Part shown: in pieces, positions 1-35,353 of the stretch
How positions within the stretch are numbered: the first letter of the stretch is position 1
Layout: every line of letters starts with the position of its first letter
DNA from: an uncultured Candidatus Saccharibacteria bacterium
GTDB lineage: Bacteria > Patescibacteriota > Saccharimonadia > Saccharimonadales > CAZPPF01
Length of the DNA: 35,353 nucleotides
Reading direction: 5' to 3'
NCBI GenBank assembly: GCA_964627365.1
Contig: CAZVJS010000002.1
Coordinates: 1 to 35,353 of the forward strand
The notes under the pieces: model-generated
The model's input: only the letters and a program-made list of their open reading frames with translations
Told to the model about the DNA's origin: nothing
The model's database searches: none
Made by a program: the position numbers and the translations under genes

Positions 1-52
<52 letters not shown>

Positions 53-66
53 ATTCGCTTATGCTT

Positions 67-96
67 AAATCCTTATCTTCTAGATGAGGATTTTTG
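67..96 (+). terminator. Rho-independent terminator after tRNA-Glu
   Basis: Stem aaatcct (67-73) pairs with aggattt (87-93) and extends inward by tatc/gatg. A T-run follows at 91-95. Confidence 0.6.
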
Positions 97-109
97 ATAT
101 CATTACTTG

Positions 110-943
110 ATGAGTACGAACCCCGTTGTAGCCTACTATCGCTCAATTGAATCTCGTTTTGGCTACCGTGTGTTAAAGGGGGTGAAACATTTTGGATATT
201 ATCCTAGCGACAAACCGGACATATCAATGAGTCATGCGCAAATGCTTATGAATGCGCAACTTGCTTTAAGACTAGACCTGCCCAATGGAAGTAAAGTATT
301 GGATGCGGGGTGTGGGGAGGGTAATGTAGCACTCTACATGGCAAAAAATCATGGAATGAATGTTGAGGGCATTGACTTGCTTGATTTCAACGTAACAAAT
401 GCTAAAAAGACTGCATTAAGTCAAGGTATTACCGACATGACAAAATTTCAAGTTGGGACATACATGAATCTGCCGTTTGCTGATAACTACTTCGATGCCG
501 TATATACTATGGAGACGCTTGTCCACGCACCTGATTACAAAAAAGCCTTGACCGAGTTTTACCGAGTACTAAAACCAGGCGGCAAGTTAGTATTGTTCGA
601 GTACACTATCATCGCAGACAATGATGTTAAGCCTTTGCAACAAAAAGCGATAAAACGAATCAAACAAATAAATCGTGTTGCCGCAATGCCTGCCTTTAAC
701 GAGTTCACTTTCGGGAGCATGCCGGCAAAATTATCAGCAGCAGGTTTTAAAAAAGCTGCAACCACAGATATAACACCTCGAATGTTGCCATTATTGAAGA
801 AGTTCCACGACAAAGCCAAATTTATTTATATAATGTCACGATTACTTCACCTGGAAAATCACTTGATTAATGGAATGTCTGCAGTTGAATTTTATGAAAA
901 TCAAGACCTTTGGAAATATGAAATTAGTACAGCCATCAAATAG
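110..943 (+). CDS. Class I SAM-dependent methyltransferase (type-11, Erg6/CFA-synthase-like)
   Basis: ORF with ATG at 110 (TTG one codon upstream at 107). SAM-binding motif I VLDAGCGEGN and the downstream LKPGGKLVLFEY motif are present. Confidence 0.75.
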   Translation: MSTNPVVAYYRSIESRFGYRVLKGVKHFGYYPSDKPDISMSHAQMLMNAQLALRLDLPNGSKVLDAGCGEGNVALYMAKNHGMNVEGIDLLDFNVTNAKKTALSQGITDMTKFQVGTYMNLPFADNYFDAVYTMETLVHAPDYKKALTEFYRVLKPGGKLVLFEYTIIADNDVKPLQQKAIKRIKQINRVAAMPAFNEFTFGSMPAKLSAAGFKKAATTDITPRMLPLLKKFHDKAKFIYIMSRLLHLENHLINGMSAVEFYENQDLWKYEISTAIK

Positions 944-974
944 TGGCATTTGAATAAACCCTAACGGCTTATTT

Positions 975-1087
975 GGTTCCACTCATCGCTGGAATGTTAC
1001 TCGCCAGCGTATTACCCTTGTTCAGTTCAATCCACTCGGTGATTTCTGACAGGATATGGTTCCAATTCGACCCCAGTTGGTTCACCA
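975..1087 (+). repeat. Repeat A: 113-nt tRNA-3'-end-like intergenic element
   Basis: About 83% identical to 1834-1945 by hand alignment. It ends in ...ttggttcacca, followed by atacgcttatgctta, which matches the tRNA-Glu end plus flank (47-67) at 20 of 21 positions. The helix cgctgg/ccagcg (987-992/1005-1010) is kept in copy B through G-U changes. Confidence 0.8.
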
Positions 1088-1103
1088 ATACGCTTATGCT
1101 TAT

Positions 1104-1134
1104 AGACCTCTGTAAAAGGAGGTCTATTTGTTTG
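1104..1134 (+). terminator. Rho-independent terminator (copy 1 of a module found three times)
   Basis: agacctc (1104-1110), loop tgtaaaag, gaggtct (1119-1125), then atttgtttg. Near-identical hairpins occur at 15220 and 16102. Confidence 0.7.
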
Positions 1135-1160
1135 CAAACAAAGAATTCTAAGCTTATGCT
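1132..1160 (+). promoter_or_regulatory. Sigma70-like promoter for pilin-like gene 1
   Basis: -35 ttgcaa (1132-1137), 17-nt spacer, -10 tatgct (1155-1160). The ATG lies 8 nt downstream of the -10 box with no Shine-Dalgarno sequence. The geometry at 16129-16157 is identical. Confidence 0.5.
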
Positions 1161-1168
1161 TAAAACTA

Positions 1169-1834
1169 ATGATTAAACTAAACAGCAACGAATTAGGCTT
1201 TGGTGTTATTGAAGGAGTGTTAATCTTAGTTTTCGTTGGTCTTATTGGTTTTGTCGGTTGGTACGTTTGGCATAATCGTGCAACAAACACAGCTAACACT
1301 CCCTCTGCAAATGCTACATCAAGTAAACCCAAGACCACAGCCAAATCATTAGATGCAAAAGTAGACGAAACTGCAGGCTGGACGAGCTATAACAATGCCG
1401 CTATAGGGATTACGTTTAAGTATCCAAGCGAATGGAAAGTTCAAGATGTACTGCCCTGTAACGAAAACTCTACTTCTGCAACAGGACAAGAATGTGCCGT
1501 AAACTTAACCTGGAAAGCAAGTACTGATAAATATCCACCCACAATCTCAATCGAAAGGCTCTCTCATAGTTACAGTAGTTTAGAAAAGTTCTACGATGAT
1601 TACTACGCCCAGTCAGATTTAAACAAGGTAACGAAAGAAACGATTCAAGTCCAGGGCAAATCAGCAACAAAATACACTGTTGTTAATTCGGGCAACACTT
1701 CAAAACAAATCCTTATTAAGTCGGGGGACAAAGTATTCAACTTTTTTAGTGTGAATGAAGCATCATCTGCTCAGGGCTTAAATTACCAAGATGCTTTCGA
1801 TAAGATATTCAATACTTTTAATTCAATTAACTAG
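1169..1834 (+). CDS. Type IV pilin-like protein (prepilin-type N-terminus, unique C-terminal domain)
   Basis: N-terminus MIKLNSNELG|FGVIEGVLILVFVGLIGFVGWYVW has Gly at -1, Phe at +1 and Glu at +5, followed by a hydrophobic helix. An S/T/N/P-rich linker and a globular domain with 2 Cys follow. Confidence 0.7.
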   Translation: MIKLNSNELGFGVIEGVLILVFVGLIGFVGWYVWHNRATNTANTPSANATSSKPKTTAKSLDAKVDETAGWTSYNNAAIGITFKYPSEWKVQDVLPCNENSTSATGQECAVNLTWKASTDKYPPTISIERLSHSYSSLEKFYDDYYAQSDLNKVTKETIQVQGKSATKYTVVNSGNTSKQILIKSGDKVFNFFSVNEASSAQGLNYQDAFDKIFNTFNSIN

Positions 1835-1945
1835 GTTCCACTCAACGCTGGAATGCCATTGACCGGTGTGATACCCTAGTTCAGTTCAATCCACTCTGTG
1901 ATTTCAGACAAGATATGGTTCCTATTCGACCCAGTTAGAACACCA
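1834..1945 (+). repeat. Repeat B: second copy of the tRNA-3'-end-like element
   Basis: It starts at the last base of the pilin stop codon. It ends in caccaattcgctta (1941-1954), identical over 14 of 14 positions to the tRNA-Glu end plus flank (48-61). Confidence 0.8.
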
Positions 1946-1962
1946 ATTCGCTTAGTTTAAGT

Positions 1963-1992
1963 TTGACATAAGCTTTATGCCAGAACTATTAT
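1963..1992 (+). promoter_or_regulatory. Candidate promoter for the 2018-2512 gene
   Basis: -35 ttgaca (1963-1968), 18-nt spacer, -10 tattat (1987-1992). Confidence 0.4.
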
Positions 1993-2017
1993 TAGCTAAA
2001 TAACTCAAGGCAAAAAA

Positions 2018-2512
2018 ATGAAAAAAGTAAAATTCCCAGATATAAAATTCTTGACTGTTTTTGTCTTATTGTTCGCTGGTATCGGCTCATACTTGCTCAT
2101 GCAAAGCCACGCGGCAACGGTTCCATATTCACAATTTTTGACATACACAAATGCTGCACAAACCACTGGAGTTGGTACATCCACTGACTACGTGAATCAA
2201 ATTGGAACTCAGACAGTGTCACAGGTGGCTGCTGGCGGGCAACTCACCTACGTTGTTGGCGGTAAAGTAGCAATTAAATCTATGTGTTATTTTCTGCGTG
2301 CTGTAAATCCAAAAGGAGTCGGCAATACTGCTACAGTAGAACTAACCAATCAATATAAATCTATTGTAATTTCGCTACCTATTGCTGCTGAGTATCAGGA
2401 ATACTGCGTTGGAACTGCTAAAAACGGCAGTCTAAAGCCCTACAACGTCTACAACAAGTCTGCTCAGGATGGTCCACAAGTGTTGATCTATCAAACAGTT
2501 GTAAATTACTAG
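2018..2512 (+). CDS. Secreted hypothetical protein
   Basis: Sec-type signal peptide MKKVKFPDIKFLTVFVLLFAGIGSYLLMQSHA|A. An SD-like aagg sits 9 nt upstream. I recognise no domain. Confidence 0.6.
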   Translation: MKKVKFPDIKFLTVFVLLFAGIGSYLLMQSHAATVPYSQFLTYTNAAQTTGVGTSTDYVNQIGTQTVSQVAAGGQLTYVVGGKVAIKSMCYFLRAVNPKGVGNTATVELTNQYKSIVISLPIAAEYQEYCVGTAKNGSLKPYNVYNKSAQDGPQVLIYQTVVNY

Positions 2513-2516
2513 AATA

Positions 2517-2616
2517 GGTTCTCTGTAGGTTTGGATTCGAACTGGGGTGAAACACCAGTTGTTCTGAAACAAATCCACTTTGTTAGATTTACCCCTGTTC
2601 AAACTAAGCATAAGCA
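2517..2616 (+). repeat. Repeat C: degenerate, rearranged third copy of the A/B element
   Basis: ggtttggattcgaactggggtgaaacacca resembles the 3' segment of A/B. gttgttctgaaacaaatccact resembles the A/B middle part (gttcagttcaatccact). It ends with aagcataagc, the reverse complement of gcttatgctt. Confidence 0.5.
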
Positions 2617-2634
2617 GGTAAAATCAAGGAAAGA

Positions 2635-4071
2635 ATGGATACAACTACTCGCGTACCAAACGTGCCGCTGGCCAAATTCAAGCGCACCAAGATCATTGCC
2701 ACGGTTGGACCCTCAACCGACAGCTATGAAGCAATACTCAAACTGCTCAAAGCCGGAGCCAATGGTTTGCGCCTAAACTTTAGTCATGGAACTTATGAAG
2801 AACGCGAGCGTCAGATCAAATGGATTCGGAAGGCCGCTCACGAATACGGTAAGCCGGTAGCAATTATTCTAGATTTGCAGGGCCCTAAGATACGTTTGGG
2901 AGATTTCGACGGCGTTATCATGGTAAATGCCGGCCAAAGCCTGGCACTAAAATACCAGGCAGATTACGAAAGATCAGGCATTATTCCCACGCAATATGAC
3001 CTAAGTAAAAAGGTCAAGCGTGGTCAGCCGCTCCATATTTACGATGGAAAAGTTCGTACAGAGGTCACCAGCGTCAAAGATGGCGTTGTGCACATTCGGG
3101 CCAAGAACAACGGCATTCTGATTAAGCGCAAAGGCATTAATTTGCCGGAGACAGACTTTGGCGGGGATATTATTACCACCAAAGACCGCCGCGACCTGGC
3201 CTTTGGTTCTGAGCATGACATAGATTATGTGGGACTAAGTTTTGTGCAACACTCCCGTGATATAGCCAAGCTACGTACATTGCTCAAAAATCTGGGCACC
3301 AACGCTCGGATCATTGCCAAGGTAGAAACCGCCGCTGCAATTGAAAATATCGAAGCAATTGTGCAAGAAGCTGATGCTGTCATGGTTGCCCGCGGTGACC
3401 TAGCCACCGAGACATCACCTGAGTCCGTGCCTATTGTGCAGCGCAGAATTGTGGGTTTAGGGCTACATTATGCCAAGCCAACCATTGTAGCTACCCAAAT
3501 GTTAGCTAGCATGATGGAAGAACCGGAGCCAACTCGGGCTGAAGTTTCGGACGTAGCCACAGCAGTGATAATTGGTGCTGATTGTGTGATGCTGAGCGAT
3601 GAAACGGCCACCGGCAAGTATCCTATCGACGCCGTCAAGGTAATGAAACGGGTGATTTTGTATACTCAGGAGAATAACCCAATCGAAACTGTTCGTTTTG
3701 TGGATGTTGCCCCCGACAGGAGCCGACAAACTTCTATTTCGACCGCTGTTATCAAGCTGGCTAGCACCATTCAGGCCACTGCAATTGTGGCCGAGACAAA
3801 GTCTGGCGCAACTGCCCTCCAGATTGCCGCCCAACGCCCAAAAATTCCTATTATTGCTGTGACCTCAGATGACCGCACTGCTCAGCAGTTGGCATTGGTA
3901 TATGGATCCAAAAGTTATGTCCGACCGGCCGACAAACTAGCTGCCACTAAATTGACCAACTGGCTTTTGCAAAACAATGTGCTCAAGAAAGGTGAAATTG
4001 TAGTGACAGCTTCTGGGCAATATCCGGGTGTGGTGGGAACTACAGACACAATCAAAGTCCGGGTGTTATAG
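2635..4071 (+). CDS. pyk: Pyruvate kinase
   Basis: 478 aa with TKIIATVGPS, LNFSHG and MVARGDL motifs. SD aaggaaag lies upstream. Confidence 0.93.
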   Translation: MDTTTRVPNVPLAKFKRTKIIATVGPSTDSYEAILKLLKAGANGLRLNFSHGTYEERERQIKWIRKAAHEYGKPVAIILDLQGPKIRLGDFDGVIMVNAGQSLALKYQADYERSGIIPTQYDLSKKVKRGQPLHIYDGKVRTEVTSVKDGVVHIRAKNNGILIKRKGINLPETDFGGDIITTKDRRDLAFGSEHDIDYVGLSFVQHSRDIAKLRTLLKNLGTNARIIAKVETAAAIENIEAIVQEADAVMVARGDLATETSPESVPIVQRRIVGLGLHYAKPTIVATQMLASMMEEPEPTRAEVSDVATAVIIGADCVMLSDETATGKYPIDAVKVMKRVILYTQENNPIETVRFVDVAPDRSRQTSISTAVIKLASTIQATAIVAETKSGATALQIAAQRPKIPIIAVTSDDRTAQQLALVYGSKSYVRPADKLAATKLTNWLLQNNVLKKGEIVVTASGQYPGVVGTTDTIKVRVL

Positions 4072-4097
4072 TATTCGCTAGAAAGGGTGGGCGTCCC

Positions 4098-5387
4098 TTG
4101 GGGTTCAACAAAAAAACAATTCACGACATTGATCTGCACGGCAAGACAGTGCTGCTGCGGGCTGACTACAATGTGCCGGTGTCAGGCGGCAAGATTACTG
4201 ATGACTACCGTATTAAGCAGTCACTGCCAACCATTGAATTTCTACTGGGGCAAAATTGTAAACTGGTTATTTGTTCGCACCTGGGGCGTCCGAGTGGAAC
4301 TGGTGATGCTGCTACCAGTTTAAAGCCAGTGGCCAAACGCCTATCTAAGCTACTTGGCAAAGATGTTGGCTTTGCTTCAGACTGTGTTGGGCCGGAGGCT
4401 GAAGCGGCTGCTAGTGGGCTGAAACAGGGCCAGATTTTGTTACTAGAAAACTTGCGTTATCACGAAGCTGAAGAAAAGAATGACCCAGAGTTTGCTAAAC
4501 AACTGGCCAGCCTGGCCGAAGTGTTTGTACAAGATGGTTTTGGTGTGGTGCACCGGGCGCACGCTTCAACTGATGCAATTACCAAGTTTTTACCGAGTGT
4601 TGCAGGGTTATTACTCGAAAAAGAAGTCAGTACTATTAACGAAGTTATGGAAAATCCCAAGCGACCGCTGATGGCAGTGATCGGTGGCGCTAAAATCTCT
4701 GACAAGATAGAAGTCTTGAAGCGTCTAATAGATATTGCCGACTTTGTAGCCGTAGGCGGGGCTATGGCCAACACGTTTCTGCTAGCCGAAGGCATTAAGA
4801 CCGGCAAAAGTTTGGTAGAAAAAGCCGATGTGCCATTGGCTGAGGAAATTATTGAAAAAGCCCGGGCAAAGGCCAAAAAAGAGCCATTTATTTTCTATAT
4901 TCCCCAGGACGGAGTAGTTGCTAGCAAGATGGATAAGTCGACGCATACCAGGATTGTGGACTGGAGTGCGCATGTTGTTGCCGAGATAGAAAACTATCCC
5001 AAGACACCGCCACCCGAGAGCGGGGTGATTGAGCCTGATGAAATGGTTCTGGATATTGGGCCGTTCTCAGGAGCCTTTATTGCCGGTGGAATGCAGCTGG
5101 CCAACACCGTGGTATGGAATGGAACCATGGGTGTCACCGAAATACCAGCTCTACATGGTCCAGTTGGCCCGTTTGCGCAAGGAACAGAACTGGTGATTGA
5201 ATCAATACTGGGCCAGTTTGGGCACCGACCATATAGCTTAGTAGGCGGAGGCGATACGGTAGGGTATCTGGAAAGTCGGGGACAAATGGAGCTATTTGAC
5301 CATGTTTCGACTGGTGGTGGTGCTAGCCTAGAGCTAATGAGTGGAAAAAAACTGCCAGGAGTTGAGGCTCTCGAGGATAAGAGGTGA
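4098..5387 (+). CDS. pgk: Phosphoglycerate kinase
   Basis: 429 aa with a TTG start preceded by gaaagggtgg. Motifs include LLRADYNVP and STGGGASLE. Confidence 0.93.
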   Translation: MGFNKKTIHDIDLHGKTVLLRADYNVPVSGGKITDDYRIKQSLPTIEFLLGQNCKLVICSHLGRPSGTGDAATSLKPVAKRLSKLLGKDVGFASDCVGPEAEAAASGLKQGQILLLENLRYHEAEEKNDPEFAKQLASLAEVFVQDGFGVVHRAHASTDAITKFLPSVAGLLLEKEVSTINEVMENPKRPLMAVIGGAKISDKIEVLKRLIDIADFVAVGGAMANTFLLAEGIKTGKSLVEKADVPLAEEIIEKARAKAKKEPFIFYIPQDGVVASKMDKSTHTRIVDWSAHVVAEIENYPKTPPPESGVIEPDEMVLDIGPFSGAFIAGGMQLANTVVWNGTMGVTEIPALHGPVGPFAQGTELVIESILGQFGHRPYSLVGGGDTVGYLESRGQMELFDHVSTGGGASLELMSGKKLPGVEALEDKR

Positions 5388-5412
5388 TACAATAAGCAAA
5401 AGCATTATTACC

Positions 5413-6213
5413 ATGAGAAAAACTCTGATTGTCGGCAACTGGAAGATGAACCTGGACACCTCGCAGGCTAGTTTGCTGGTGCATCGCCTGGAAGAGCGAA
5501 TCAAGATTCACCAAGACATTGAGGTGGTGCTGGCTCCCAGCCTACTGACCTTGCAACCCTTGAGTCTGCAAATTGACCGGCGCAAGTTTCGCTTGGCCGC
5601 TCAGAATGCCTACCTCAAAGACGAGGGAGCCTTTACGGGCGAGGTGAGCTTTACGATGTTGCGCGACCTGGTGCATTACGTAATTGTGGGGCATTCTGAG
5701 CGGCGCCTCTACTTCCATGAAGATTTACCAGTTGTTCGTGACAAAGTTGCGGCGGCCATTCGTAATGAGATCAGTCCAATTTTATGTGTTGGCGAAACGC
5801 AGGTAGAGCGCCGAGCTGGAGAGACTAGACAAGTCTTGCACGATCAAATTATGAGTGCGCTTAGTAACTTGACCGACCAAGAAGTCAGTGAAGTGGTAAT
5901 TGCCTATGAACCGGTCTGGGCCATCAGTACTTTCGGTGGAATTTTGGCCAAGCCAGATGAAGTCAAACAAGCCATGAATTTTATCCGCAAGCAAGTCGAA
6001 GATTTGTATGGTCCAAAAGCTGCCAAAAAGGTCCGCATTTTGTACGGTGGTAGTGTGGATGATCAGATTGTAACCGGTTACTTAGAAATTGAAGGTTGTG
6101 ATGGCGTTCTGGTTGGCGGCGCTAGCCTGAATTATCATAAATTTAGCGGAATTGTTGAAAAAGCCTATGCTCTAAAACACGCACGGGAGGAACAGAATGG
6201 CAAAAACGACTAA
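5413..6213 (+). CDS. tpiA: Triosephosphate isomerase
   Basis: The ATG at 5413 gives the canonical N-terminus MRKTLIVGNWKMN. VGHSERR and AYEPVWAI motifs are present. The ORF-track start at 5341 is an upstream extension. Confidence 0.92.
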   Translation: MRKTLIVGNWKMNLDTSQASLLVHRLEERIKIHQDIEVVLAPSLLTLQPLSLQIDRRKFRLAAQNAYLKDEGAFTGEVSFTMLRDLVHYVIVGHSERRLYFHEDLPVVRDKVAAAIRNEISPILCVGETQVERRAGETRQVLHDQIMSALSNLTDQEVSEVVIAYEPVWAISTFGGILAKPDEVKQAMNFIRKQVEDLYGPKAAKKVRILYGGSVDDQIVTGYLEIEGCDGVLVGGASLNYHKFSGIVEKAYALKHAREEQNGKND

Positions 6214-6970
6214 AAAAGACGACAAAGTCATGGACGTCTCTAAACCTGGTTCATCAGCCCCCGATGCTAGTTCACGCCCGGTCATTGTCGGTCATCGTAC
6301 CTTGCTGCAAGATCCCATGATGAAATCAGCTGAACCAGAAGCGGACAAAGAAGAAAAGGTGATTGTATCTACCACTGCGCCGACCATTAAACCGCCGAGC
6401 GAGAGTAAATCAGATAAGGTTGAGGTTGTTGGTGATAGCCCGGAATCCGCTAAAATCGAAAAATCAGATGTCAAAGAGTCTGCAAAGGAAACTGGTGAGC
6501 CAAAGCAGGATGAATCCAAGCCTTTAGCGGTGATCGAGTCCACCGAAATGGAAAAAGATGAAACAAAGCCTGAAACTGATGATGAACCCAAGGAGACGGA
6601 AGAGCCGGCAACTACTGAAGAATCTACTGAAGAATCTAAGGACGAGCCTAAACCGGACACTGAACCCGAAGAAAATTCAGAGAGTTCTAATTCAGACGAA
6701 GCGGCTACCGATGTGTTAGCCGAACAAGCTGCTGCCAAAAAAACCACTGACAAAGAAGACAAAGAAGCTGTTGCCAGGCAAGAAGCAGTTCAAAAACTGG
6801 TTACTGACAAAACATACAACCTGCCAATTGGCGAAGCCAAGCGAAAACGCAACATGTCGCTGGTGGTATTACTACTACTGCTAATAGTTGCTGCGGCACT
6901 CTTGTATCTGGCAATTGACGCAGAAATTATCAAAACATCCATCAAGCTGCCCGTAGAATTTATTAAATAG
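6197..6970 (+). CDS. Acidic E/K/T/P-rich low-complexity protein with a C-terminal transmembrane anchor
   Basis: A strong SD gggagga (6185-6191) precedes the ATG at 6197, which overlaps the tpiA end by 17 nt. The C-terminal helix is LVVLLLLLIVAAALLYLAI. I recognise no domain. Confidence 0.6.
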   Translation: MAKTTKKDDKVMDVSKPGSSAPDASSRPVIVGHRTLLQDPMMKSAEPEADKEEKVIVSTTAPTIKPPSESKSDKVEVVGDSPESAKIEKSDVKESAKETGEPKQDESKPLAVIESTEMEKDETKPETDDEPKETEEPATTEESTEESKDEPKPDTEPEENSESSNSDEAATDVLAEQAAAKKTTDKEDKEAVARQEAVQKLVTDKTYNLPIGEAKRKRNMSLVVLLLLLIVAAALLYLAIDAEIIKTSIKLPVEFIK

Positions 6971-7002
6971 GACTGACCATCCCGAGTTGCTAAAATGGGT
7001 TA

Positions 7003-9150
7003 GTGACAGAGGATATTCTAAGTGGGTTAAATCCAGAACAACTACGAGCGGTCAAAACTACCGAAGGGCCACTGCTAATTCAGGCTGGAGCCGGGTCAGG
7101 AAAGACCAAAACTCTGACGCACCGCATTGCCTTTATTATTGCCAGCAAGAAGGCTACACCGCCTAATATTTTGTCGGTGACCTTTACCAACAAAGCGGCT
7201 CGTGAAATGCGTGAACGTATCGCTCGGCTTTTGGGTGAACATTCAGAAAACAGAGCTTTTATGCCATTCATGGGCACCTTCCACAGTATTTGCGTGCGGA
7301 TTTTGCGCCAAGACGGTGAGCACTTAGGTTTACCCCGCAGCTTTGTAATCTTTGACGATAGCGACCAACAAGCTGCTATCAAACAAGCCTCCAAGCAACT
7401 GCTGATTGATGAAAAAAGCTTTCCACCACGGCTACTTGGTAGCTTGATTAGTAGCGCCAAAAACGAGCTGATTGGTCCAAGTGAATATGCCAACCATCAA
7501 AATAGCCCAGCCGAGCGAGCCACGGCTCAAGTTTTTCCAGTTTACGAGCAAATTTTGCGCAATGCCAAAGCGTTGGACTTTGACGATCTGATCGGCAAAA
7601 CCGTCAAATTACTGGAAACCCAGCCAGCAATTCGCGAGAAATGGCGTGAGCAGTTCAAGTACGTAATGATCGACGAATACCAAGATACCAATGCCGCCCA
7701 GTACCGCTTGATCAAGTTGTTGACCAATGATCATAACAACATTGCGGTGGTGGGTGACGACTGGCAATCTATCTACTCCTGGCGCGGTGCAGATTTTCGT
7801 AATATTCTTAACTTTGAAAAAGACTATCCAAAGTGCACGGTGATCAAGCTTGAGCAAAATTACCGCAGTACCAAGGCTATTTTGGATGCCGCTCATGCCG
7901 TGATTAGCAAAAACCTCCAACGCTCTGACAAAAAACTATGGACGGCTGCTGGGCACGGCTCGCCAGTCCAATTGGTGCAAGTGGGCAGCGAGCGGGCCGA
8001 GGCCGAAGCGGTCATTCGCCGAGTTCAAAATACGGTTGATGCTGGACTGCGCACTTACAACCATTTTGCGGTTTTGTATCGTACCAACGCCCAAAGTCGC
8101 AGCTTGGAAGAAAGTTTTGTGCGCTACGGGGTGCCATACCGGATTGTCGGCGGCGTACGATTCTACGACCGCAAAGAAATCAAGGATATCTTGGCGTACC
8201 TGAGGTTGATTTATCAGCCAGAGGATTCAGTAAGTTTTGAGCGGATTGTAAATGTACCAACCCGCGGCATCGGCACAAAGTCTTTGCAGGGCTTTGACGC
8301 CTGGAAGCGTCGCAATAGTTTGGGTTTACAACACGCGCTAGAGCGAGCCAACGAGATTGAGGAGCTTACCCCCAAAGCTCGCCAAGCATTCGGTGAACTA
8401 GGTGACACGCTGGCCAGCTTACGTGAAGTTATGCAAGATGCTCCCGTGGCGGCGCTGCTCGATTCGCTAATCCGGCGCATTAACTACTATGATTACTTGG
8501 ACGATGGTGGTCCTCAGGGTGAATCTCGCAAGGAAAACGTCAAAGAACTCTGTAGTGTAGCCCAAGAATATAACGACCTTGGTCTTGATGGATTTTTAGA
8601 AGAAATTTCCCTGGTTAGCGACCTAGATAGAGCAGATTTTAATAATAACGCCGTTACACTAATGACCCTGCATGCCGCCAAAGGCCTGGAGTTTCCGGTG
8701 GTATTTATGGCTGGTATGGAAGAAAGCATTTTTCCGCACTCTAGAGCGCTGTATGATCAGTCCGAAATGGAAGAAGAACGCAGGCTCTGCTACGTGGGCA
8801 TGACCCGCGCTCGTGAGGAGCTGTACCTGATGTACGCCAGCGCTCGGTTATTGTATGGCGGCATGCAACATAATCCACCTAGCCGTTTCTTGAGCGAAAT
8901 CGAAGATCTTTCGCAGTCCAATCCTTATCCTGACACTGGCAACAATCAAACTGACGTTTGGAACCAATCTAACGCTGCCGCAAACGAGCCAAAGTACGTT
9001 CCAGAACTGAACGAAGGTGACGCCGTTCGACACCGCCTGTTTGGTGATGGTACGGTCATGGAGCTGGCTGGCGACGAAGCCGTGATTTACTTCAAAGGCA
9101 AAGGGGCCAAAAAGCTCAATATTGCCTTTGCGCCACTTGAAAAGCTTTAG
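7003..9150 (+). CDS. pcrA: ATP-dependent DNA helicase PcrA/UvrD
   Basis: GTG start. SF1 motifs AGAGSGKT and DEYQDTN and the typical C-terminal tail (RHRLFGDGTV...) are present. Confidence 0.92.
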   Translation: MTEDILSGLNPEQLRAVKTTEGPLLIQAGAGSGKTKTLTHRIAFIIASKKATPPNILSVTFTNKAAREMRERIARLLGEHSENRAFMPFMGTFHSICVRILRQDGEHLGLPRSFVIFDDSDQQAAIKQASKQLLIDEKSFPPRLLGSLISSAKNELIGPSEYANHQNSPAERATAQVFPVYEQILRNAKALDFDDLIGKTVKLLETQPAIREKWREQFKYVMIDEYQDTNAAQYRLIKLLTNDHNNIAVVGDDWQSIYSWRGADFRNILNFEKDYPKCTVIKLEQNYRSTKAILDAAHAVISKNLQRSDKKLWTAAGHGSPVQLVQVGSERAEAEAVIRRVQNTVDAGLRTYNHFAVLYRTNAQSRSLEESFVRYGVPYRIVGGVRFYDRKEIKDILAYLRLIYQPEDSVSFERIVNVPTRGIGTKSLQGFDAWKRRNSLGLQHALERANEIEELTPKARQAFGELGDTLASLREVMQDAPVAALLDSLIRRINYYDYLDDGGPQGESRKENVKELCSVAQEYNDLGLDGFLEEISLVSDLDRADFNNNAVTLMTLHAAKGLEFPVVFMAGMEESIFPHSRALYDQSEMEEERRLCYVGMTRAREELYLMYASARLLYGGMQHNPPSRFLSEIEDLSQSNPYPDTGNNQTDVWNQSNAAANEPKYVPELNEGDAVRHRLFGDGTVMELAGDEAVIYFKGKGAKKLNIAFAPLEKL

Positions 9151-9229
9151 ACCAGGCTGGCCTTGGACAGGTGTACGCTAATCTGTTAAACTACAACTTT
9201 GGCACTATTTTTGGGGCCAGATAAGACTT

Positions 9230-10492
9230 ATGCCACTCCAACGTTTTCACAAGCATCTTAAAAAACATCACCAATGGTTCTTTACATTAAAGGGCCACCC
9301 GTTTTTTATACCTGTTACAACTTTCCTGGTTCTGTTTATAGCTACTGCAGTTATTTTGGTCTCGTTGGGCGGTCAGACCGTTGGCGCTAGCGACAACCAT
9401 GTGGTCATAGTTACTCACGACAATAAGCAAGAAACAGTGCCCACCAGAGCTGTCAAAGTTAGTGATTTACTTGATAAATTAGGTGTCCACCTGGAAAAGG
9501 GCGATGTAGTTGAACCTACCGTTGATACGCCTATTGTAGAAGATAATTTCCGCGTCAATGTCTACCGAGCTCGGCCAGTTACGATTGTCGATGGTAGCCA
9601 AGTGACTCATGCCTACAATGCTGGCCAAACAGCTCGCAATGCGGCTAGTGAGGCTGGACTCACCGTGTATCCAGAGGATGACATTACCCGCCAACCAGTT
9701 CAGGATGTGCTCAAGGATGGCATTGGCGAAAAAATCGTGATTAATCGAGCGGTACCAGCCAACCTTAACCTTTATGGCACACCCGTCACCATCCGCACTC
9801 ATTCCAAAACGGTGGGCGATCTGCTCAAAGAAAAAAATGTTCAACTAGCCAAGGATGATCAGGTTCAACCTGCTGTCACCACACCGGTAACGCCAAGCAT
9901 GCAGGTATTTGTGGTTAGAGCTGGTACTCAGATTGCCACGCAGGAAGAGGCAATTGCTGCGCCATCGGAAACTATAGAAGACCCCAGCTTGTCCTTTGGT
10001 ACCACTGTACTGCGCCAAAACGGTGTTGCAGGCAAGAAACTGGTGACCTACCAGATAGAAACTCAAAACGGCAAAGAAGTTGCAAGACACGTCATACAGG
10101 AAGTTACCGTCATAGCGCCAGTCAAACAAGTGATAGCCCGTGGTAAAGTCGTATCAATTCCAGAAGACAAGACGGTTGTAATGGCCGCTGCCGGCATTAA
10201 GGCCAGTGATTATGCCTACGTAAACTACATTATCAGCCACGAGTCTGGCTGGTGCCCAACTAAGTTACAGGGCCAGATCGGATATTGCCCGGCTTACCCG
10301 CCATCATCCATTCCATCCGGACTAGGTTATGGTTTGGGCCAAGCTACACCTGGCTCCAAGATGTCTCCGTTTGGCTCAGACTGGACGAGTAACCCGGTCA
10401 CGCAGCTGCGATGGGCTACCAGCTATGCCGATGCGCGCTTTGGTAGCTGGGGAGCCGCTTACAATTACTGGCAAGCCCACCACAACTGGTAA
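9230..10492 (+). CDS. YabE-like cell-wall hydrolase (N-terminal TM, DUF348-like repeats, G5-like region, C-terminal lytic-transglycosylase-like domain)
   Basis: TM helix FFIPVTTFLVLFIATAVILV. The C-terminus (IISHESGW...GYGLGQ...) resembles transglycosylase/Rpf-like domains. Its position upstream of rsmA matches Firmicute yabE-ksgA synteny. Confidence 0.7.
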   Translation: MPLQRFHKHLKKHHQWFFTLKGHPFFIPVTTFLVLFIATAVILVSLGGQTVGASDNHVVIVTHDNKQETVPTRAVKVSDLLDKLGVHLEKGDVVEPTVDTPIVEDNFRVNVYRARPVTIVDGSQVTHAYNAGQTARNAASEAGLTVYPEDDITRQPVQDVLKDGIGEKIVINRAVPANLNLYGTPVTIRTHSKTVGDLLKEKNVQLAKDDQVQPAVTTPVTPSMQVFVVRAGTQIATQEEAIAAPSETIEDPSLSFGTTVLRQNGVAGKKLVTYQIETQNGKEVARHVIQEVTVIAPVKQVIARGKVVSIPEDKTVVMAAAGIKASDYAYVNYIISHESGWCPTKLQGQIGYCPAYPPSSIPSGLGYGLGQATPGSKMSPFGSDWTSNPVTQLRWATSYADARFGSWGAAYNYWQAHHNW

Positions 10493-10500
10493 CCGTATTC

Positions 10501-11304
10501 ATGGATGATCCAACACCAAAGAAGTCTCTCGGGCAGCACTGGCTCAAAGACGCTGAAACGCTTCAAACTATTGCCGATCAAGCCCAAGTTAATGCCAATG
10601 ATGTAGTGCTAGAAGTCGGTCCAGGTTTGGGCACACTAACACAGGTGCTGGTAAAACGGGCTCAAAAAGTTATTGCCGTAGAGTTCGACCAAGTATTGCT
10701 GAATCAACTCCAAAGTGTTTATAGCCTCCTGCCACGCTACGATGAAAAACTGGAGCTTATTCACGCAGACATTTTACACTTCAACTTAGACATTTTGCCA
10801 CTTGGCTACAAGGTAGTAGCCAACATTCCCTACTACATCACCGGCAATTTACTCAGAACACTATGTGAGGCCAAAAACCACTTTAGCCAAGCTGCGTTGC
10901 TGATTCAAAAAGAAGTAGCCGAGCGAGTGGTAGCTGGGCCTGGCAATATGAGCATGCTTAGTGTTAGCGTGCAATTTTATACCAAGGCCAGTCTGGGCCC
11001 GGTGGTTGAAGCTAGCAAGTTTACACCACCTCCAAAAGTTGATTCACAGGTACTTATTCTTGAACACCATGGACCGATGTTCAAAGATGTCGACACCAAA
11101 GAGTTTTTCCGATTGGTCAAAGCCGGTTTTAGTGAACGACGTAAAAAACTACGCAGTAGCTTGAGCGGGGGATTACGGGTAGACAAAAATACAGTAGAGC
11201 AATTGCTTGAAAAGTCAGGAATTTCAGCCGATGCTCGAGCCCAAGAACTATCGCTTGACCAGTGGTACTCCCTATACATAACACACCATCACAAAAACAC
11301 TTGA
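10501..11304 (+). CDS. rsmA: 16S rRNA (adenine1518/1519-N6)-dimethyltransferase
   Basis: SLGQHWL and VLEVGPGLGTLT motifs; 267 aa. Confidence 0.92.
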   Translation: MDDPTPKKSLGQHWLKDAETLQTIADQAQVNANDVVLEVGPGLGTLTQVLVKRAQKVIAVEFDQVLLNQLQSVYSLLPRYDEKLELIHADILHFNLDILPLGYKVVANIPYYITGNLLRTLCEAKNHFSQAALLIQKEVAERVVAGPGNMSMLSVSVQFYTKASLGPVVEASKFTPPPKVDSQVLILEHHGPMFKDVDTKEFFRLVKAGFSERRKKLRSSLSGGLRVDKNTVEQLLEKSGISADARAQELSLDQWYSLYITHHHKNT

Positions 11305-11349
11305 CGTGTTAAGTATCCCGGCATATACTAGAAGTTACTAGGAGCGTAA

Positions 11350-11814
11350 ATGGGACCGACAAACAACATAGGATACTTGATACAACGTCTATCCTTTTGC
11401 TTGGCCCGCCAGTCCGACCAAGTATTGCAGGAACAACTCGGAATTGGGCTCTCGCAGTTTAAAATTTTGATGGTACTCGGTTGGCATTCCAACGTTCAAC
11501 AACGTCATATCGCCGATAAACTGGGCCAAACAGAGGCGAGCATAAGTCGTCAGATCAAACTCTTGAAGGACAAGGGTTTACTGACAACTGAAATAAGTCC
11601 ACAGAACCGTCGTGAGCACATTACCAAGCCAACTGCCAAAGGCCAACGCTTGAGTGACAAGGCTCTCGAAGTTCTAAATGACTATCATTCTCCCATGTTT
11701 GCTAAGCTCAGTGAAAAACAACAAAAAGAACTGTTGGAAAATCTAACGACGTTATACGACTACGCATGCATGACCGAAAAACCAAGCAATTTATTACATA
11801 AACCCCATAAATAA
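11350..11814 (+). CDS. MarR-family transcriptional regulator
   Basis: 154 aa with a winged-HTH signature (QQRHIADKLGQTEASISRQIKLLKDKGLL). SD aggag lies upstream, and efflux pump genes follow directly. Confidence 0.85.
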   Translation: MGPTNNIGYLIQRLSFCLARQSDQVLQEQLGIGLSQFKILMVLGWHSNVQQRHIADKLGQTEASISRQIKLLKDKGLLTTEISPQNRREHITKPTAKGQRLSDKALEVLNDYHSPMFAKLSEKQQKELLENLTTLYDYACMTEKPSNLLHKPHK

Positions 11815-11825
11815 GAAGGAGGAAT

Positions 11826-13133
11826 ATGGCTAAAAACGATTCAAGCCGGTTTGAAGGACGCGCCCTGCCAATTGTTCTATTTACAGTCTTTCTGGACGTT
11901 CTAGGCGTTGGAATTTTACTTCCCGTCCTGCCACAACTTATCTTTAAGATTTTCGAACCCGCAGGGTTCTCGCTGAACGGTTCGCTGATTATACTTGGCT
12001 GGCTGGTCGGTATTTATCCTCTTATGCAGTTTTTGGCTACGCCAATTTTGGGTCAGTTGTCTGACCGCTTTGGCCGTAAGCCCATCTTGGGCTTCAGCTT
12101 AGCTGGTACATCAGTGGGGTATATTTTGTTTGCCATTGCTATTTTGACCAAGAGTATCCCGCTACTGTTCTTTGCTCGAGCCTTTGATGGTATAACGGGT
12201 GGAAATATTAGCGTGGCACGTGCTGTTATCGCTGACACAACGCCCCCGGAACACCGGACCCGTAACTTTGGCCTGATGGGAGCGGCTTTTGGGTTTGGCT
12301 TCGTGATTGGCCCATATATTGGGGCACGCTTAGCTAGCCCTAACCTTAGTTTCTATGGCTTATTTAATACGCCGCACTGGTTTAATACTGCCACTCCATT
12401 CTGGTTTACGGCCATCTTGAGCGCGATCAATGTGATGCTCGTTATGTTTATTTTGCCCGAGACCAACCAGCGTATCCAGCGGGCCGTCAAGATTGTTTGG
12501 ACAAAATCACTCGAAAATATACGTAAGGCTGCAGCGGCTCCGGGACTCCGGGTCATTTTTGGTTCAGAGTTTCTATTTTGGAGTGGATTTGCATTCTTTA
12601 CCACCTTTTTCCAGATCCGATTGATTGAAAAACTCCACTTTACCCCAAGCAACATTGGTGATTATTTTGCCTATTTTGGAATCATCATGGTTTTAGTCCA
12701 GGCAGTGTTGGTACCTTTGTTGGCCAAGCGCTTCAAGAATCACCAAATACTTCGTTTTAGTTTTTTGGGGGTGAGTGCCGCTTTATTCCTTCAGCTACTG
12801 GCTACTAATACCACTCAGCTTTTGCTGATCACTATTTTTATGCCAATTTTTGTAGGGTTGACTATAGCGAACGCCACAACCTTGATCAGTTTGTCGGCCG
12901 GAAAGGATATTCAGGGTGAGGTGTTGGGTATCGAAGCTAGTGTCCAGGCTCTGGCTCAGTCCATACCGGCCATCATTGCTGGCTATATAGCCACGCTAGG
13001 AGTTAACATGCCTGTGATTGTAGCCGGATCGATTGTGTTTACGGCTGGCGTAGTCTTTAACACGTTCTACCGACCATCCAGTCATGTGCTTCATCAAGAA
13101 GGAGCTGACGAACTCGCGACAGCAGCAGAATAA
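11826..13133 (+). CDS. MFS transporter, DHA1-like (12 TMS)
   Basis: MFS motif A GQLSDRFGRKP. SD aaggagg at 11816-11822. Confidence 0.85.
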   Translation: MAKNDSSRFEGRALPIVLFTVFLDVLGVGILLPVLPQLIFKIFEPAGFSLNGSLIILGWLVGIYPLMQFLATPILGQLSDRFGRKPILGFSLAGTSVGYILFAIAILTKSIPLLFFARAFDGITGGNISVARAVIADTTPPEHRTRNFGLMGAAFGFGFVIGPYIGARLASPNLSFYGLFNTPHWFNTATPFWFTAILSAINVMLVMFILPETNQRIQRAVKIVWTKSLENIRKAAAAPGLRVIFGSEFLFWSGFAFFTTFFQIRLIEKLHFTPSNIGDYFAYFGIIMVLVQAVLVPLLAKRFKNHQILRFSFLGVSAALFLQLLATNTTQLLLITIFMPIFVGLTIANATTLISLSAGKDIQGEVLGIEASVQALAQSIPAIIAGYIATLGVNMPVIVAGSIVFTAGVVFNTFYRPSSHVLHQEGADELATAAE

Positions 13134-13148
13134 AAGAAAGGAGTAATA

Positions 13149-14765
13149 ATGGCCTTAAGACTTATTAGAAAAAGGGATTACGTTCCCGAGCAAGTTTACC
13201 AGAGACGCTGGTGGATTTTGGCAGTACTGTGTTTGGCGCTTTTTATAGTGATGATAGACAACACGGTACTGAACGTTGCGCTTCCAACGCTAAGCCGAGA
13301 ATTACACGCCACTAGCTCGCAATTGCAGTGGATGGTAGACGCCTACTCCTTAATCTTTGCCGGACTCTTGTTTACGGCAGGAGCGGTCGGTGACCGCTAT
13401 GGGCGAAAAGGCATCTTTCAGGCAGGGTTGTTATTATTTGGTCTGACATCTGCCTACACTGCCTTTATTGCCAGCAGTGCTACGGCCGTTATTTTTGCTC
13501 GTGGTGCGATGGGTTTGGCTGGAGCTATGATTATGCCCGCTACTCTGTCTATTCTCACCAACGTCTTCCCGCCAAAAGAGCGTGCTAAAGCTGTTGGTAT
13601 CTGGTCGGGAATTGTTGGTGTGGGAGTGGCGGTTGGCCCTGTACTGGGTGGCTTTTTACTGGACCATTTTTCATGGCATTCGGTGTTTACCATTAACATT
13701 CCAATTGTGATTGTTTGTCTAATTGCCGCAGCTTTTATTGTCCCACGTACTGCAGATCCATCACATGCCAGTTTGGACCCGCTTGGTGGCTTTTTGTCTA
13801 CCGTTGGTTTAGTGGCGCTGGTCTACGCCATTATTGAAGCCCCCAACAAGGGTTGGTTGGCTGCCTCAACCCTTCTGATTGGTAGCATGGCAGTGCTTAT
13901 ACTTGCGCTGTTCTACTGGTGGCAGCTGCGTGCTAAACACCCAATGTTAGATGTACGGCTGTTCAAAAACAAAGCTTTTGGTATTAGCGCTTTCTCGATT
14001 GGCTTAGTATTCTTCTCGCTATACGGTATTTTCTTTAGTTTTTCGCTGTTTCTGCAGCTCATTCACGGCTACTCACCGCTAGAGGCCGCGATACGAATGT
14101 TGCCAATTGCCGGTGTGCTGGCCTTTGCTGCTCCGTTGTCCACCGTGCTAGCCAAACGCCTTGGCAAACGCAGAATAGTTGGAAGTGGAATGCTCCTAGT
14201 AGCACTTGGTGTACTCATATTTTCAACAGTTGGGATTACTTCGTCCTACCTACATTTGCTGGCGGGCATGTTAGTCATGGCCTTTGGCATGGGGCTGGCA
14301 ATGTCGCCAACTACTGACCTGCTCATGTCCTCGGTACCCAAGAACCGGGCTGGTATGGGCTCGGCTATGAACGATACTGCCCGTGAACTAGGTGGTGCAC
14401 TTGGTGTTGCGGTTCTGGGTAGCTTGCTGGCTTCTCAGTACACGCGTCAGATCTCGGGTGCTCTAACGGCATTGCCCGCTACCGCCAAGCAAGTGGCTGA
14501 AGGTTCACTGGCCGGTGCAATGGGTGTGGCTCAGCAAATTGGTGGCACAGCTGGCCATGAGGTCCTGGTAGCCGCACAAAACGCTTGGATGAGCGGTTTC
14601 CATCGTTCGCTGGTAATTGGTGCCGCCATCATTACCGTTGCAGCTATAGTGGCCTTTAGGGGTCTACCGGATATAGCTCAAGATGTTATTCCGGAAGAAG
14701 GCTACTTTGAAGAGGATGAAGAAGCTGAGCAAAAAAAGCCAGCAAAAGCCACTGCTACAGACTAG
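13149..14765 (+). CDS. MFS transporter, DHA2/EmrB-like (14 TMS)
   Basis: Motif A GAVGDRYGRKG; 538 aa with about 14 hydrophobic segments. SD aaaggag lies upstream. Confidence 0.85.
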   Translation: MALRLIRKRDYVPEQVYQRRWWILAVLCLALFIVMIDNTVLNVALPTLSRELHATSSQLQWMVDAYSLIFAGLLFTAGAVGDRYGRKGIFQAGLLLFGLTSAYTAFIASSATAVIFARGAMGLAGAMIMPATLSILTNVFPPKERAKAVGIWSGIVGVGVAVGPVLGGFLLDHFSWHSVFTINIPIVIVCLIAAAFIVPRTADPSHASLDPLGGFLSTVGLVALVYAIIEAPNKGWLAASTLLIGSMAVLILALFYWWQLRAKHPMLDVRLFKNKAFGISAFSIGLVFFSLYGIFFSFSLFLQLIHGYSPLEAAIRMLPIAGVLAFAAPLSTVLAKRLGKRRIVGSGMLLVALGVLIFSTVGITSSYLHLLAGMLVMAFGMGLAMSPTTDLLMSSVPKNRAGMGSAMNDTARELGGALGVAVLGSLLASQYTRQISGALTALPATAKQVAEGSLAGAMGVAQQIGGTAGHEVLVAAQNAWMSGFHRSLVIGAAIITVAAIVAFRGLPDIAQDVIPEEGYFEEDEEAEQKKPAKATATD

Positions 14766-14782
14766 TAATTTATTGGCATAAG

Positions 14783-14791
14783 TGGTATAAT
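14783..14791 (+). promoter_or_regulatory. Extended -10 promoter of ssrA
   Basis: tggtataat matches TGnTATAAT and ends 9 nt upstream of the mature 5' GGGGCUG at 14801. Confidence 0.6.
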
Positions 14792-14800
14792 TGCCGTTAC

Positions 14801-15209
14801 GGGGCTGAATTTTAAGCTCGACGTTGGACTTTATCGGTTATATCAGCAGGTCGCTTGTCAGCGTATAGACAAACTTCAATAATTGCAAAATTATTTGATC
14901 GCGTAGCAAGTGCTGTTAGTAACGGAGTTAACGCTTTTGTTGCTTCTATCAGCACCCCTGTTTACGCAACAGCTTAAGTTACGACTTGAGCCACGTCTAA
15001 CATGACTTCAGATAGTGCTATGACGTGTCATATTATCTGGATGCGCAGACTTTACTGTCCATAAAATCTGTTAAGACTTTAGGACTGCTGTGTGCAACTT
15101 TTTGTCCGTTTACCGGTTGCATACCTAAGACATCTAAGCGGACTAAGCCTGTAGAAGATTAACCAAGATAAACTAGCGGACGTGGGGGCAGTACCCACCA
15201 GCTCCACCA
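14801..15209 (+). ncRNA. ssrA: tmRNA (transfer-messenger RNA), 409 nt
   Basis: The 5' ggggctga...tcgacg and 3' ggac-gtggg-ggcagta-cccac-cagctcc-acca align with the E. coli tmRNA ends. The acceptor stem carries the G3:U70 alanine identity pair. An internal tag frame ends ...PVYATA with TAA at 14975-14977. Confidence 0.9.
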
Positions 15210-15219
15210 TAAGCACTTT

Positions 15220-15246
15220 GACCTCTGTAAAAAGAGGTCTTTTTGT
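15220..15246 (+). terminator. Rho-independent terminator of ssrA (module copy 2)
   Basis: gacctc (15220-15225), loop tgtaaaaa, gaggtc (15234-15239), then tttttg. A ttgaca box at 15247-15252 follows. Confidence 0.75.
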
Positions 15247-15307
15247 TTGACATTTGTTGTGCAGACCTGCAAAATATTAAGTGATAATAGCAAAAAGGAT
15301 AAAAAAT

Positions 15308-15934
15308 ATGGATGAAGCTCAACCACCAAATCAACAAATGAATGCCGGACAAACTGAGGAAACTCATGACGCATCTGTTCATCAGATTCATCCCGAACAT
15401 GCAGGCGTAGGTATTAACGAGAGGCTCACTGCTATAGGAATTAATCCTTCGGGTCTTGTCCCTGAAACTGAATACGTAGCTGACCAAGCTGCCAAGACTG
15501 AAGCCAGAGAGCAAGAAGCGAAAGTGCTGGAATGGCAAGAACTTGTTGACGGAGTACGCAAAGACCTTGCTTACCGTCGTGACCAAGAGGAGGCTCGTCT
15601 CAGGACTGACTTTAATAGGGGCTATATTAGAACCGAGGAACTGGCTGCAAAAAGACTGTCCCAAATTGATGAAGCTATCGCAAGGGGGGCTATGAGAAGC
15701 AAGCAGTACAGTGGTGGCACTTTGCCAGGTGGCAGTATGTTTGAAGCACCCCGACTATATCAGACTTACTATGAATCGGTTGATGAGCAAGGCAACATTT
15801 GGCGAGAATATGAGTCGGTAAACCCCAGAGACGGGGCAGAATTAACTGGAAACCCAGAGCCTGTAGGTAAACGCATGTACATGGAAAATCCAACTCTTCC
15901 CCCCCAGGCTAGTGAAGAGCAAACTGCTTCGTAG
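15308..15934 (+). CDS. Hypothetical soluble protein
   Basis: ATG at 15308 preceded by aaagga. The sequence is hydrophilic with no TM helix and no domain I recognise. The ORF-track start at 15281 (GTG) is an extension. Confidence 0.5.
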   Translation: MDEAQPPNQQMNAGQTEETHDASVHQIHPEHAGVGINERLTAIGINPSGLVPETEYVADQAAKTEAREQEAKVLEWQELVDGVRKDLAYRRDQEEARLRTDFNRGYIRTEELAAKRLSQIDEAIARGAMRSKQYSGGTLPGGSMFEAPRLYQTYYESVDEQGNIWREYESVNPRDGAELTGNPEPVGKRMYMENPTLPPQASEEQTAS

Positions 15935-15948
15935 AGAATTGTCAGTTA

Positions 15949-16091
15949 GGGCGTATACCCTCAGGTAACTAATAACCTCTTACGCAGCTCTTCCTCTCTT
16001 TTGAACTCAATGTAATCATCCCAGAGTAAATACCTCCATCTCTGTATTTCCTCTAATATGAGGGGTGAACTTTTTTCAAGGTGGTCCACCA
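15949..16091 (+). repeat. Repeat D: 143-nt intergenic element ending in ccacca
   Basis: Direct repeat of 16755-16896, roughly 80-85% identical by eye and near-identical over the 3' 100 nt. It begins 14 nt after the stop codon of the preceding gene. Confidence 0.8.
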
Positions 16092-16101
16092 ATTATGATT
16101 T

Positions 16102-16127
16102 GACCTCTGTAAAAGGAGGTCTTTTTG
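16102..16127 (+). terminator. Rho-independent terminator (module copy 3)
   Basis: gacctc (16102-16107), loop tgtaaaag, gaggtc (16116-16121), then tttttg. Confidence 0.7.
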
Positions 16128-16128
16128 T

Positions 16129-16157
16129 TTGCAAATCCAAAGTTCTATGCTTATGCT
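16129..16157 (+). promoter_or_regulatory. Sigma70-like promoter for pilin-like gene 2
   Basis: -35 ttgcaa (16129-16134), 17-nt spacer, -10 tatgct (16152-16157). The ATG lies 9 nt downstream with no SD. Confidence 0.5.
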
Positions 16158-16166
16158 TAGACTAAT

Positions 16167-16754
16167 ATGATAAAACTCAACAGCAAGGGCTTAGGTGTTA
16201 TAGAGGTAATATTAGTGGTTGTGATTGTAGGGTTAATCGGTGGGGTTGGATACTTTGTATACCAGTCTAAGAAAAATACCGACCAGATTTTAAATAACAC
16301 TGCCAACTCGCAAGGTACACCTGAAAAATCCACAAAAACCTCCACCAAACCAACAACACCGTCTAATACAGTGACTACAACCAATACGGATCCTAACTAT
16401 TTGATCATAAAAGAGTGGGGAGTAAAGGTAAAAATTCCGAATGCAAATCGTTTATCGTACGAAATAGTGTCGCAGTCTGGCGACGGTACGACACCTGATG
16501 GCTCAGCCGAATACGTAGACACTGCTCGTTTGTCATTGGCAGATTCAATTACTACCGATACTTCGTGCAAAAGTATTGGAATAGGAATTGGACGGGCAAA
16601 GCTTATTAAATCAACATCTTCTTTGCCTACGGTAGGGAATTACGTATTCGAAGTGGGTGGAAGTCCCTATGCGTGTGGGAACGCTCAGCTTGACGCCATT
16701 CGAGCAACTTATACTGGCAATAACCCATCGAGCTGGACATATTCTGCGAACTAA
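16167..16754 (+). CDS. Type IV pilin-like protein (paralog 2, different C-terminal domain)
   Basis: N-terminus MIKLNSKG|LGVIEVILVVVIVGLIGGVGYFVY has Gly at -1 and Glu at +5. A T/S/P/N-rich linker and a globular domain with 2 Cys follow. Confidence 0.7.
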   Translation: MIKLNSKGLGVIEVILVVVIVGLIGGVGYFVYQSKKNTDQILNNTANSQGTPEKSTKTSTKPTTPSNTVTTTNTDPNYLIIKEWGVKVKIPNANRLSYEIVSQSGDGTTPDGSAEYVDTARLSLADSITTDTSCKSIGIGIGRAKLIKSTSSLPTVGNYVFEVGGSPYACGNAQLDAIRATYTGNNPSSWTYSAN

Positions 16755-16896
16755 GGGCGTATACCGATAGGGACTACCAACCTCTTTCGTCGTTCTTACT
16801 CTCTTTTGAACTCTATGTAATCACCCCAGAGTAGATACCTCCATCTCTGTATTTACTCTTCTATGAGGGGTGAACTTTTTTCAAGGCAATCTACCA
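16755..16896 (+). repeat. Repeat E: second copy of the D element
   Basis: It starts immediately after the pilin stop codon (taa|gggcgtatacc) and ends in ctacca. Confidence 0.8.
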
Positions 16897-16897
16897 C

Positions 16898-16926
16898 TTT
16901 GAATATTTTCCAGCTTATGCTATAAT
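16898..16926 (+). promoter_or_regulatory. Candidate typA promoter (extended -10)
   Basis: -35 tttgaa (16898-16903), 17-nt spacer ending in the extended -10 element tgc, then tataat (16921-26). Confidence 0.5.
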
Positions 16927-16942
16927 TTAGGTAATAAGTAAA

Positions 16943-16971
16943 GCGCTTATGTTCAGATAAGCGCATTTTTT
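16943..16971 (+). terminator. Terminator-like hairpin 13 nt upstream of the typA start codon
   Basis: gcgcttat (16943-50), loop gttcag, ataagcgc (16957-64), then atttttt. Confidence 0.55.
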
Positions 16972-16983
16972 ATTGTTAAGGCC

Positions 16984-18807
16984 ATGAAACAAGACCCAAC
17001 CAAGATCAGGAACATCGCAATTATTGCCCATGTTGACCACGGTAAAACTACCTTGGTGGATGGGCTATTGAAGCAGTCCCAAACGTTCCGAGGCAACCAG
17101 GCCGAAATGAGCCAAGAACTGATTATGGACAGTGGCGACCAAGAACGAGAGCGTGGCATTACCATCACCGCCAAAGTTACAGCTGTGCAGCATGGTGATT
17201 ACCGCATCAACATCATTGATACGCCCGGACACGCGGACTTTTCTGGTGAGGTAGAGCGAACACTGAACATGGCTGATGGCTGCATCTTGATTATTGATGC
17301 CCAAGAAGGTCCGATGCCCCAGACCAAGTTTGTACTGAGCAAGGCTTTGGCATATGAGCTCAAGCCAATTGTTATCATCAACAAAATAGACAAATCGGGC
17401 AGCCGGATCAAAGAAGTTGAAGACGAGATCGCAGACCTGTTCCTAGAACTAGCCGTCCACGAAGACCAGCTGCACTACCCAATATATTATGCAGTGGGGC
17501 GGGGTGGTAAAGCCTGGGAATCTGTCCCGACCGATTCCGAAGAAGATGCTGACCTATCGGTTATTTTTGACGCTATTATCAAAGATATTCCAGCGCCAAA
17601 AATTGAACTAGATAAGCCATTCCAGATGTTGGTAACTGCACTAAGCTGGGATAGTTTTAAGGGCAAGTACGCTGTGGGTCGGATTGTTCGTGGACACATT
17701 AAACCAGGCGATGCCGTTACACTTTGTAAAAAAGATGGAACTCAAGCTAAGGCTAAAGTCGACAATGTATATATGAGTCATGGTCTTAATAAGTTTGAGG
17801 TACCGGAAGGCGTAGCTGGTGATATTGTGCAGCTAACCGGAGTCTCAGAAGCGCAAATTGGCGAGACCATTGCTGACGCCAACGAGCCCGAAGCGTTGCC
17901 AGTACTAGAAATTGAGGCACCAACGCTTAAGATTTACCTTGGACCGAATACTTCACCGTTTAAGGGGACAGAAGGTGAATTCACAACCAGCCGGCAGATT
18001 GGTGAGCGTTTACAGAAAGAACTGGAAACCAATGTGGGGCTACGGGTGGCGGAAGAGGGCATTGGCTTTTTGGTATCTGGACGCGGTGAACTGCACCTGA
18101 GCGTGTTGATAGAATCAATGCGCCGTGAGGGCTATGAGTTTGAAGTGGGGCGTCCACAAGTTGTAACCAAAGAAGAAGATGGCAAAATAGTTGAGCCAAT
18201 TGAAGAACTTATTATCGAAGTGCCGGCAGAACACGTGGGTGCAGTTCAAATGGAGCTGGGCGCCCGTCGGGCAACTTTGAAGGAACAATTTGCCAGTCCC
18301 AAGGGCGTTACCAAGCTTGTTTATGAACTGCCAACTCGCACGTTGCTTGGACTACGCAATGTCCTAATGACCAATACCAAAGGCACAGCCATTATGAACT
18401 CGTTGATGATTGGCTACGAGCCGCTCGGCGCGAGTTTGCAGCAGCTGCGCAATGGCGTAATTATTTCTTTTGAGACGGGTACAACCACCCCTTATGCATT
18501 GCAGATGGTAGAGGACCGTGGCGAAGCCTTTGTGGGACCAGCCGCTAAGGTCTATGCTGGCCAAATTGTAGGTCTAAACAAACGCCAAGAAGACATGGAA
18601 ATGAATGTCTGCAAAGCCAAGCATCTGACCAATATGCGTAGCTCATCTAGTGACGGTGTGGTCCAGCTAACACCACACACAATTTTTAGCCTAGAAGAAT
18701 GCCTAGACTTTATCGAAAAGGATGAATTGCTGGAAGTTACGCCTAAGTCGCTGCGCCTACGCAAGCGCGAACTTGACCCAACCAAACGCAAACGCCAAAA
18801 CAAATAG
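16984..18807 (+). CDS. typA: Translational GTPase TypA/BipA
   Basis: 607 aa with IRNIAIIAHVDHGKTTL and DTPGHADF motifs and EF-G-like domain order. Confidence 0.93.
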   Translation: MKQDPTKIRNIAIIAHVDHGKTTLVDGLLKQSQTFRGNQAEMSQELIMDSGDQERERGITITAKVTAVQHGDYRINIIDTPGHADFSGEVERTLNMADGCILIIDAQEGPMPQTKFVLSKALAYELKPIVIINKIDKSGSRIKEVEDEIADLFLELAVHEDQLHYPIYYAVGRGGKAWESVPTDSEEDADLSVIFDAIIKDIPAPKIELDKPFQMLVTALSWDSFKGKYAVGRIVRGHIKPGDAVTLCKKDGTQAKAKVDNVYMSHGLNKFEVPEGVAGDIVQLTGVSEAQIGETIADANEPEALPVLEIEAPTLKIYLGPNTSPFKGTEGEFTTSRQIGERLQKELETNVGLRVAEEGIGFLVSGRGELHLSVLIESMRREGYEFEVGRPQVVTKEEDGKIVEPIEELIIEVPAEHVGAVQMELGARRATLKEQFASPKGVTKLVYELPTRTLLGLRNVLMTNTKGTAIMNSLMIGYEPLGASLQQLRNGVIISFETGTTTPYALQMVEDRGEAFVGPAAKVYAGQIVGLNKRQEDMEMNVCKAKHLTNMRSSSSDGVVQLTPHTIFSLEECLDFIEKDELLEVTPKSLRLRKRELDPTKRKRQNK

Positions 18808-18856
18808 CAACCATCAATATTGACACATAACATCAAACATGAAATAGTTATGTATT

Positions 18857-19189
18857 ATGATTATGTGGCTTCCCGCTGAAATACCTCTAAAATATTGGAG
18901 TGATATTGTAGAGACTGAGTATGAAGAAGACGACGTAGCAGAAACAAAAGAGCTATTGTCTCAACCTCCCGGACCTTCGGTCGTGCGTGTTCTTGGGGAT
19001 ACTGGTCTGGTGCTTGCAACTCAGATACGGCTCCATGACTTTGGGGATCTAGAAGTTGGTTCAGCAAAAATAGAAGCCGTAAAAACACACCCAGGATGGC
19101 TGGGTCTAGAAGCGGCCTGTATAAAAGAGAACCTAGAAACCGCCGATTTTATTATCCAAAAATTCATAGGCCAAACTGTTGTAACGTAA
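18857..19189 (+). CDS. Small acidic hypothetical protein
   Basis: 110-aa ORF. Its stop (19187-19189) lies 2 nt before the next ATG. I recognise no domain. Confidence 0.45.
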   Translation: MIMWLPAEIPLKYWSDIVETEYEEDDVAETKELLSQPPGPSVVRVLGDTGLVLATQIRLHDFGDLEVGSAKIEAVKTHPGWLGLEAACIKENLETADFIIQKFIGQTVVT

Positions 19190-19191
19190 AT

Positions 19192-19929
19192 ATGTCTAAA
19201 AACTTTGCCGAACTTGCTTCTGAACCAACCCAATACGACAATGGTGAACTAAGCTGGGCTTCTGAAGGCGAAAAGCAACACTTTACCAGACGTATGATTC
19301 TTGAAGCCATTACGCCTTACCTTGGGGATGTACAGGGCGAGCGTATTTTGGACGTTGGCTCGGGTCTTGGCTGGCTGTGTGATGAGTTAACACTTCAGGG
19401 TGGAAAAACTGTAGGCATAGAACCCTCGGCAACCAATATGGATGCTGCCAAAAAGCAATTTCCTGAACTCGATTTTCGACATACTTCACTGGAAGAATTC
19501 GACACAACCGAACAATTTGACCTTGTTACTGCAACTATGGTTTTTGAGCACCTTGGAGATCTTGGAAAAACTTACGAGAAATTAGGCACCTTGTTAAAGC
19601 CTGGAGGCAGGTTGGTAGTATTGAGTGGTGATTTTGAAAGATTTACTCTACCACGATTCGATTATCAGATAGATGTCCAGCCCATTCAGGACGATGAGGT
19701 GGCAGTCAGAACGGACTATGGAGAACGTGCTGGCGTTTTTTACGACATTATCCGAACTCCTGATAGGTTTATTGGTGAAGCAACTTCTCACGGCTTTGAA
19801 CTAAGCGGACATACCCCTTACGCCGTTCCGCGCTGGGTTCTTACCGAAATGCCTAGGTACAATGTTTTTGAAGGTAAACCTCTTTTTCAAGTATTTGAAT
19901 TCGAGCCAGCGACTTCTAAAAATGGCTAG
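19192..19929 (+). CDS. Class I SAM-dependent methyltransferase
   Basis: The ATG at 19192 gives MSKNFAEL.... Motif I ILDVGSGLGWL and LKPGGRLVVL are present. The ORF-track start at 19096 overlaps the previous gene and is unlikely. Confidence 0.75.
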   Translation: MSKNFAELASEPTQYDNGELSWASEGEKQHFTRRMILEAITPYLGDVQGERILDVGSGLGWLCDELTLQGGKTVGIEPSATNMDAAKKQFPELDFRHTSLEEFDTTEQFDLVTATMVFEHLGDLGKTYEKLGTLLKPGGRLVVLSGDFERFTLPRFDYQIDVQPIQDDEVAVRTDYGERAGVFYDIIRTPDRFIGEATSHGFELSGHTPYAVPRWVLTEMPRYNVFEGKPLFQVFEFEPATSKNG

Positions 19930-20389
19930 TAACCCAGAACTGACCTGTGTTATATCAGGTAGCTTTAAGTTCAAGCCCGAAATTGATGCTGATATGGATG
20001 AGCTAAGAGAGTACAACATTAGAGTGTTATCGCCAGGAAAGGGCTGGCTGTATACCCCAAAATTAGCGGTAGTAAAAAACATTGGCATCAGACCTTTGCC
20101 TGATGAGCGTTGGATGGAAGTTGACGAGATTGAACCCAGCTTTCTTTATCACATGGATAATTCGCACTTCGTCTATCTTCATAATCAAGAAGGCTATGTC
20201 GGCGAAATGGTTGGTTTTGAAATGGGTTGGGCAATGCGCGGAGGCAAGCCAATCTATGCTAAAGAAACGCTCAACTATGATGCCATGCAATGGGACAATC
20301 CGTTTACATTTCCGGCACTAGAGAAGTACGTCAAAGTTATGCCAATCCCCGATATACGTGATGATTACCTGAGTACGCAAACCCCGTAG
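19922..20389 (+). CDS. Nucleoside 2-deoxyribosyltransferase-like (Rossmann-like) protein
   Basis: ATG at 19922 overlaps the methyltransferase stop by 8 nt. The N-terminal CVISGSFKF and later VYLHNQEGYVGEMVGFEMGWAMRGGKPIY resemble the NDT-family pattern (Gly-rich N-terminal strand ... G..E.G.A...gKPi). This assignment is from motif memory only. Confidence 0.4.
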   Translation: MASNPELTCVISGSFKFKPEIDADMDELREYNIRVLSPGKGWLYTPKLAVVKNIGIRPLPDERWMEVDEIEPSFLYHMDNSHFVYLHNQEGYVGEMVGFEMGWAMRGGKPIYAKETLNYDAMQWDNPFTFPALEKYVKVMPIPDIRDDYLSTQTP

Positions 20390-20446
20390 TGTTTCCGAGC
20401 CATAATTTAAGTTACTTTTAAGCGCGCGGCCCATATAATACCTACC

Positions 20447-21118
20447 GTGAGAATATTAGTAGTTGAAGATGATCACACCATTGCTCAGGCCATCAAAGAG
20501 GGCCTAGAGCAGGAGTCTTATGCGGTGGATGTGGAGTTTGATGGCGATGATGGATTTGCAGCCGCTTCTACTGGCGACTATGATCTGCTAGTGCTGGATG
20601 TCATGCTGCCAGGTATGACTGGACTAGAGATTGCCAAGAAACTGCGCGAAGACAAAGTACATGTGCGAATTATAATGCTGACCGCCAAGGATCAAGTACC
20701 TGACCGAGTACGTGGACTTAACACTGGCGCCGACGATTATATGGTCAAGCCATTTTCGTTTGAGGAGTTACTAGCGCGTATCCGGGCACTGCTACGTAGG
20801 CCGGATGAAAAGCTGGGCGAAGTTCTGGAAGTTGGAGACCTCACACTTGATACTATTGCCAAAGAAGTAAAGCGCGGCAAAACGCTCATTCCACTCTCGA
20901 GCAAAGAGTTTGCACTGCTGGAGTATATGCTGCGCAACAAGGGCAGAGTGCTCAGCAAAAATAATCTAATCAATCATGTCTGGGATTTTGATGCTGATGT
21001 TTTGCCCAACACGGTGGAAGTATTTATGAACTATTTACGTACCAAGATCGACAAACCGTTCAAAGGCCCAGCACTTATCCAAACGGTGCGAGGCTTTGGC
21101 TACAAGGTAGACGGGTGA
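20447..21118 (+). CDS. OmpR-family response regulator
   Basis: GTG start gives VRILVVEDD. It has a receiver domain with DLLVLDVMLPG and a C-terminal winged helix ending in VRGFGYKV. Confidence 0.9.
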   Translation: MRILVVEDDHTIAQAIKEGLEQESYAVDVEFDGDDGFAAASTGDYDLLVLDVMLPGMTGLEIAKKLREDKVHVRIIMLTAKDQVPDRVRGLNTGADDYMVKPFSFEELLARIRALLRRPDEKLGEVLEVGDLTLDTIAKEVKRGKTLIPLSSKEFALLEYMLRNKGRVLSKNNLINHVWDFDADVLPNTVEVFMNYLRTKIDKPFKGPALIQTVRGFGYKVDG

Positions 21119-22176
21119 TGGCCCTAAAAGATGAAGTTGACCAGCTAAAACACGAATACCGTAACAACGCGTCTACGATTCGCCTGGCTTTGTCGTATCT
21201 AACCATCATTATGGTTTTGAGCATTGCCTTTAGCGTGGTGTTCTATAAGACGTCTATACATGCGCTCGGGCGCCAAATTCCGCCACCGTCAATTTATGGA
21301 GAAGGCTTTAGAACAGATGGTGGAGGTGGAGTTATTGGAAATGGTGATGGAGGCTTTACAACCTTTTTTACGCAGCGCTATTCCGAAGGTCGAAATGACT
21401 TACTGGCTCGCTTGGTACTATTGAACGTGCTGGCCTTTTTCATTGGCTCAGTTATTAGTTTTTATTTGGCAAGGGCTTCGCTGGAGCCCATTGAAGAGGC
21501 TATGGAAGCTCAAAGCCGGTTTTCTTCTGATGCTTCACATGAGCTGCGTACACCACTAACGGCCATTCGCACACGTAATGAGGTAGCTCTGCGCAAACCA
21601 AAACTCGATGCCACGGAAGCTAAACAAGTAATTCAAAGTAATTTGGACGAAGTTATTAAGCTAGAGATGTTGTCGGAGGGCCTGCTGCGACTGGCTCGCC
21701 AGGATGGCAAACCACTGGAACTATCTGCAGTGGGACTAGATGAGATTGCCACTGAGGCTATTAACAAGGTTATTGAACCAGCTCAGGCCAAGAACATCGT
21801 AATCGATGAAACGGTGCCCAAGATTTCGGTGTTGGCAGATAGCGCTAGCTTGGCACAGGCCGTCAAAATCTTACTGGATAACGCCATCAAATACAGTTCA
21901 CCTAAGAGCAAGGTATTTGTGAGTGGTTATAAAAAGGGCAAACACGGATTTTTACAGGTCAAAGACCAGGGACAGGGCATAAAGGTGGCTGATTTGCCGC
22001 ATATTTTTGACAGATTTTACCGGGCCGACCATGCTCGTACCAAAAAGGGTGAGAATGGTTACGGGCTAGGACTGTCGATTGCCCAAAAGATTATTGAGCA
22101 ACATGGCGGTGAGATAACAGTTAAAAGCATTGTGGATAAAGGCTCTACTTTTACAATCAAACTTACACTGTCTTAA
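21118..22176 (+). CDS. Sensor histidine kinase
   Basis: The ATG overlaps the response-regulator TGA (gtgATGa). It has two TM helices, H-box SHELRTPLTAI, N-box LLDNAIKYS and G-boxes DQGQGI / GYGLGLSIA. Confidence 0.9.
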   Translation: MALKDEVDQLKHEYRNNASTIRLALSYLTIIMVLSIAFSVVFYKTSIHALGRQIPPPSIYGEGFRTDGGGGVIGNGDGGFTTFFTQRYSEGRNDLLARLVLLNVLAFFIGSVISFYLARASLEPIEEAMEAQSRFSSDASHELRTPLTAIRTRNEVALRKPKLDATEAKQVIQSNLDEVIKLEMLSEGLLRLARQDGKPLELSAVGLDEIATEAINKVIEPAQAKNIVIDETVPKISVLADSASLAQAVKILLDNAIKYSSPKSKVFVSGYKKGKHGFLQVKDQGQGIKVADLPHIFDRFYRADHARTKKGENGYGLGLSIAQKIIEQHGGEITVKSIVDKGSTFTIKLTLS

Positions 22177-22245
22177 GCTTGCTTTAATTTTGGGGCGGTT
22201 TACTGCTGATATGCAACTAAACAAAATTAATCCAAAGGAAATATT

Positions 22246-23646
22246 ATGAGCGTAGCTAGCCGCGGAGTTCGGAATGCTTTTCGTAACCCAATCCGAGCGT
22301 TCTCCATAGTAGTTATTTTAGGGCTTAGCGTGGGACTAGCCTTAGCCATGTTAGTAGCCTACAAAGCTGTCGGGGATCGAATTGAAAATGTAAAAAGTAC
22401 TGTCGGTAACACCATAACCATATCGCCGGCCGGCGTACGTGGCTTTGAAGGTGGCGGCAACGCGCTGACCCAGCAGCAACTGGACCAAGTGTCCAAGCTT
22501 GCGCATATAACCTCCGTTGATGGGCGTCTCAATGATAGGTTGGACACCTCCAACACCAACCTGCAAACAGCCATTGAGGCCGGCCAGCTGGGTCAGCGCT
22601 TTGCCGGCAATAGTGGGCAAGGCTTTGTGATAATGGGCAATGGACCTCAAAGTGGCAGTGCATCGGGCACAGATGGTGCTTCGCCTAATGTCACCCGAAC
22701 TTTTACCCCTCCGATTACTGTGGTAGGCACAACTCAACCAACTGAATTGTCCGAAACCCAAGGTGGTGGCAGCTTTAAGCTAACTAGTGGCGCAGTATTT
22801 GACGGTAAGAGTACCGACAACGTAGCTGTGATTGGTTCCAGTCTAGCAACCAAAAATAACCTCCAGGTTGGCTCAACTTTTACTGCCTATGGTACAACAA
22901 TCAAAGTGGTTGGTATTTATGACGCTGGTAATACCTTTGCCAATAACCAAGTCATCATGCCACTAGCCAGTGTGCAGAAACTCAGCAATCAAAGTGGCAA
23001 CATTACCACCGCCACCGTTAAAGTTGATTCAATCACTAACATTGATGCTACAACCACTGCCGTGACCAACACGCTTGGGGCAGCTGCCGATGTTACCAAC
23101 GGCGCCGATGAAGCCAAGCAAGCCATCCAGCCACTGGAAAACATTCAGAAGATCTCACTTTATAGCCTGATTGGGGCTGTTAGTGCCGGGGCAGTCATAA
23201 TCCTACTAACCATGATCATGATTGTGCGCGAACGGCGCCGTGAGATTGGCGTAATCAAAGCTATCGGTGCCTCCAACGTTAAGGTTATGCTGCAATTTAT
23301 GGTAGAGGCTGTCACCCTGACCCTTATGGCAGCGGTGATTGGCGTAATCATCGGGGCAGCGGCCAGCAGCCCAATTACTAAACTGTTGGTGAACAATGCT
23401 TCGAGCTCAAATAACGGCCTAAACGCGCAGAGCGGCGGCGCGACTGTACGGACGTTCTCTTCTGGACCGAGGGGTGGTGTGACCCGCGGTTTGCAAAATA
23501 GTATTACAAACATTCACGCCGCTGCCGGCTGGAGTATCATACTGTACGGCCTGGGAGTAGCCATAGTGATTGCGCTGGTAGGGAGTGCCATCGCCTCACT
23601 ATTCATTGCAAAAGTAAGACCCGCAGAAGTCATGAGGAGTGAATAA
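22246..23646 (+). CDS. MacB/FtsX-type ABC transporter permease
   Basis: It has an N-terminal TM helix, a roughly 270-aa extracytoplasmic domain and three C-terminal TM helices (FtsX-like, ...ERRREIGVIKAIGAS...). Confidence 0.85.
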   Translation: MSVASRGVRNAFRNPIRAFSIVVILGLSVGLALAMLVAYKAVGDRIENVKSTVGNTITISPAGVRGFEGGGNALTQQQLDQVSKLAHITSVDGRLNDRLDTSNTNLQTAIEAGQLGQRFAGNSGQGFVIMGNGPQSGSASGTDGASPNVTRTFTPPITVVGTTQPTELSETQGGGSFKLTSGAVFDGKSTDNVAVIGSSLATKNNLQVGSTFTAYGTTIKVVGIYDAGNTFANNQVIMPLASVQKLSNQSGNITTATVKVDSITNIDATTTAVTNTLGAAADVTNGADEAKQAIQPLENIQKISLYSLIGAVSAGAVIILLTMIMIVRERRREIGVIKAIGASNVKVMLQFMVEAVTLTLMAAVIGVIIGAAASSPITKLLVNNASSSNNGLNAQSGGATVRTFSSGPRGGVTRGLQNSITNIHAAAGWSIILYGLGVAIVIALVGSAIASLFIAKVRPAEVMRSE

Positions 23647-23647
23647 C

Positions 23648-24319
23648 ATGTTACAAGTAACTGATCTTAAGAAAACCTTTCCATCTGGTGACTACGAAGT
23701 AGCCGCAGTAAATGGCATAACATTTTCAGTCGGAACTGGGCAATTTGCCTCAATCATTGGAAAAAGTGGTAGTGGAAAGAGTACACTCCTCAGCATTCTA
23801 GGTGCCTTAGATAAGCCAACCAGCGGCAAAGCCGAAGTGGATGATATCGACATCACTCGGTTGAGTGATCATGCGCTCATCGCTTACCGCTGCCAAAAAA
23901 TTGGTTTCGTGTTTCAAAACTACAACCTAGTACCCAACCTAACGGCGCTCGAAAATGTCATGCTGCCAATGGAGTTTGCCAAACTTCCCAAGAAACAGCG
24001 CATTGAGCGTGCAACTCAATTGTTGGACCAAGTGGGACTTGTCGATGATAAGCAGCGTCGTAAACCCGGCCGCTTGTCTGGTGGCGAACAACAGCGTGTC
24101 GCCATAGCCCGGGCTCTAGCTAACAAACCAAAACTTATTCTGGCTGATGAACCCACTGGCAACCTCGATGATCAAACTGGCAAAATGATCTTCAAACTAC
24201 TCCATCACCTGGCCAGGAGCGAAAACACCACCATTATTGTGGTAACTCACGACCTGTCCATTGCCGGCAAGACCGACATGACCTTTAAGCTTCGTGACGG
24301 CAAACTCGTTAAAGCTTGA
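23648..24319 (+). CDS. ABC transporter ATP-binding protein (MacB/LolD-like)
   Basis: ATG at 23648 lies 9 nt after SD aggag. Walker [10 protein letters not shown], signature LSGGEQQRV and Walker B LILADEPT are present. Confidence 0.9.
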
Positions 24320-24366
24320 CCACCATCCATAGGCACGTTAGTCTGGAGGTAAGTAAGGACACCTCT

Positions 24367-25629
24367 ATGCTCGACAAAGCCAAAAGCGCGGTCTTTCAGG
24401 CTCGCAATCTCGTACTACCAGACAAAACCAAGAACCTTACTGCCGATGATGTCCAAAAAGCTCGGCGGTATATTGCTGATTACTGGAAAGAGCTTGAACG
24501 ATTCCACCCGAACGATGACAAAACTCTGGTGGGCTTGCCATATCCGTATCTCATCCCTTCTCAGGATGGTTCATATGGTTTTAACGAGCTTTACTACTGG
24601 GATAGTTACTTTATGGTGCAAAGTATGATGGACAAAGACCACATCCAGCTAGTCAAAGGCGTAGCTGAGGACCTTTTAACACTGATGCAGCGATTTCACA
24701 TCATTCCCAATGCCTCGCGAACCTACTTTACTGGCCGCTCGCAGCCACCACTGCTAACGAGTATTATTTTTGACGTTTACAAGATTGAACAAGACAAAAT
24801 GTGGCTCGAGAAGGCCATTGCCATTGCCAAAGAAGAATACGAAAACGTTTGGATGGGAACTGCTCAACCGAACTGGCGCCAGGTGTACCGAGGCCTTAGC
24901 CGCTACTATGACATCAACACCCTCCATGATCTAGCCGAAGCCGAAAGTGGCTGGGATATGACCACGCGCTTTGGGCGTCGGGCGCTGCACTATTTGCCGG
25001 TCGATCTGAACGCCTTACTGTATAAATACGAAACCGATTTTGCCGAAGCTGCCCGAATACTGGGTAATGAGGGCCAAGCTCTGGACTGGCAAGCCAAAGC
25101 GAATGATCGAAAAGAAACAATGGACGAGCTGATGTGGAGCAAAACTTTTGGTATTTATTACGATTACAATTACAAAAAAGACAAGCGGGGAACAGTTTCG
25201 TCTCTGGCAACCTACTACCCAATGTGGGCGGGTATGGTTACCGACAAGCAGGCCAAACAACTCGTCAAAACATTGCGCAAGTTTGAGCACAAAGGCGGTC
25301 TGTCTACTACCGATAATCAACCAATTTCTCAGCTGGTACCGGGCAGTATGCCAGTGCAATGGGCCTATCCAAACGGTTGGGCGCCTTTGCACTTTATGGT
25401 CGTCCAAGGGCTAGAGCGATATGGCTATCATGAAGATGCCGAACGCATTGCTCACAAATGGTTGCATACCAACCTGATATGGTTCAACAAACACGGCGAA
25501 TTCGTAGAAAAGTACAACGTGGCTAATCCCAATAAGCCAGCCTCAGAAGGCGTTTACCCAAGCCAAAAAGGCTTTGGTTGGACCAATGCCATCTTTGAAC
25601 GCTTCTGCCAAGATTATATTGACCAGTAA
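24367..25629 (+). CDS. Trehalase (GH37), apparently cytoplasmic
   Basis: GH37 signatures YYWDSYF and QWAYPNGWAPLHF. ATG at 24367 is preceded by aagga. The ORF-track start at 24316 is TTG. There is no signal peptide. Confidence 0.8.
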   Translation: MLDKAKSAVFQARNLVLPDKTKNLTADDVQKARRYIADYWKELERFHPNDDKTLVGLPYPYLIPSQDGSYGFNELYYWDSYFMVQSMMDKDHIQLVKGVAEDLLTLMQRFHIIPNASRTYFTGRSQPPLLTSIIFDVYKIEQDKMWLEKAIAIAKEEYENVWMGTAQPNWRQVYRGLSRYYDINTLHDLAEAESGWDMTTRFGRRALHYLPVDLNALLYKYETDFAEAARILGNEGQALDWQAKANDRKETMDELMWSKTFGIYYDYNYKKDKRGTVSSLATYYPMWAGMVTDKQAKQLVKTLRKFEHKGGLSTTDNQPISQLVPGSMPVQWAYPNGWAPLHFMVVQGLERYGYHEDAERIAHKWLHTNLIWFNKHGEFVEKYNVANPNKPASEGVYPSQKGFGWTNAIFERFCQDYIDQ

Positions 25630-25668
25630 TAGACGCACTAGCTATATTCTTGCTACAATGTCAACTGA

Positions 25669-26391
25669 ATGTTGATTCTTAGTCCCGAAGTAGATCTAGA
25701 ACCACAAGAACGACTGGTCTTGGCAGTTGACACAACAGATGTCTGGCAAGCTCATCAGTATGCCAAGGTCGCCAAATCTGCAGGTGCAAAAATCATAAAA
25801 CTTGGCTTGGAGCATGAATCTTTAGATGGTCCTAGACCCTGCTCAGAGTTAGCGGAAGACAATGGTCTAGAGTGGATTGCGGACTTCAAAACTTATGCAA
25901 CATCAAAAACCATTGCCCCTGTCATCACTAGATATACAAGCCTAGCTCATCCACCAATAGGGATAACGATTAGTTTACATTCCGGTGAGCAATCTCTCCG
26001 GATAGCACAAGAGATTGCCGGACAGAAAAATATAGCAATATTTGGTGTTGGCCATCTTTCAGTTATCGATAATATTGAGACAGAAATGTACGAAGGGATG
26101 GGGGCACATTCATATTTTATGATGCAAATAGAACGGGCAGTCAACACTGGTATCCAAGGGATGGTTTGTTCGGGGTTAGAGGTTGCCGATGTGGCGTCAG
26201 CTGGCTTGGTTAGCTTGGTCGTAGCAACTAGGTCCCGTGGTGTTGAGATAGTTGGTGATGATCAAAAGCGCGTTACTACACCGGCAGAAGCAAGACTCTC
26301 AGGAGCAACGCTAATCGAAGTTGGTAGACAAGTTATCGAGGCCGAGAATCCAGTTGGTGAAATGAGAAGAATACGTGAGGAAATAGCCTAG
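25669..26391 (+). CDS. Orotidine-5'-phosphate decarboxylase-like protein with a variant active site
   Basis: It aligns along its length with PyrF: VLAVD, IIKLG, ADFKTYATSKT (in place of DLKLHDIPTT), GMVCS and DDQKRVTTP...VGR. The second Asp of DxKxxD is Ala (codon 25897-25899). Confidence 0.65.
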   Translation: MLILSPEVDLEPQERLVLAVDTTDVWQAHQYAKVAKSAGAKIIKLGLEHESLDGPRPCSELAEDNGLEWIADFKTYATSKTIAPVITRYTSLAHPPIGITISLHSGEQSLRIAQEIAGQKNIAIFGVGHLSVIDNIETEMYEGMGAHSYFMMQIERAVNTGIQGMVCSGLEVADVASAGLVSLVVATRSRGVEIVGDDQKRVTTPAEARLSGATLIEVGRQVIEAENPVGEMRRIREEIA

Positions 26392-27054
26392 GTGCCAAAT
26401 TTATCAGCTGAAGTGTTTAGAGACCAGCTCATGGCAACACCCGGATTCATTGATGAAGAGGGGGTGGTGCATCATGAATTTAACGGTGGAGATCATGGCC
26501 TCAAGATGGACTTTGGGGTGGTCAAGAAAGGAATGCCCGAATACGACACATGGGTAGAACTCAACAGAGATGCTATTCGCTCTAGATATCCGGACTCTAA
26601 TGAACTTATTGTTGTTGGAGTAGCTAATGGCACAACTGACTTTGCATTTGATGTGGCCGATGCTGTGGGGCATCATGCCGTTGGTTTAAAGTCAGAAAAA
26701 CTACCCGATAAACAAGTTCGATTAACTCAGGCAGCTAAGCTCTATCTAGAAAATTACATGCGTAAGGAACCAGCTGTAACTGTTGTGCTTGACGATGTTG
26801 GTACAACGGGGCGTCTAGCTGGCCTGCTAGCCCTGGAATGTCTGAGTGTCGGGGCAGTGTCCAGTGATGTGCAATACACTTGGCAGCGCTCACGTGTTCT
26901 GTGGTTTCTGAAAAATCTGGAAAAGGATAAAAAGAATAATATTCGGCATGTTGCGTTGATCAATGAAGTTGTGCCATCACTAAGCCCTAAAGATTGTCTT
27001 TCAAAAGGAGACTGCTCAAAAGGAGTAGAATTAATACCACATGGCGAAGATTAA
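26392..27054 (+). CDS. Type I phosphoribosyltransferase (OPRT-like)
   Basis: The GTG start abuts the previous stop codon. The PRPP-binding loop VTVVLDDVGTTGRLAG is present. Confidence 0.65.
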   Translation: MPNLSAEVFRDQLMATPGFIDEEGVVHHEFNGGDHGLKMDFGVVKKGMPEYDTWVELNRDAIRSRYPDSNELIVVGVANGTTDFAFDVADAVGHHAVGLKSEKLPDKQVRLTQAAKLYLENYMRKEPAVTVVLDDVGTTGRLAGLLALECLSVGAVSSDVQYTWQRSRVLWFLKNLEKDKKNNIRHVALINEVVPSLSPKDCLSKGDCSKGVELIPHGED

Positions 27055-27352
27055 ACCTACATTAGACAACTACCAAGAGCTGGTCAAAAAGCTGGTGGTT
27101 GAACGGGGTTTTGACAAAGAAACTGTTCCTGAAGTATTTCTAGTGTTTGCAGAGGAAGTAGGCGAGTTTGCTAAGACAATACGCAAAGCGAACAACCAGA
27201 AGACCAACACAGACGCACGCCATCATAATATGGAAGATGAAGCCGCCGATGTCTTTTTCATGTTAATTGATCTATGCAATCGCTTGGGCATTGATCTAGC
27301 CAAAGCCTTTGCTGCCAAAGAAAAGAAAAATCAAGAAAGGACATGGTCATGA
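27041..27352 (+). CDS. MazG-like nucleotide pyrophosphohydrolase (small all-alpha type)
   Basis: 103 aa with EEVGEFAK ... EDEAADVFF metal-binding motifs. It overlaps the previous gene by 14 nt. Confidence 0.7.
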   Translation: MAKIKPTLDNYQELVKKLVVERGFDKETVPEVFLVFAEEVGEFAKTIRKANNQKTNTDARHHNMEDEAADVFFMLIDLCNRLGIDLAKAFAAKEKKNQERTWS

Positions 27353-27813
27353 GCGCTGAACCAACGTTTGTACCCAAAGATGGGCAGGTAGACTTTACGA
27401 ATGCTCGTTTTTGCCCAGTCATTAACTGCGTGGTGGAGCACGAAGGCAAGTTACTGATGGTCAAGCGCAACAAAAACCTGCGCTTATATCCTGGTCTTTG
27501 GAATGGGATATCTGGTTTTTTGGATGATAAAAAGACCCTGGAAGAAAAGGTTCATGAAGAACTAGCAGAGGAATTATCAATCAAGCCTGAGCATATTCAA
27601 AAGATAGAACAAGGTCCAGTAATTGTCCAAGAAGCACCAGATTATGATAAGACCTGGGTTGTCTTTCCGGTCCACGTTATCGTTAACACTGATAAATACA
27701 AACTCGATAGTGAAGCCTCTGAAGCTAAGTGGCTGACACTATCTGAGGCGCGATCTAAAAATTTACTGCCTGGCTTTGCTGAGGTCATCGACACAATTTT
27801 TGGGGCCTATTGA
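27349..27813 (+). CDS. Nudix hydrolase
   Basis: The ATG at 27349 forms an ATGA overlap with the MazG stop and lies 7 nt after aaagga (an alternative ATG is at 27343). The Nudix-box-like GFLDDKKTLEEKVHEELAEELSI is present. Confidence 0.7.
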   Translation: MSAEPTFVPKDGQVDFTNARFCPVINCVVEHEGKLLMVKRNKNLRLYPGLWNGISGFLDDKKTLEEKVHEELAEELSIKPEHIQKIEQGPVIVQEAPDYDKTWVVFPVHVIVNTDKYKLDSEASEAKWLTLSEARSKNLLPGFAEVIDTIFGAY

Positions 27814-27836
27814 CCACGTTTAGGGTAGACTAGTAG

Positions 27837-29288
27837 ATGATGAATTATTATGTGACGACCTCTATTCCCTATGTCAACGGCGAGCCGCATTTGGGGCACG
27901 CTATGGAGTTTATTATGGGTGATGTGCTGGCACGTTATGCACGGCAGCAAAAAAAGCCCGTCATTTTTAGTACTGGCACCGATGAGCATGGTGGCAAAAT
28001 TGCCGAAAAGGCCGCTGAACTTAAGATCACACCCCAAGCCTTTTCTGACAAAGTCAGCGAACAGTTCAAAGTTCTGGCCAAGCAGCTCAACATTAGCAAT
28101 GACAGGTTTATACGTACCACTGACCCAGGTCATGAACAGCGGGCGCAGATTATCTGGAAAAATCTAGAAAAAGATATTTACAAAGGTAAGTACACTGGCT
28201 GGTACTGCAAGGGTGAAGAAGAATTCTTCTCGGAAAAAGTTGTCAAAGCAAACAATGGGACTTGCCCCGTACATAAGTGGGCTTATGAAAAAATCGAGGA
28301 AGAAAACTATTTCTTTAAGCTCAGCAAATATGCTCCACAGATCCAAAAAGCCATCGATAGTGAGTCATATCGGGTTGTACCCAAAACTCGCAAACACGAA
28401 GCACTTGCAGTTATCAAGGAAGGTTTGGATGATATTAGCATTTCTAGGCCCAAAGAAAAGCTTGAATGGGGAATTCCAGTACCCGGCGATTCTAAACATG
28501 TCATGTATGTTTGGTTTGAAGCGCTCATGAACTATATTACGGTGTTGGGCTACCCAGAACATGAAGACTTTAAGCAATTTTGGCCAGCCAACGTGCACGT
28601 AATAGGCAAAGACATTTCGCGTTTCCATGCCGCTATTTGGCCGGGTATGCTGATGGGCCTGGGTTTGCCGCTACCTAAGCAATTGTTTGTGCACGGATTT
28701 ATCAATGCTGCCGGTGGCGAAAAAATGAGCAAATCGCTTGGAAATTCAATTTCTCCCAATGAGATCATCAAAAAATACAGTGCTGACGTGTTTCGGTACT
28801 TTTTCTTGCGCCATATTCCCAGCTACGAAGATGGTGAATTTACCTGGGAACGATTAGAAGCAGCTTACAACAATGAGCTAGCTAACGAGCTTGGCAATGC
28901 AGTGCAACGAACCGTTGCCATGGTTCAAAAATACCAAAACGGTATTATTGGTGCGATCCCGGAAGCGCAACACGACATTGCTCAGTACACTGAAGCATTA
29001 GAAAATTGTCGCTTTGACCGAGCCTTGGACGAGGTTTGGGAACAGGTCCGCGGGCTTAACCAGTATATTGATGAAGAAAAACCCTGGGAACTGGCCAAAA
29101 ACAAGGAAGCAGATCACTTGCAAGAAGTTTTGGCGTACCAAGTAGGTATGCTACTGGAAATTGCTGAACTACTGGAACCATTTATGCCAGAAACCTCCCA
29201 AAAGATTCAACACGCCTTTCATGAGGGTGTGATCCGCCCCACCAAAGAGACCCTCTTTCCAAAAGAAGAAAAACCGGCTGCTGCGTAA
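27837..29288 (+). CDS. metG: Methionyl-tRNA synthetase (short form)
   Basis: HIGH-type PHLGH and KMSKS motifs; 483 aa. Confidence 0.92.
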   Translation: MMNYYVTTSIPYVNGEPHLGHAMEFIMGDVLARYARQQKKPVIFSTGTDEHGGKIAEKAAELKITPQAFSDKVSEQFKVLAKQLNISNDRFIRTTDPGHEQRAQIIWKNLEKDIYKGKYTGWYCKGEEEFFSEKVVKANNGTCPVHKWAYEKIEEENYFFKLSKYAPQIQKAIDSESYRVVPKTRKHEALAVIKEGLDDISISRPKEKLEWGIPVPGDSKHVMYVWFEALMNYITVLGYPEHEDFKQFWPANVHVIGKDISRFHAAIWPGMLMGLGLPLPKQLFVHGFINAAGGEKMSKSLGNSISPNEIIKKYSADVFRYFFLRHIPSYEDGEFTWERLEAAYNNELANELGNAVQRTVAMVQKYQNGIIGAIPEAQHDIAQYTEALENCRFDRALDEVWEQVRGLNQYIDEEKPWELAKNKEADHLQEVLAYQVGMLLEIAELLEPFMPETSQKIQHAFHEGVIRPTKETLFPKEEKPAAA

Positions 29289-29313
29289 GACTCACATGGC
29301 GTAAAATGAGGGC

Positions 29314-30114
29314 ATGGAGCTGGTTGATACCCACTGTCATATACACTTTCCAGACTATGAGCTGGATCCTGAGGAAGTAATTACCTCGGCTACAGAGGCG
29401 GGGGTGATGCGGTTGATATGCGTTGGTTGCACTTTGCCAGATAGCAAACTGGCAGTAAAAATGGCTGCACAGCACGACAATATCTGGGCCAGCATTGGTC
29501 TGCATCCACACGAAGGGTCAGAGTATGTCCATGATGACATCGCCCTGCAGCAATTTCACGACCTGGCCAGCAAACCAAAAGTAGTAGCGATTGGCGAAAC
29601 TGGGTTGGATTACTACTACAATCATTCCACCAAAGAAGATCAACAGAAATTACTACGTTTTCAGCTGGATATGGCGGTGGAACACGATTTACCGGTTATT
29701 TTTCATCTGAGAGGCGCCAAAGATGATGAAAATCAGGTGTATGACGATTTCTTTGCTCTGTACGGCCAATACAAGGGCCTGAGAGGCGTGATACATAGCT
29801 TTTCTACAAATAGACGTGTTCTTGACAAAATCCTAGAATATGGGCTGTACGTGGGTCTGAACGGCATTATGACCTTTTCTAAAAACGCGGATCAGTTGGC
29901 GGCGGCAAAGGCCATCCCGTTGGAAAAATTACTACTTGAAACAGATGCGCCCTTCTTGACTCCTGCTCCCCATCGTGGTAAAATCTGCGAGCCTAAGTAC
30001 GTTGGAGTTACAGCGGAATTTCTTGCAAAATTACGGGGCGAAAGCCTCGCGAATCTTGCCGCCACCACAACGGCCAACGCCCAAGGCTTGTTTAAACTAA
30101 CAGAGGCGAAATGA
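29314..30114 (+). CDS. tatD: TatD-family metal-dependent hydrolase/DNase
   Basis: N-terminal LVDTHCHI motif; 266 aa. It sits downstream of metG as in Firmicutes (metS-yabD). Confidence 0.88.
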   Translation: MELVDTHCHIHFPDYELDPEEVITSATEAGVMRLICVGCTLPDSKLAVKMAAQHDNIWASIGLHPHEGSEYVHDDIALQQFHDLASKPKVVAIGETGLDYYYNHSTKEDQQKLLRFQLDMAVEHDLPVIFHLRGAKDDENQVYDDFFALYGQYKGLRGVIHSFSTNRRVLDKILEYGLYVGLNGIMTFSKNADQLAAAKAIPLEKLLLETDAPFLTPAPHRGKICEPKYVGVTAEFLAKLRGESLANLAATTTANAQGLFKLTEAK

Positions 30115-30494
30115 ACCCCAAAGATTTAATACCGGTCTTTAAGCACGAAAATCATGCAGAGCACCTGCCAATTATTGCGCGCCGTGAGAATGTTTTATAC
30201 GGTGCAGGAGGTTTTGCGCTGGAGATCGAACGCGTGCTGGGTCTATCTGAAGAGGTAATTACATACGCTGCCAAACCCGAAAATCTATCTGCTGCGTTTC
30301 CTGATCTTGAACAGGCCTTAAATGATGAATACAACAAGTCAGAAGAGACATTAGTTTCTGATGAACACGTGCCCGCTTCACAACAAATTATTGACAATGC
30401 TGACAGTCAGGGCCATCTGGATATTGGACAAGCCAAAGATGCGGTTTTGAGAGCGTTAAACGAGGAGCAGACCTATGATTCGGAAACTGTTTAG
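30111..30494 (+). CDS. Hypothetical acidic protein
   Basis: ATGA overlap with the tatD stop. I recognise no domain. Confidence 0.45.
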   Translation: MNPKDLIPVFKHENHAEHLPIIARRENVLYGAGGFALEIERVLGLSEEVITYAAKPENLSAAFPDLEQALNDEYNKSEETLVSDEHVPASQQIIDNADSQGHLDIGQAKDAVLRALNEEQTYDSETV

Positions 30495-30843
30495 TTCTTT
30501 TTCTGCTCAGCGTCAGGCTCAGCGTGAGGCGGAACTGTATCGTAACTTGATTCGCCACGAAGCCAAGATTGGCGGCCAATTGTTTGGGCCTGTCCCCGAA
30601 GGTGGTCGCCGCGAGTTTTTCTGTCTGGATGAACACACTTGGGTGTGGCATGAAGAGTGGACCGACAAATCTGGCAATCATCGTGCTAAAACAACTCGCT
30701 ATGACATGCGTCCCAACGGCATCCTGAAAGCCCAAGACGGACAGCACTACCAACAGGTCAGCGAAGAAGAAGCTCGCAACCTTTTTCGAGCCATCAAGAC
30801 ATATTTGCAGCGCGTTCATTCAGAAATTTACGCCCAGATTTAG
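30475..30843 (+). CDS. Hypothetical protein
   Basis: 122-aa ORF with balanced composition that overlaps the previous ORF by 20 nt. The antisense 143-aa ORF looks like a shadow. Confidence 0.5.
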   Translation: MIRKLFSSFSAQRQAQREAELYRNLIRHEAKIGGQLFGPVPEGGRREFFCLDEHTWVWHEEWTDKSGNHRAKTTRYDMRPNGILKAQDGQHYQQVSEEEARNLFRAIKTYLQRVHSEIYAQI

Positions 30844-30877
30844 ACTCTGCCTAATAGCGGCTTTATACTAAACGTTT

Positions 30878-32017
30878 ATGACTCAGATATATTTAGACTA
30901 CGCGGCGGCTACGCCGCTGGATGAGGAAGTGCTGGCTGCTATGCAGCCGTATTTTGCTGATAACTTTTATAACCCTTCCGCAACCTATTTGGCTGGCCGC
31001 CACACCAGCGACCAGCTGGCCAAAGCCCGCGCCGAAGTTGCAGCTTACCTTGGTTCCCGGGCCAGTGAAATTATCTTTACGGCAGGTGGAACCGAAGCCA
31101 ATAACTTGGCAATTCGTGGCATTATGGAGCGGTTTCCAAAGGGTCATCTTGTAGTTAGTGCAATTGAGCATGACTCGGTGCTTAAACCAGCCGAGAAATA
31201 CAACCATAGCTTGGCTCCTGTGACAAAAGAGGCCGTGGTAGACATAGACAAGCTTAAGAAACTTATCCGCGATAATACTGTGCTTATAAGCGTAATGTAC
31301 GCCAACAATGAAGTAGGCACGATTCAGCCGATCAAGGAAATTAGCCGGCTAGTCTCAAACGTTCGAACTGAGCGATTGGAAAAAGGCAACCAACTTCCCC
31401 TGTATTTCCACACTGACGCCTGTCAGGCCGGAAATTACCTGGACATGCATGTCAACAGATTGGGTGTAGATATGTTGACCATCAATGGCGGTAAGTTATA
31501 TGGCCCAAAGCAGAGTGGAGCTTTGTATGTAAAAGCTGGGATTGAGCTAGAACCGATCATCTACGGTGGAGGGCAGGAAAATGGCCTGCGCAGTGGTACC
31601 GAAAACGTGGCTGGAAGTGTTGGCCTGGCAGCAGCTCTTACCAGGGCTCAAGCCTTGCGCAAGGAAGAAGTTGAACGCCTGGGGCAGCTGCAAAAGGACT
31701 TTATAAAACTACTAGACACTCAAATTCCCAAAGCCATCATCAACGGTTCCAAGCACCACCGGTTGCCCAGCAACGTGCACCTTACGCTGCCAGGTCACGA
31801 CAACGAACGCTTGATGATGCAGCTAGATGAACAAGGGATTATCTGCGCCGTGGGCTCAGCCTGCAGTGCCAGTAACGACGAACCTTCACACGTTCTCAAG
31901 GCTATGGGACTAAGTAACCAAGATGCTCAAGCCAGCTTGCGCTTTACTATGGGTCGCCAAACCTCCCAACAAGAAATCAAAACCACCGTCAAAACCCTCG
32001 CCAAATTCGTTGAGTAG
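30878..32017 (+). CDS. Cysteine desulfurase (class V aminotransferase, NifS/IscS-like)
   Basis: YLDYAAATP, a PLP-Lys region INGGKLYGPK (SGHK replaced by NGGK), GGGQENGLRSGTENV and the catalytic loop GSACSA. Confidence 0.88.
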   Translation: MTQIYLDYAAATPLDEEVLAAMQPYFADNFYNPSATYLAGRHTSDQLAKARAEVAAYLGSRASEIIFTAGGTEANNLAIRGIMERFPKGHLVVSAIEHDSVLKPAEKYNHSLAPVTKEAVVDIDKLKKLIRDNTVLISVMYANNEVGTIQPIKEISRLVSNVRTERLEKGNQLPLYFHTDACQAGNYLDMHVNRLGVDMLTINGGKLYGPKQSGALYVKAGIELEPIIYGGGQENGLRSGTENVAGSVGLAAALTRAQALRKEEVERLGQLQKDFIKLLDTQIPKAIINGSKHHRLPSNVHLTLPGHDNERLMMQLDEQGIICAVGSACSASNDEPSHVLKAMGLSNQDAQASLRFTMGRQTSQQEIKTTVKTLAKFVE

Positions 32018-32076
32018 GCCTCTCTAAGATATTGGTCTCTACAATTACAAGCGGTATACTGTTATCAGTTTCGACC

Positions 32077-32922
32077 ATGGTACGACAAAAACGAAAACAC
32101 CCGCTATCAAAACGGCAATTGATTGCCGTTGTTGGACTTGGGCTACTGGTGGTTATCAGCCGCTGGTCCACAGGCACAGCTCAAGTAGTTCCCCAAGGTT
32201 ATAAATCTGATGAAACCCTGCAGCGTGGCATGCTGGTGATGCTCAAGAGTGACGACTCAAGCAAGGTCACAGCTCTCACTGCCAGCGAATCAGACAAAAT
32301 GCTAGGTGTAGTGGTAGACAAAAATGACGCTCCAGTTACTATTTCTGATGGTGCGCAAACGGTGTATGTGGCTAATACGGGTCATTTCGATGTACTAGTG
32401 AGTGATCAAAACGGTTCGATTAGCGCCAATGACAACGTGGCGGTATCAGCCTTGGCTGGAATTGGCATGAAAGCTGACACGGCTCAGCCAAACATTGCTG
32501 GAAAGGCTCTAAGCGGGTTTAACGGCAAAGATAATGTGATTGGAACTACCAAAGTCAAAGATGCCGGTGGCAAAGAAAAAGATGTCCACATTGGCTACGT
32601 TACAACCGACATTAACATCGGTAAAAACCCGCAGTTTAAGGCTGAAGCGCAGGTGCCAGAAGCGCTCAGAAAGGCCTCTGCGGCTATTGCCCAAAAGCAA
32701 GTTACGGCCTCTAAAATCTATGTGGGAATCATCCTAATTTTTCTGACGTCTGTTATTGCAGCTGTTGTGCTGTATTCGGGTGTAAGAAGCAGCATTATTG
32801 CCCTTGGTCGTAATCCGCTTAGTCGCAAATCAATTCTGCGGGGCATGTTTCAGGTGATCATCACCAGTATTATCATTTTTATCTGTGGTCTTTTTGGGGT
32901 ATATTTACTACTGAAAGTATAA
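32077..32922 (+). CDS. Membrane protein: N-terminal TM, roughly 200-aa extracytoplasmic domain and a C-terminal two-helix hairpin resembling ATP synthase subunit c
   Basis: The ATG at 32077 gives MVRQKRKHPLSKRQLIAVVGLGLLVV. The C-terminus is IYVGIILIFLTSVIAAVVLYSGVRSSIIALGRNPLSRKSILRGMFQVIITSIIIFICGLFGVYLLLKV. The ORF-track start at 32032 is TTG. Confidence 0.55.
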   Translation: MVRQKRKHPLSKRQLIAVVGLGLLVVISRWSTGTAQVVPQGYKSDETLQRGMLVMLKSDDSSKVTALTASESDKMLGVVVDKNDAPVTISDGAQTVYVANTGHFDVLVSDQNGSISANDNVAVSALAGIGMKADTAQPNIAGKALSGFNGKDNVIGTTKVKDAGGKEKDVHIGYVTTDINIGKNPQFKAEAQVPEALRKASAAIAQKQVTASKIYVGIILIFLTSVIAAVVLYSGVRSSIIALGRNPLSRKSILRGMFQVIITSIIIFICGLFGVYLLLKV

Positions 32923-32944
32923 GCATTTTAGGTGGGCATTTGAC

Positions 32945-33565
32945 GTGCAATTAACGACGCTACTTCTCATACTCGGTATTATCCTGGCAATTGCTGGTGG
33001 GTTGATCTGGTTAGTTACACGAAAAGACCAGGCTGCCAAGGCCGAAAAACCCAAAGAGGTAGACTATACCAAGACAGCCGAAGAGGATGTAGAACATATC
33101 TTTAACGATGAGTTTCGTGAAGAGCTTCGTAACCGTGGACGACTGCATTTTGAGAAGATCATTGGCGAGAACGCTATGTTCTTGCAACAAGACTTACGTC
33201 TGACTACCTCGCAGCTCAACGACTACATGAAGCAAGAGATAACCCGTACGCTTCAGGAAGAATTCTCGAAGTACGAGCGGTCAATTACAGATGCCAAGCA
33301 ACTAGCGATTGATTCGATCAACAAAACCCAAGAAGCCATTGAACAACAGCGTAAGATTTTGGGTGAACAATTAGAAAAACAAGTCGATGCCGAAAAGACG
33401 CGTTTGATAACAGGTTTTGAGAAAAATATGGCGGATGTGGTAAATCACTACGTTTTGGCTGCGATTGGCAACCAGATAGACCTTAACGACCAGCTGGAAT
33501 ACATCATTGGTGAAATGCAAACAAACAAAGACGCAATACTTGAGGACATAAAGAATGGCTCATGA
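32945..33565 (+). CDS. atpF: F-type ATP synthase subunit b-like protein
   Basis: GTG start, a single N-terminal TM helix and a long charged coiled-coil. It lies immediately upstream of delta and alpha. Confidence 0.55.
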   Translation: MQLTTLLLILGIILAIAGGLIWLVTRKDQAAKAEKPKEVDYTKTAEEDVEHIFNDEFREELRNRGRLHFEKIIGENAMFLQQDLRLTTSQLNDYMKQEITRTLQEEFSKYERSITDAKQLAIDSINKTQEAIEQQRKILGEQLEKQVDAEKTRLITGFEKNMADVVNHYVLAAIGNQIDLNDQLEYIIGEMQTNKDAILEDIKNGS

Positions 33566-34058
33566 AAAAACGGAACTTCACCTGCCTGTTACCACGGTAA
33601 CCATCGTCGATGTTGGACGACTGCAACGAGAACTTGAGGCGTTGGACGGTTTTCTGGCTCAAGCGGCCGCTCGAGGAAGTGGTAAATCCGTCACCATGCC
33701 TAAAACCACCAAATCATTTGACGAGTTTGTGAAACAAAACGAGCTACAACTACACGAAGAAGCAGATCGTACCAAGTTGAATGAGTTTTTGGAGTCAGTA
33801 CGCGCCAGTGCACCAGTCATACATGTAAGTTTTTCGGCTGAACCATCGGCGGCTTTTTTGCAAAAGATGATTTCGTGGTTTAGGACCGAGATTGATCCTT
33901 TGGTACTACTTCAGGTGGGTTTGCAGCCAAGTATTGCAGCCGGTTGTGTCATGCGTACCACCAATAAGTACTTTGATTTCTCGATGCGCAAACATTTCCA
34001 AAAAAACCGTGAGCTACTGATTGAGAGCATGCGCAAGGGAGCGGCAAGTGGAGGCTGA
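33555..34058 (+). CDS. atpH: F-type ATP synthase subunit delta (OSCP)
   Basis: The C-terminal pattern [24 protein letters not shown] matches the delta consensus (..GG.vv..g...iD.S.r..l). It overlaps its neighbours by 11 nt on each side. Confidence 0.6.
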
Positions 34059-35353
34059 TAAACACTTCACTAAGCTCGTAGAAGCCGGCAATCCGGTTGG
34101 AGAAGTTATTGGAGTGCAAGGGTTTTTGGTGCATGTGAAAGGTCTGCAACCGGTAAATATTCACGGGTTGATCATGTTCGAGGATGGCAGTAAAGGCTTT
34201 GTGCATGAAATTCAGGGAACCAGGGTAACCGTATTGCACCTAGGAGATAAAAACCTATCTCAGGGTATGGTGGCCGTTGTTCAACACCAGGAACTAGTAA
34301 GCAAAGTCGGCAAAGAATTTATTGGCCGGGTCGTTTCGGTCACCGGTGACCCACTCGACGGCAAGGGTCCAGTAGCGGCCTCAGCCGTGCGGTCCGTCTT
34401 TAACACTGCTCCGCCACTGTATACGCGTAAGCTACTGGATACCCAGCTGGAGAGTGGCGTTACAGCCATTGATGCCTTGTTTCCAATTGTCCGCGGGCAG
34501 CGTTTAGCGCTGCTAGGCGACAGTAAATCTGGCAAAAGTACCTTAGCTACTCAGCTTACGATAAACCAGAAAAACACCGACCAAATTGTAGTCTATGCCC
34601 TAATTGCCAAACGTCGCAGCGACGTCGACACTTTGTTGAGCCGCCTGCAGGAAGCGGGTGGTCTGGAAAAGGCCATCGTGATTGTTTCTACCATGTTTGA
34701 ATCGATTATTATGAGTTATCTAGCGCCATACGTAGCCTGTGCCATGGCCGAATTTCTGTGGCAGGAGTGTGACCAAGACACCATTATTATTTACGACGAC
34801 CTGACCAGCCATGCTCAGGCTTACCGCGAAGTTGCTCTGATGTCTGGCGTCAGCCCCGGCCGTGACTCTTACCCCGGTGATATGTTCTACGCTCACTCCA
34901 GCCTGCTTGAACGGGCTGGTCGTCTGGAAAAGAATGGTAAACACTTAACCAGTGTGCCTGTTGTACTGGCGGCTGGTGGGGACATTACCGCTTTCCTACC
35001 CACCAACATTATGTCCATTACCGATGGGCAGTGGATTTTGGATATGGACATTTTCCGGAATGGTATTCGTCCGGCCATGAACATAGGTCTTAGTGTGACC
35101 CGTGTTGGCGGTGTTGGGCACAATAAACGGCAAAAGGCCCTGGCTGCCCAAACGCTCAAACTTCTGGCTGACTACCGCCAAGCCGAAGAATTCTCGCACT
35201 TTGGTTCGGAACTAGCCCTAGAGTCCAAAAAAGCGCTCGAAATTGGTAAAAATATCTTTAGTGTACTTACGCAAAGCCCCACCGAAACCTACTCATTAAT
35301 GGCTCAACAGCTGATGGTAGACATTGTCCTAAATAACGAACAAGGTGTGCAAC
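34048..35353 (+). CDS. atpA: F-type ATP synthase subunit alpha (divergent), 3' end outside the window
   Basis: This gene is absent from the ORF track because the frame stays open to the window edge. The GTG at 34048 follows aaggga. Motifs are P-loop [36 protein letters not shown] and SVTRVGG. Confidence 0.85.

Follow-up and report, generated by a model that had tools for sequence, protein, structure and literature searches.

In Saccharibacteria, as in other Patescibacteria, the genome measures about 1 Mb, and the way in which these bacteria acquire accessory genes is poorly understood. Among mobile elements in general, Xer-dependent IMEX elements and pdif modules, whose junctions bear dif-like XerC/XerD sites, borrow the recombinase of their host, and some of them carry a small accessory activator protein. 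For serial integration at tRNA and tmRNA genes, the precedent is provided by the tycheposons of Prochlorococcus, another streamlined genome, in which islands grow beside a few tRNA genes and the tmRNA gene, partial tRNA copies lie between the units of an array, and incoming elements push older ones outward (bioRxiv 10.1101/2020.12.28.424599). Tycheposons carry a tyrosine (or large serine) recombinase and a replication module; they were identified through their integrases, and their types are linked by the integration and replication modules (bioRxiv 10.1101/2020.12.28.424599). The abstract of PMC4383910 is a further precedent for such serial integration and describes docking at tRNA and tmRNA genes, with displaced copies of their 3′ ends, as the classical scar of integration.

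We find that a soil Saccharibacterium carries single-gene cassettes stacked behind its tRNA-Glu and tmRNA genes, in a layout of integron-like gene capture whose recombinase was not found in the arrays examined. The stretch of DNA analysed, hereafter the window, is the 35,353 nt of Candidatus Saccharibacteria contig CAZVJS010000002.1 (GCA_964627365.1), positions 1 to 35,353 of the forward strand. Its tRNA-Glu–pyk and tmRNA–typA intervals are insertion hot spots in which small cassettes of about 0.6–1.3 kb lie head to tail, three behind tRNA-Glu and two behind the tmRNA, mostly with a single ORF, and both arrays begin at the base right after the CCA end of the RNA gene. The backbone of a cassette is fixed: a copy of the last bases of the RNA gene (..CACCA) is followed by a terminator hairpin, a promoter-like region and the cargo, usually one gene, and the cassette is closed by a 115–145-nt module whose opposite strand encodes a conserved small protein of ~40–45 aa, which we call S. 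S starts with (A/T)TG GTG, which reads as CACCA(A/T), the core, on the other strand. The features of the two arrays are as follows.

1–52, plus strand: 3′ two-thirds of tRNA-Glu(UUC), with an encoded CCA end (Rfam tRNA, 36.2 bits, model positions 23–71).
53–1088, plus strand: cassette 1, with junction and hairpin (~67–96), SAM methyltransferase (110–943) and terminal module A; not in relative L020.
972–1088, minus strand: S_A, an intact 39-codon ORF, LVNQLGSNWNHILSEITEWIELNKGNTLASNIPAMSGTK, that fills element A and starts TTG GTG (sequence reading).
1089–1946, plus strand: cassette 2, with terminator (1102–1127), membrane-anchored or secreted protein (1169–1834) and module B (terminator scan, ORF list); not in L020.
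1834–1946, minus strand: S_B, a copy of S_A broken by a 1-nt deletion and stop codons (sequence reading).
1947–2558, plus strand: cassette 3, with promoter-like site (1963–1992), 164-aa secreted protein (2018–2512), module remnant and core (promoter scan, alignment).
2559–2634, plus strand: native downstream flank of tRNA-Glu and pyk promoter region, outside any repeat (aligns with the L024/L025 spacer, L023 and L020).
14801–15209, plus strand: tmRNA gene, ending GCTCCACCA, at which the second array docks (Rfam RF00023, 70.8 bits, E 8.5e-26).
15210–16092, plus strand: cassette 1′, with terminator (15220–15239), promoter-like site (15247–15275), 208-aa protein (15308–15934) and module D1.
15964–16092, minus strand: S_D1, an intact 43-codon ORF, (M)VDHLEKSSPLILEEIQRWRYLLWDDYIEFKREEELRKRLLVT (HMM E 4e-24).
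16093–16897, plus strand: cassette 2′, with terminator (16102–16121), 195-aa membrane-anchored protein (16167–16754) and module D2.
16756–16897, minus strand: S_D2, a broken S copy with in-frame stops (sequence reading).

Full-length orthologues of the tRNA-Glu are present in relatives L020–L030, and its docking core, CACCAA, lies at 48–53. The initial annotation had claimed that the tRNA end and its flank recur after two elements, A (975–1087) and B (1834–1945), about 83% identical, each beginning at or just after a cargo stop codon, and this is borne out. The sequence TCACCAATTCGCTTATGCTTA (47–67) is found again at 1082–1102 with 20 of 21 matches (22/24 by blastn within the window, E 9e-5), and CACCAATTCGCTTA at 1941–1954 with 14 of 14 (16/17 by blastn, E 0.05). 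A and B are 83.6% identical over 122 nt (blastn, E 2e-32) and, ungapped, 85% identical over 99 nt; A begins 31 nt past the stop codon of the methyltransferase (Pfam Methyltransf_11, E 4e-25), and B overlaps that of the cassette 2 gene. The hairpin of cassette 1 is a reading by eye that the terminator scan did not report. In S_B, whose core CACCAA lies at 1941–1946, the block NHILSEITEWIELN is identical to that of A, with three synonymous changes.

Cassette 3 is the oldest of the tRNA-Glu array and is common to L020 (78% identity to L020 5321–6006). It ends in a degenerate module remnant (2517–2552) and the core CACCAG (2553–2558). This region, C, had been described as a rearranged third copy of A and B; what stands of that description is the degenerate core and a weak resemblance, by eye, of its 5′ 40 nt to the module, while blastn finds no match to A or B. 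Beyond its core, C continues into the native flank of the tRNA and the pyk promoter, so that C is a repeat only in part. That native flank and promoter, half of C, had been overlooked, as had the small gene starting in the att core and the second array of the window.

The second array has the same design as the first and spans 15210–16897 downstream of the tmRNA, with the tmRNA end and terminator repeated at 16086–16131. The 208-aa protein of cassette 1′ matches no known family in Pfam. The left end and signal anchor of cassette 2′ are homologous to those of cassette 2 (77% over 142 nt). The core of D2 is degenerate, CTACCAC (16891–16897). In both arrays the adjoining module imitates its own RNA gene: the one at tRNA-Glu ends like tRNA-Glu (GGTTCACCAAT versus GGATCACCAAT), and the one at the tmRNA ends like the tmRNA, G[C/G]TCCACCA. 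The displaced copies of the RNA-gene 3′ ends, at 1082–1102, 1941–1954, 2553–2558, 16083–16091 and 16891–16897, are short, 6–31 nt; that a full tRNA copy had been displaced was considered and rejected, as the tRNA resemblance is limited to the last ~30 nt.

How do these arrays compare with the described systems? As in tDNA islands of the Islander type, whose tyrosine integrases cross over at the tDNA 3′ end and which can form tandem arrays, the units are docked directly downstream of tRNA and tmRNA genes and leave the RNA gene intact. Each unit has at its far end a displaced fragment of the tDNA 3′ end, forming a direct repeat; newer units adjoin the RNA gene, and both occupied and empty sites occur among relatives. 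In the closest relative, L020 (pyk 89% identical), tRNA-Glu is directly followed by a homologue of window 1955–2640, and window 57–1954, that is, cassettes 1 and 2, is extra. Two relatives, L024 and L025, are empty, with 67 and 78 nt between tRNA-Glu and pyk; across relatives this gap ranges from 67 to 4076 nt, and soil contigs connect window position 53 directly to 2589. The initial annotation had proposed a comparison of this interval, and two of its readings, serial islands lacking an integrase and an element that shuffles cassettes, are supported in outline: compared with the relatives, the cassettes are insertions, they are bounded by copies of the tRNA CCA end, and the same architecture recurs at the window tmRNA and in at least six other Saccharibacteria contigs without an integrase.

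In contrast to tDNA islands, none of the units and arrays examined here yielded an integrase, the units are ~0.6–1.3 kb with usually one cargo gene, and the displaced copy is ~8–30 nt and lies within the beginning of a small, conserved gene. The earlier statement that no integrase lies within or beside the tRNA-Glu array agrees with a Pfam search of the three cassette genes, pyk and 30 further ORFs of the window, to ~32.9 kb. The gene tables of L171–L193 hold no Phage_integrase or resolvase, and Pfam found no integrase or integrase fragment among the called genes of the window and 21 array contigs; L182 carries one rve transposase (IS-like). No circular form or excision junction was seen in the assembled contigs of the runs that contain the locus, which counts against the reading proposed below.

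With tycheposons the arrays share the docking genes, the partial RNA-gene copies, the outward displacement and an adaptive or defence-like cargo; they differ in that recombinase and replication module were not found in the array gene tables and in the presence, in every unit, of S, for which no occurrence outside these arrays was found. With integrons and CALINs they share mostly single-gene cassettes, each closed by a 60–150-nt recombination-type module, a content that differs between close strains, and a recombinase outside the cassettes. However, the array heads are the tRNA-Glu and tmRNA 3′ ends, with no IntI/attI, and the cassettes bring their own terminator and promoter-like sites. An attC site folds as an R''-L''...L'-R' hairpin, whereas the GGTTCC motifs of A and B are direct repeats and the modules are conserved in sequence and encode protein. 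No inverted repeats were found within the modules (folding z −1.4 to +1.3), and an integron attC was rejected for want of inverted symmetry. Finally, these are small cargo modules without their own recombinase, as in IMEX elements and pdif modules, from which they differ in that the cores are direct repeats of the RNA-gene end.

Arrays of this kind were found in the window and in 21 further contigs, representing about 10 distinct arrays. Six independent further contigs (L181, L182, L184, L188, L189, L191) show the order tmRNA, cargo, opposite-strand S, with one to seven cassettes, each closed by S. In L184 the tmRNA–typA interval, which is also the locus occupied in the window, contains six or seven cassettes, and the tmRNA flank type of the window is found after two of its S copies; L171–L180 hold four to six cassettes, with content varying between samples (six in L175). 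The left ends of cassettes are common to different genomes. The cargo includes a methyltransferase, secreted and anchored proteins, an APH-type kinase, an acetyltransferase, a KAP NTPase, a reverse transcriptase, an HNH protein and a CdiA_C toxin domain. The gradient from intact proximal to decayed distal modules holds in the window, and not cleanly in L175. Exact 16–20-mers of the A/B cores gave chance matches only in species-representative genomes, viral contigs and JGI metagenomes (L170 is such a chance match), and a 22-mer of the D module had no match in viral contigs.

Variation in the module points to a protein. Among more than 100 soil contigs of one run, 15 of the 22 variable sites in S fall at third codon positions (p 9e-4), and pairwise differences between copies, by codon position, include [0,2,12], [0,1,11] and [1,2,14]. 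In all, 17 distinct intact copies were collected, and their variation too falls at third positions; judged by this pattern, S appears to be under purifying selection. For the tRNA-Glu type (A/B) the coding case looks weaker than for the D type: differences between A and B, [8,6,6], show no third-position bias overall, and the score of S_A against the D-type HMM was not significant. What connects the A-type ORF with the D-type family is an anchored-identity test (9/24 with the D1 S, p<1e-5; 8/24 with a tmRNA-array copy, p 1e-4), together with intermediate ‘SNW’ copies in tmRNA arrays. A profile search of 1.84 billion representatives returned 52 clusters, 51 of them of 32–114 aa, the sole longer match being marginal and fragmented (312 aa); about 108 protein clusters, all of them short, were recovered overall, and the few with an organism label are Saccharibacteria. 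Pfam, PADLOC and PHROGs contain no family matching S, and S was not found in phage, plasmid or viral collections. S_D1 is predicted to be a single long helix (pLDDT 85).

Third-position entropy in S is 0.26 over codons 1–11 (0.36 over codons 5–11) against 1.10 over codons 12–35, and no variable site was seen at 16058–16090 among the >100 soil contigs. It seems, therefore, that the 33 nt adjoining the core are additionally frozen at the DNA level, which is what a cis-acting site would show. Three other coding readings of the module were set aside: an integrase N-terminus, the profile search having given short ORFs only, bar the marginal 312-aa match; an SSV-type split integrase, the minus strand upstream of TTG GTG meeting a stop after six codons with no start; and a plus-strand C-terminal coding remnant, A versus B showing no codon bias in that frame.

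We propose, with middling confidence, that the units are integrative cassettes lacking an integrase, which a trans-acting recombinase has added one after another at the CCA end, and that homologous recombination also reshapes the arrays. The cassettes would be integrative elements without a recombinase of their own. A site-specific recombinase encoded elsewhere would join the CCA end of the RNA gene to a cassette site made up of the S 5′ region, the core and the terminator. The newcomer would restore a terminator for the RNA gene and displace older cassettes outward, where S and the core would decay (A intact, B broken, C a remnant; D1 intact, D2 broken), and homologous recombination between modules would delete or swap cassettes within an array. 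Selection seems to preserve S in each cassette lineage, and S therefore probably benefits the cassette itself, be it in mobility or in maintenance. It is tempting to go further and, more tentatively, to suggest that Saccharibacteria own an undescribed integron-like gene-capture platform docked at the CCA ends of the tmRNA and some tRNAs, and served by a chromosomal recombinase aided by S. Cassettes would be recognised through a module of ~40 nt of frozen DNA and the core, which doubles as the start of S, and the 43-aa helical S may help the chromosomally encoded recombinase to insert or excise cassettes.

Alternatively, homologous recombination could do all of the work, a possibility that we consider rather unlikely. 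The block of S, core and terminator (~200–250 nt) would be portable homology, no site-specific recombinase would be needed, and DNA taken up would recombine through the block and the tRNA/tmRNA gene, with cargo added, swapped or deleted. In the only recent cassette difference that could be mapped, three cassettes between L179 and L171, the breakpoint lies inside the S module (positions 48–54) and not at the core, which points to homologous recombination. In L181 the direct repeat of core and flank runs at least 80 nt beyond the core at ~90% identity, more than a site-specific core needs, and in L184 two or three terminator (left-end) types alternate that are also present in the window. The failure to find an integrase in the window or the arrays is in concordance with this explanation, as is the natural competence of Saccharibacteria reported in the abstract of PMC10187176. 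However, the repeats common to tRNA-Glu and its array are only 14–31 nt, divergent beyond, and short for RecA-driven exchange; each of the two module types mimics, like an att core, the last bases of the RNA gene to which it belongs; in soil contigs the sequences part at the module ends, precisely after CACCAAT (position 1087) in one type and after 16091/16092 in the other; and selection on S in every cassette lineage is given no role.

It is improbable that the cassettes are ordinary decayed islands, the stumps of integrase-bearing islands or prophages in tRNA/tmRNA genes from which nearly everything was deleted. The docking with displaced 3′-end copies is the scar that such islands leave (abstract of PMC4383910), L184 has a longer displaced tmRNA 3′ fragment at 9109, and L021, L023 and L026 hold unrelated inserts at tRNA-Glu, also with tRNA-end repeats. 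On the other hand, this origin does not fit the lack of any Pfam integrase or fragment across the ~10 distinct arrays, nor a uniform unit backbone in which a module of constant extent begins right after the cargo stop codon, nor an S that appears to be under purifying selection, is not the N-terminus of any longer protein and was not found in viral, phage or plasmid collections.

Very improbable is the suggestion that A and B form tRNA-like 3′ UTRs on the mRNAs of the cargo genes and either undergo RNase P/Z processing or act as stability elements. The modules do follow closely on the cargo stop codons and have ..CCA at their ends, a weak hairpin and T-run on the plus strand of the D-type module may terminate cargo transcripts (terminator scan), and, by eye, CGCTGG/CCAGCG in A becomes CGCTGG/CCGGTG in B, with pairing kept through G-U. 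However, the ‘ggttcc...cca’ segments, initially likened to a T-arm and acceptor, match nothing in ARAGORN or Rfam, even at E up to 10, and minimum free energies are inside the shuffle range on both strands (the z values given above). The conserved signal is instead protein coding on the opposite strand, in whose frame family variation has 3-nt periodicity; with no structural signal besides, the RNA-module reading is unsupported. Local tandem duplication of one cassette end without mobility, for which the proximity of A and B (859 nt apart, 84% identical) might speak, is hardly credible. The unrelated cargo genes of the three cassettes speak against it, and it is refuted by the presence/absence differences among relatives, which do not have the same three genes, and by module copies that are not confined to the locus (A type, at least five other contigs per soil run; D type, more than 100) and occur in many other genomes. 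The refuting condition set in the initial annotation, elements unique to the locus and the same three genes in relatives, is therefore contradicted.

A conserved cassette array at the tmRNA, free of recombinase genes, would give this lineage a defined route of gene flux that can be tested and, if the platform is real, it would stockpile defence, toxin, surface and resistance-type genes in tiny epibiont genomes. A protein start codon overlapping a recombination core is an unusual design, which may couple expression of S to the integration state. S together with the CACCA core provides a compact sequence signature for locating arrays, the S family being mostly missed or mis-started by annotation pipelines. 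The genes around array heads include an MFS transporter, MarR and KsgA, or a surface-protein-like ORF, the sole long one in L169, ~1.6 kb upstream of the same tRNA-Glu. The MFS transporter upstream of the tmRNA is not syntenic and is useless as a synteny anchor; its nearest relatives are in Actinomycetota.

Two RNA genes of the window, the tRNA-Glu gene and the tmRNA gene, are each followed by an array of cassettes docked at the exact CCA end of the RNA gene, with each unit bounded by direct repeats of that end. The window starts inside tRNA-Glu(UUC), to which positions 1-52, with an encoded CCA, belong (Rfam, 36.2 bits). The 21-mer TCACCAATTCGCTTATGCTTA (47-67) occurs again, with one mismatch, at 1082-1102, and its first 14 bases, counted from CACCA, have an exact second copy at 1941-1954. 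The likeness of the elements A (975-1087) and B (1834-1945), which belong to cassettes 1 and 2, was asserted in the initial annotation together with these junction copies, and all of it is genuine rather than due to chance: by blastn within the window, A and B are 83.6% identical over 122 nt (E 2e-32), and the junction copies give E values of 9e-5 (1082-1102) and 0.05 (1941-1954). A hairpin with a T-run follows each junction (1102-1127 by terminator scan; about 67-96 by eye). The bases directly after the present tRNA-Glu (ATTCGCTTATGCTTA...) differ from the native flank and are therefore part of cassette 1.

Element C (2517-2616) had been taken for a rearranged third copy of the same repeat. 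Similarity of A or B to C is undetected by blastn, although C does contain a decayed core. In alignments with relatives, 'GGTGAAACACCAGTTGTTCTGAAACAAAT' in C corresponds to 'GGGATCACCAAATGTTTTTAAATAAAT' in L024, an empty-site relative with pyk 67 nt after the tRNA, where it constitutes the tRNA 3' end and native flank; it also matches the equivalent stretch in L023 and in L020, the closest relative. By these alignments, C includes a decayed third core and native flank:

2553-2558, decayed third core CACCAG within C (alignment with relatives)
2559-2634, native tRNA-Glu flank and conserved pyk promoter region (alignment with relatives)

That the cassettes are insertions is borne out across the tRNA-Glu to pyk interval, where they are present or absent among relatives. 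The interval measures 2582 nt in the window and 67, 78, 584, 708, 1000, 1306, 3871 and 4076 nt in relatives. In L020, whose pyk is 89% identical, the tRNA is followed by 24 unrelated bases and then by a homologue of window 1955-2640 (78% identity), without cassettes 1 and 2. The extra DNA of the window is therefore exactly cassettes 1 and 2 (57-1954), and cassette 3 is older and common to both. Contigs from the same soils connect window position 53 directly to 2589 and come from relatives whose site is empty. In other Saccharibacteria, unrelated inserts with their own tRNA 3'-end copies occupy the same tRNA-Glu (L021, 755-768; L026, 2207 and 5137; L023, about 1620), and none of these three carries a module with S, the small minus-strand ORF considered below; the site is therefore used by several element types. 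Downstream of tRNA-Glu the window carries genes of the housekeeping kind (pyk, pgk, tpi, uvrD, ksgA, the tmRNA gene, typA, metG and others), the relatives reached by way of the pyruvate kinase are without exception Candidatus Saccharibacteria or Saccharimonadales MAGs, and the window's DNA is also found in soil metagenome contigs at 99.5% identity.

A soil contig, when compared with the window, matched it near 15.2 and 16.1 kb. This is the second array (window 14801-16984), with two single-gene cassettes, 1' and 2', between tmRNA and typA and the following features at its head:

14801-15209, tmRNA gene (Rfam, 70.8 bits), ending in GCTCCACCA
15220-15239, terminator after the tmRNA gene

The tmRNA end and terminator are repeated at 16086-16131. 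At the end of each cassette stands a repeat some 145 nt long; these modules, D1 and D2, are about 85% identical and terminate in a tmRNA-like GGTCCACCA (CCACCA) or a decayed CTACCAC. Cassettes 2 and 2' have a terminator, a promoter-like region and a signal anchor in common (77% over 142 nt), with the likeness of their proteins confined to the first 44 residues, and despite this common left part they finish in different repeat types. The tmRNA gene itself was overlooked by ARAGORN and detected by Rfam.

The same design was found, from the contexts of S proteins, in six independent contigs (L181, L182, L184, L188, L189 and L191), in the order tmRNA gene, cargo, then opposite-strand S. All units are built on one unvarying plan, made up of the core, a terminator, the cargo and S, whose start lies in the core. 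In L184, which shares its gene order with the window (uvrD ... ksgA, marR, MFS, tmRNA ... typA), the tmRNA-typA interval holds 6-7 cassettes together with a longer displaced tmRNA fragment. L171-L180 carry 4-6 cassettes, in sets that vary from sample to sample. The stretch between tmRNA and S in L182 contains an island of several genes, 6.6 kb long. Only a few left-end (terminator) types occur, and they are common to several genomes; the window's tmRNA flank type was found after two S copies in L184. The cargo elsewhere includes an acetyltransferase, an HNH/Vpar_1526 protein, a cupredoxin and many family-less proteins, as well as these defence, conflict and resistance-type genes:

L193 10235-10624, CdiA_C toxin domain
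L188 10766-11662, reverse transcriptase (RVT_1)
L171 7316-8851, KAP NTPase
L184 12192-13154, APH-type kinase

L181 (about 11720-11750, e.g., GGGGAATTGCACCCGAGAGG) and L184 (after the S copies at 10756 and 9291) also carry inverted copies of the tmRNA T-arm region, set some 45 nt to the downstream side of the core and past the terminator.

Copies of the elements occur outside this locus, in soil contigs with A and D1 modules. When soil contigs are aligned to D1, their summed depth peaks at about 1000 over the 3'-terminal 80 nt, versus 13 in unique flanks, and more than 100 contigs in one soil run match D1, all diverging directly after 16091/16092. Similarly, the 3' 46 nt of A is present in at least five other contigs per run, all of which diverge directly after CACCAAT, at position 1087.

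The modules encode S, which is under selection. Variation within the D family follows a periodic pattern: third codon positions of the minus-strand ORF account for 15 of the 22 variable sites (p 9e-4), and independent S copies differ mainly at third positions (for codon positions 1, 2 and 3, e.g., [0,2,12], [0,1,11] and [1,2,14]). S starts with TTG GTG, in some copies ATG GTG, a start that in reverse complement gives the CACCA(A/T) core; S is intact in D1 (43 aa) and A (39 aa) and broken in B and D2. Searching 1.84 billion representative proteins with an S profile gave 52 clusters, all of 32-114 aa but for one marginal, fragmented match of 312 aa; S is therefore not the N-terminal part of an integrase or other large protein. 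A second search gave 108 clusters, the few organism-labelled ones being Saccharibacteria or Saccharimonadales. Pfam, PADLOC and PHROG hold no family for S, and it is absent from IMG/VR, sequenced phages and plasmids. The protein is predicted, at pLDDT 85, to be essentially one long helix. The A-type ORF gives no score with the D-type HMM; counted from the common start, 9 of 24 residues are identical to D1 (p<1e-5) and 8 of 24 to a 'SNW' copy of intermediate type that lies within a tmRNA array (p 1e-4). We regard A and B, with less certainty, as a divergent branch of the S family.

Third-position entropy in 17 intact S copies is 0.26 for codons 1-11 versus 1.10 for codons 12-35; for codons 5-11, where it is not forced by the pattern used to select the copies, it is 0.36. 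No variable sites were found among soil contigs at 16058-16090. The 33 nt adjoining the core are therefore frozen beyond the needs of the protein, and an additional cis constraint acts there, at the DNA or RNA level. Two candidates are a recombination-site arm and a weak plus-strand hairpin with a T-run, at which transcription of the cargo could end.

On its plus strand, the S module carries ATGAGGGG, and gene callers begin long ORFs there or close by. Called ORFs such as the '443-aa' gene overlap the S module in L171 (5354-6738) and L175 (3342-4780), and many database S entries have false N-terminal extensions running through the terminator.

In our proposal, the units would be integrative cassettes that rely for their movement on a recombinase whose gene lies elsewhere. 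New arrivals would insert at the RNA gene and displace older units outward, a pattern already reported for other tRNA-targeting elements (bioRxiv 10.1101/2020.12.28.424599; PMC4383910), and S would serve the cassette. The earlier remark that no integrase lies in or beside the array holds: no tyrosine or serine recombinase was found in any array gene table or among the Pfam-scanned window ORFs, to about 32.9 kb. Upstream of this tRNA-Glu, a stretch of roughly 1.6 kb (L169) contains a single long ORF, whose sequence reads surface-protein-like. We consider that integration by a recombinase acting in trans has an even chance of being correct. Alternatively, the mechanism might be purely homologous recombination. 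L179 and L171 differ by three cassettes with a switch point within S, since the L179 copy agrees at positions 15 and 48 of S with the downstream module and at 54, 86 and 105 with the upstream one, and in L181 the repeat continues at least 80 nt beyond the core. Homologous recombination between modules therefore certainly reshapes the arrays, and in principle it could build them; as the whole mechanism, it seems rather unlikely. That the arrays are decayed classical islands is improbable. The RNA-module reading is effectively excluded: for the 'ggttcc...cca' segments, whose likeness to a T-arm/acceptor did not hold up, neither ARAGORN nor Rfam gave a hit, with E values as high as 10 allowed, and the repeats fold on either strand with energies no better than shuffled sequence. 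Local duplication is likewise effectively excluded.

Tandem tRNA/tmRNA-gene islands and tycheposon-seeded islands work similarly, but the element-borne integrase that defines both is missing here. Integrons and CALINs have a similar array look, whereas these arrays have no attC-type hairpins, IntI or attI. We class the arrays as a variant of site-specific island accretion at tRNA and tmRNA genes, with a realistic chance that they are a distinct cassette platform. No description was found by full-text searching of the literature on Saccharibacteria/CPR tmRNA, cassettes, integrons or genomic islands, which does not prove its absence.

The motif GCTTATGCT(T)A is repeated where cassettes join and ahead of genes (54-67, 1089-1102, 1149-1162, 16148-16160 and 16913-16923) and, inverted, in the pyk promoter (2604-2614). 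Its role could be that of a promoter element (TG-extended, -10-like) or of a binding site for a protein; if so, part of the '21-mer junction repeat' would be a promoter motif and not att sequence. Just past typA, window 18857-20389 holds another SAM methyltransferase (19096-19926) along with two ORFs that match no Pfam family, and may be a further accessory patch, although no S module turned up in it. Upstream of tmRNA are two MFS transporter genes (11826-14765). The next-best relatives of the 538-aa transporter are from Actinomycetota and Acidimicrobiia (45-60% identity), with no synteny among Saccharibacteria, and the gene could have been transferred from actinobacterial hosts of these epibionts.

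Follow-up and report, generated by a model that had tools for sequence, protein, structure and literature searches.

The DNA analyzed here, referred to as the window, is a 35,353-nt stretch from a tiny-genome soil bacterium of the Saccharimonadales (CPR), in which the genes for the two final steps of uridine-nucleotide synthesis are retained. These genes, ORF1 for an OMP decarboxylase (OMPDC)-fold protein and ORF2 for a PyrE-like phosphoribosyltransferase (PRTase), are followed by a MazG-type and a Nudix gene (Table 1). The four ORFs and their abutting or overlapping junctions lie where a preliminary description of the locus had placed them, with a 14-nt overlap between the PRTase and MazG genes (27041-27054) and an ATGA overlap between the MazG and Nudix genes (27349-27352), and the four genes are not separated by any predicted terminator. 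All main ORFs of the window lie on the + strand and about one third of their junctions overlap. Because overlapping genes are usual across the window, the tight packing of these four ORFs is not special.

Table 1. Coordinates of the genes and sequence features at the locus (positions of the window).
Feature	Position	Strand	Description
Candidate promoters	25619..25659	+	Two, overlapping, sigma-70-like; putative function
ORF1	25669-26391	+	240 aa; OMP-decarboxylase-fold protein of the rare 'DxKxxA' clade
DxKxxD equivalent, D72-F-K74-T-Y-A77	25882..25899	+	Ala replaces the trans-subunit Asp
K80 and T81 codons of ORF1	25906-25911	+	Follow the D-F-K-T-Y-A motif
Glu217 codon of ORF1	26317..26319	+	Beta-strand 8, three residues ahead of phosphate-binding Arg220; replaces barrel-lining Val/Ile
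ORF1/ORF2 junction	26389..26394	+	TAG (26389-26391) abuts GTG (26392); same frame
ORF2	26392-27054	+	220 aa; PyrE-like type I PRTase
PRPP-binding motif of ORF2, V-V-L-D-D-V-G-T-T-G	26782..26811	+	Residues 131-140
MazG gene	27041-27352	+	103 aa; small single-domain MazG-type NTP pyrophosphohydrolase; neighbour outside the conserved pair
Nudix gene	27343/27349-27813	+	156/154 aa (alternative ATGs at 27343 and 27349)

ORF1 and ORF2 share one reading frame with a single TAG between them, and the N-terminus of ORF2 is kept among its homologues. A sequencing error at this in-frame stop codon is ruled out by the identical junction in four independent assemblies. A fusion or read-through protein is ruled out as well, since in relatives the two genes lie in different frames, with a 4-nt overlap. 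Upstream of ORF1, two candidate promoters were found, TTGACC-18-TATATT and TAGACG-18-TACAAT, the second with a TG extension and 9 nt between the end of its -10 box and the ATG. The extended -10 box proposed earlier (tgctacaat, 25651-25659) is present, albeit as one of these two overlapping candidates, and promoter-like matches are not enriched in the region (13 versus 9.2 +/- 3.2 expected from shuffled sequence). Pfam scans of the approximately 30 other ORFs detected no pyrB, pyrC, pyrD, carAB or prs, so the statement that no further pyrimidine biosynthesis gene is present holds within the window.

ORF1 truly has the OMP-decarboxylase fold. It matches Pfam family PF00215 with 71.4 bits (cutoff 27) and scores below the cutoffs of the NCBIfam pyrF equivalogs (79.3 against 193, 58 against 92.3 and 44.9 against 208). 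Its AF2 model (pLDDT 88.9) is most similar to bacterial OMPDCs (TM 0.84-0.85), and all 50 Foldseek matches listed are OMPDC chains, some of them deposited under other names (TM 0.72-0.85). Membership of the KGPDC or HPS families is ruled out, as the sequence and fold matches are all OMPDC. The Pfam comparison suggested in the preliminary description also matched the MazG protein (PF03819, 33.9 bits, cutoff 22) and the Nudix protein (PF00293, 43.7 bits, cutoff 21.1), and gave no match for the PRTase.

That ORF1 aligns end to end with PyrF and carries Ala at the second Asp of the DxKxxD motif, as had been described, is borne out. Ala77 stands opposite this Asp without a gap, both pairwise against solved OMPDCs and in multiple alignments, and Ala is kept across the clade to which ORF1 belongs. 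The complete DxKxxD motif, and thereby the Lys-Asp-Lys-Asp' tetrad, is absent from ORF1. Correct gapping does not recover the Asp, and an alignment artefact is ruled out because the motif region is gap-free in four independent alignments. The lost residue corresponds to D75' of Methanothermobacter thermautotrophicus (Mt) and D96' of yeast OMPDC and is supplied by the neighbouring subunit. The downstream IP and QLTS positions, noted before as deviating, do differ: ORF1 has 'TS' where OMPDCs have 'IP', and 'GHLSV' for 'TVLTS'. OMP decarboxylase activity is undetectable in the yeast D96'A variant and DxKxxD is reported in OMPDC from all organisms (PMC12874384), so that any activity retained by ORF1 would need real compensation.

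ORF2 had been described as a divergent type I PRTase and no clear PyrE. Very divergent it is: searches of Pfam and NCBIfam, PyrE models included, returned nothing at E <= 1, and PF00156 is reached by some of its relatives. A profile search of the PDB yielded PRTases only, and the top Foldseek matches of the AF2 model (pLDDT 94.6) are OPRTases (4paw, 4rv4, 2aee, 2prz and 1lh0; TM 0.58-0.66, identity 11-16%). The PRTase is not an alternative to PyrE: in relatives the family takes the pyrE position, and among solved folds the OPRTases resemble it best. The family comprises approximately 107 clusters and is confined to Saccharimonadales and other CPR bacteria. The family shows no variation in the PRPP motif or at the positions opposite T128 and R156 of E. 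coli PyrE. The orotate-binding and loop residues of E. coli PyrE are K26, F34/F35, K73, R99-K103, T128 and R156. An hhalign comparison of the family with E. coli PyrE covered the PRPP motif through R156 only (53 columns, 8.5% probability), and the hood and loop did not align. In an alignment by eye of GVANGTN with GPAYKGIP, a Gly apparently occupies the K73 position, and an equivalent of K73 thus seems absent. The family has invariant motifs of its own (VHHEF, HGxKxDF and GVANGTN), with invariant His and Cys residues that are not known from PyrE, and its C-terminal Cys...Cys pair may form a metal site; the putative His/Cys cluster would comprise His27, His28, His35, Cys202 and Cys208.

In related genomes, an OMPDC gene lies immediately upstream of the PRTase gene in 24 of 37 species loci. 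At three of the related loci (L017, L026 and L027), the ORF2-family gene is found among pyrC-like, pyrD and pyrB genes, next to pyrF, with prs upstream as well in L027; the gene order in L044 is pyrF-PRT-pyrD. The pair is also kept in other contexts, for example in Dus-linked loci. The presence of the ORF2 family in the pyrE slot of such pyrB/pyrC/pyrD/pyrF/prs clusters argues that the pair is a divergent pyrF-pyrE remnant and no new four-gene pathway. The chromosomal slot of the window pair occurs in four states: it may hold both genes in canonical form, both genes with Ala77 in the decarboxylase, only the PRTase, or only the decarboxylase with Ala. As the PRTase stands alone there in six related species, the two genes are not strictly co-dependent. 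Conversely, the Ala-variant gene is intact and has no adjacent PRTase in two of the six lineages of its clade (L045 and L132). PRTase trees built by neighbour joining have a star-like shape and give no signal for or against vertical inheritance of the pair. A literature search gave nothing relevant on pyrE, pyrF or orotate in Saccharibacteria or CPR bacteria; the saccharibacterial host lineage is generally reported to be without de novo nucleotide synthesis (PMC7786006).

The same comparison bears on the two hydrolases. The MazG protein carries the metal-binding motifs EEVGE and EDEAAD (EExxE ... ExxD type), and its closest solved proteins are YpjD-like proteins, DCTPP1 and MazZ. In the Nudix box (Gx5Ex7REUxEExGU), inspected by eye, the E-U-x-E-E core is kept, whereas the first E is replaced by K, R by E and G by S. 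It had been proposed that all four genes act as one unit, in a pathway of nucleotide modification, degradation or conflict in which MazG and Nudix would process the product of the pair. The start and stop codons that overlap throughout, the lack of a predicted terminator and the order OMPDC-PRT-MazG-Nudix-metRS shared with one relative (L029) fit this proposal; overlapping genes are, however, the rule in the window, and conservation of the MazG/Nudix linkage, suggested earlier as a check, was not found across related loci. In L001, the PRTase and MazG genes are set apart by three or four pentose-phosphate genes (6PGL, 6PGD and G6PD), a different Nudix gene without MazG is present in L008, a HIT protein takes the MazG/Nudix position in L014, and many relatives have neither hydrolase, with metRS straight after the PRTase. 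PADLOC gave no match for the OMPDC, PRTase and MazG proteins and a weak PDC-S07 match for Nudix, and the locus is embedded in conserved housekeeping synteny (trehalase ... metRS-tatD). An anti-phage defence system is ruled out on these two grounds, and the earlier suggestion of a nucleotide-pool conflict system finds no backing in them. The four-gene pathway is largely refuted by synteny and we consider it highly improbable. MazG and Nudix appear to be house-cleaning hydrolases in a variable slot upstream of metRS, co-transcribed neighbours of the pair at most.

The clade with Ala77, here called the DxKxxA clade, is rare and known from six lineages; all of them belong to the Saccharimonadales, and their proteins are 42-49% identical to that of the window. 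Ala77 is invariant in all six. So are the nine other canonical active-site residues (D21, K44, D72, K74, T81, S131, Q199, G219 and R220), although only 57 of the 240 columns are invariant overall (chance of nine out of nine, P ~1.4e-6), which indicates an active site under purifying selection and not in decay. They include the contacts to ribose, phosphate and pyrimidine, namely D21, K44, T81, S131, Q199, G219 and R220 (Mt D20, K42, T79', S127, Q185 and G202-R203). A search of 1.84 billion representatives returned 5,310 hits, and among the best 152 of these, which were compared, A77, E217, K80 and V185 are combined only in this clade. Glu217 was gained on the same branch on which the trans-subunit Asp was lost; Lys80 was gained as well, and V185 replaces a gripper-loop Pro. 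One protein (P0094) carries D77 together with E217 and is a possible intermediate state. All 19 ordinary-type Saccharimonadales OMPDCs adjoining this PRTase family keep DxKxxD, and Ala occurs only in the monophyletic clade of the window. Scanning metagenomes with the clade alignment yielded the known contig and, via a GDDQKR pattern, ordinary pyrF genes, and nothing else. The Ala clade evolves faster than canonical neighbours, with 47-49% identity against 57-68% at similar MetRS identity (~70-78%).

Such fast evolution would also be expected of a relic, in which the pyrimidine pathway is being lost reductively and the Ala variant is dead or nearly so, persisting only for a time, or as a partner of the PRTase that binds nucleotides without catalysing a reaction. 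The range of states in the same slot, from both genes to a lone PRTase or a lone OMPDC, agrees with this explanation, as do other OMPDC-like proteins from the 1.84-billion search with eroded motifs (G, T, K, H or C at position 77, others without Q199 or R220), some of which stand alone. The ORFs are, however, intact in six lineages at only 42-49% identity, and the invariance of Ala77 and nine other active-site residues (P ~1e-6) is unlike drift. We therefore judge a pseudoenzyme to be distinctly unlikely.

The reading that we prefer, at a probability of about 45% and thus tentatively, is that the pair is a pyrimidine-pathway remnant that salvages orotate to UMP by means of an OMPDC with a shifted charge network. 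We infer that the PRTase would join scavenged orotate and PRPP to OMP, which the TIM-barrel protein of ORF1 would decarboxylate to UMP, and the phosphate, ribose and pyrimidine contacts are unchanged from canonical OMPDC. The alternating charge network would be shifted and not destroyed, running Glu217-Lys44-Asp72-Lys74 instead of Lys-Asp-Lys-Asp', and would be contained in one subunit, with Glu217 in a compensating role for the lost Asp. This proposal builds on I200 of the Mt enzyme, which projects into the barrel and touches the tetrad's first Lys (K42) through a van der Waals contact, and which is equivalent to the Glu217 position (PMC12395307). Of the PRPP-dependent salvage of orotate or another base put forward in the preliminary description, the orotate route remains as the most economical reading, and the inclusion of MazG and Nudix in the unit does not. 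Against salvage stand the inactive yeast D96'A variant, the fast divergence of the clade, the Ala variants without an adjacent PRTase (L045/L132), the lone PRTases, and a PRTase without a PyrE model match, seemingly without a K73 equivalent and with invariant His and Cys residues of its own.

A serious rival is a neofunctionalised enzyme that would still bind a pyrimidine-like ribonucleoside 5'-phosphate and would perform other chemistry, or act on a non-OMP substrate, independently of the PRTase. It is favoured by the lost Asp, whose replacement leaves yeast OMPDC with undetectable activity, and the concerted, invariant and clade-unique changes near the active site (A77, K80, E217, S131, V185, F125 and Y141) and the accelerated divergence of the clade point the same way. 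It would also suit the two lineages with an intact gene and no adjacent PRTase, although a PRTase could lie elsewhere in those genomes, and a host lineage generally reported without de novo nucleotide synthesis (PMC7786006). However, the residues that contact the phosphate, the ribose, base O2 and the reactive C6 (K74 and D72) are all unchanged, a translationally coupled PRTase is kept in four of six lineages, and the neighbouring genes hint at no other substrate. We hold this explanation to be unlikely. In a specific version, rated as rather unlikely, the DxKxxA clade would be a new OMPDC-derived enzyme in a nucleotide-scavenging epibiont, with a single-subunit network of Glu217-Lys44-Asp72-Lys74 plus Lys80, acting on a non-OMP nucleotide or by non-decarboxylative chemistry and independent of the PRTase.

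For extreme catalytic proficiency, OMP decarboxylase serves as the standard example and stands in textbooks as the 'most proficient' enzyme, and every member of its Lys-Asp-Lys-Asp' tetrad that was tested is required for activity. A conserved natural variant without the trans-subunit Asp, and with a candidate compensating Glu, is a ready-made test of the indispensability of this tetrad. Should OMP still be decarboxylated by the clade, its members would form a natural exception to a motif that has been reported for every organism's OMPDC. The Saccharimonadales vary from pyrB/C/D/E/F clusters over pyrF-pyrE only to one gene alone, which qualifies the blanket claim that these bacteria cannot make nucleotides and points to a scavenged currency in the form of orotate or a different base. 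In addition, a lineage-specific PyrE-like family is flagged that current profile libraries mostly miss.

Compared with bacterial type 1 PyrF (B. subtilis 1DBT and E. coli 1EIX), ORF1 shares the (beta/alpha)8 fold (TM 0.84-0.85), alignment over the full length, equivalents of Mt D20, K42, D70, K72, T79', S127, Q185, G202 and R203, and a gene position immediately upstream of a PyrE-like PRTase. It differs in the clade's Ala where DxKxxD has its second Asp (D75' of Mt, D96' of yeast), in 'T/I-S/T/P/L' for the following 'IP' with an invariant Lys two positions later, in Glu for the barrel-lining Val/Ile three residues ahead of GR, in Val for the gripper-loop Pro, and in scores far under the NCBIfam equivalog cutoffs. 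With PyrE (H. pylori 4PAW, S. typhimurium 1LH0 and M. tuberculosis 5HKL), ORF2 shares the fold of type I PRTases, N-terminal hood included, and its family shares the PRPP motif [DE]DVGTTG, an Arg and a Thr opposite R156 and T128 of the E. coli enzyme, the pyrE position in the pyrimidine clusters of relatives and translational coupling to pyrF. In contrast to PyrE, ORF2 shows only 11-16% identity, a TM of ~0.6 and no Pfam or NCBIfam match, and its family has the VHHEF, HGxKxDF and GVANGTN motifs and the C-terminal Cys...Cys pair, is confined to Saccharimonadales and other CPR bacteria and often lacks an adjacent OMPDC. Among fused or complexed OMPDC-OPRT proteins (UMP synthase), those of trypanosomatids have the gene order OMPDC-OPRT, and the window has the same order, OMPDC then PRTase, in one frame with one stop codon between. 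Evidence of read-through was not found, and the 4-nt overlaps in different frames in relatives indicate that the OMPDC and the PRTase are separate proteins.

The OMP decarboxylase (OMPDC)-like gene ORF1 and the phosphoribosyltransferase (PRTase, PRT) gene ORF2 are a divergent pyrF-pyrE remnant within a Saccharimonadales (CPR) chromosome segment that matches MAG GCA_035480795.1. All four ORFs of the nucleotide operon proposed in the preliminary description were confirmed at the positions tabulated below, as were the TAG (26389-26391) abutting the GTG at 26392, the 14-nt overlap at the second junction and the ATGA overlap at the third. Their tight coupling is not distinctive in the 35-kb window, where all main ORFs lie on the + strand and about one third of the junctions overlap. 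The window further encodes pyruvate kinase, PGK, TIM, UvrD, KsgA, BipA, a two-component system, an ABC exporter, trehalase, MetRS, TatD and a class-V aminotransferase and, as claimed, no pyrimidine gene besides the pair. The proposed promoter sequence 'tgctacaat' is present as one of two overlapping promoter-like matches, but these are not enriched against shuffled sequence. Just 9 nt lie between the end of the TG-extended -10-like hexamer and the ORF1 ATG, and no obvious Shine-Dalgarno sequence precedes ORF1 (window 25651-25671); if this promoter is used, the ORF1 mRNA would have little or no leader. ORF1 and ORF2 share one frame, with a TAG-GTG junction that is the same in four independent assemblies, and the ORF2 N-terminus after the GTG is conserved among homologues. 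An ORF1-ORF2 fusion was rejected because in relatives the two genes lie in different frames with a 4-nt overlap; the two are thus coupled genes.

Coordinates of features in the window and in related genomic loci (L numbers)
Locus	Position	Strand	Feature
Window	25669-26391	+	ORF1, OMPDC-like
Window	25882-25899		D-F-K-T-Y-A codons of ORF1
Window	26389-26394		single TAG, then immediate GTG
Window	26392-27054	+	ORF2, PRTase
Window	27041-27352	+	MazG gene
Window	27343/27349-27813	+	Nudix gene (alternative ATG 6 nt upstream)
Window	27490-27570		Nudix box
L001	9430-12431		6PGL, 6PGD, G6PD genes between PRTase and MazG
L017	3070-7447		pyrC-like - (pyrD) - pyrF - PRT - pyrB
L026	4069-7492		pyrC-like - (pyrD) - pyrF - PRT - pyrB
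L027	4115-9721		prs - pyrF (type 2) - PRT - pyrD
L043	1752-2373		PRTase gene adjoining canonical OMPDC
L044	5130-7691		pyrF - PRT - pyrD
L046	4308-5423		P0087, OMPDC homologue

The description of ORF2 as a divergent PRTase rather than a clear PyrE holds for its divergence, with no match in Pfam or NCBIfam, but not for its separation from PyrE, as its relatives occupy the pyrE slot of pyrimidine clusters. A profile search of the PDB returned weak PRTase matches only, among them M. tuberculosis orotate phosphoribosyltransferase (OPRTase), and the best matches of the AF2 model (pLDDT 94.6) are OPRTases (TM 0.58-0.66, identity 11-16%); with hhalign, the part aligned to E. coli PyrE runs from the PRPP motif through R156. 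The family is discrete, comprising 50 clusters in a single-sequence search and 107 in a profile search, with no gradual fall-off towards canonical PRTases. It occurs in 37 GTDB species, 30 of which are labelled Saccharimonadales or Saccharibacteria and most others only generically, and its members are variously named 'orotate phosphoribosyltransferase(-like)', 'phosphoribosyltransferase' or 'hypothetical'. Invariant residues include D21, H27-H28-E29 (VHHEF motif), H35, K38, G76, K103, the [DE]DVGTTG PRPP motif, R166 (TWQR motif) and two C-terminal cysteines. Three invariant histidines thus lie near the N-terminus (H27, H28, H35), and the cysteines (C202 and C208 in the window) are spaced C-x5-C or C-x2-C in the PRTase-family alignment A3. 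Residues of this kind are not known from canonical PyrE; they may build a structural metal site by which the hood is clasped to the C-terminus. The strongest evidence is genomic context: the family clusters with pyr genes in L017, L026, L027 and L044 and therefore fills the pyrE slot. By the same clusters, with prs in L027, much of the de novo route to pyrimidines survives in some Saccharimonadales, members of a group that is generally held to lack nucleotide synthesis. ORF2 represents a lineage-specific PyrE-like family largely missed by current profile libraries.

The MazG and Nudix proteins are genuine family members (Pfam), with small house-cleaning MazG/YpjD/DCTPP1 proteins and generic Nudix enzymes as nearest solved relatives. 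On visual inspection, the Nudix box shows partial degeneration (first Glu to Lys, Arg to Glu, Gly to Ser) and retains the E-U-x-E-E core. Conservation does not extend to their linkage with the pair: L008 carries another Nudix without MazG, L014 a HIT protein in their position, L029 MazG and then a different Nudix, and in many loci nothing separates PRTase and metRS. Since PADLOC also made no defence assignment at the locus, the suggested four-gene pathway and conflict system are unsupported. In L001, the closest long relative, 6-phosphogluconolactonase, split 6PGD and G6PD genes intervene between the PRTase and MazG. Such oxidative pentose-phosphate genes lead to ribose 5-phosphate, a PRPP precursor, so this insertion may reflect a functional association with PRPP supply.

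ORF1 scores 71 bits against Pfam OMPdecase and far under the NCBIfam pyrF equivalog cutoffs. Its PDB matches (phmmer) are all OMPDCs, and its AF2 model (pLDDT 88.9) fits bacterial OMPDCs with a TM of 0.84-0.85; KGPDC and HPS were accordingly rejected as nearest relatives. The reported loss of the second Asp of DxKxxD stands, DFKTYATS aligning ungapped with DLKLHDIP. ORF1 has very few close relatives: among 5.8 billion proteins, a word-indexed search identified three (47-50% identity), followed by ordinary PyrF at ~30%; searching 1.84 billion representatives exhaustively with HMMER (5,310 hits) added one deeper member, P0088, and a metagenome scan none. Counting the L003/L008 genome, this Ala clade comprises six lineages, all with Ala at position 77 (6/6), whereas DxKxxD is kept in 19/19 other ordinary-type Saccharimonadales OMPDCs found adjoining the same PRTase family. 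The clade is monophyletic and sister to a canonical 'WVADAKxxDIP' group. Nine active-site residues (D21, K44, D72, K74, T81, S131, Q199, G219, R220) are all invariant, against 57/240 columns overall (chance P about 1.4e-6), and the active site is under purifying selection. The residues that this clade alone has, and that all its members share, are K36, A77, K80, K120, F125, S131, Y141, V185, an inserted V192 and E217; the combination A77/E217/K80/V185 is absent from every non-clade sequence among the best 152 of the 5,310 hits, and P0094 combines D77 with E217. P0087, a 371-aa homologue with a 118-residue N-terminal extension, has Gly for the second Asp (DFKYYG) and is followed by a same-family PRTase. 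Catalytic and phosphate-binding motifs are heavily eroded in the OMPDC-like proteins P0104, P0110, P0122, P0126, P0130, P0133, P0134 and P0138; the two such proteins looked up (L133, L135) are solitary, without an adjoining PRTase.

In related genomes, the slot between trehalase and metRS-tatD holds a canonical OMPDC with PRT (L012, L014, L029, L033, L036), an Ala-clade OMPDC with PRT (window, L001, L008, L131), PRT alone (L028, L037-L041) or an Ala-clade OMPDC alone (L045, L132, the latter directly 5' of metRS). PRTases without an adjoining OMPDC retain all family motifs. For a MetRS identity of ~70-78%, OMPDC identity is 57-68% in canonical pairs and 47-49% in Ala-clade pairs. This mosaic shows that reductive evolution is ongoing and that the two genes do not strictly depend on each other. 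Two rival accounts of the Ala-clade OMPDC are for this reason both live: that it has been neofunctionalised, and that it is a relic. The PRTase gene of L043 looks disrupted, with two tblastn segments (query residues 1-89 and 126-219) and an ORF of only 173 aa, and may be a pseudogene. A tRNA-dihydrouridine synthase gene (Dus) recurs just upstream of the pair or a lone PRTase (L006, L013, L015, L018, L020, L021, L023, L025, L034, L042, L046); it adjoins the PRTase directly in L020, L021, L023 and L025, where a HIT-family gene precedes it.

OMPDC is reported to carry the DxKxxD motif in every organism, the yeast variants D91A, K93A and D96'A (prime, neighbouring subunit) have undetectable activity, and D96' also contributes to binding of the ribosyl hydroxyls (PMC12874384). 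In M. thermautotrophicus OMPDC, I200 is among the barrel-lining residues and is linked by van der Waals contact to the K42-containing segment (PMC12395307). E217 lies three residues ahead of R220, exactly matching I200 relative to R203, and is placed on beta-strand 8 in the ORF1 model. From these variants, contacts and positions we infer that, in the Ala clade, a carboxylate disappeared from one end of the Lys-Asp-Lys-Asp' chain and another arose at the opposite end, which would give a shifted network, Glu217-Lys44-Asp72-Lys74, wholly within one subunit. The clade is a rare, constrained group of OMPDCs without the Asp reported for all OMPDCs, with the Glu as candidate compensation.

Follow-up and report, generated by a model that had tools for sequence, protein, structure and literature searches.

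The question raised by this locus is what a 281-residue membrane protein, here termed X, does directly upstream of the genes for the peripheral stalk and head of an F-type-looking ATPase, in a position where an earlier note on this DNA had expected atpE. The window, i.e. the whole stretch of DNA analysed (35,353 nucleotides), contains four genes of this set:

32077..32922, forward strand: X, 281-aa membrane subunit; open reading frame (ORF) with an ATG start, AlphaFold2 (AF2) pLDDT 86.9
32945..33565, forward strand: b', 206-aa peripheral-stalk-like subunit; one N-terminal transmembrane (TM) helix followed by a helix of about 150 residues
33555..34058, forward strand: delta', 167-aa diverged delta/OSCP; TIGR01145 E 0.0033
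34048..35353, forward strand: alpha of an F1-like ATPase; GTG start, continuing past the window end; PF00006 5.8e-67

The X ORF lies directly upstream of the b-like, delta and alpha genes, as the earlier note had read it, with a gap of 22 nt to b', and the b' and delta' ORFs and the delta' and alpha ORFs each overlap by 11 nt. A TTG at 32032 is in frame upstream of the X start, and homologues begin at the ATG. The protein consists, in order, of a probable signal peptide, an extracellular beta-rich domain and a C-terminal c-like two-helix hairpin, and profile searches of the full protein assigned it to no Pfam or NCBIfam family. The X family is nevertheless large: matches fall into at least 812 clusters when grouped at 90% identity, number 4418 representatives at E<=1e-3 and occur in 292 GTDB species genomes. 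The AF2 model was built on 103 homologues (mean pLDDT 86.9). An earlier description of an X-type machine was not found in the literature on Saccharibacteria/CPR.

To determine the genomic setting of X, the gene order was compared across 84 sources. The order X-b'-delta'-alpha-gamma-beta-epsilon is present in the window (as far as alpha), in loci L002-L083 and in a JGI 481-kb contig; b' follows X immediately in 82 of the 84 sources, the other two stopping at a contig edge, and the unit could be followed as far as epsilon in 62. Start and stop codons within the unit overlap or stand 22 nt apart. The same seven genes recur in a divergent clade (L084, L087 and L088) in three different neighbourhoods, and the adjacency of X and b' is seen across 80 GTDB species, wherever the locus extends far enough, so that conservation upstream of the b-like gene, which the earlier note had asked about, holds in relatives. 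The adjacency of X to ATPase genes is not due to chance, because the order is kept in every sufficiently long related locus. That an unrelated surface-protein gene merely happens to lie beside an atp-like operon has nothing in its favour beyond the missing annotation, and synteny in 80 GTDB species, and also in a divergent clade whose flanks differ, reduces its probability to almost nil. In loci L085 and L086, X adjoins giant ORFs and F1 genes are absent nearby, and therefore either X can occur independently of the ATPase genes or the unit has been broken up in these loci.

The products of the neighbouring genes are divergent members of F-type families. The full-length alpha of L002 reaches 374 bits against an NCBIfam equivalog cut-off of 484 (the incomplete window alpha scores 378 against the same model, TIGR00962), and gamma (86 against 194), beta (418 against 463) and epsilon (42 against 67) also lie below their cut-offs. 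Beta possesses the GGAGVGKT and GERIREG motifs, alpha keeps the LSVTR arginine finger, and epsilon is reduced to its beta-sandwich, the part that binds the ring and gamma. Judged by these motifs and scores, the F1 head encoded beside X is real but divergent. Matches to PF00213 were obtained for 29 of 37 delta' orthologues (best E 3.6e-4), and a delta' profile found OSCP/delta chains in the PDB at E 0.0085-0.02 through the C-terminal domain. PF00430 was matched by seven of 41 b' orthologues (best E 2.5e-4), and the single-sequence AF2 model of b' contains helices at residues 2-29 and 55-203; Foldseek gave no useful matches with this model, which is normal for one long helix. Delta' and b' together supply a peripheral stalk, the identification of b' as its b subunit being a weak one. 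The b' protein is unusually conserved, with a mean column identity of 72% that extends to the TM region. The unit encodes no subunit a that would be an evident anchor for b' or user of torque. An N-ATPase (alternate F1F0) was considered and rejected, given alt_F1F0 scores of 313 against a cut-off of 750 for alpha and 380 against 752 for beta and the absence of a, c, atpQ and atpR genes from the unit.

Canonical membrane subunits were sought around X. An HMM built from seven c subunits found no c-like ORF within +-10 kb of X in the 84 sources and no canonical c gene among the 7244 ORFs of the loci, and neither PF00119 nor PF00137 was assigned to any of the Pfam-annotated called genes, whether at the X loci looked up or elsewhere in the window. 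A canonical AtpI-a-c-b-delta-alpha... operon does occur in the phylum, in Southlakia, and no indication of X was seen in the annotation tables of the latter. Three complete Saccharimonadales genomes contain two alpha, two beta and two gamma genes but only one a, one b and one c (PMC12592800 Table S5), these figures being KO counts for related genomes that do not identify the doubled sets as X-type. CAILAD01 genomes apparently possess alpha/beta/gamma(/epsilon) without any a, b or c (PMC12592800 Table S5), and a single F1 set is present in TM7x, RAAC3 and Southlakia, Saccharibacteria with only a canonical operon. By its gene content and scores, the X locus is a separate, divergent F1-like operon and not a canonical atp operon in which atpE has been replaced, and the description of X as sitting where atpE is expected is misleading in this respect.

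The same data bear on the suggestion that X serves an ordinary ATP synthase, either as an accessory or assembly factor or as a degenerate c built into the complex together with canonical a and c. X does occupy the atpE slot of an otherwise F-type-looking operon, and related genomes have canonical a and c elsewhere. However, the F1, b and delta genes beside X form a divergent paralogous set of their own, which reaches none of the equivalog cut-offs; one a/b/c set coexists with two alpha/beta/gamma sets (PMC12592800); TM7x, RAAC3 and Southlakia, with the canonical operon only, show one set; and the seven-gene unit relocates as one block. An accessory or co-assembling role is thus very unlikely. 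The reading favoured here, with moderate confidence, is that a second and divergent F1-like ATPase has been conserved throughout Saccharibacteria (class Saccharimonadia), with X as its dedicated membrane ('X0') subunit.

The portion of X that precedes the hairpin divides into two features:

32077..32181, forward strand: probable cleavable Sec signal peptide, residues ~1-35; basic region and hydrophobic helix
32182..32661, forward strand: extracellular beta-rich domain, residues ~36-195, ~160 aa; phage decoration/appendage-like fold

The N-terminus is modelled by AF2 as a helix at residues 12-30, and pLDDT falls below 50 at residues 32-34. A basic n-region and a hydrophobic core are followed by A-x-T/S/A and then by an invariant mature start, (V/I)-(T/S)-Q-G-Y, with small residues at -3/-1 before this conserved start in most of 436 X sequences. 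This layout is that of a probable cleavable Sec signal peptide and not of the N-terminal TM helix claimed earlier. The domain that follows had been described as about 200 aa of unknown fold; it spans ~160 aa, for which the AF2 model places eleven strands within residues 40-183, and matches a phage decoration/appendage beta domain. In Foldseek searches of the PDB, the domain matched the Pam3 capsid chain 8hdt_G (E 1.8e-4) and also capsid chains of BB1, Sf11 and HFTV1, and in BFVD it matched preneck-appendage barrel, DUF2190 and Mtd N-terminal proteins (E 1e-8; rmsd 2.5-3.4 A across ~150 columns). Phage decoration and appendage domains are typically oligomerising surface modules. The fold shared with the DUF2190-like, decoration and phi29-type preneck appendage barrels is accompanied by only 12-22% identity, and X differs from these phage domains in being a cellular membrane protein whose ectodomain is fused to a hairpin. 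Matches of the ectodomain to Hint_2 (E 0.12) and to a PKA regulatory subunit (E 0.26) were dismissed as noise.

The C-terminal ~70 residues form the two-helix hairpin that had been proposed from the sequence, and the AF2 monomer places its turn at N246:

32707..32811, forward strand: hairpin helix 1, residues 211-245 (AF2); small-residue stripe
32806..32817, forward strand: cytoplasmic apex motif G244-R245-N246-P247; invariant
32815..32916, forward strand: hairpin helix 2, residues 247-280 (AF2); no carboxylate

G-R-N-P is invariant at the apex in 539 unique sequences, and the distance from N246 to the C-terminus, which reads G-V-Y-L-L-L-K, is exactly 35 residues in 529 of the 539. Within helix 1, Y215, Y233, G235 and R237 are near-invariant; the GxGxGxG motif is absent, as noted earlier, and only a stripe of G/A/S/T residues is present. 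Helix 2 of the window X contains no Asp or Glu, its polar residues being Q259, T263, S264, C270 and Y276, and in the register of subunit c the carboxylate position is occupied by I265, again in agreement with the first reading of the sequence. Asp or Glu inside the membrane cores was found in only three of the 539 sequences. Canonical H+/Na+ coupling would be impossible for an X complex, because X lacks a membrane carboxylate and the unit does not encode subunit a.

A non-canonical path for ions or solutes was weighed against these data, in which, for example, a pair formed by R237 and Q259 (or E259) at the cytoplasmic boundary would act with b' or with X helices replacing a. R237 is 97% conserved; Q259 (codon 32851-32853) is near-invariant at 79%, and position 259 is Glu in 74 of the 539 sequences, where it characterises one clade. 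The unusual conservation of b', including its TM region, would fit such a path, as would CAILAD01, whose set, if X-type, would be its sole F-type machine (PMC12592800). However, position 259 lies 13 residues past N246, compared with 19 for the carboxylate of c, which places it beside the basic loop rather than in mid-membrane; the cores contain no other polar or charged residues, no polytopic partner supplies half-channels, and Q alone cannot carry a proton or Na+. Translocation by this route is accordingly considered improbable. A hairpin without an ion site, joined to an ectodomain, suggests instead that ATP is probably spent on mechanical work at the surface and not on ion pumping or ATP synthesis.

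To determine whether the hairpin is related to subunit c, structure and profile comparisons were performed. X and subunit c share an N-out/loop-in/C-out topology with a polar cytoplasmic loop, similar helix lengths (about 35 and 34 residues) and a gene right before a b-like gene. X differs from c in lacking a PF00137 match, a mid-membrane Asp/Glu, GxGxGxG and an adjacent atpB, and in adding a signal peptide and a ~160-aa ectodomain, for a length of 281 aa compared with ~75 aa. The R-N-P of the apex corresponds to the mitochondrial-type c motif (A/S-R-N-P). Among the 50 PDB matches listed by Foldseek for the X model, about 30 are F-type c subunits, and the listed matches that are restricted to the hairpin and exceed a probability of 0.6 are all F-type c, from more than ten species. 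Scores against c subunits were TM 0.85-0.87 (including Chloroflexus c), rmsd 1.2-1.4 A and E 0.16-1.3, the best match being 9itt_I (TM 0.87, rmsd 1.2 A, 66 columns, 23% identity). These matches are not decisive, because a hairpin of two helices is structurally simple and c subunits are abundant in the PDB.

Sequence profiles gave a different picture. PF00137 was matched neither by full X at E<=1 nor by 22 X hairpins at E<=10, and PDB sequence searches with X, an X profile and a hairpin profile found no c subunit. When the seven-sequence c HMM was run against all 7244 locus ORFs, the top hit was the P-loop of beta and X fell within noise. In hhalign, X hairpins and seven c subunits aligned at P 0.009 to 0.033 (probability 1.5-4.4%) over the loop region only, G-R-N-P of X being paired with A-R-Q/N-P of c in columns 33-60 on both sides; one of 150 permuted controls equalled this loop-register alignment at P 0.009. 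The earlier note had named an absence of profile similarity to the c family as evidence against its view, and the findings come close to this, because PF00137 and the PDB are negative and hhalign is weak. The interpretation offered by that note is supported in part.

These results leave a serious competitor, namely that X is unrelated to c and is an independently evolved surface protein whose two-helix anchor tethers, or is actuated by, an F1-like head without any rotor ring. The lack of a Pfam, NCBIfam or PDB sequence match to c, the ranking of X within noise, the hhalign probability of at most 4.4%, the missing GxGxGxG and carboxylate and the absence of F1 neighbours in L085/L086 all agree with an unrelated anchor. 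It is harder to reconcile with an invariant R-N-P exactly at the apex and strictly fixed, c-like helix lengths, with hairpin-restricted Foldseek matches that are nearly all c subunits, with a loop-register alignment that beats 149 of 150 permuted controls, with an epsilon that retains only its ring- and gamma-binding beta-sandwich, and with X filling the slot directly before b'. Independent origin is therefore regarded as possible but doubtful. Topology, the R-N-P apex, the Foldseek matches and the genomic slot point to homology of the modelled hairpin to subunit c, which makes a neofunctionalised rotor-ring relative, one of the options raised at the outset, the most plausible description of X.

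The closest functional parallels lie in mycoplasmas. The Type 3 F1-like X0 ATPase of these organisms is required for the surface system MIB-MIP and includes MMCAP2_0577, a protein in which a signal peptide and extracellular domains precede two TM helices at the C-terminus (Beven et al. 2012, PMC3369863; 10.64898/2025.12.04.692339). F1-like X0 ATPases have been called mycoplasma-specific in the literature consulted. Like the X unit, the Type 3 ATPase is an extra alpha/beta/gamma/epsilon set without a or c in a genome-reduced, host-dependent bacterium; it sits beside a canonical F1Fo, an arrangement that the KO counts in related genomes suggest for the X unit. MMCAP2_0577 resembles X in its layout of signal peptide, ectodomain and two C-terminal TM helices, and its link to a surface function parallels the role proposed for X, although the mycoplasma protein is 87 kDa and X is 31 kDa. 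This shared layout also suits an unrelated anchor, given that AlphaFold3 placed MMCAP2_0577 away from gamma/epsilon (10.64898/2025.12.04.692339, Berlureau et al. 2025 preprint). The Type 3 cluster encodes a protein with 12 TM helices and another that is small and cytoplasmic, lacks b and delta, and has an alpha without the delta-binding N-terminus. In the Saccharibacteria unit, b' and delta' are present and a 12-TM protein is missing. No sequence likeness to Type 3 was detected on comparing X with NCBIfam models, and alpha and beta of the unit score higher against atpA/atpD than against the MSC_0619/MSC_0618 models, far under the cut-offs of the latter.

The Type 2 ATPase of the Mycoplasma mobile gliding motor (MMOB1660/1670) is likewise F1-derived and performs mechanical surface work rather than ion coupling, but forms a cytoplasmic dimeric chain with PGK and lacks an X-like subunit; against its models, alpha and beta of the X unit score 316 and 329 bits, below their atpA/atpD scores and far under the cut-offs of the Type 2 models. 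The FliI-FliH-FliJ complex of flagellar and T3SS machinery combines an F1-like hexamer, a gamma-like stalk and a b/delta-like tether on a membrane ring and energises a surface process. The X unit differs from it in having a true alpha/beta heterohexamer, gamma, epsilon and separate b' and delta', and in lacking export-gate proteins. A T3SS/FliI identity was rejected, as FliI models score far lower for the X unit. The X-type ATPase is best read as a machine that parallels the mycoplasma F1-like X0 ATPases in function, with X as its rotor or anchor.

In the machine proposed here, alpha and beta of the unit would form a catalytically competent alpha3beta3 head, gamma and the epsilon trimmed to its beta-sandwich would form the central stalk, b' and delta' would form the peripheral stalk, and X would take the place of subunits a and c. 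Removal of the signal peptide would leave the hairpin with its N-terminus outside, its R-N-P loop in the cytoplasm and its C-terminus outside, each copy bearing the ~160-aa beta domain N-terminally. An oligomeric ring would be the most likely arrangement of the hairpins, the R-N-P loops of which would bind gamma/epsilon in the manner of c-ring loops, with the ectodomains forming a crown outside the membrane. We infer the formation of this ring, its contact with gamma/epsilon and the target of the extracellular crown. The complex is most probably an ATP-hydrolysing motor, in which the X ring would relay torque or a conformational change to the cell surface. The fullest version of this proposal, a novel rotary ATPase in which a carboxylate-free hairpin ring turns or actuates an extracellular crown with no ion coupling, is put forward tentatively. 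If it is true, a transmembrane motor might serve the epibiotic lifestyle, for example by acting on giant surface proteins, in attachment or in surface remodelling.

Surveys of CPR bacteria score alpha/beta/gamma matches as 'F-type ATPase' and deduce proton-coupled ATP synthesis from them. Many such matches would belong to a machine without a canonical ion path, and the energy metabolism assigned to Saccharibacteria would need revisiting, above all in lineages with alpha/beta/gamma but no a/b/c. For the biology of rotary motors, the unit would represent a natural experiment, in which an F1 head and an intact peripheral stalk are placed on a c-like element that has gained an ectodomain and lost its ion site, and a second, independent case in a genome-reduced, host-dependent lineage other than mycoplasmas would suggest that F1 has been recruited repeatedly for surface mechanics. 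The idea is testable, because certain Saccharibacteria can now be grown in culture and manipulated genetically. A scan for promoters and terminators around X gave signals no better than those of shuffled sequence, and the sequencing runs containing the X sequence were soil DNA runs only.

The genes of the window are nearly all housekeeping genes on the + strand, and the stretch closes with the start of an F1-like unit headed by X, whose product ends in a two-helix hairpin. The layout around X is as follows, with b' and delta' denoting the b-like and delta/OSCP-like genes between X and alpha.

27837-32017, upstream of X: MetRS, TatD, two small hypothetical ORFs and a class-V aminotransferase (cysteine desulfurase-like)
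32077-32922, + strand: X, ATG start, 281 aa
32945-33565, + strand: b', 206 aa with a single TM helix at its N-terminus, beginning 22 nt past X
33555-34058, + strand: delta', a 167-aa ORF overlapping b' by 11 nt
34048 to beyond the window end, + strand: alpha, GTG start, overlapping delta' by 11 nt

An upstream in-frame TTG (32032) finds no support as the X start in the alignment of homologues. The source habitat is soil, the window sequence being present only in soil metagenome runs, and the loci related to it are all from Saccharibacteria or Saccharimonadales MAGs. A full X-type unit also stands on L056 (DATHJH010000036.1), a contig labelled Candidatus Limnocylindria (Chloroflexota) that is probably a mis-binned Saccharibacteria contig.

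On related contigs the unit runs on past alpha as gamma-beta-epsilon, and across 84 sources the order is invariant: cysteine desulfurase, X, b', delta', alpha, gamma, beta, epsilon. The b' gene follows X in 82 of these, the other two stopping at a contig edge, and epsilon is reached in 62, with a convergent gene next. The MetRS-to-desulfurase block is present throughout the main clade and missing from a divergent clade, in which three loci (L084, L087 and L088) keep X to epsilon, each in a neighbourhood of its own that lacks the desulfurase. The unit is therefore the seven genes and not their flanks, and the upstream block is conserved synteny outside it; the conserved adjacency of X and a b-like gene raised in the earlier note holds in the main clade and in these three loci. 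The X family comprises at least 812 clusters at 90% identity, with 4418 representatives at E<=1e-3, and is present in 292 GTDB species. ORFs split in two occur in delta' (L003, 5385-5877), beta (L028, L049 and L057) and gamma (L069), and are frameshifts, either introduced by assembly errors or marking populations in which the unit is decaying.

The F1 subunits of the unit all score below the NCBIfam equivalog cut-offs (alpha 374/484, gamma 86/194, beta 418/463, epsilon 42/67), are nearer to the atpA/atpD models than to the N-ATPase, mycoplasma F1-like or FliI models, and retain the P-loop and catalytic Glu motif of beta and the Arg finger of alpha. No a or c gene was found within +-10 kb of the X-type loci. 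Judged by these sequences, the unit is not the canonical atp operon, and the earlier framing of X as occupying the slot where atpE is expected is misleading. Canonical operons do occur in the phylum; that of Southlakia, whose c gene matches PF00137, reads AtpZ/I-a-c-b-delta-alpha-gamma-(inserted gene)-beta-epsilon. In L002 (14453-16062) and at all X-type loci beta is short (433-437 aa), epsilon (90-110 aa) lacks the C-terminal helical domain and is just the beta-sandwich, and alpha measures between 472 and ~580 aa, some species having a C-terminal tail of low-complexity Pro/Ala/Lys/Glu sequence.

Published KO counts (PMC12592800 Table S5) list two copies each of alpha, beta and gamma and one each of a, b, c and epsilon in S. 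aalborgensis, GWC2_44_17 and Mycosynbacter amalyticus, and single copies of all F-type KOs in TM7x and RAAC3. The doubled pattern is what would be expected of a canonical plus an X-type set, since neither KO nor Pfam picks up X, b' and delta'. Some genomes of the order CAILAD01 have alpha/beta/gamma(/epsilon) KOs and zero a, b and c (PMC12592800 Table S5); should this set prove to be of X type, those bacteria would be without a canonical ATP synthase.

The AlphaFold2 model of X (103 homologues) is confident, with a mean pLDDT of 86.9, and has the following parts.

Residues 12-30: N-terminal helix (low confidence at 32-34)
Residues about 40-183: beta-rich domain
Residues 195-205: short helix
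Residues 211-245 and 247-280: tight helical hairpin with its turn at N246

The N-terminal helix had been read as a TM helix, but a cleaved Sec signal peptide is the likelier reading, given that a basic n-region, a hydrophobic core and then small residues precede an invariant (V/I)-(T/S)-Q-G-Y. Once cleaved, X would share the topology of subunit c, with the N-terminus out, the basic loop in and the C-terminus out, and additionally bears a ~160-aa ectodomain. This domain, earlier described as of unknown fold, matches phage capsid decoration/cement chains in a Foldseek search of the PDB (E 1.8e-4) and 'preneck appendage barrel', DUF2190 and Mtd N-terminal proteins in BFVD (E 1e-8, rmsd 2.5-3.4 A, ~150 columns).

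The hairpin apex G-R-N-P is invariant in 539 unique X sequences, 529 of which have exactly 35 residues after N246. An R-(Q/N)-P loop is the hallmark of F-type c subunits. F-type c subunits from more than 10 species make up ~30 among the 50 Foldseek PDB matches listed, the best with a TM of 0.87, an rmsd of 1.2 A and 23% identity over 66 columns, although at E-values of only 0.16-1.3. Profile alignment by hhalign pairs columns 33-60 on both sides, loop onto loop (P 0.009), a result equalled in only 1 of 150 column-permuted controls, but at a probability of only 1.5-4.4%. The likeness to c proposed earlier is partly supported and does not extend to family membership: X fails the PF00137 test, with no match even at E<=10, PDB sequence searches with X found no c subunits, and X stays within noise of a small c-subunit HMM. 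The GxGxGxG motif is absent from the hairpin, and the lack of an ion-binding carboxylate in helix 2 noted earlier is confirmed: the c-subunit carboxylate position is Ile, and only 3 of the 539 sequences have D/E in the membrane cores. The verdict is that X probably works like a c subunit and may be derived from one. Position 259 (Q259, window 32851-32853), at the boundary of the membrane, follows N246 by 13 residues, against 19 for the c-subunit carboxylate. It holds Q in 424, E in 74, K in 13 and R in 8 of the 539 sequences, and the E variants concentrate in the divergent clade ('LLEVGL'), where Glu is often found. Helix-1 R237, at similar depth, is 97% conserved.

The delta' protein is a true, though diverged, delta/OSCP: PF00213 matches 29 of 37 orthologues, and a delta' profile finds OSCP chains in the PDB at E 0.0085. 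The predicted structure of b' is b-subunit-like, with one TM helix and one ~150-residue helix, and PF00430 matches are weak (7 of 41 orthologues). Mean column identity of b' is 72%, with 59 invariant columns across 41 species, which suggests contacts along its whole length. It is far more conserved than is usual for peripheral-stalk b subunits, and exceeds X (57-64%) and delta' (47%).

The unit encodes a competent F1 head, a central stalk and a peripheral stalk, plus X. The absence of a carboxylate and of subunit a excludes canonical H+/Na+ coupling. In the model with the best support, the complex would be an F1-like motor that hydrolyses ATP and moves an extracellular crown: the R-N-P loops of a putative ring of X hairpins would serve as the docking site for gamma/epsilon, and the output would be motion of the X crown. 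By analogy, the nearest precedent in function is the mycoplasma Type 3 F1-like X0 ATPase, which is needed for the surface MIB-MIP system and likewise includes a protein that combines a signal peptide with an ectodomain and two TM helices. The mycoplasma system, however, contains a 12-TM subunit and neither b nor delta, and no sequence relation between it and the X-type unit could be detected; the Saccharibacteria unit is therefore regarded as an independent variant. No earlier description of such a unit in Saccharibacteria or CPR was found in the full-text literature searched; Saccharibacteria F-type genes are treated there as ordinary ATP synthase, and F1-like X0 ATPases are called mycoplasma-specific in the mycoplasma literature. 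Pyruvate kinase, phosphoglycerate kinase (PGK) and triose-phosphate isomerase are consecutive at window 2635-6213; PGK is a component of the M. mobile F1-like gliding chains, and no link is implied, as the window PGK is 26 kb from the unit.

Giant ORFs accompany X at four loci of one divergent clade, in these stretches.

L085, 10001-20111: giant ORF (3047 aa) directly after X
L086, 10001-18105: giant ORF (2379 aa) directly after X
L087, 15855-20822: homologous giant ORF after epsilon
L088, 16114-20831: homologous giant ORF after epsilon

The homologues share about 45% identity over ~550 aa. The recurrence of this ORF family beside X or its unit hints at a link between X and giant surface proteins in this clade. 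F1 genes are absent nearby in L085 and L086, showing that X is not always adjacent to ATPase genes; either b' to epsilon were deleted or relocated there, or X is functionally tied to the giant surface proteins.
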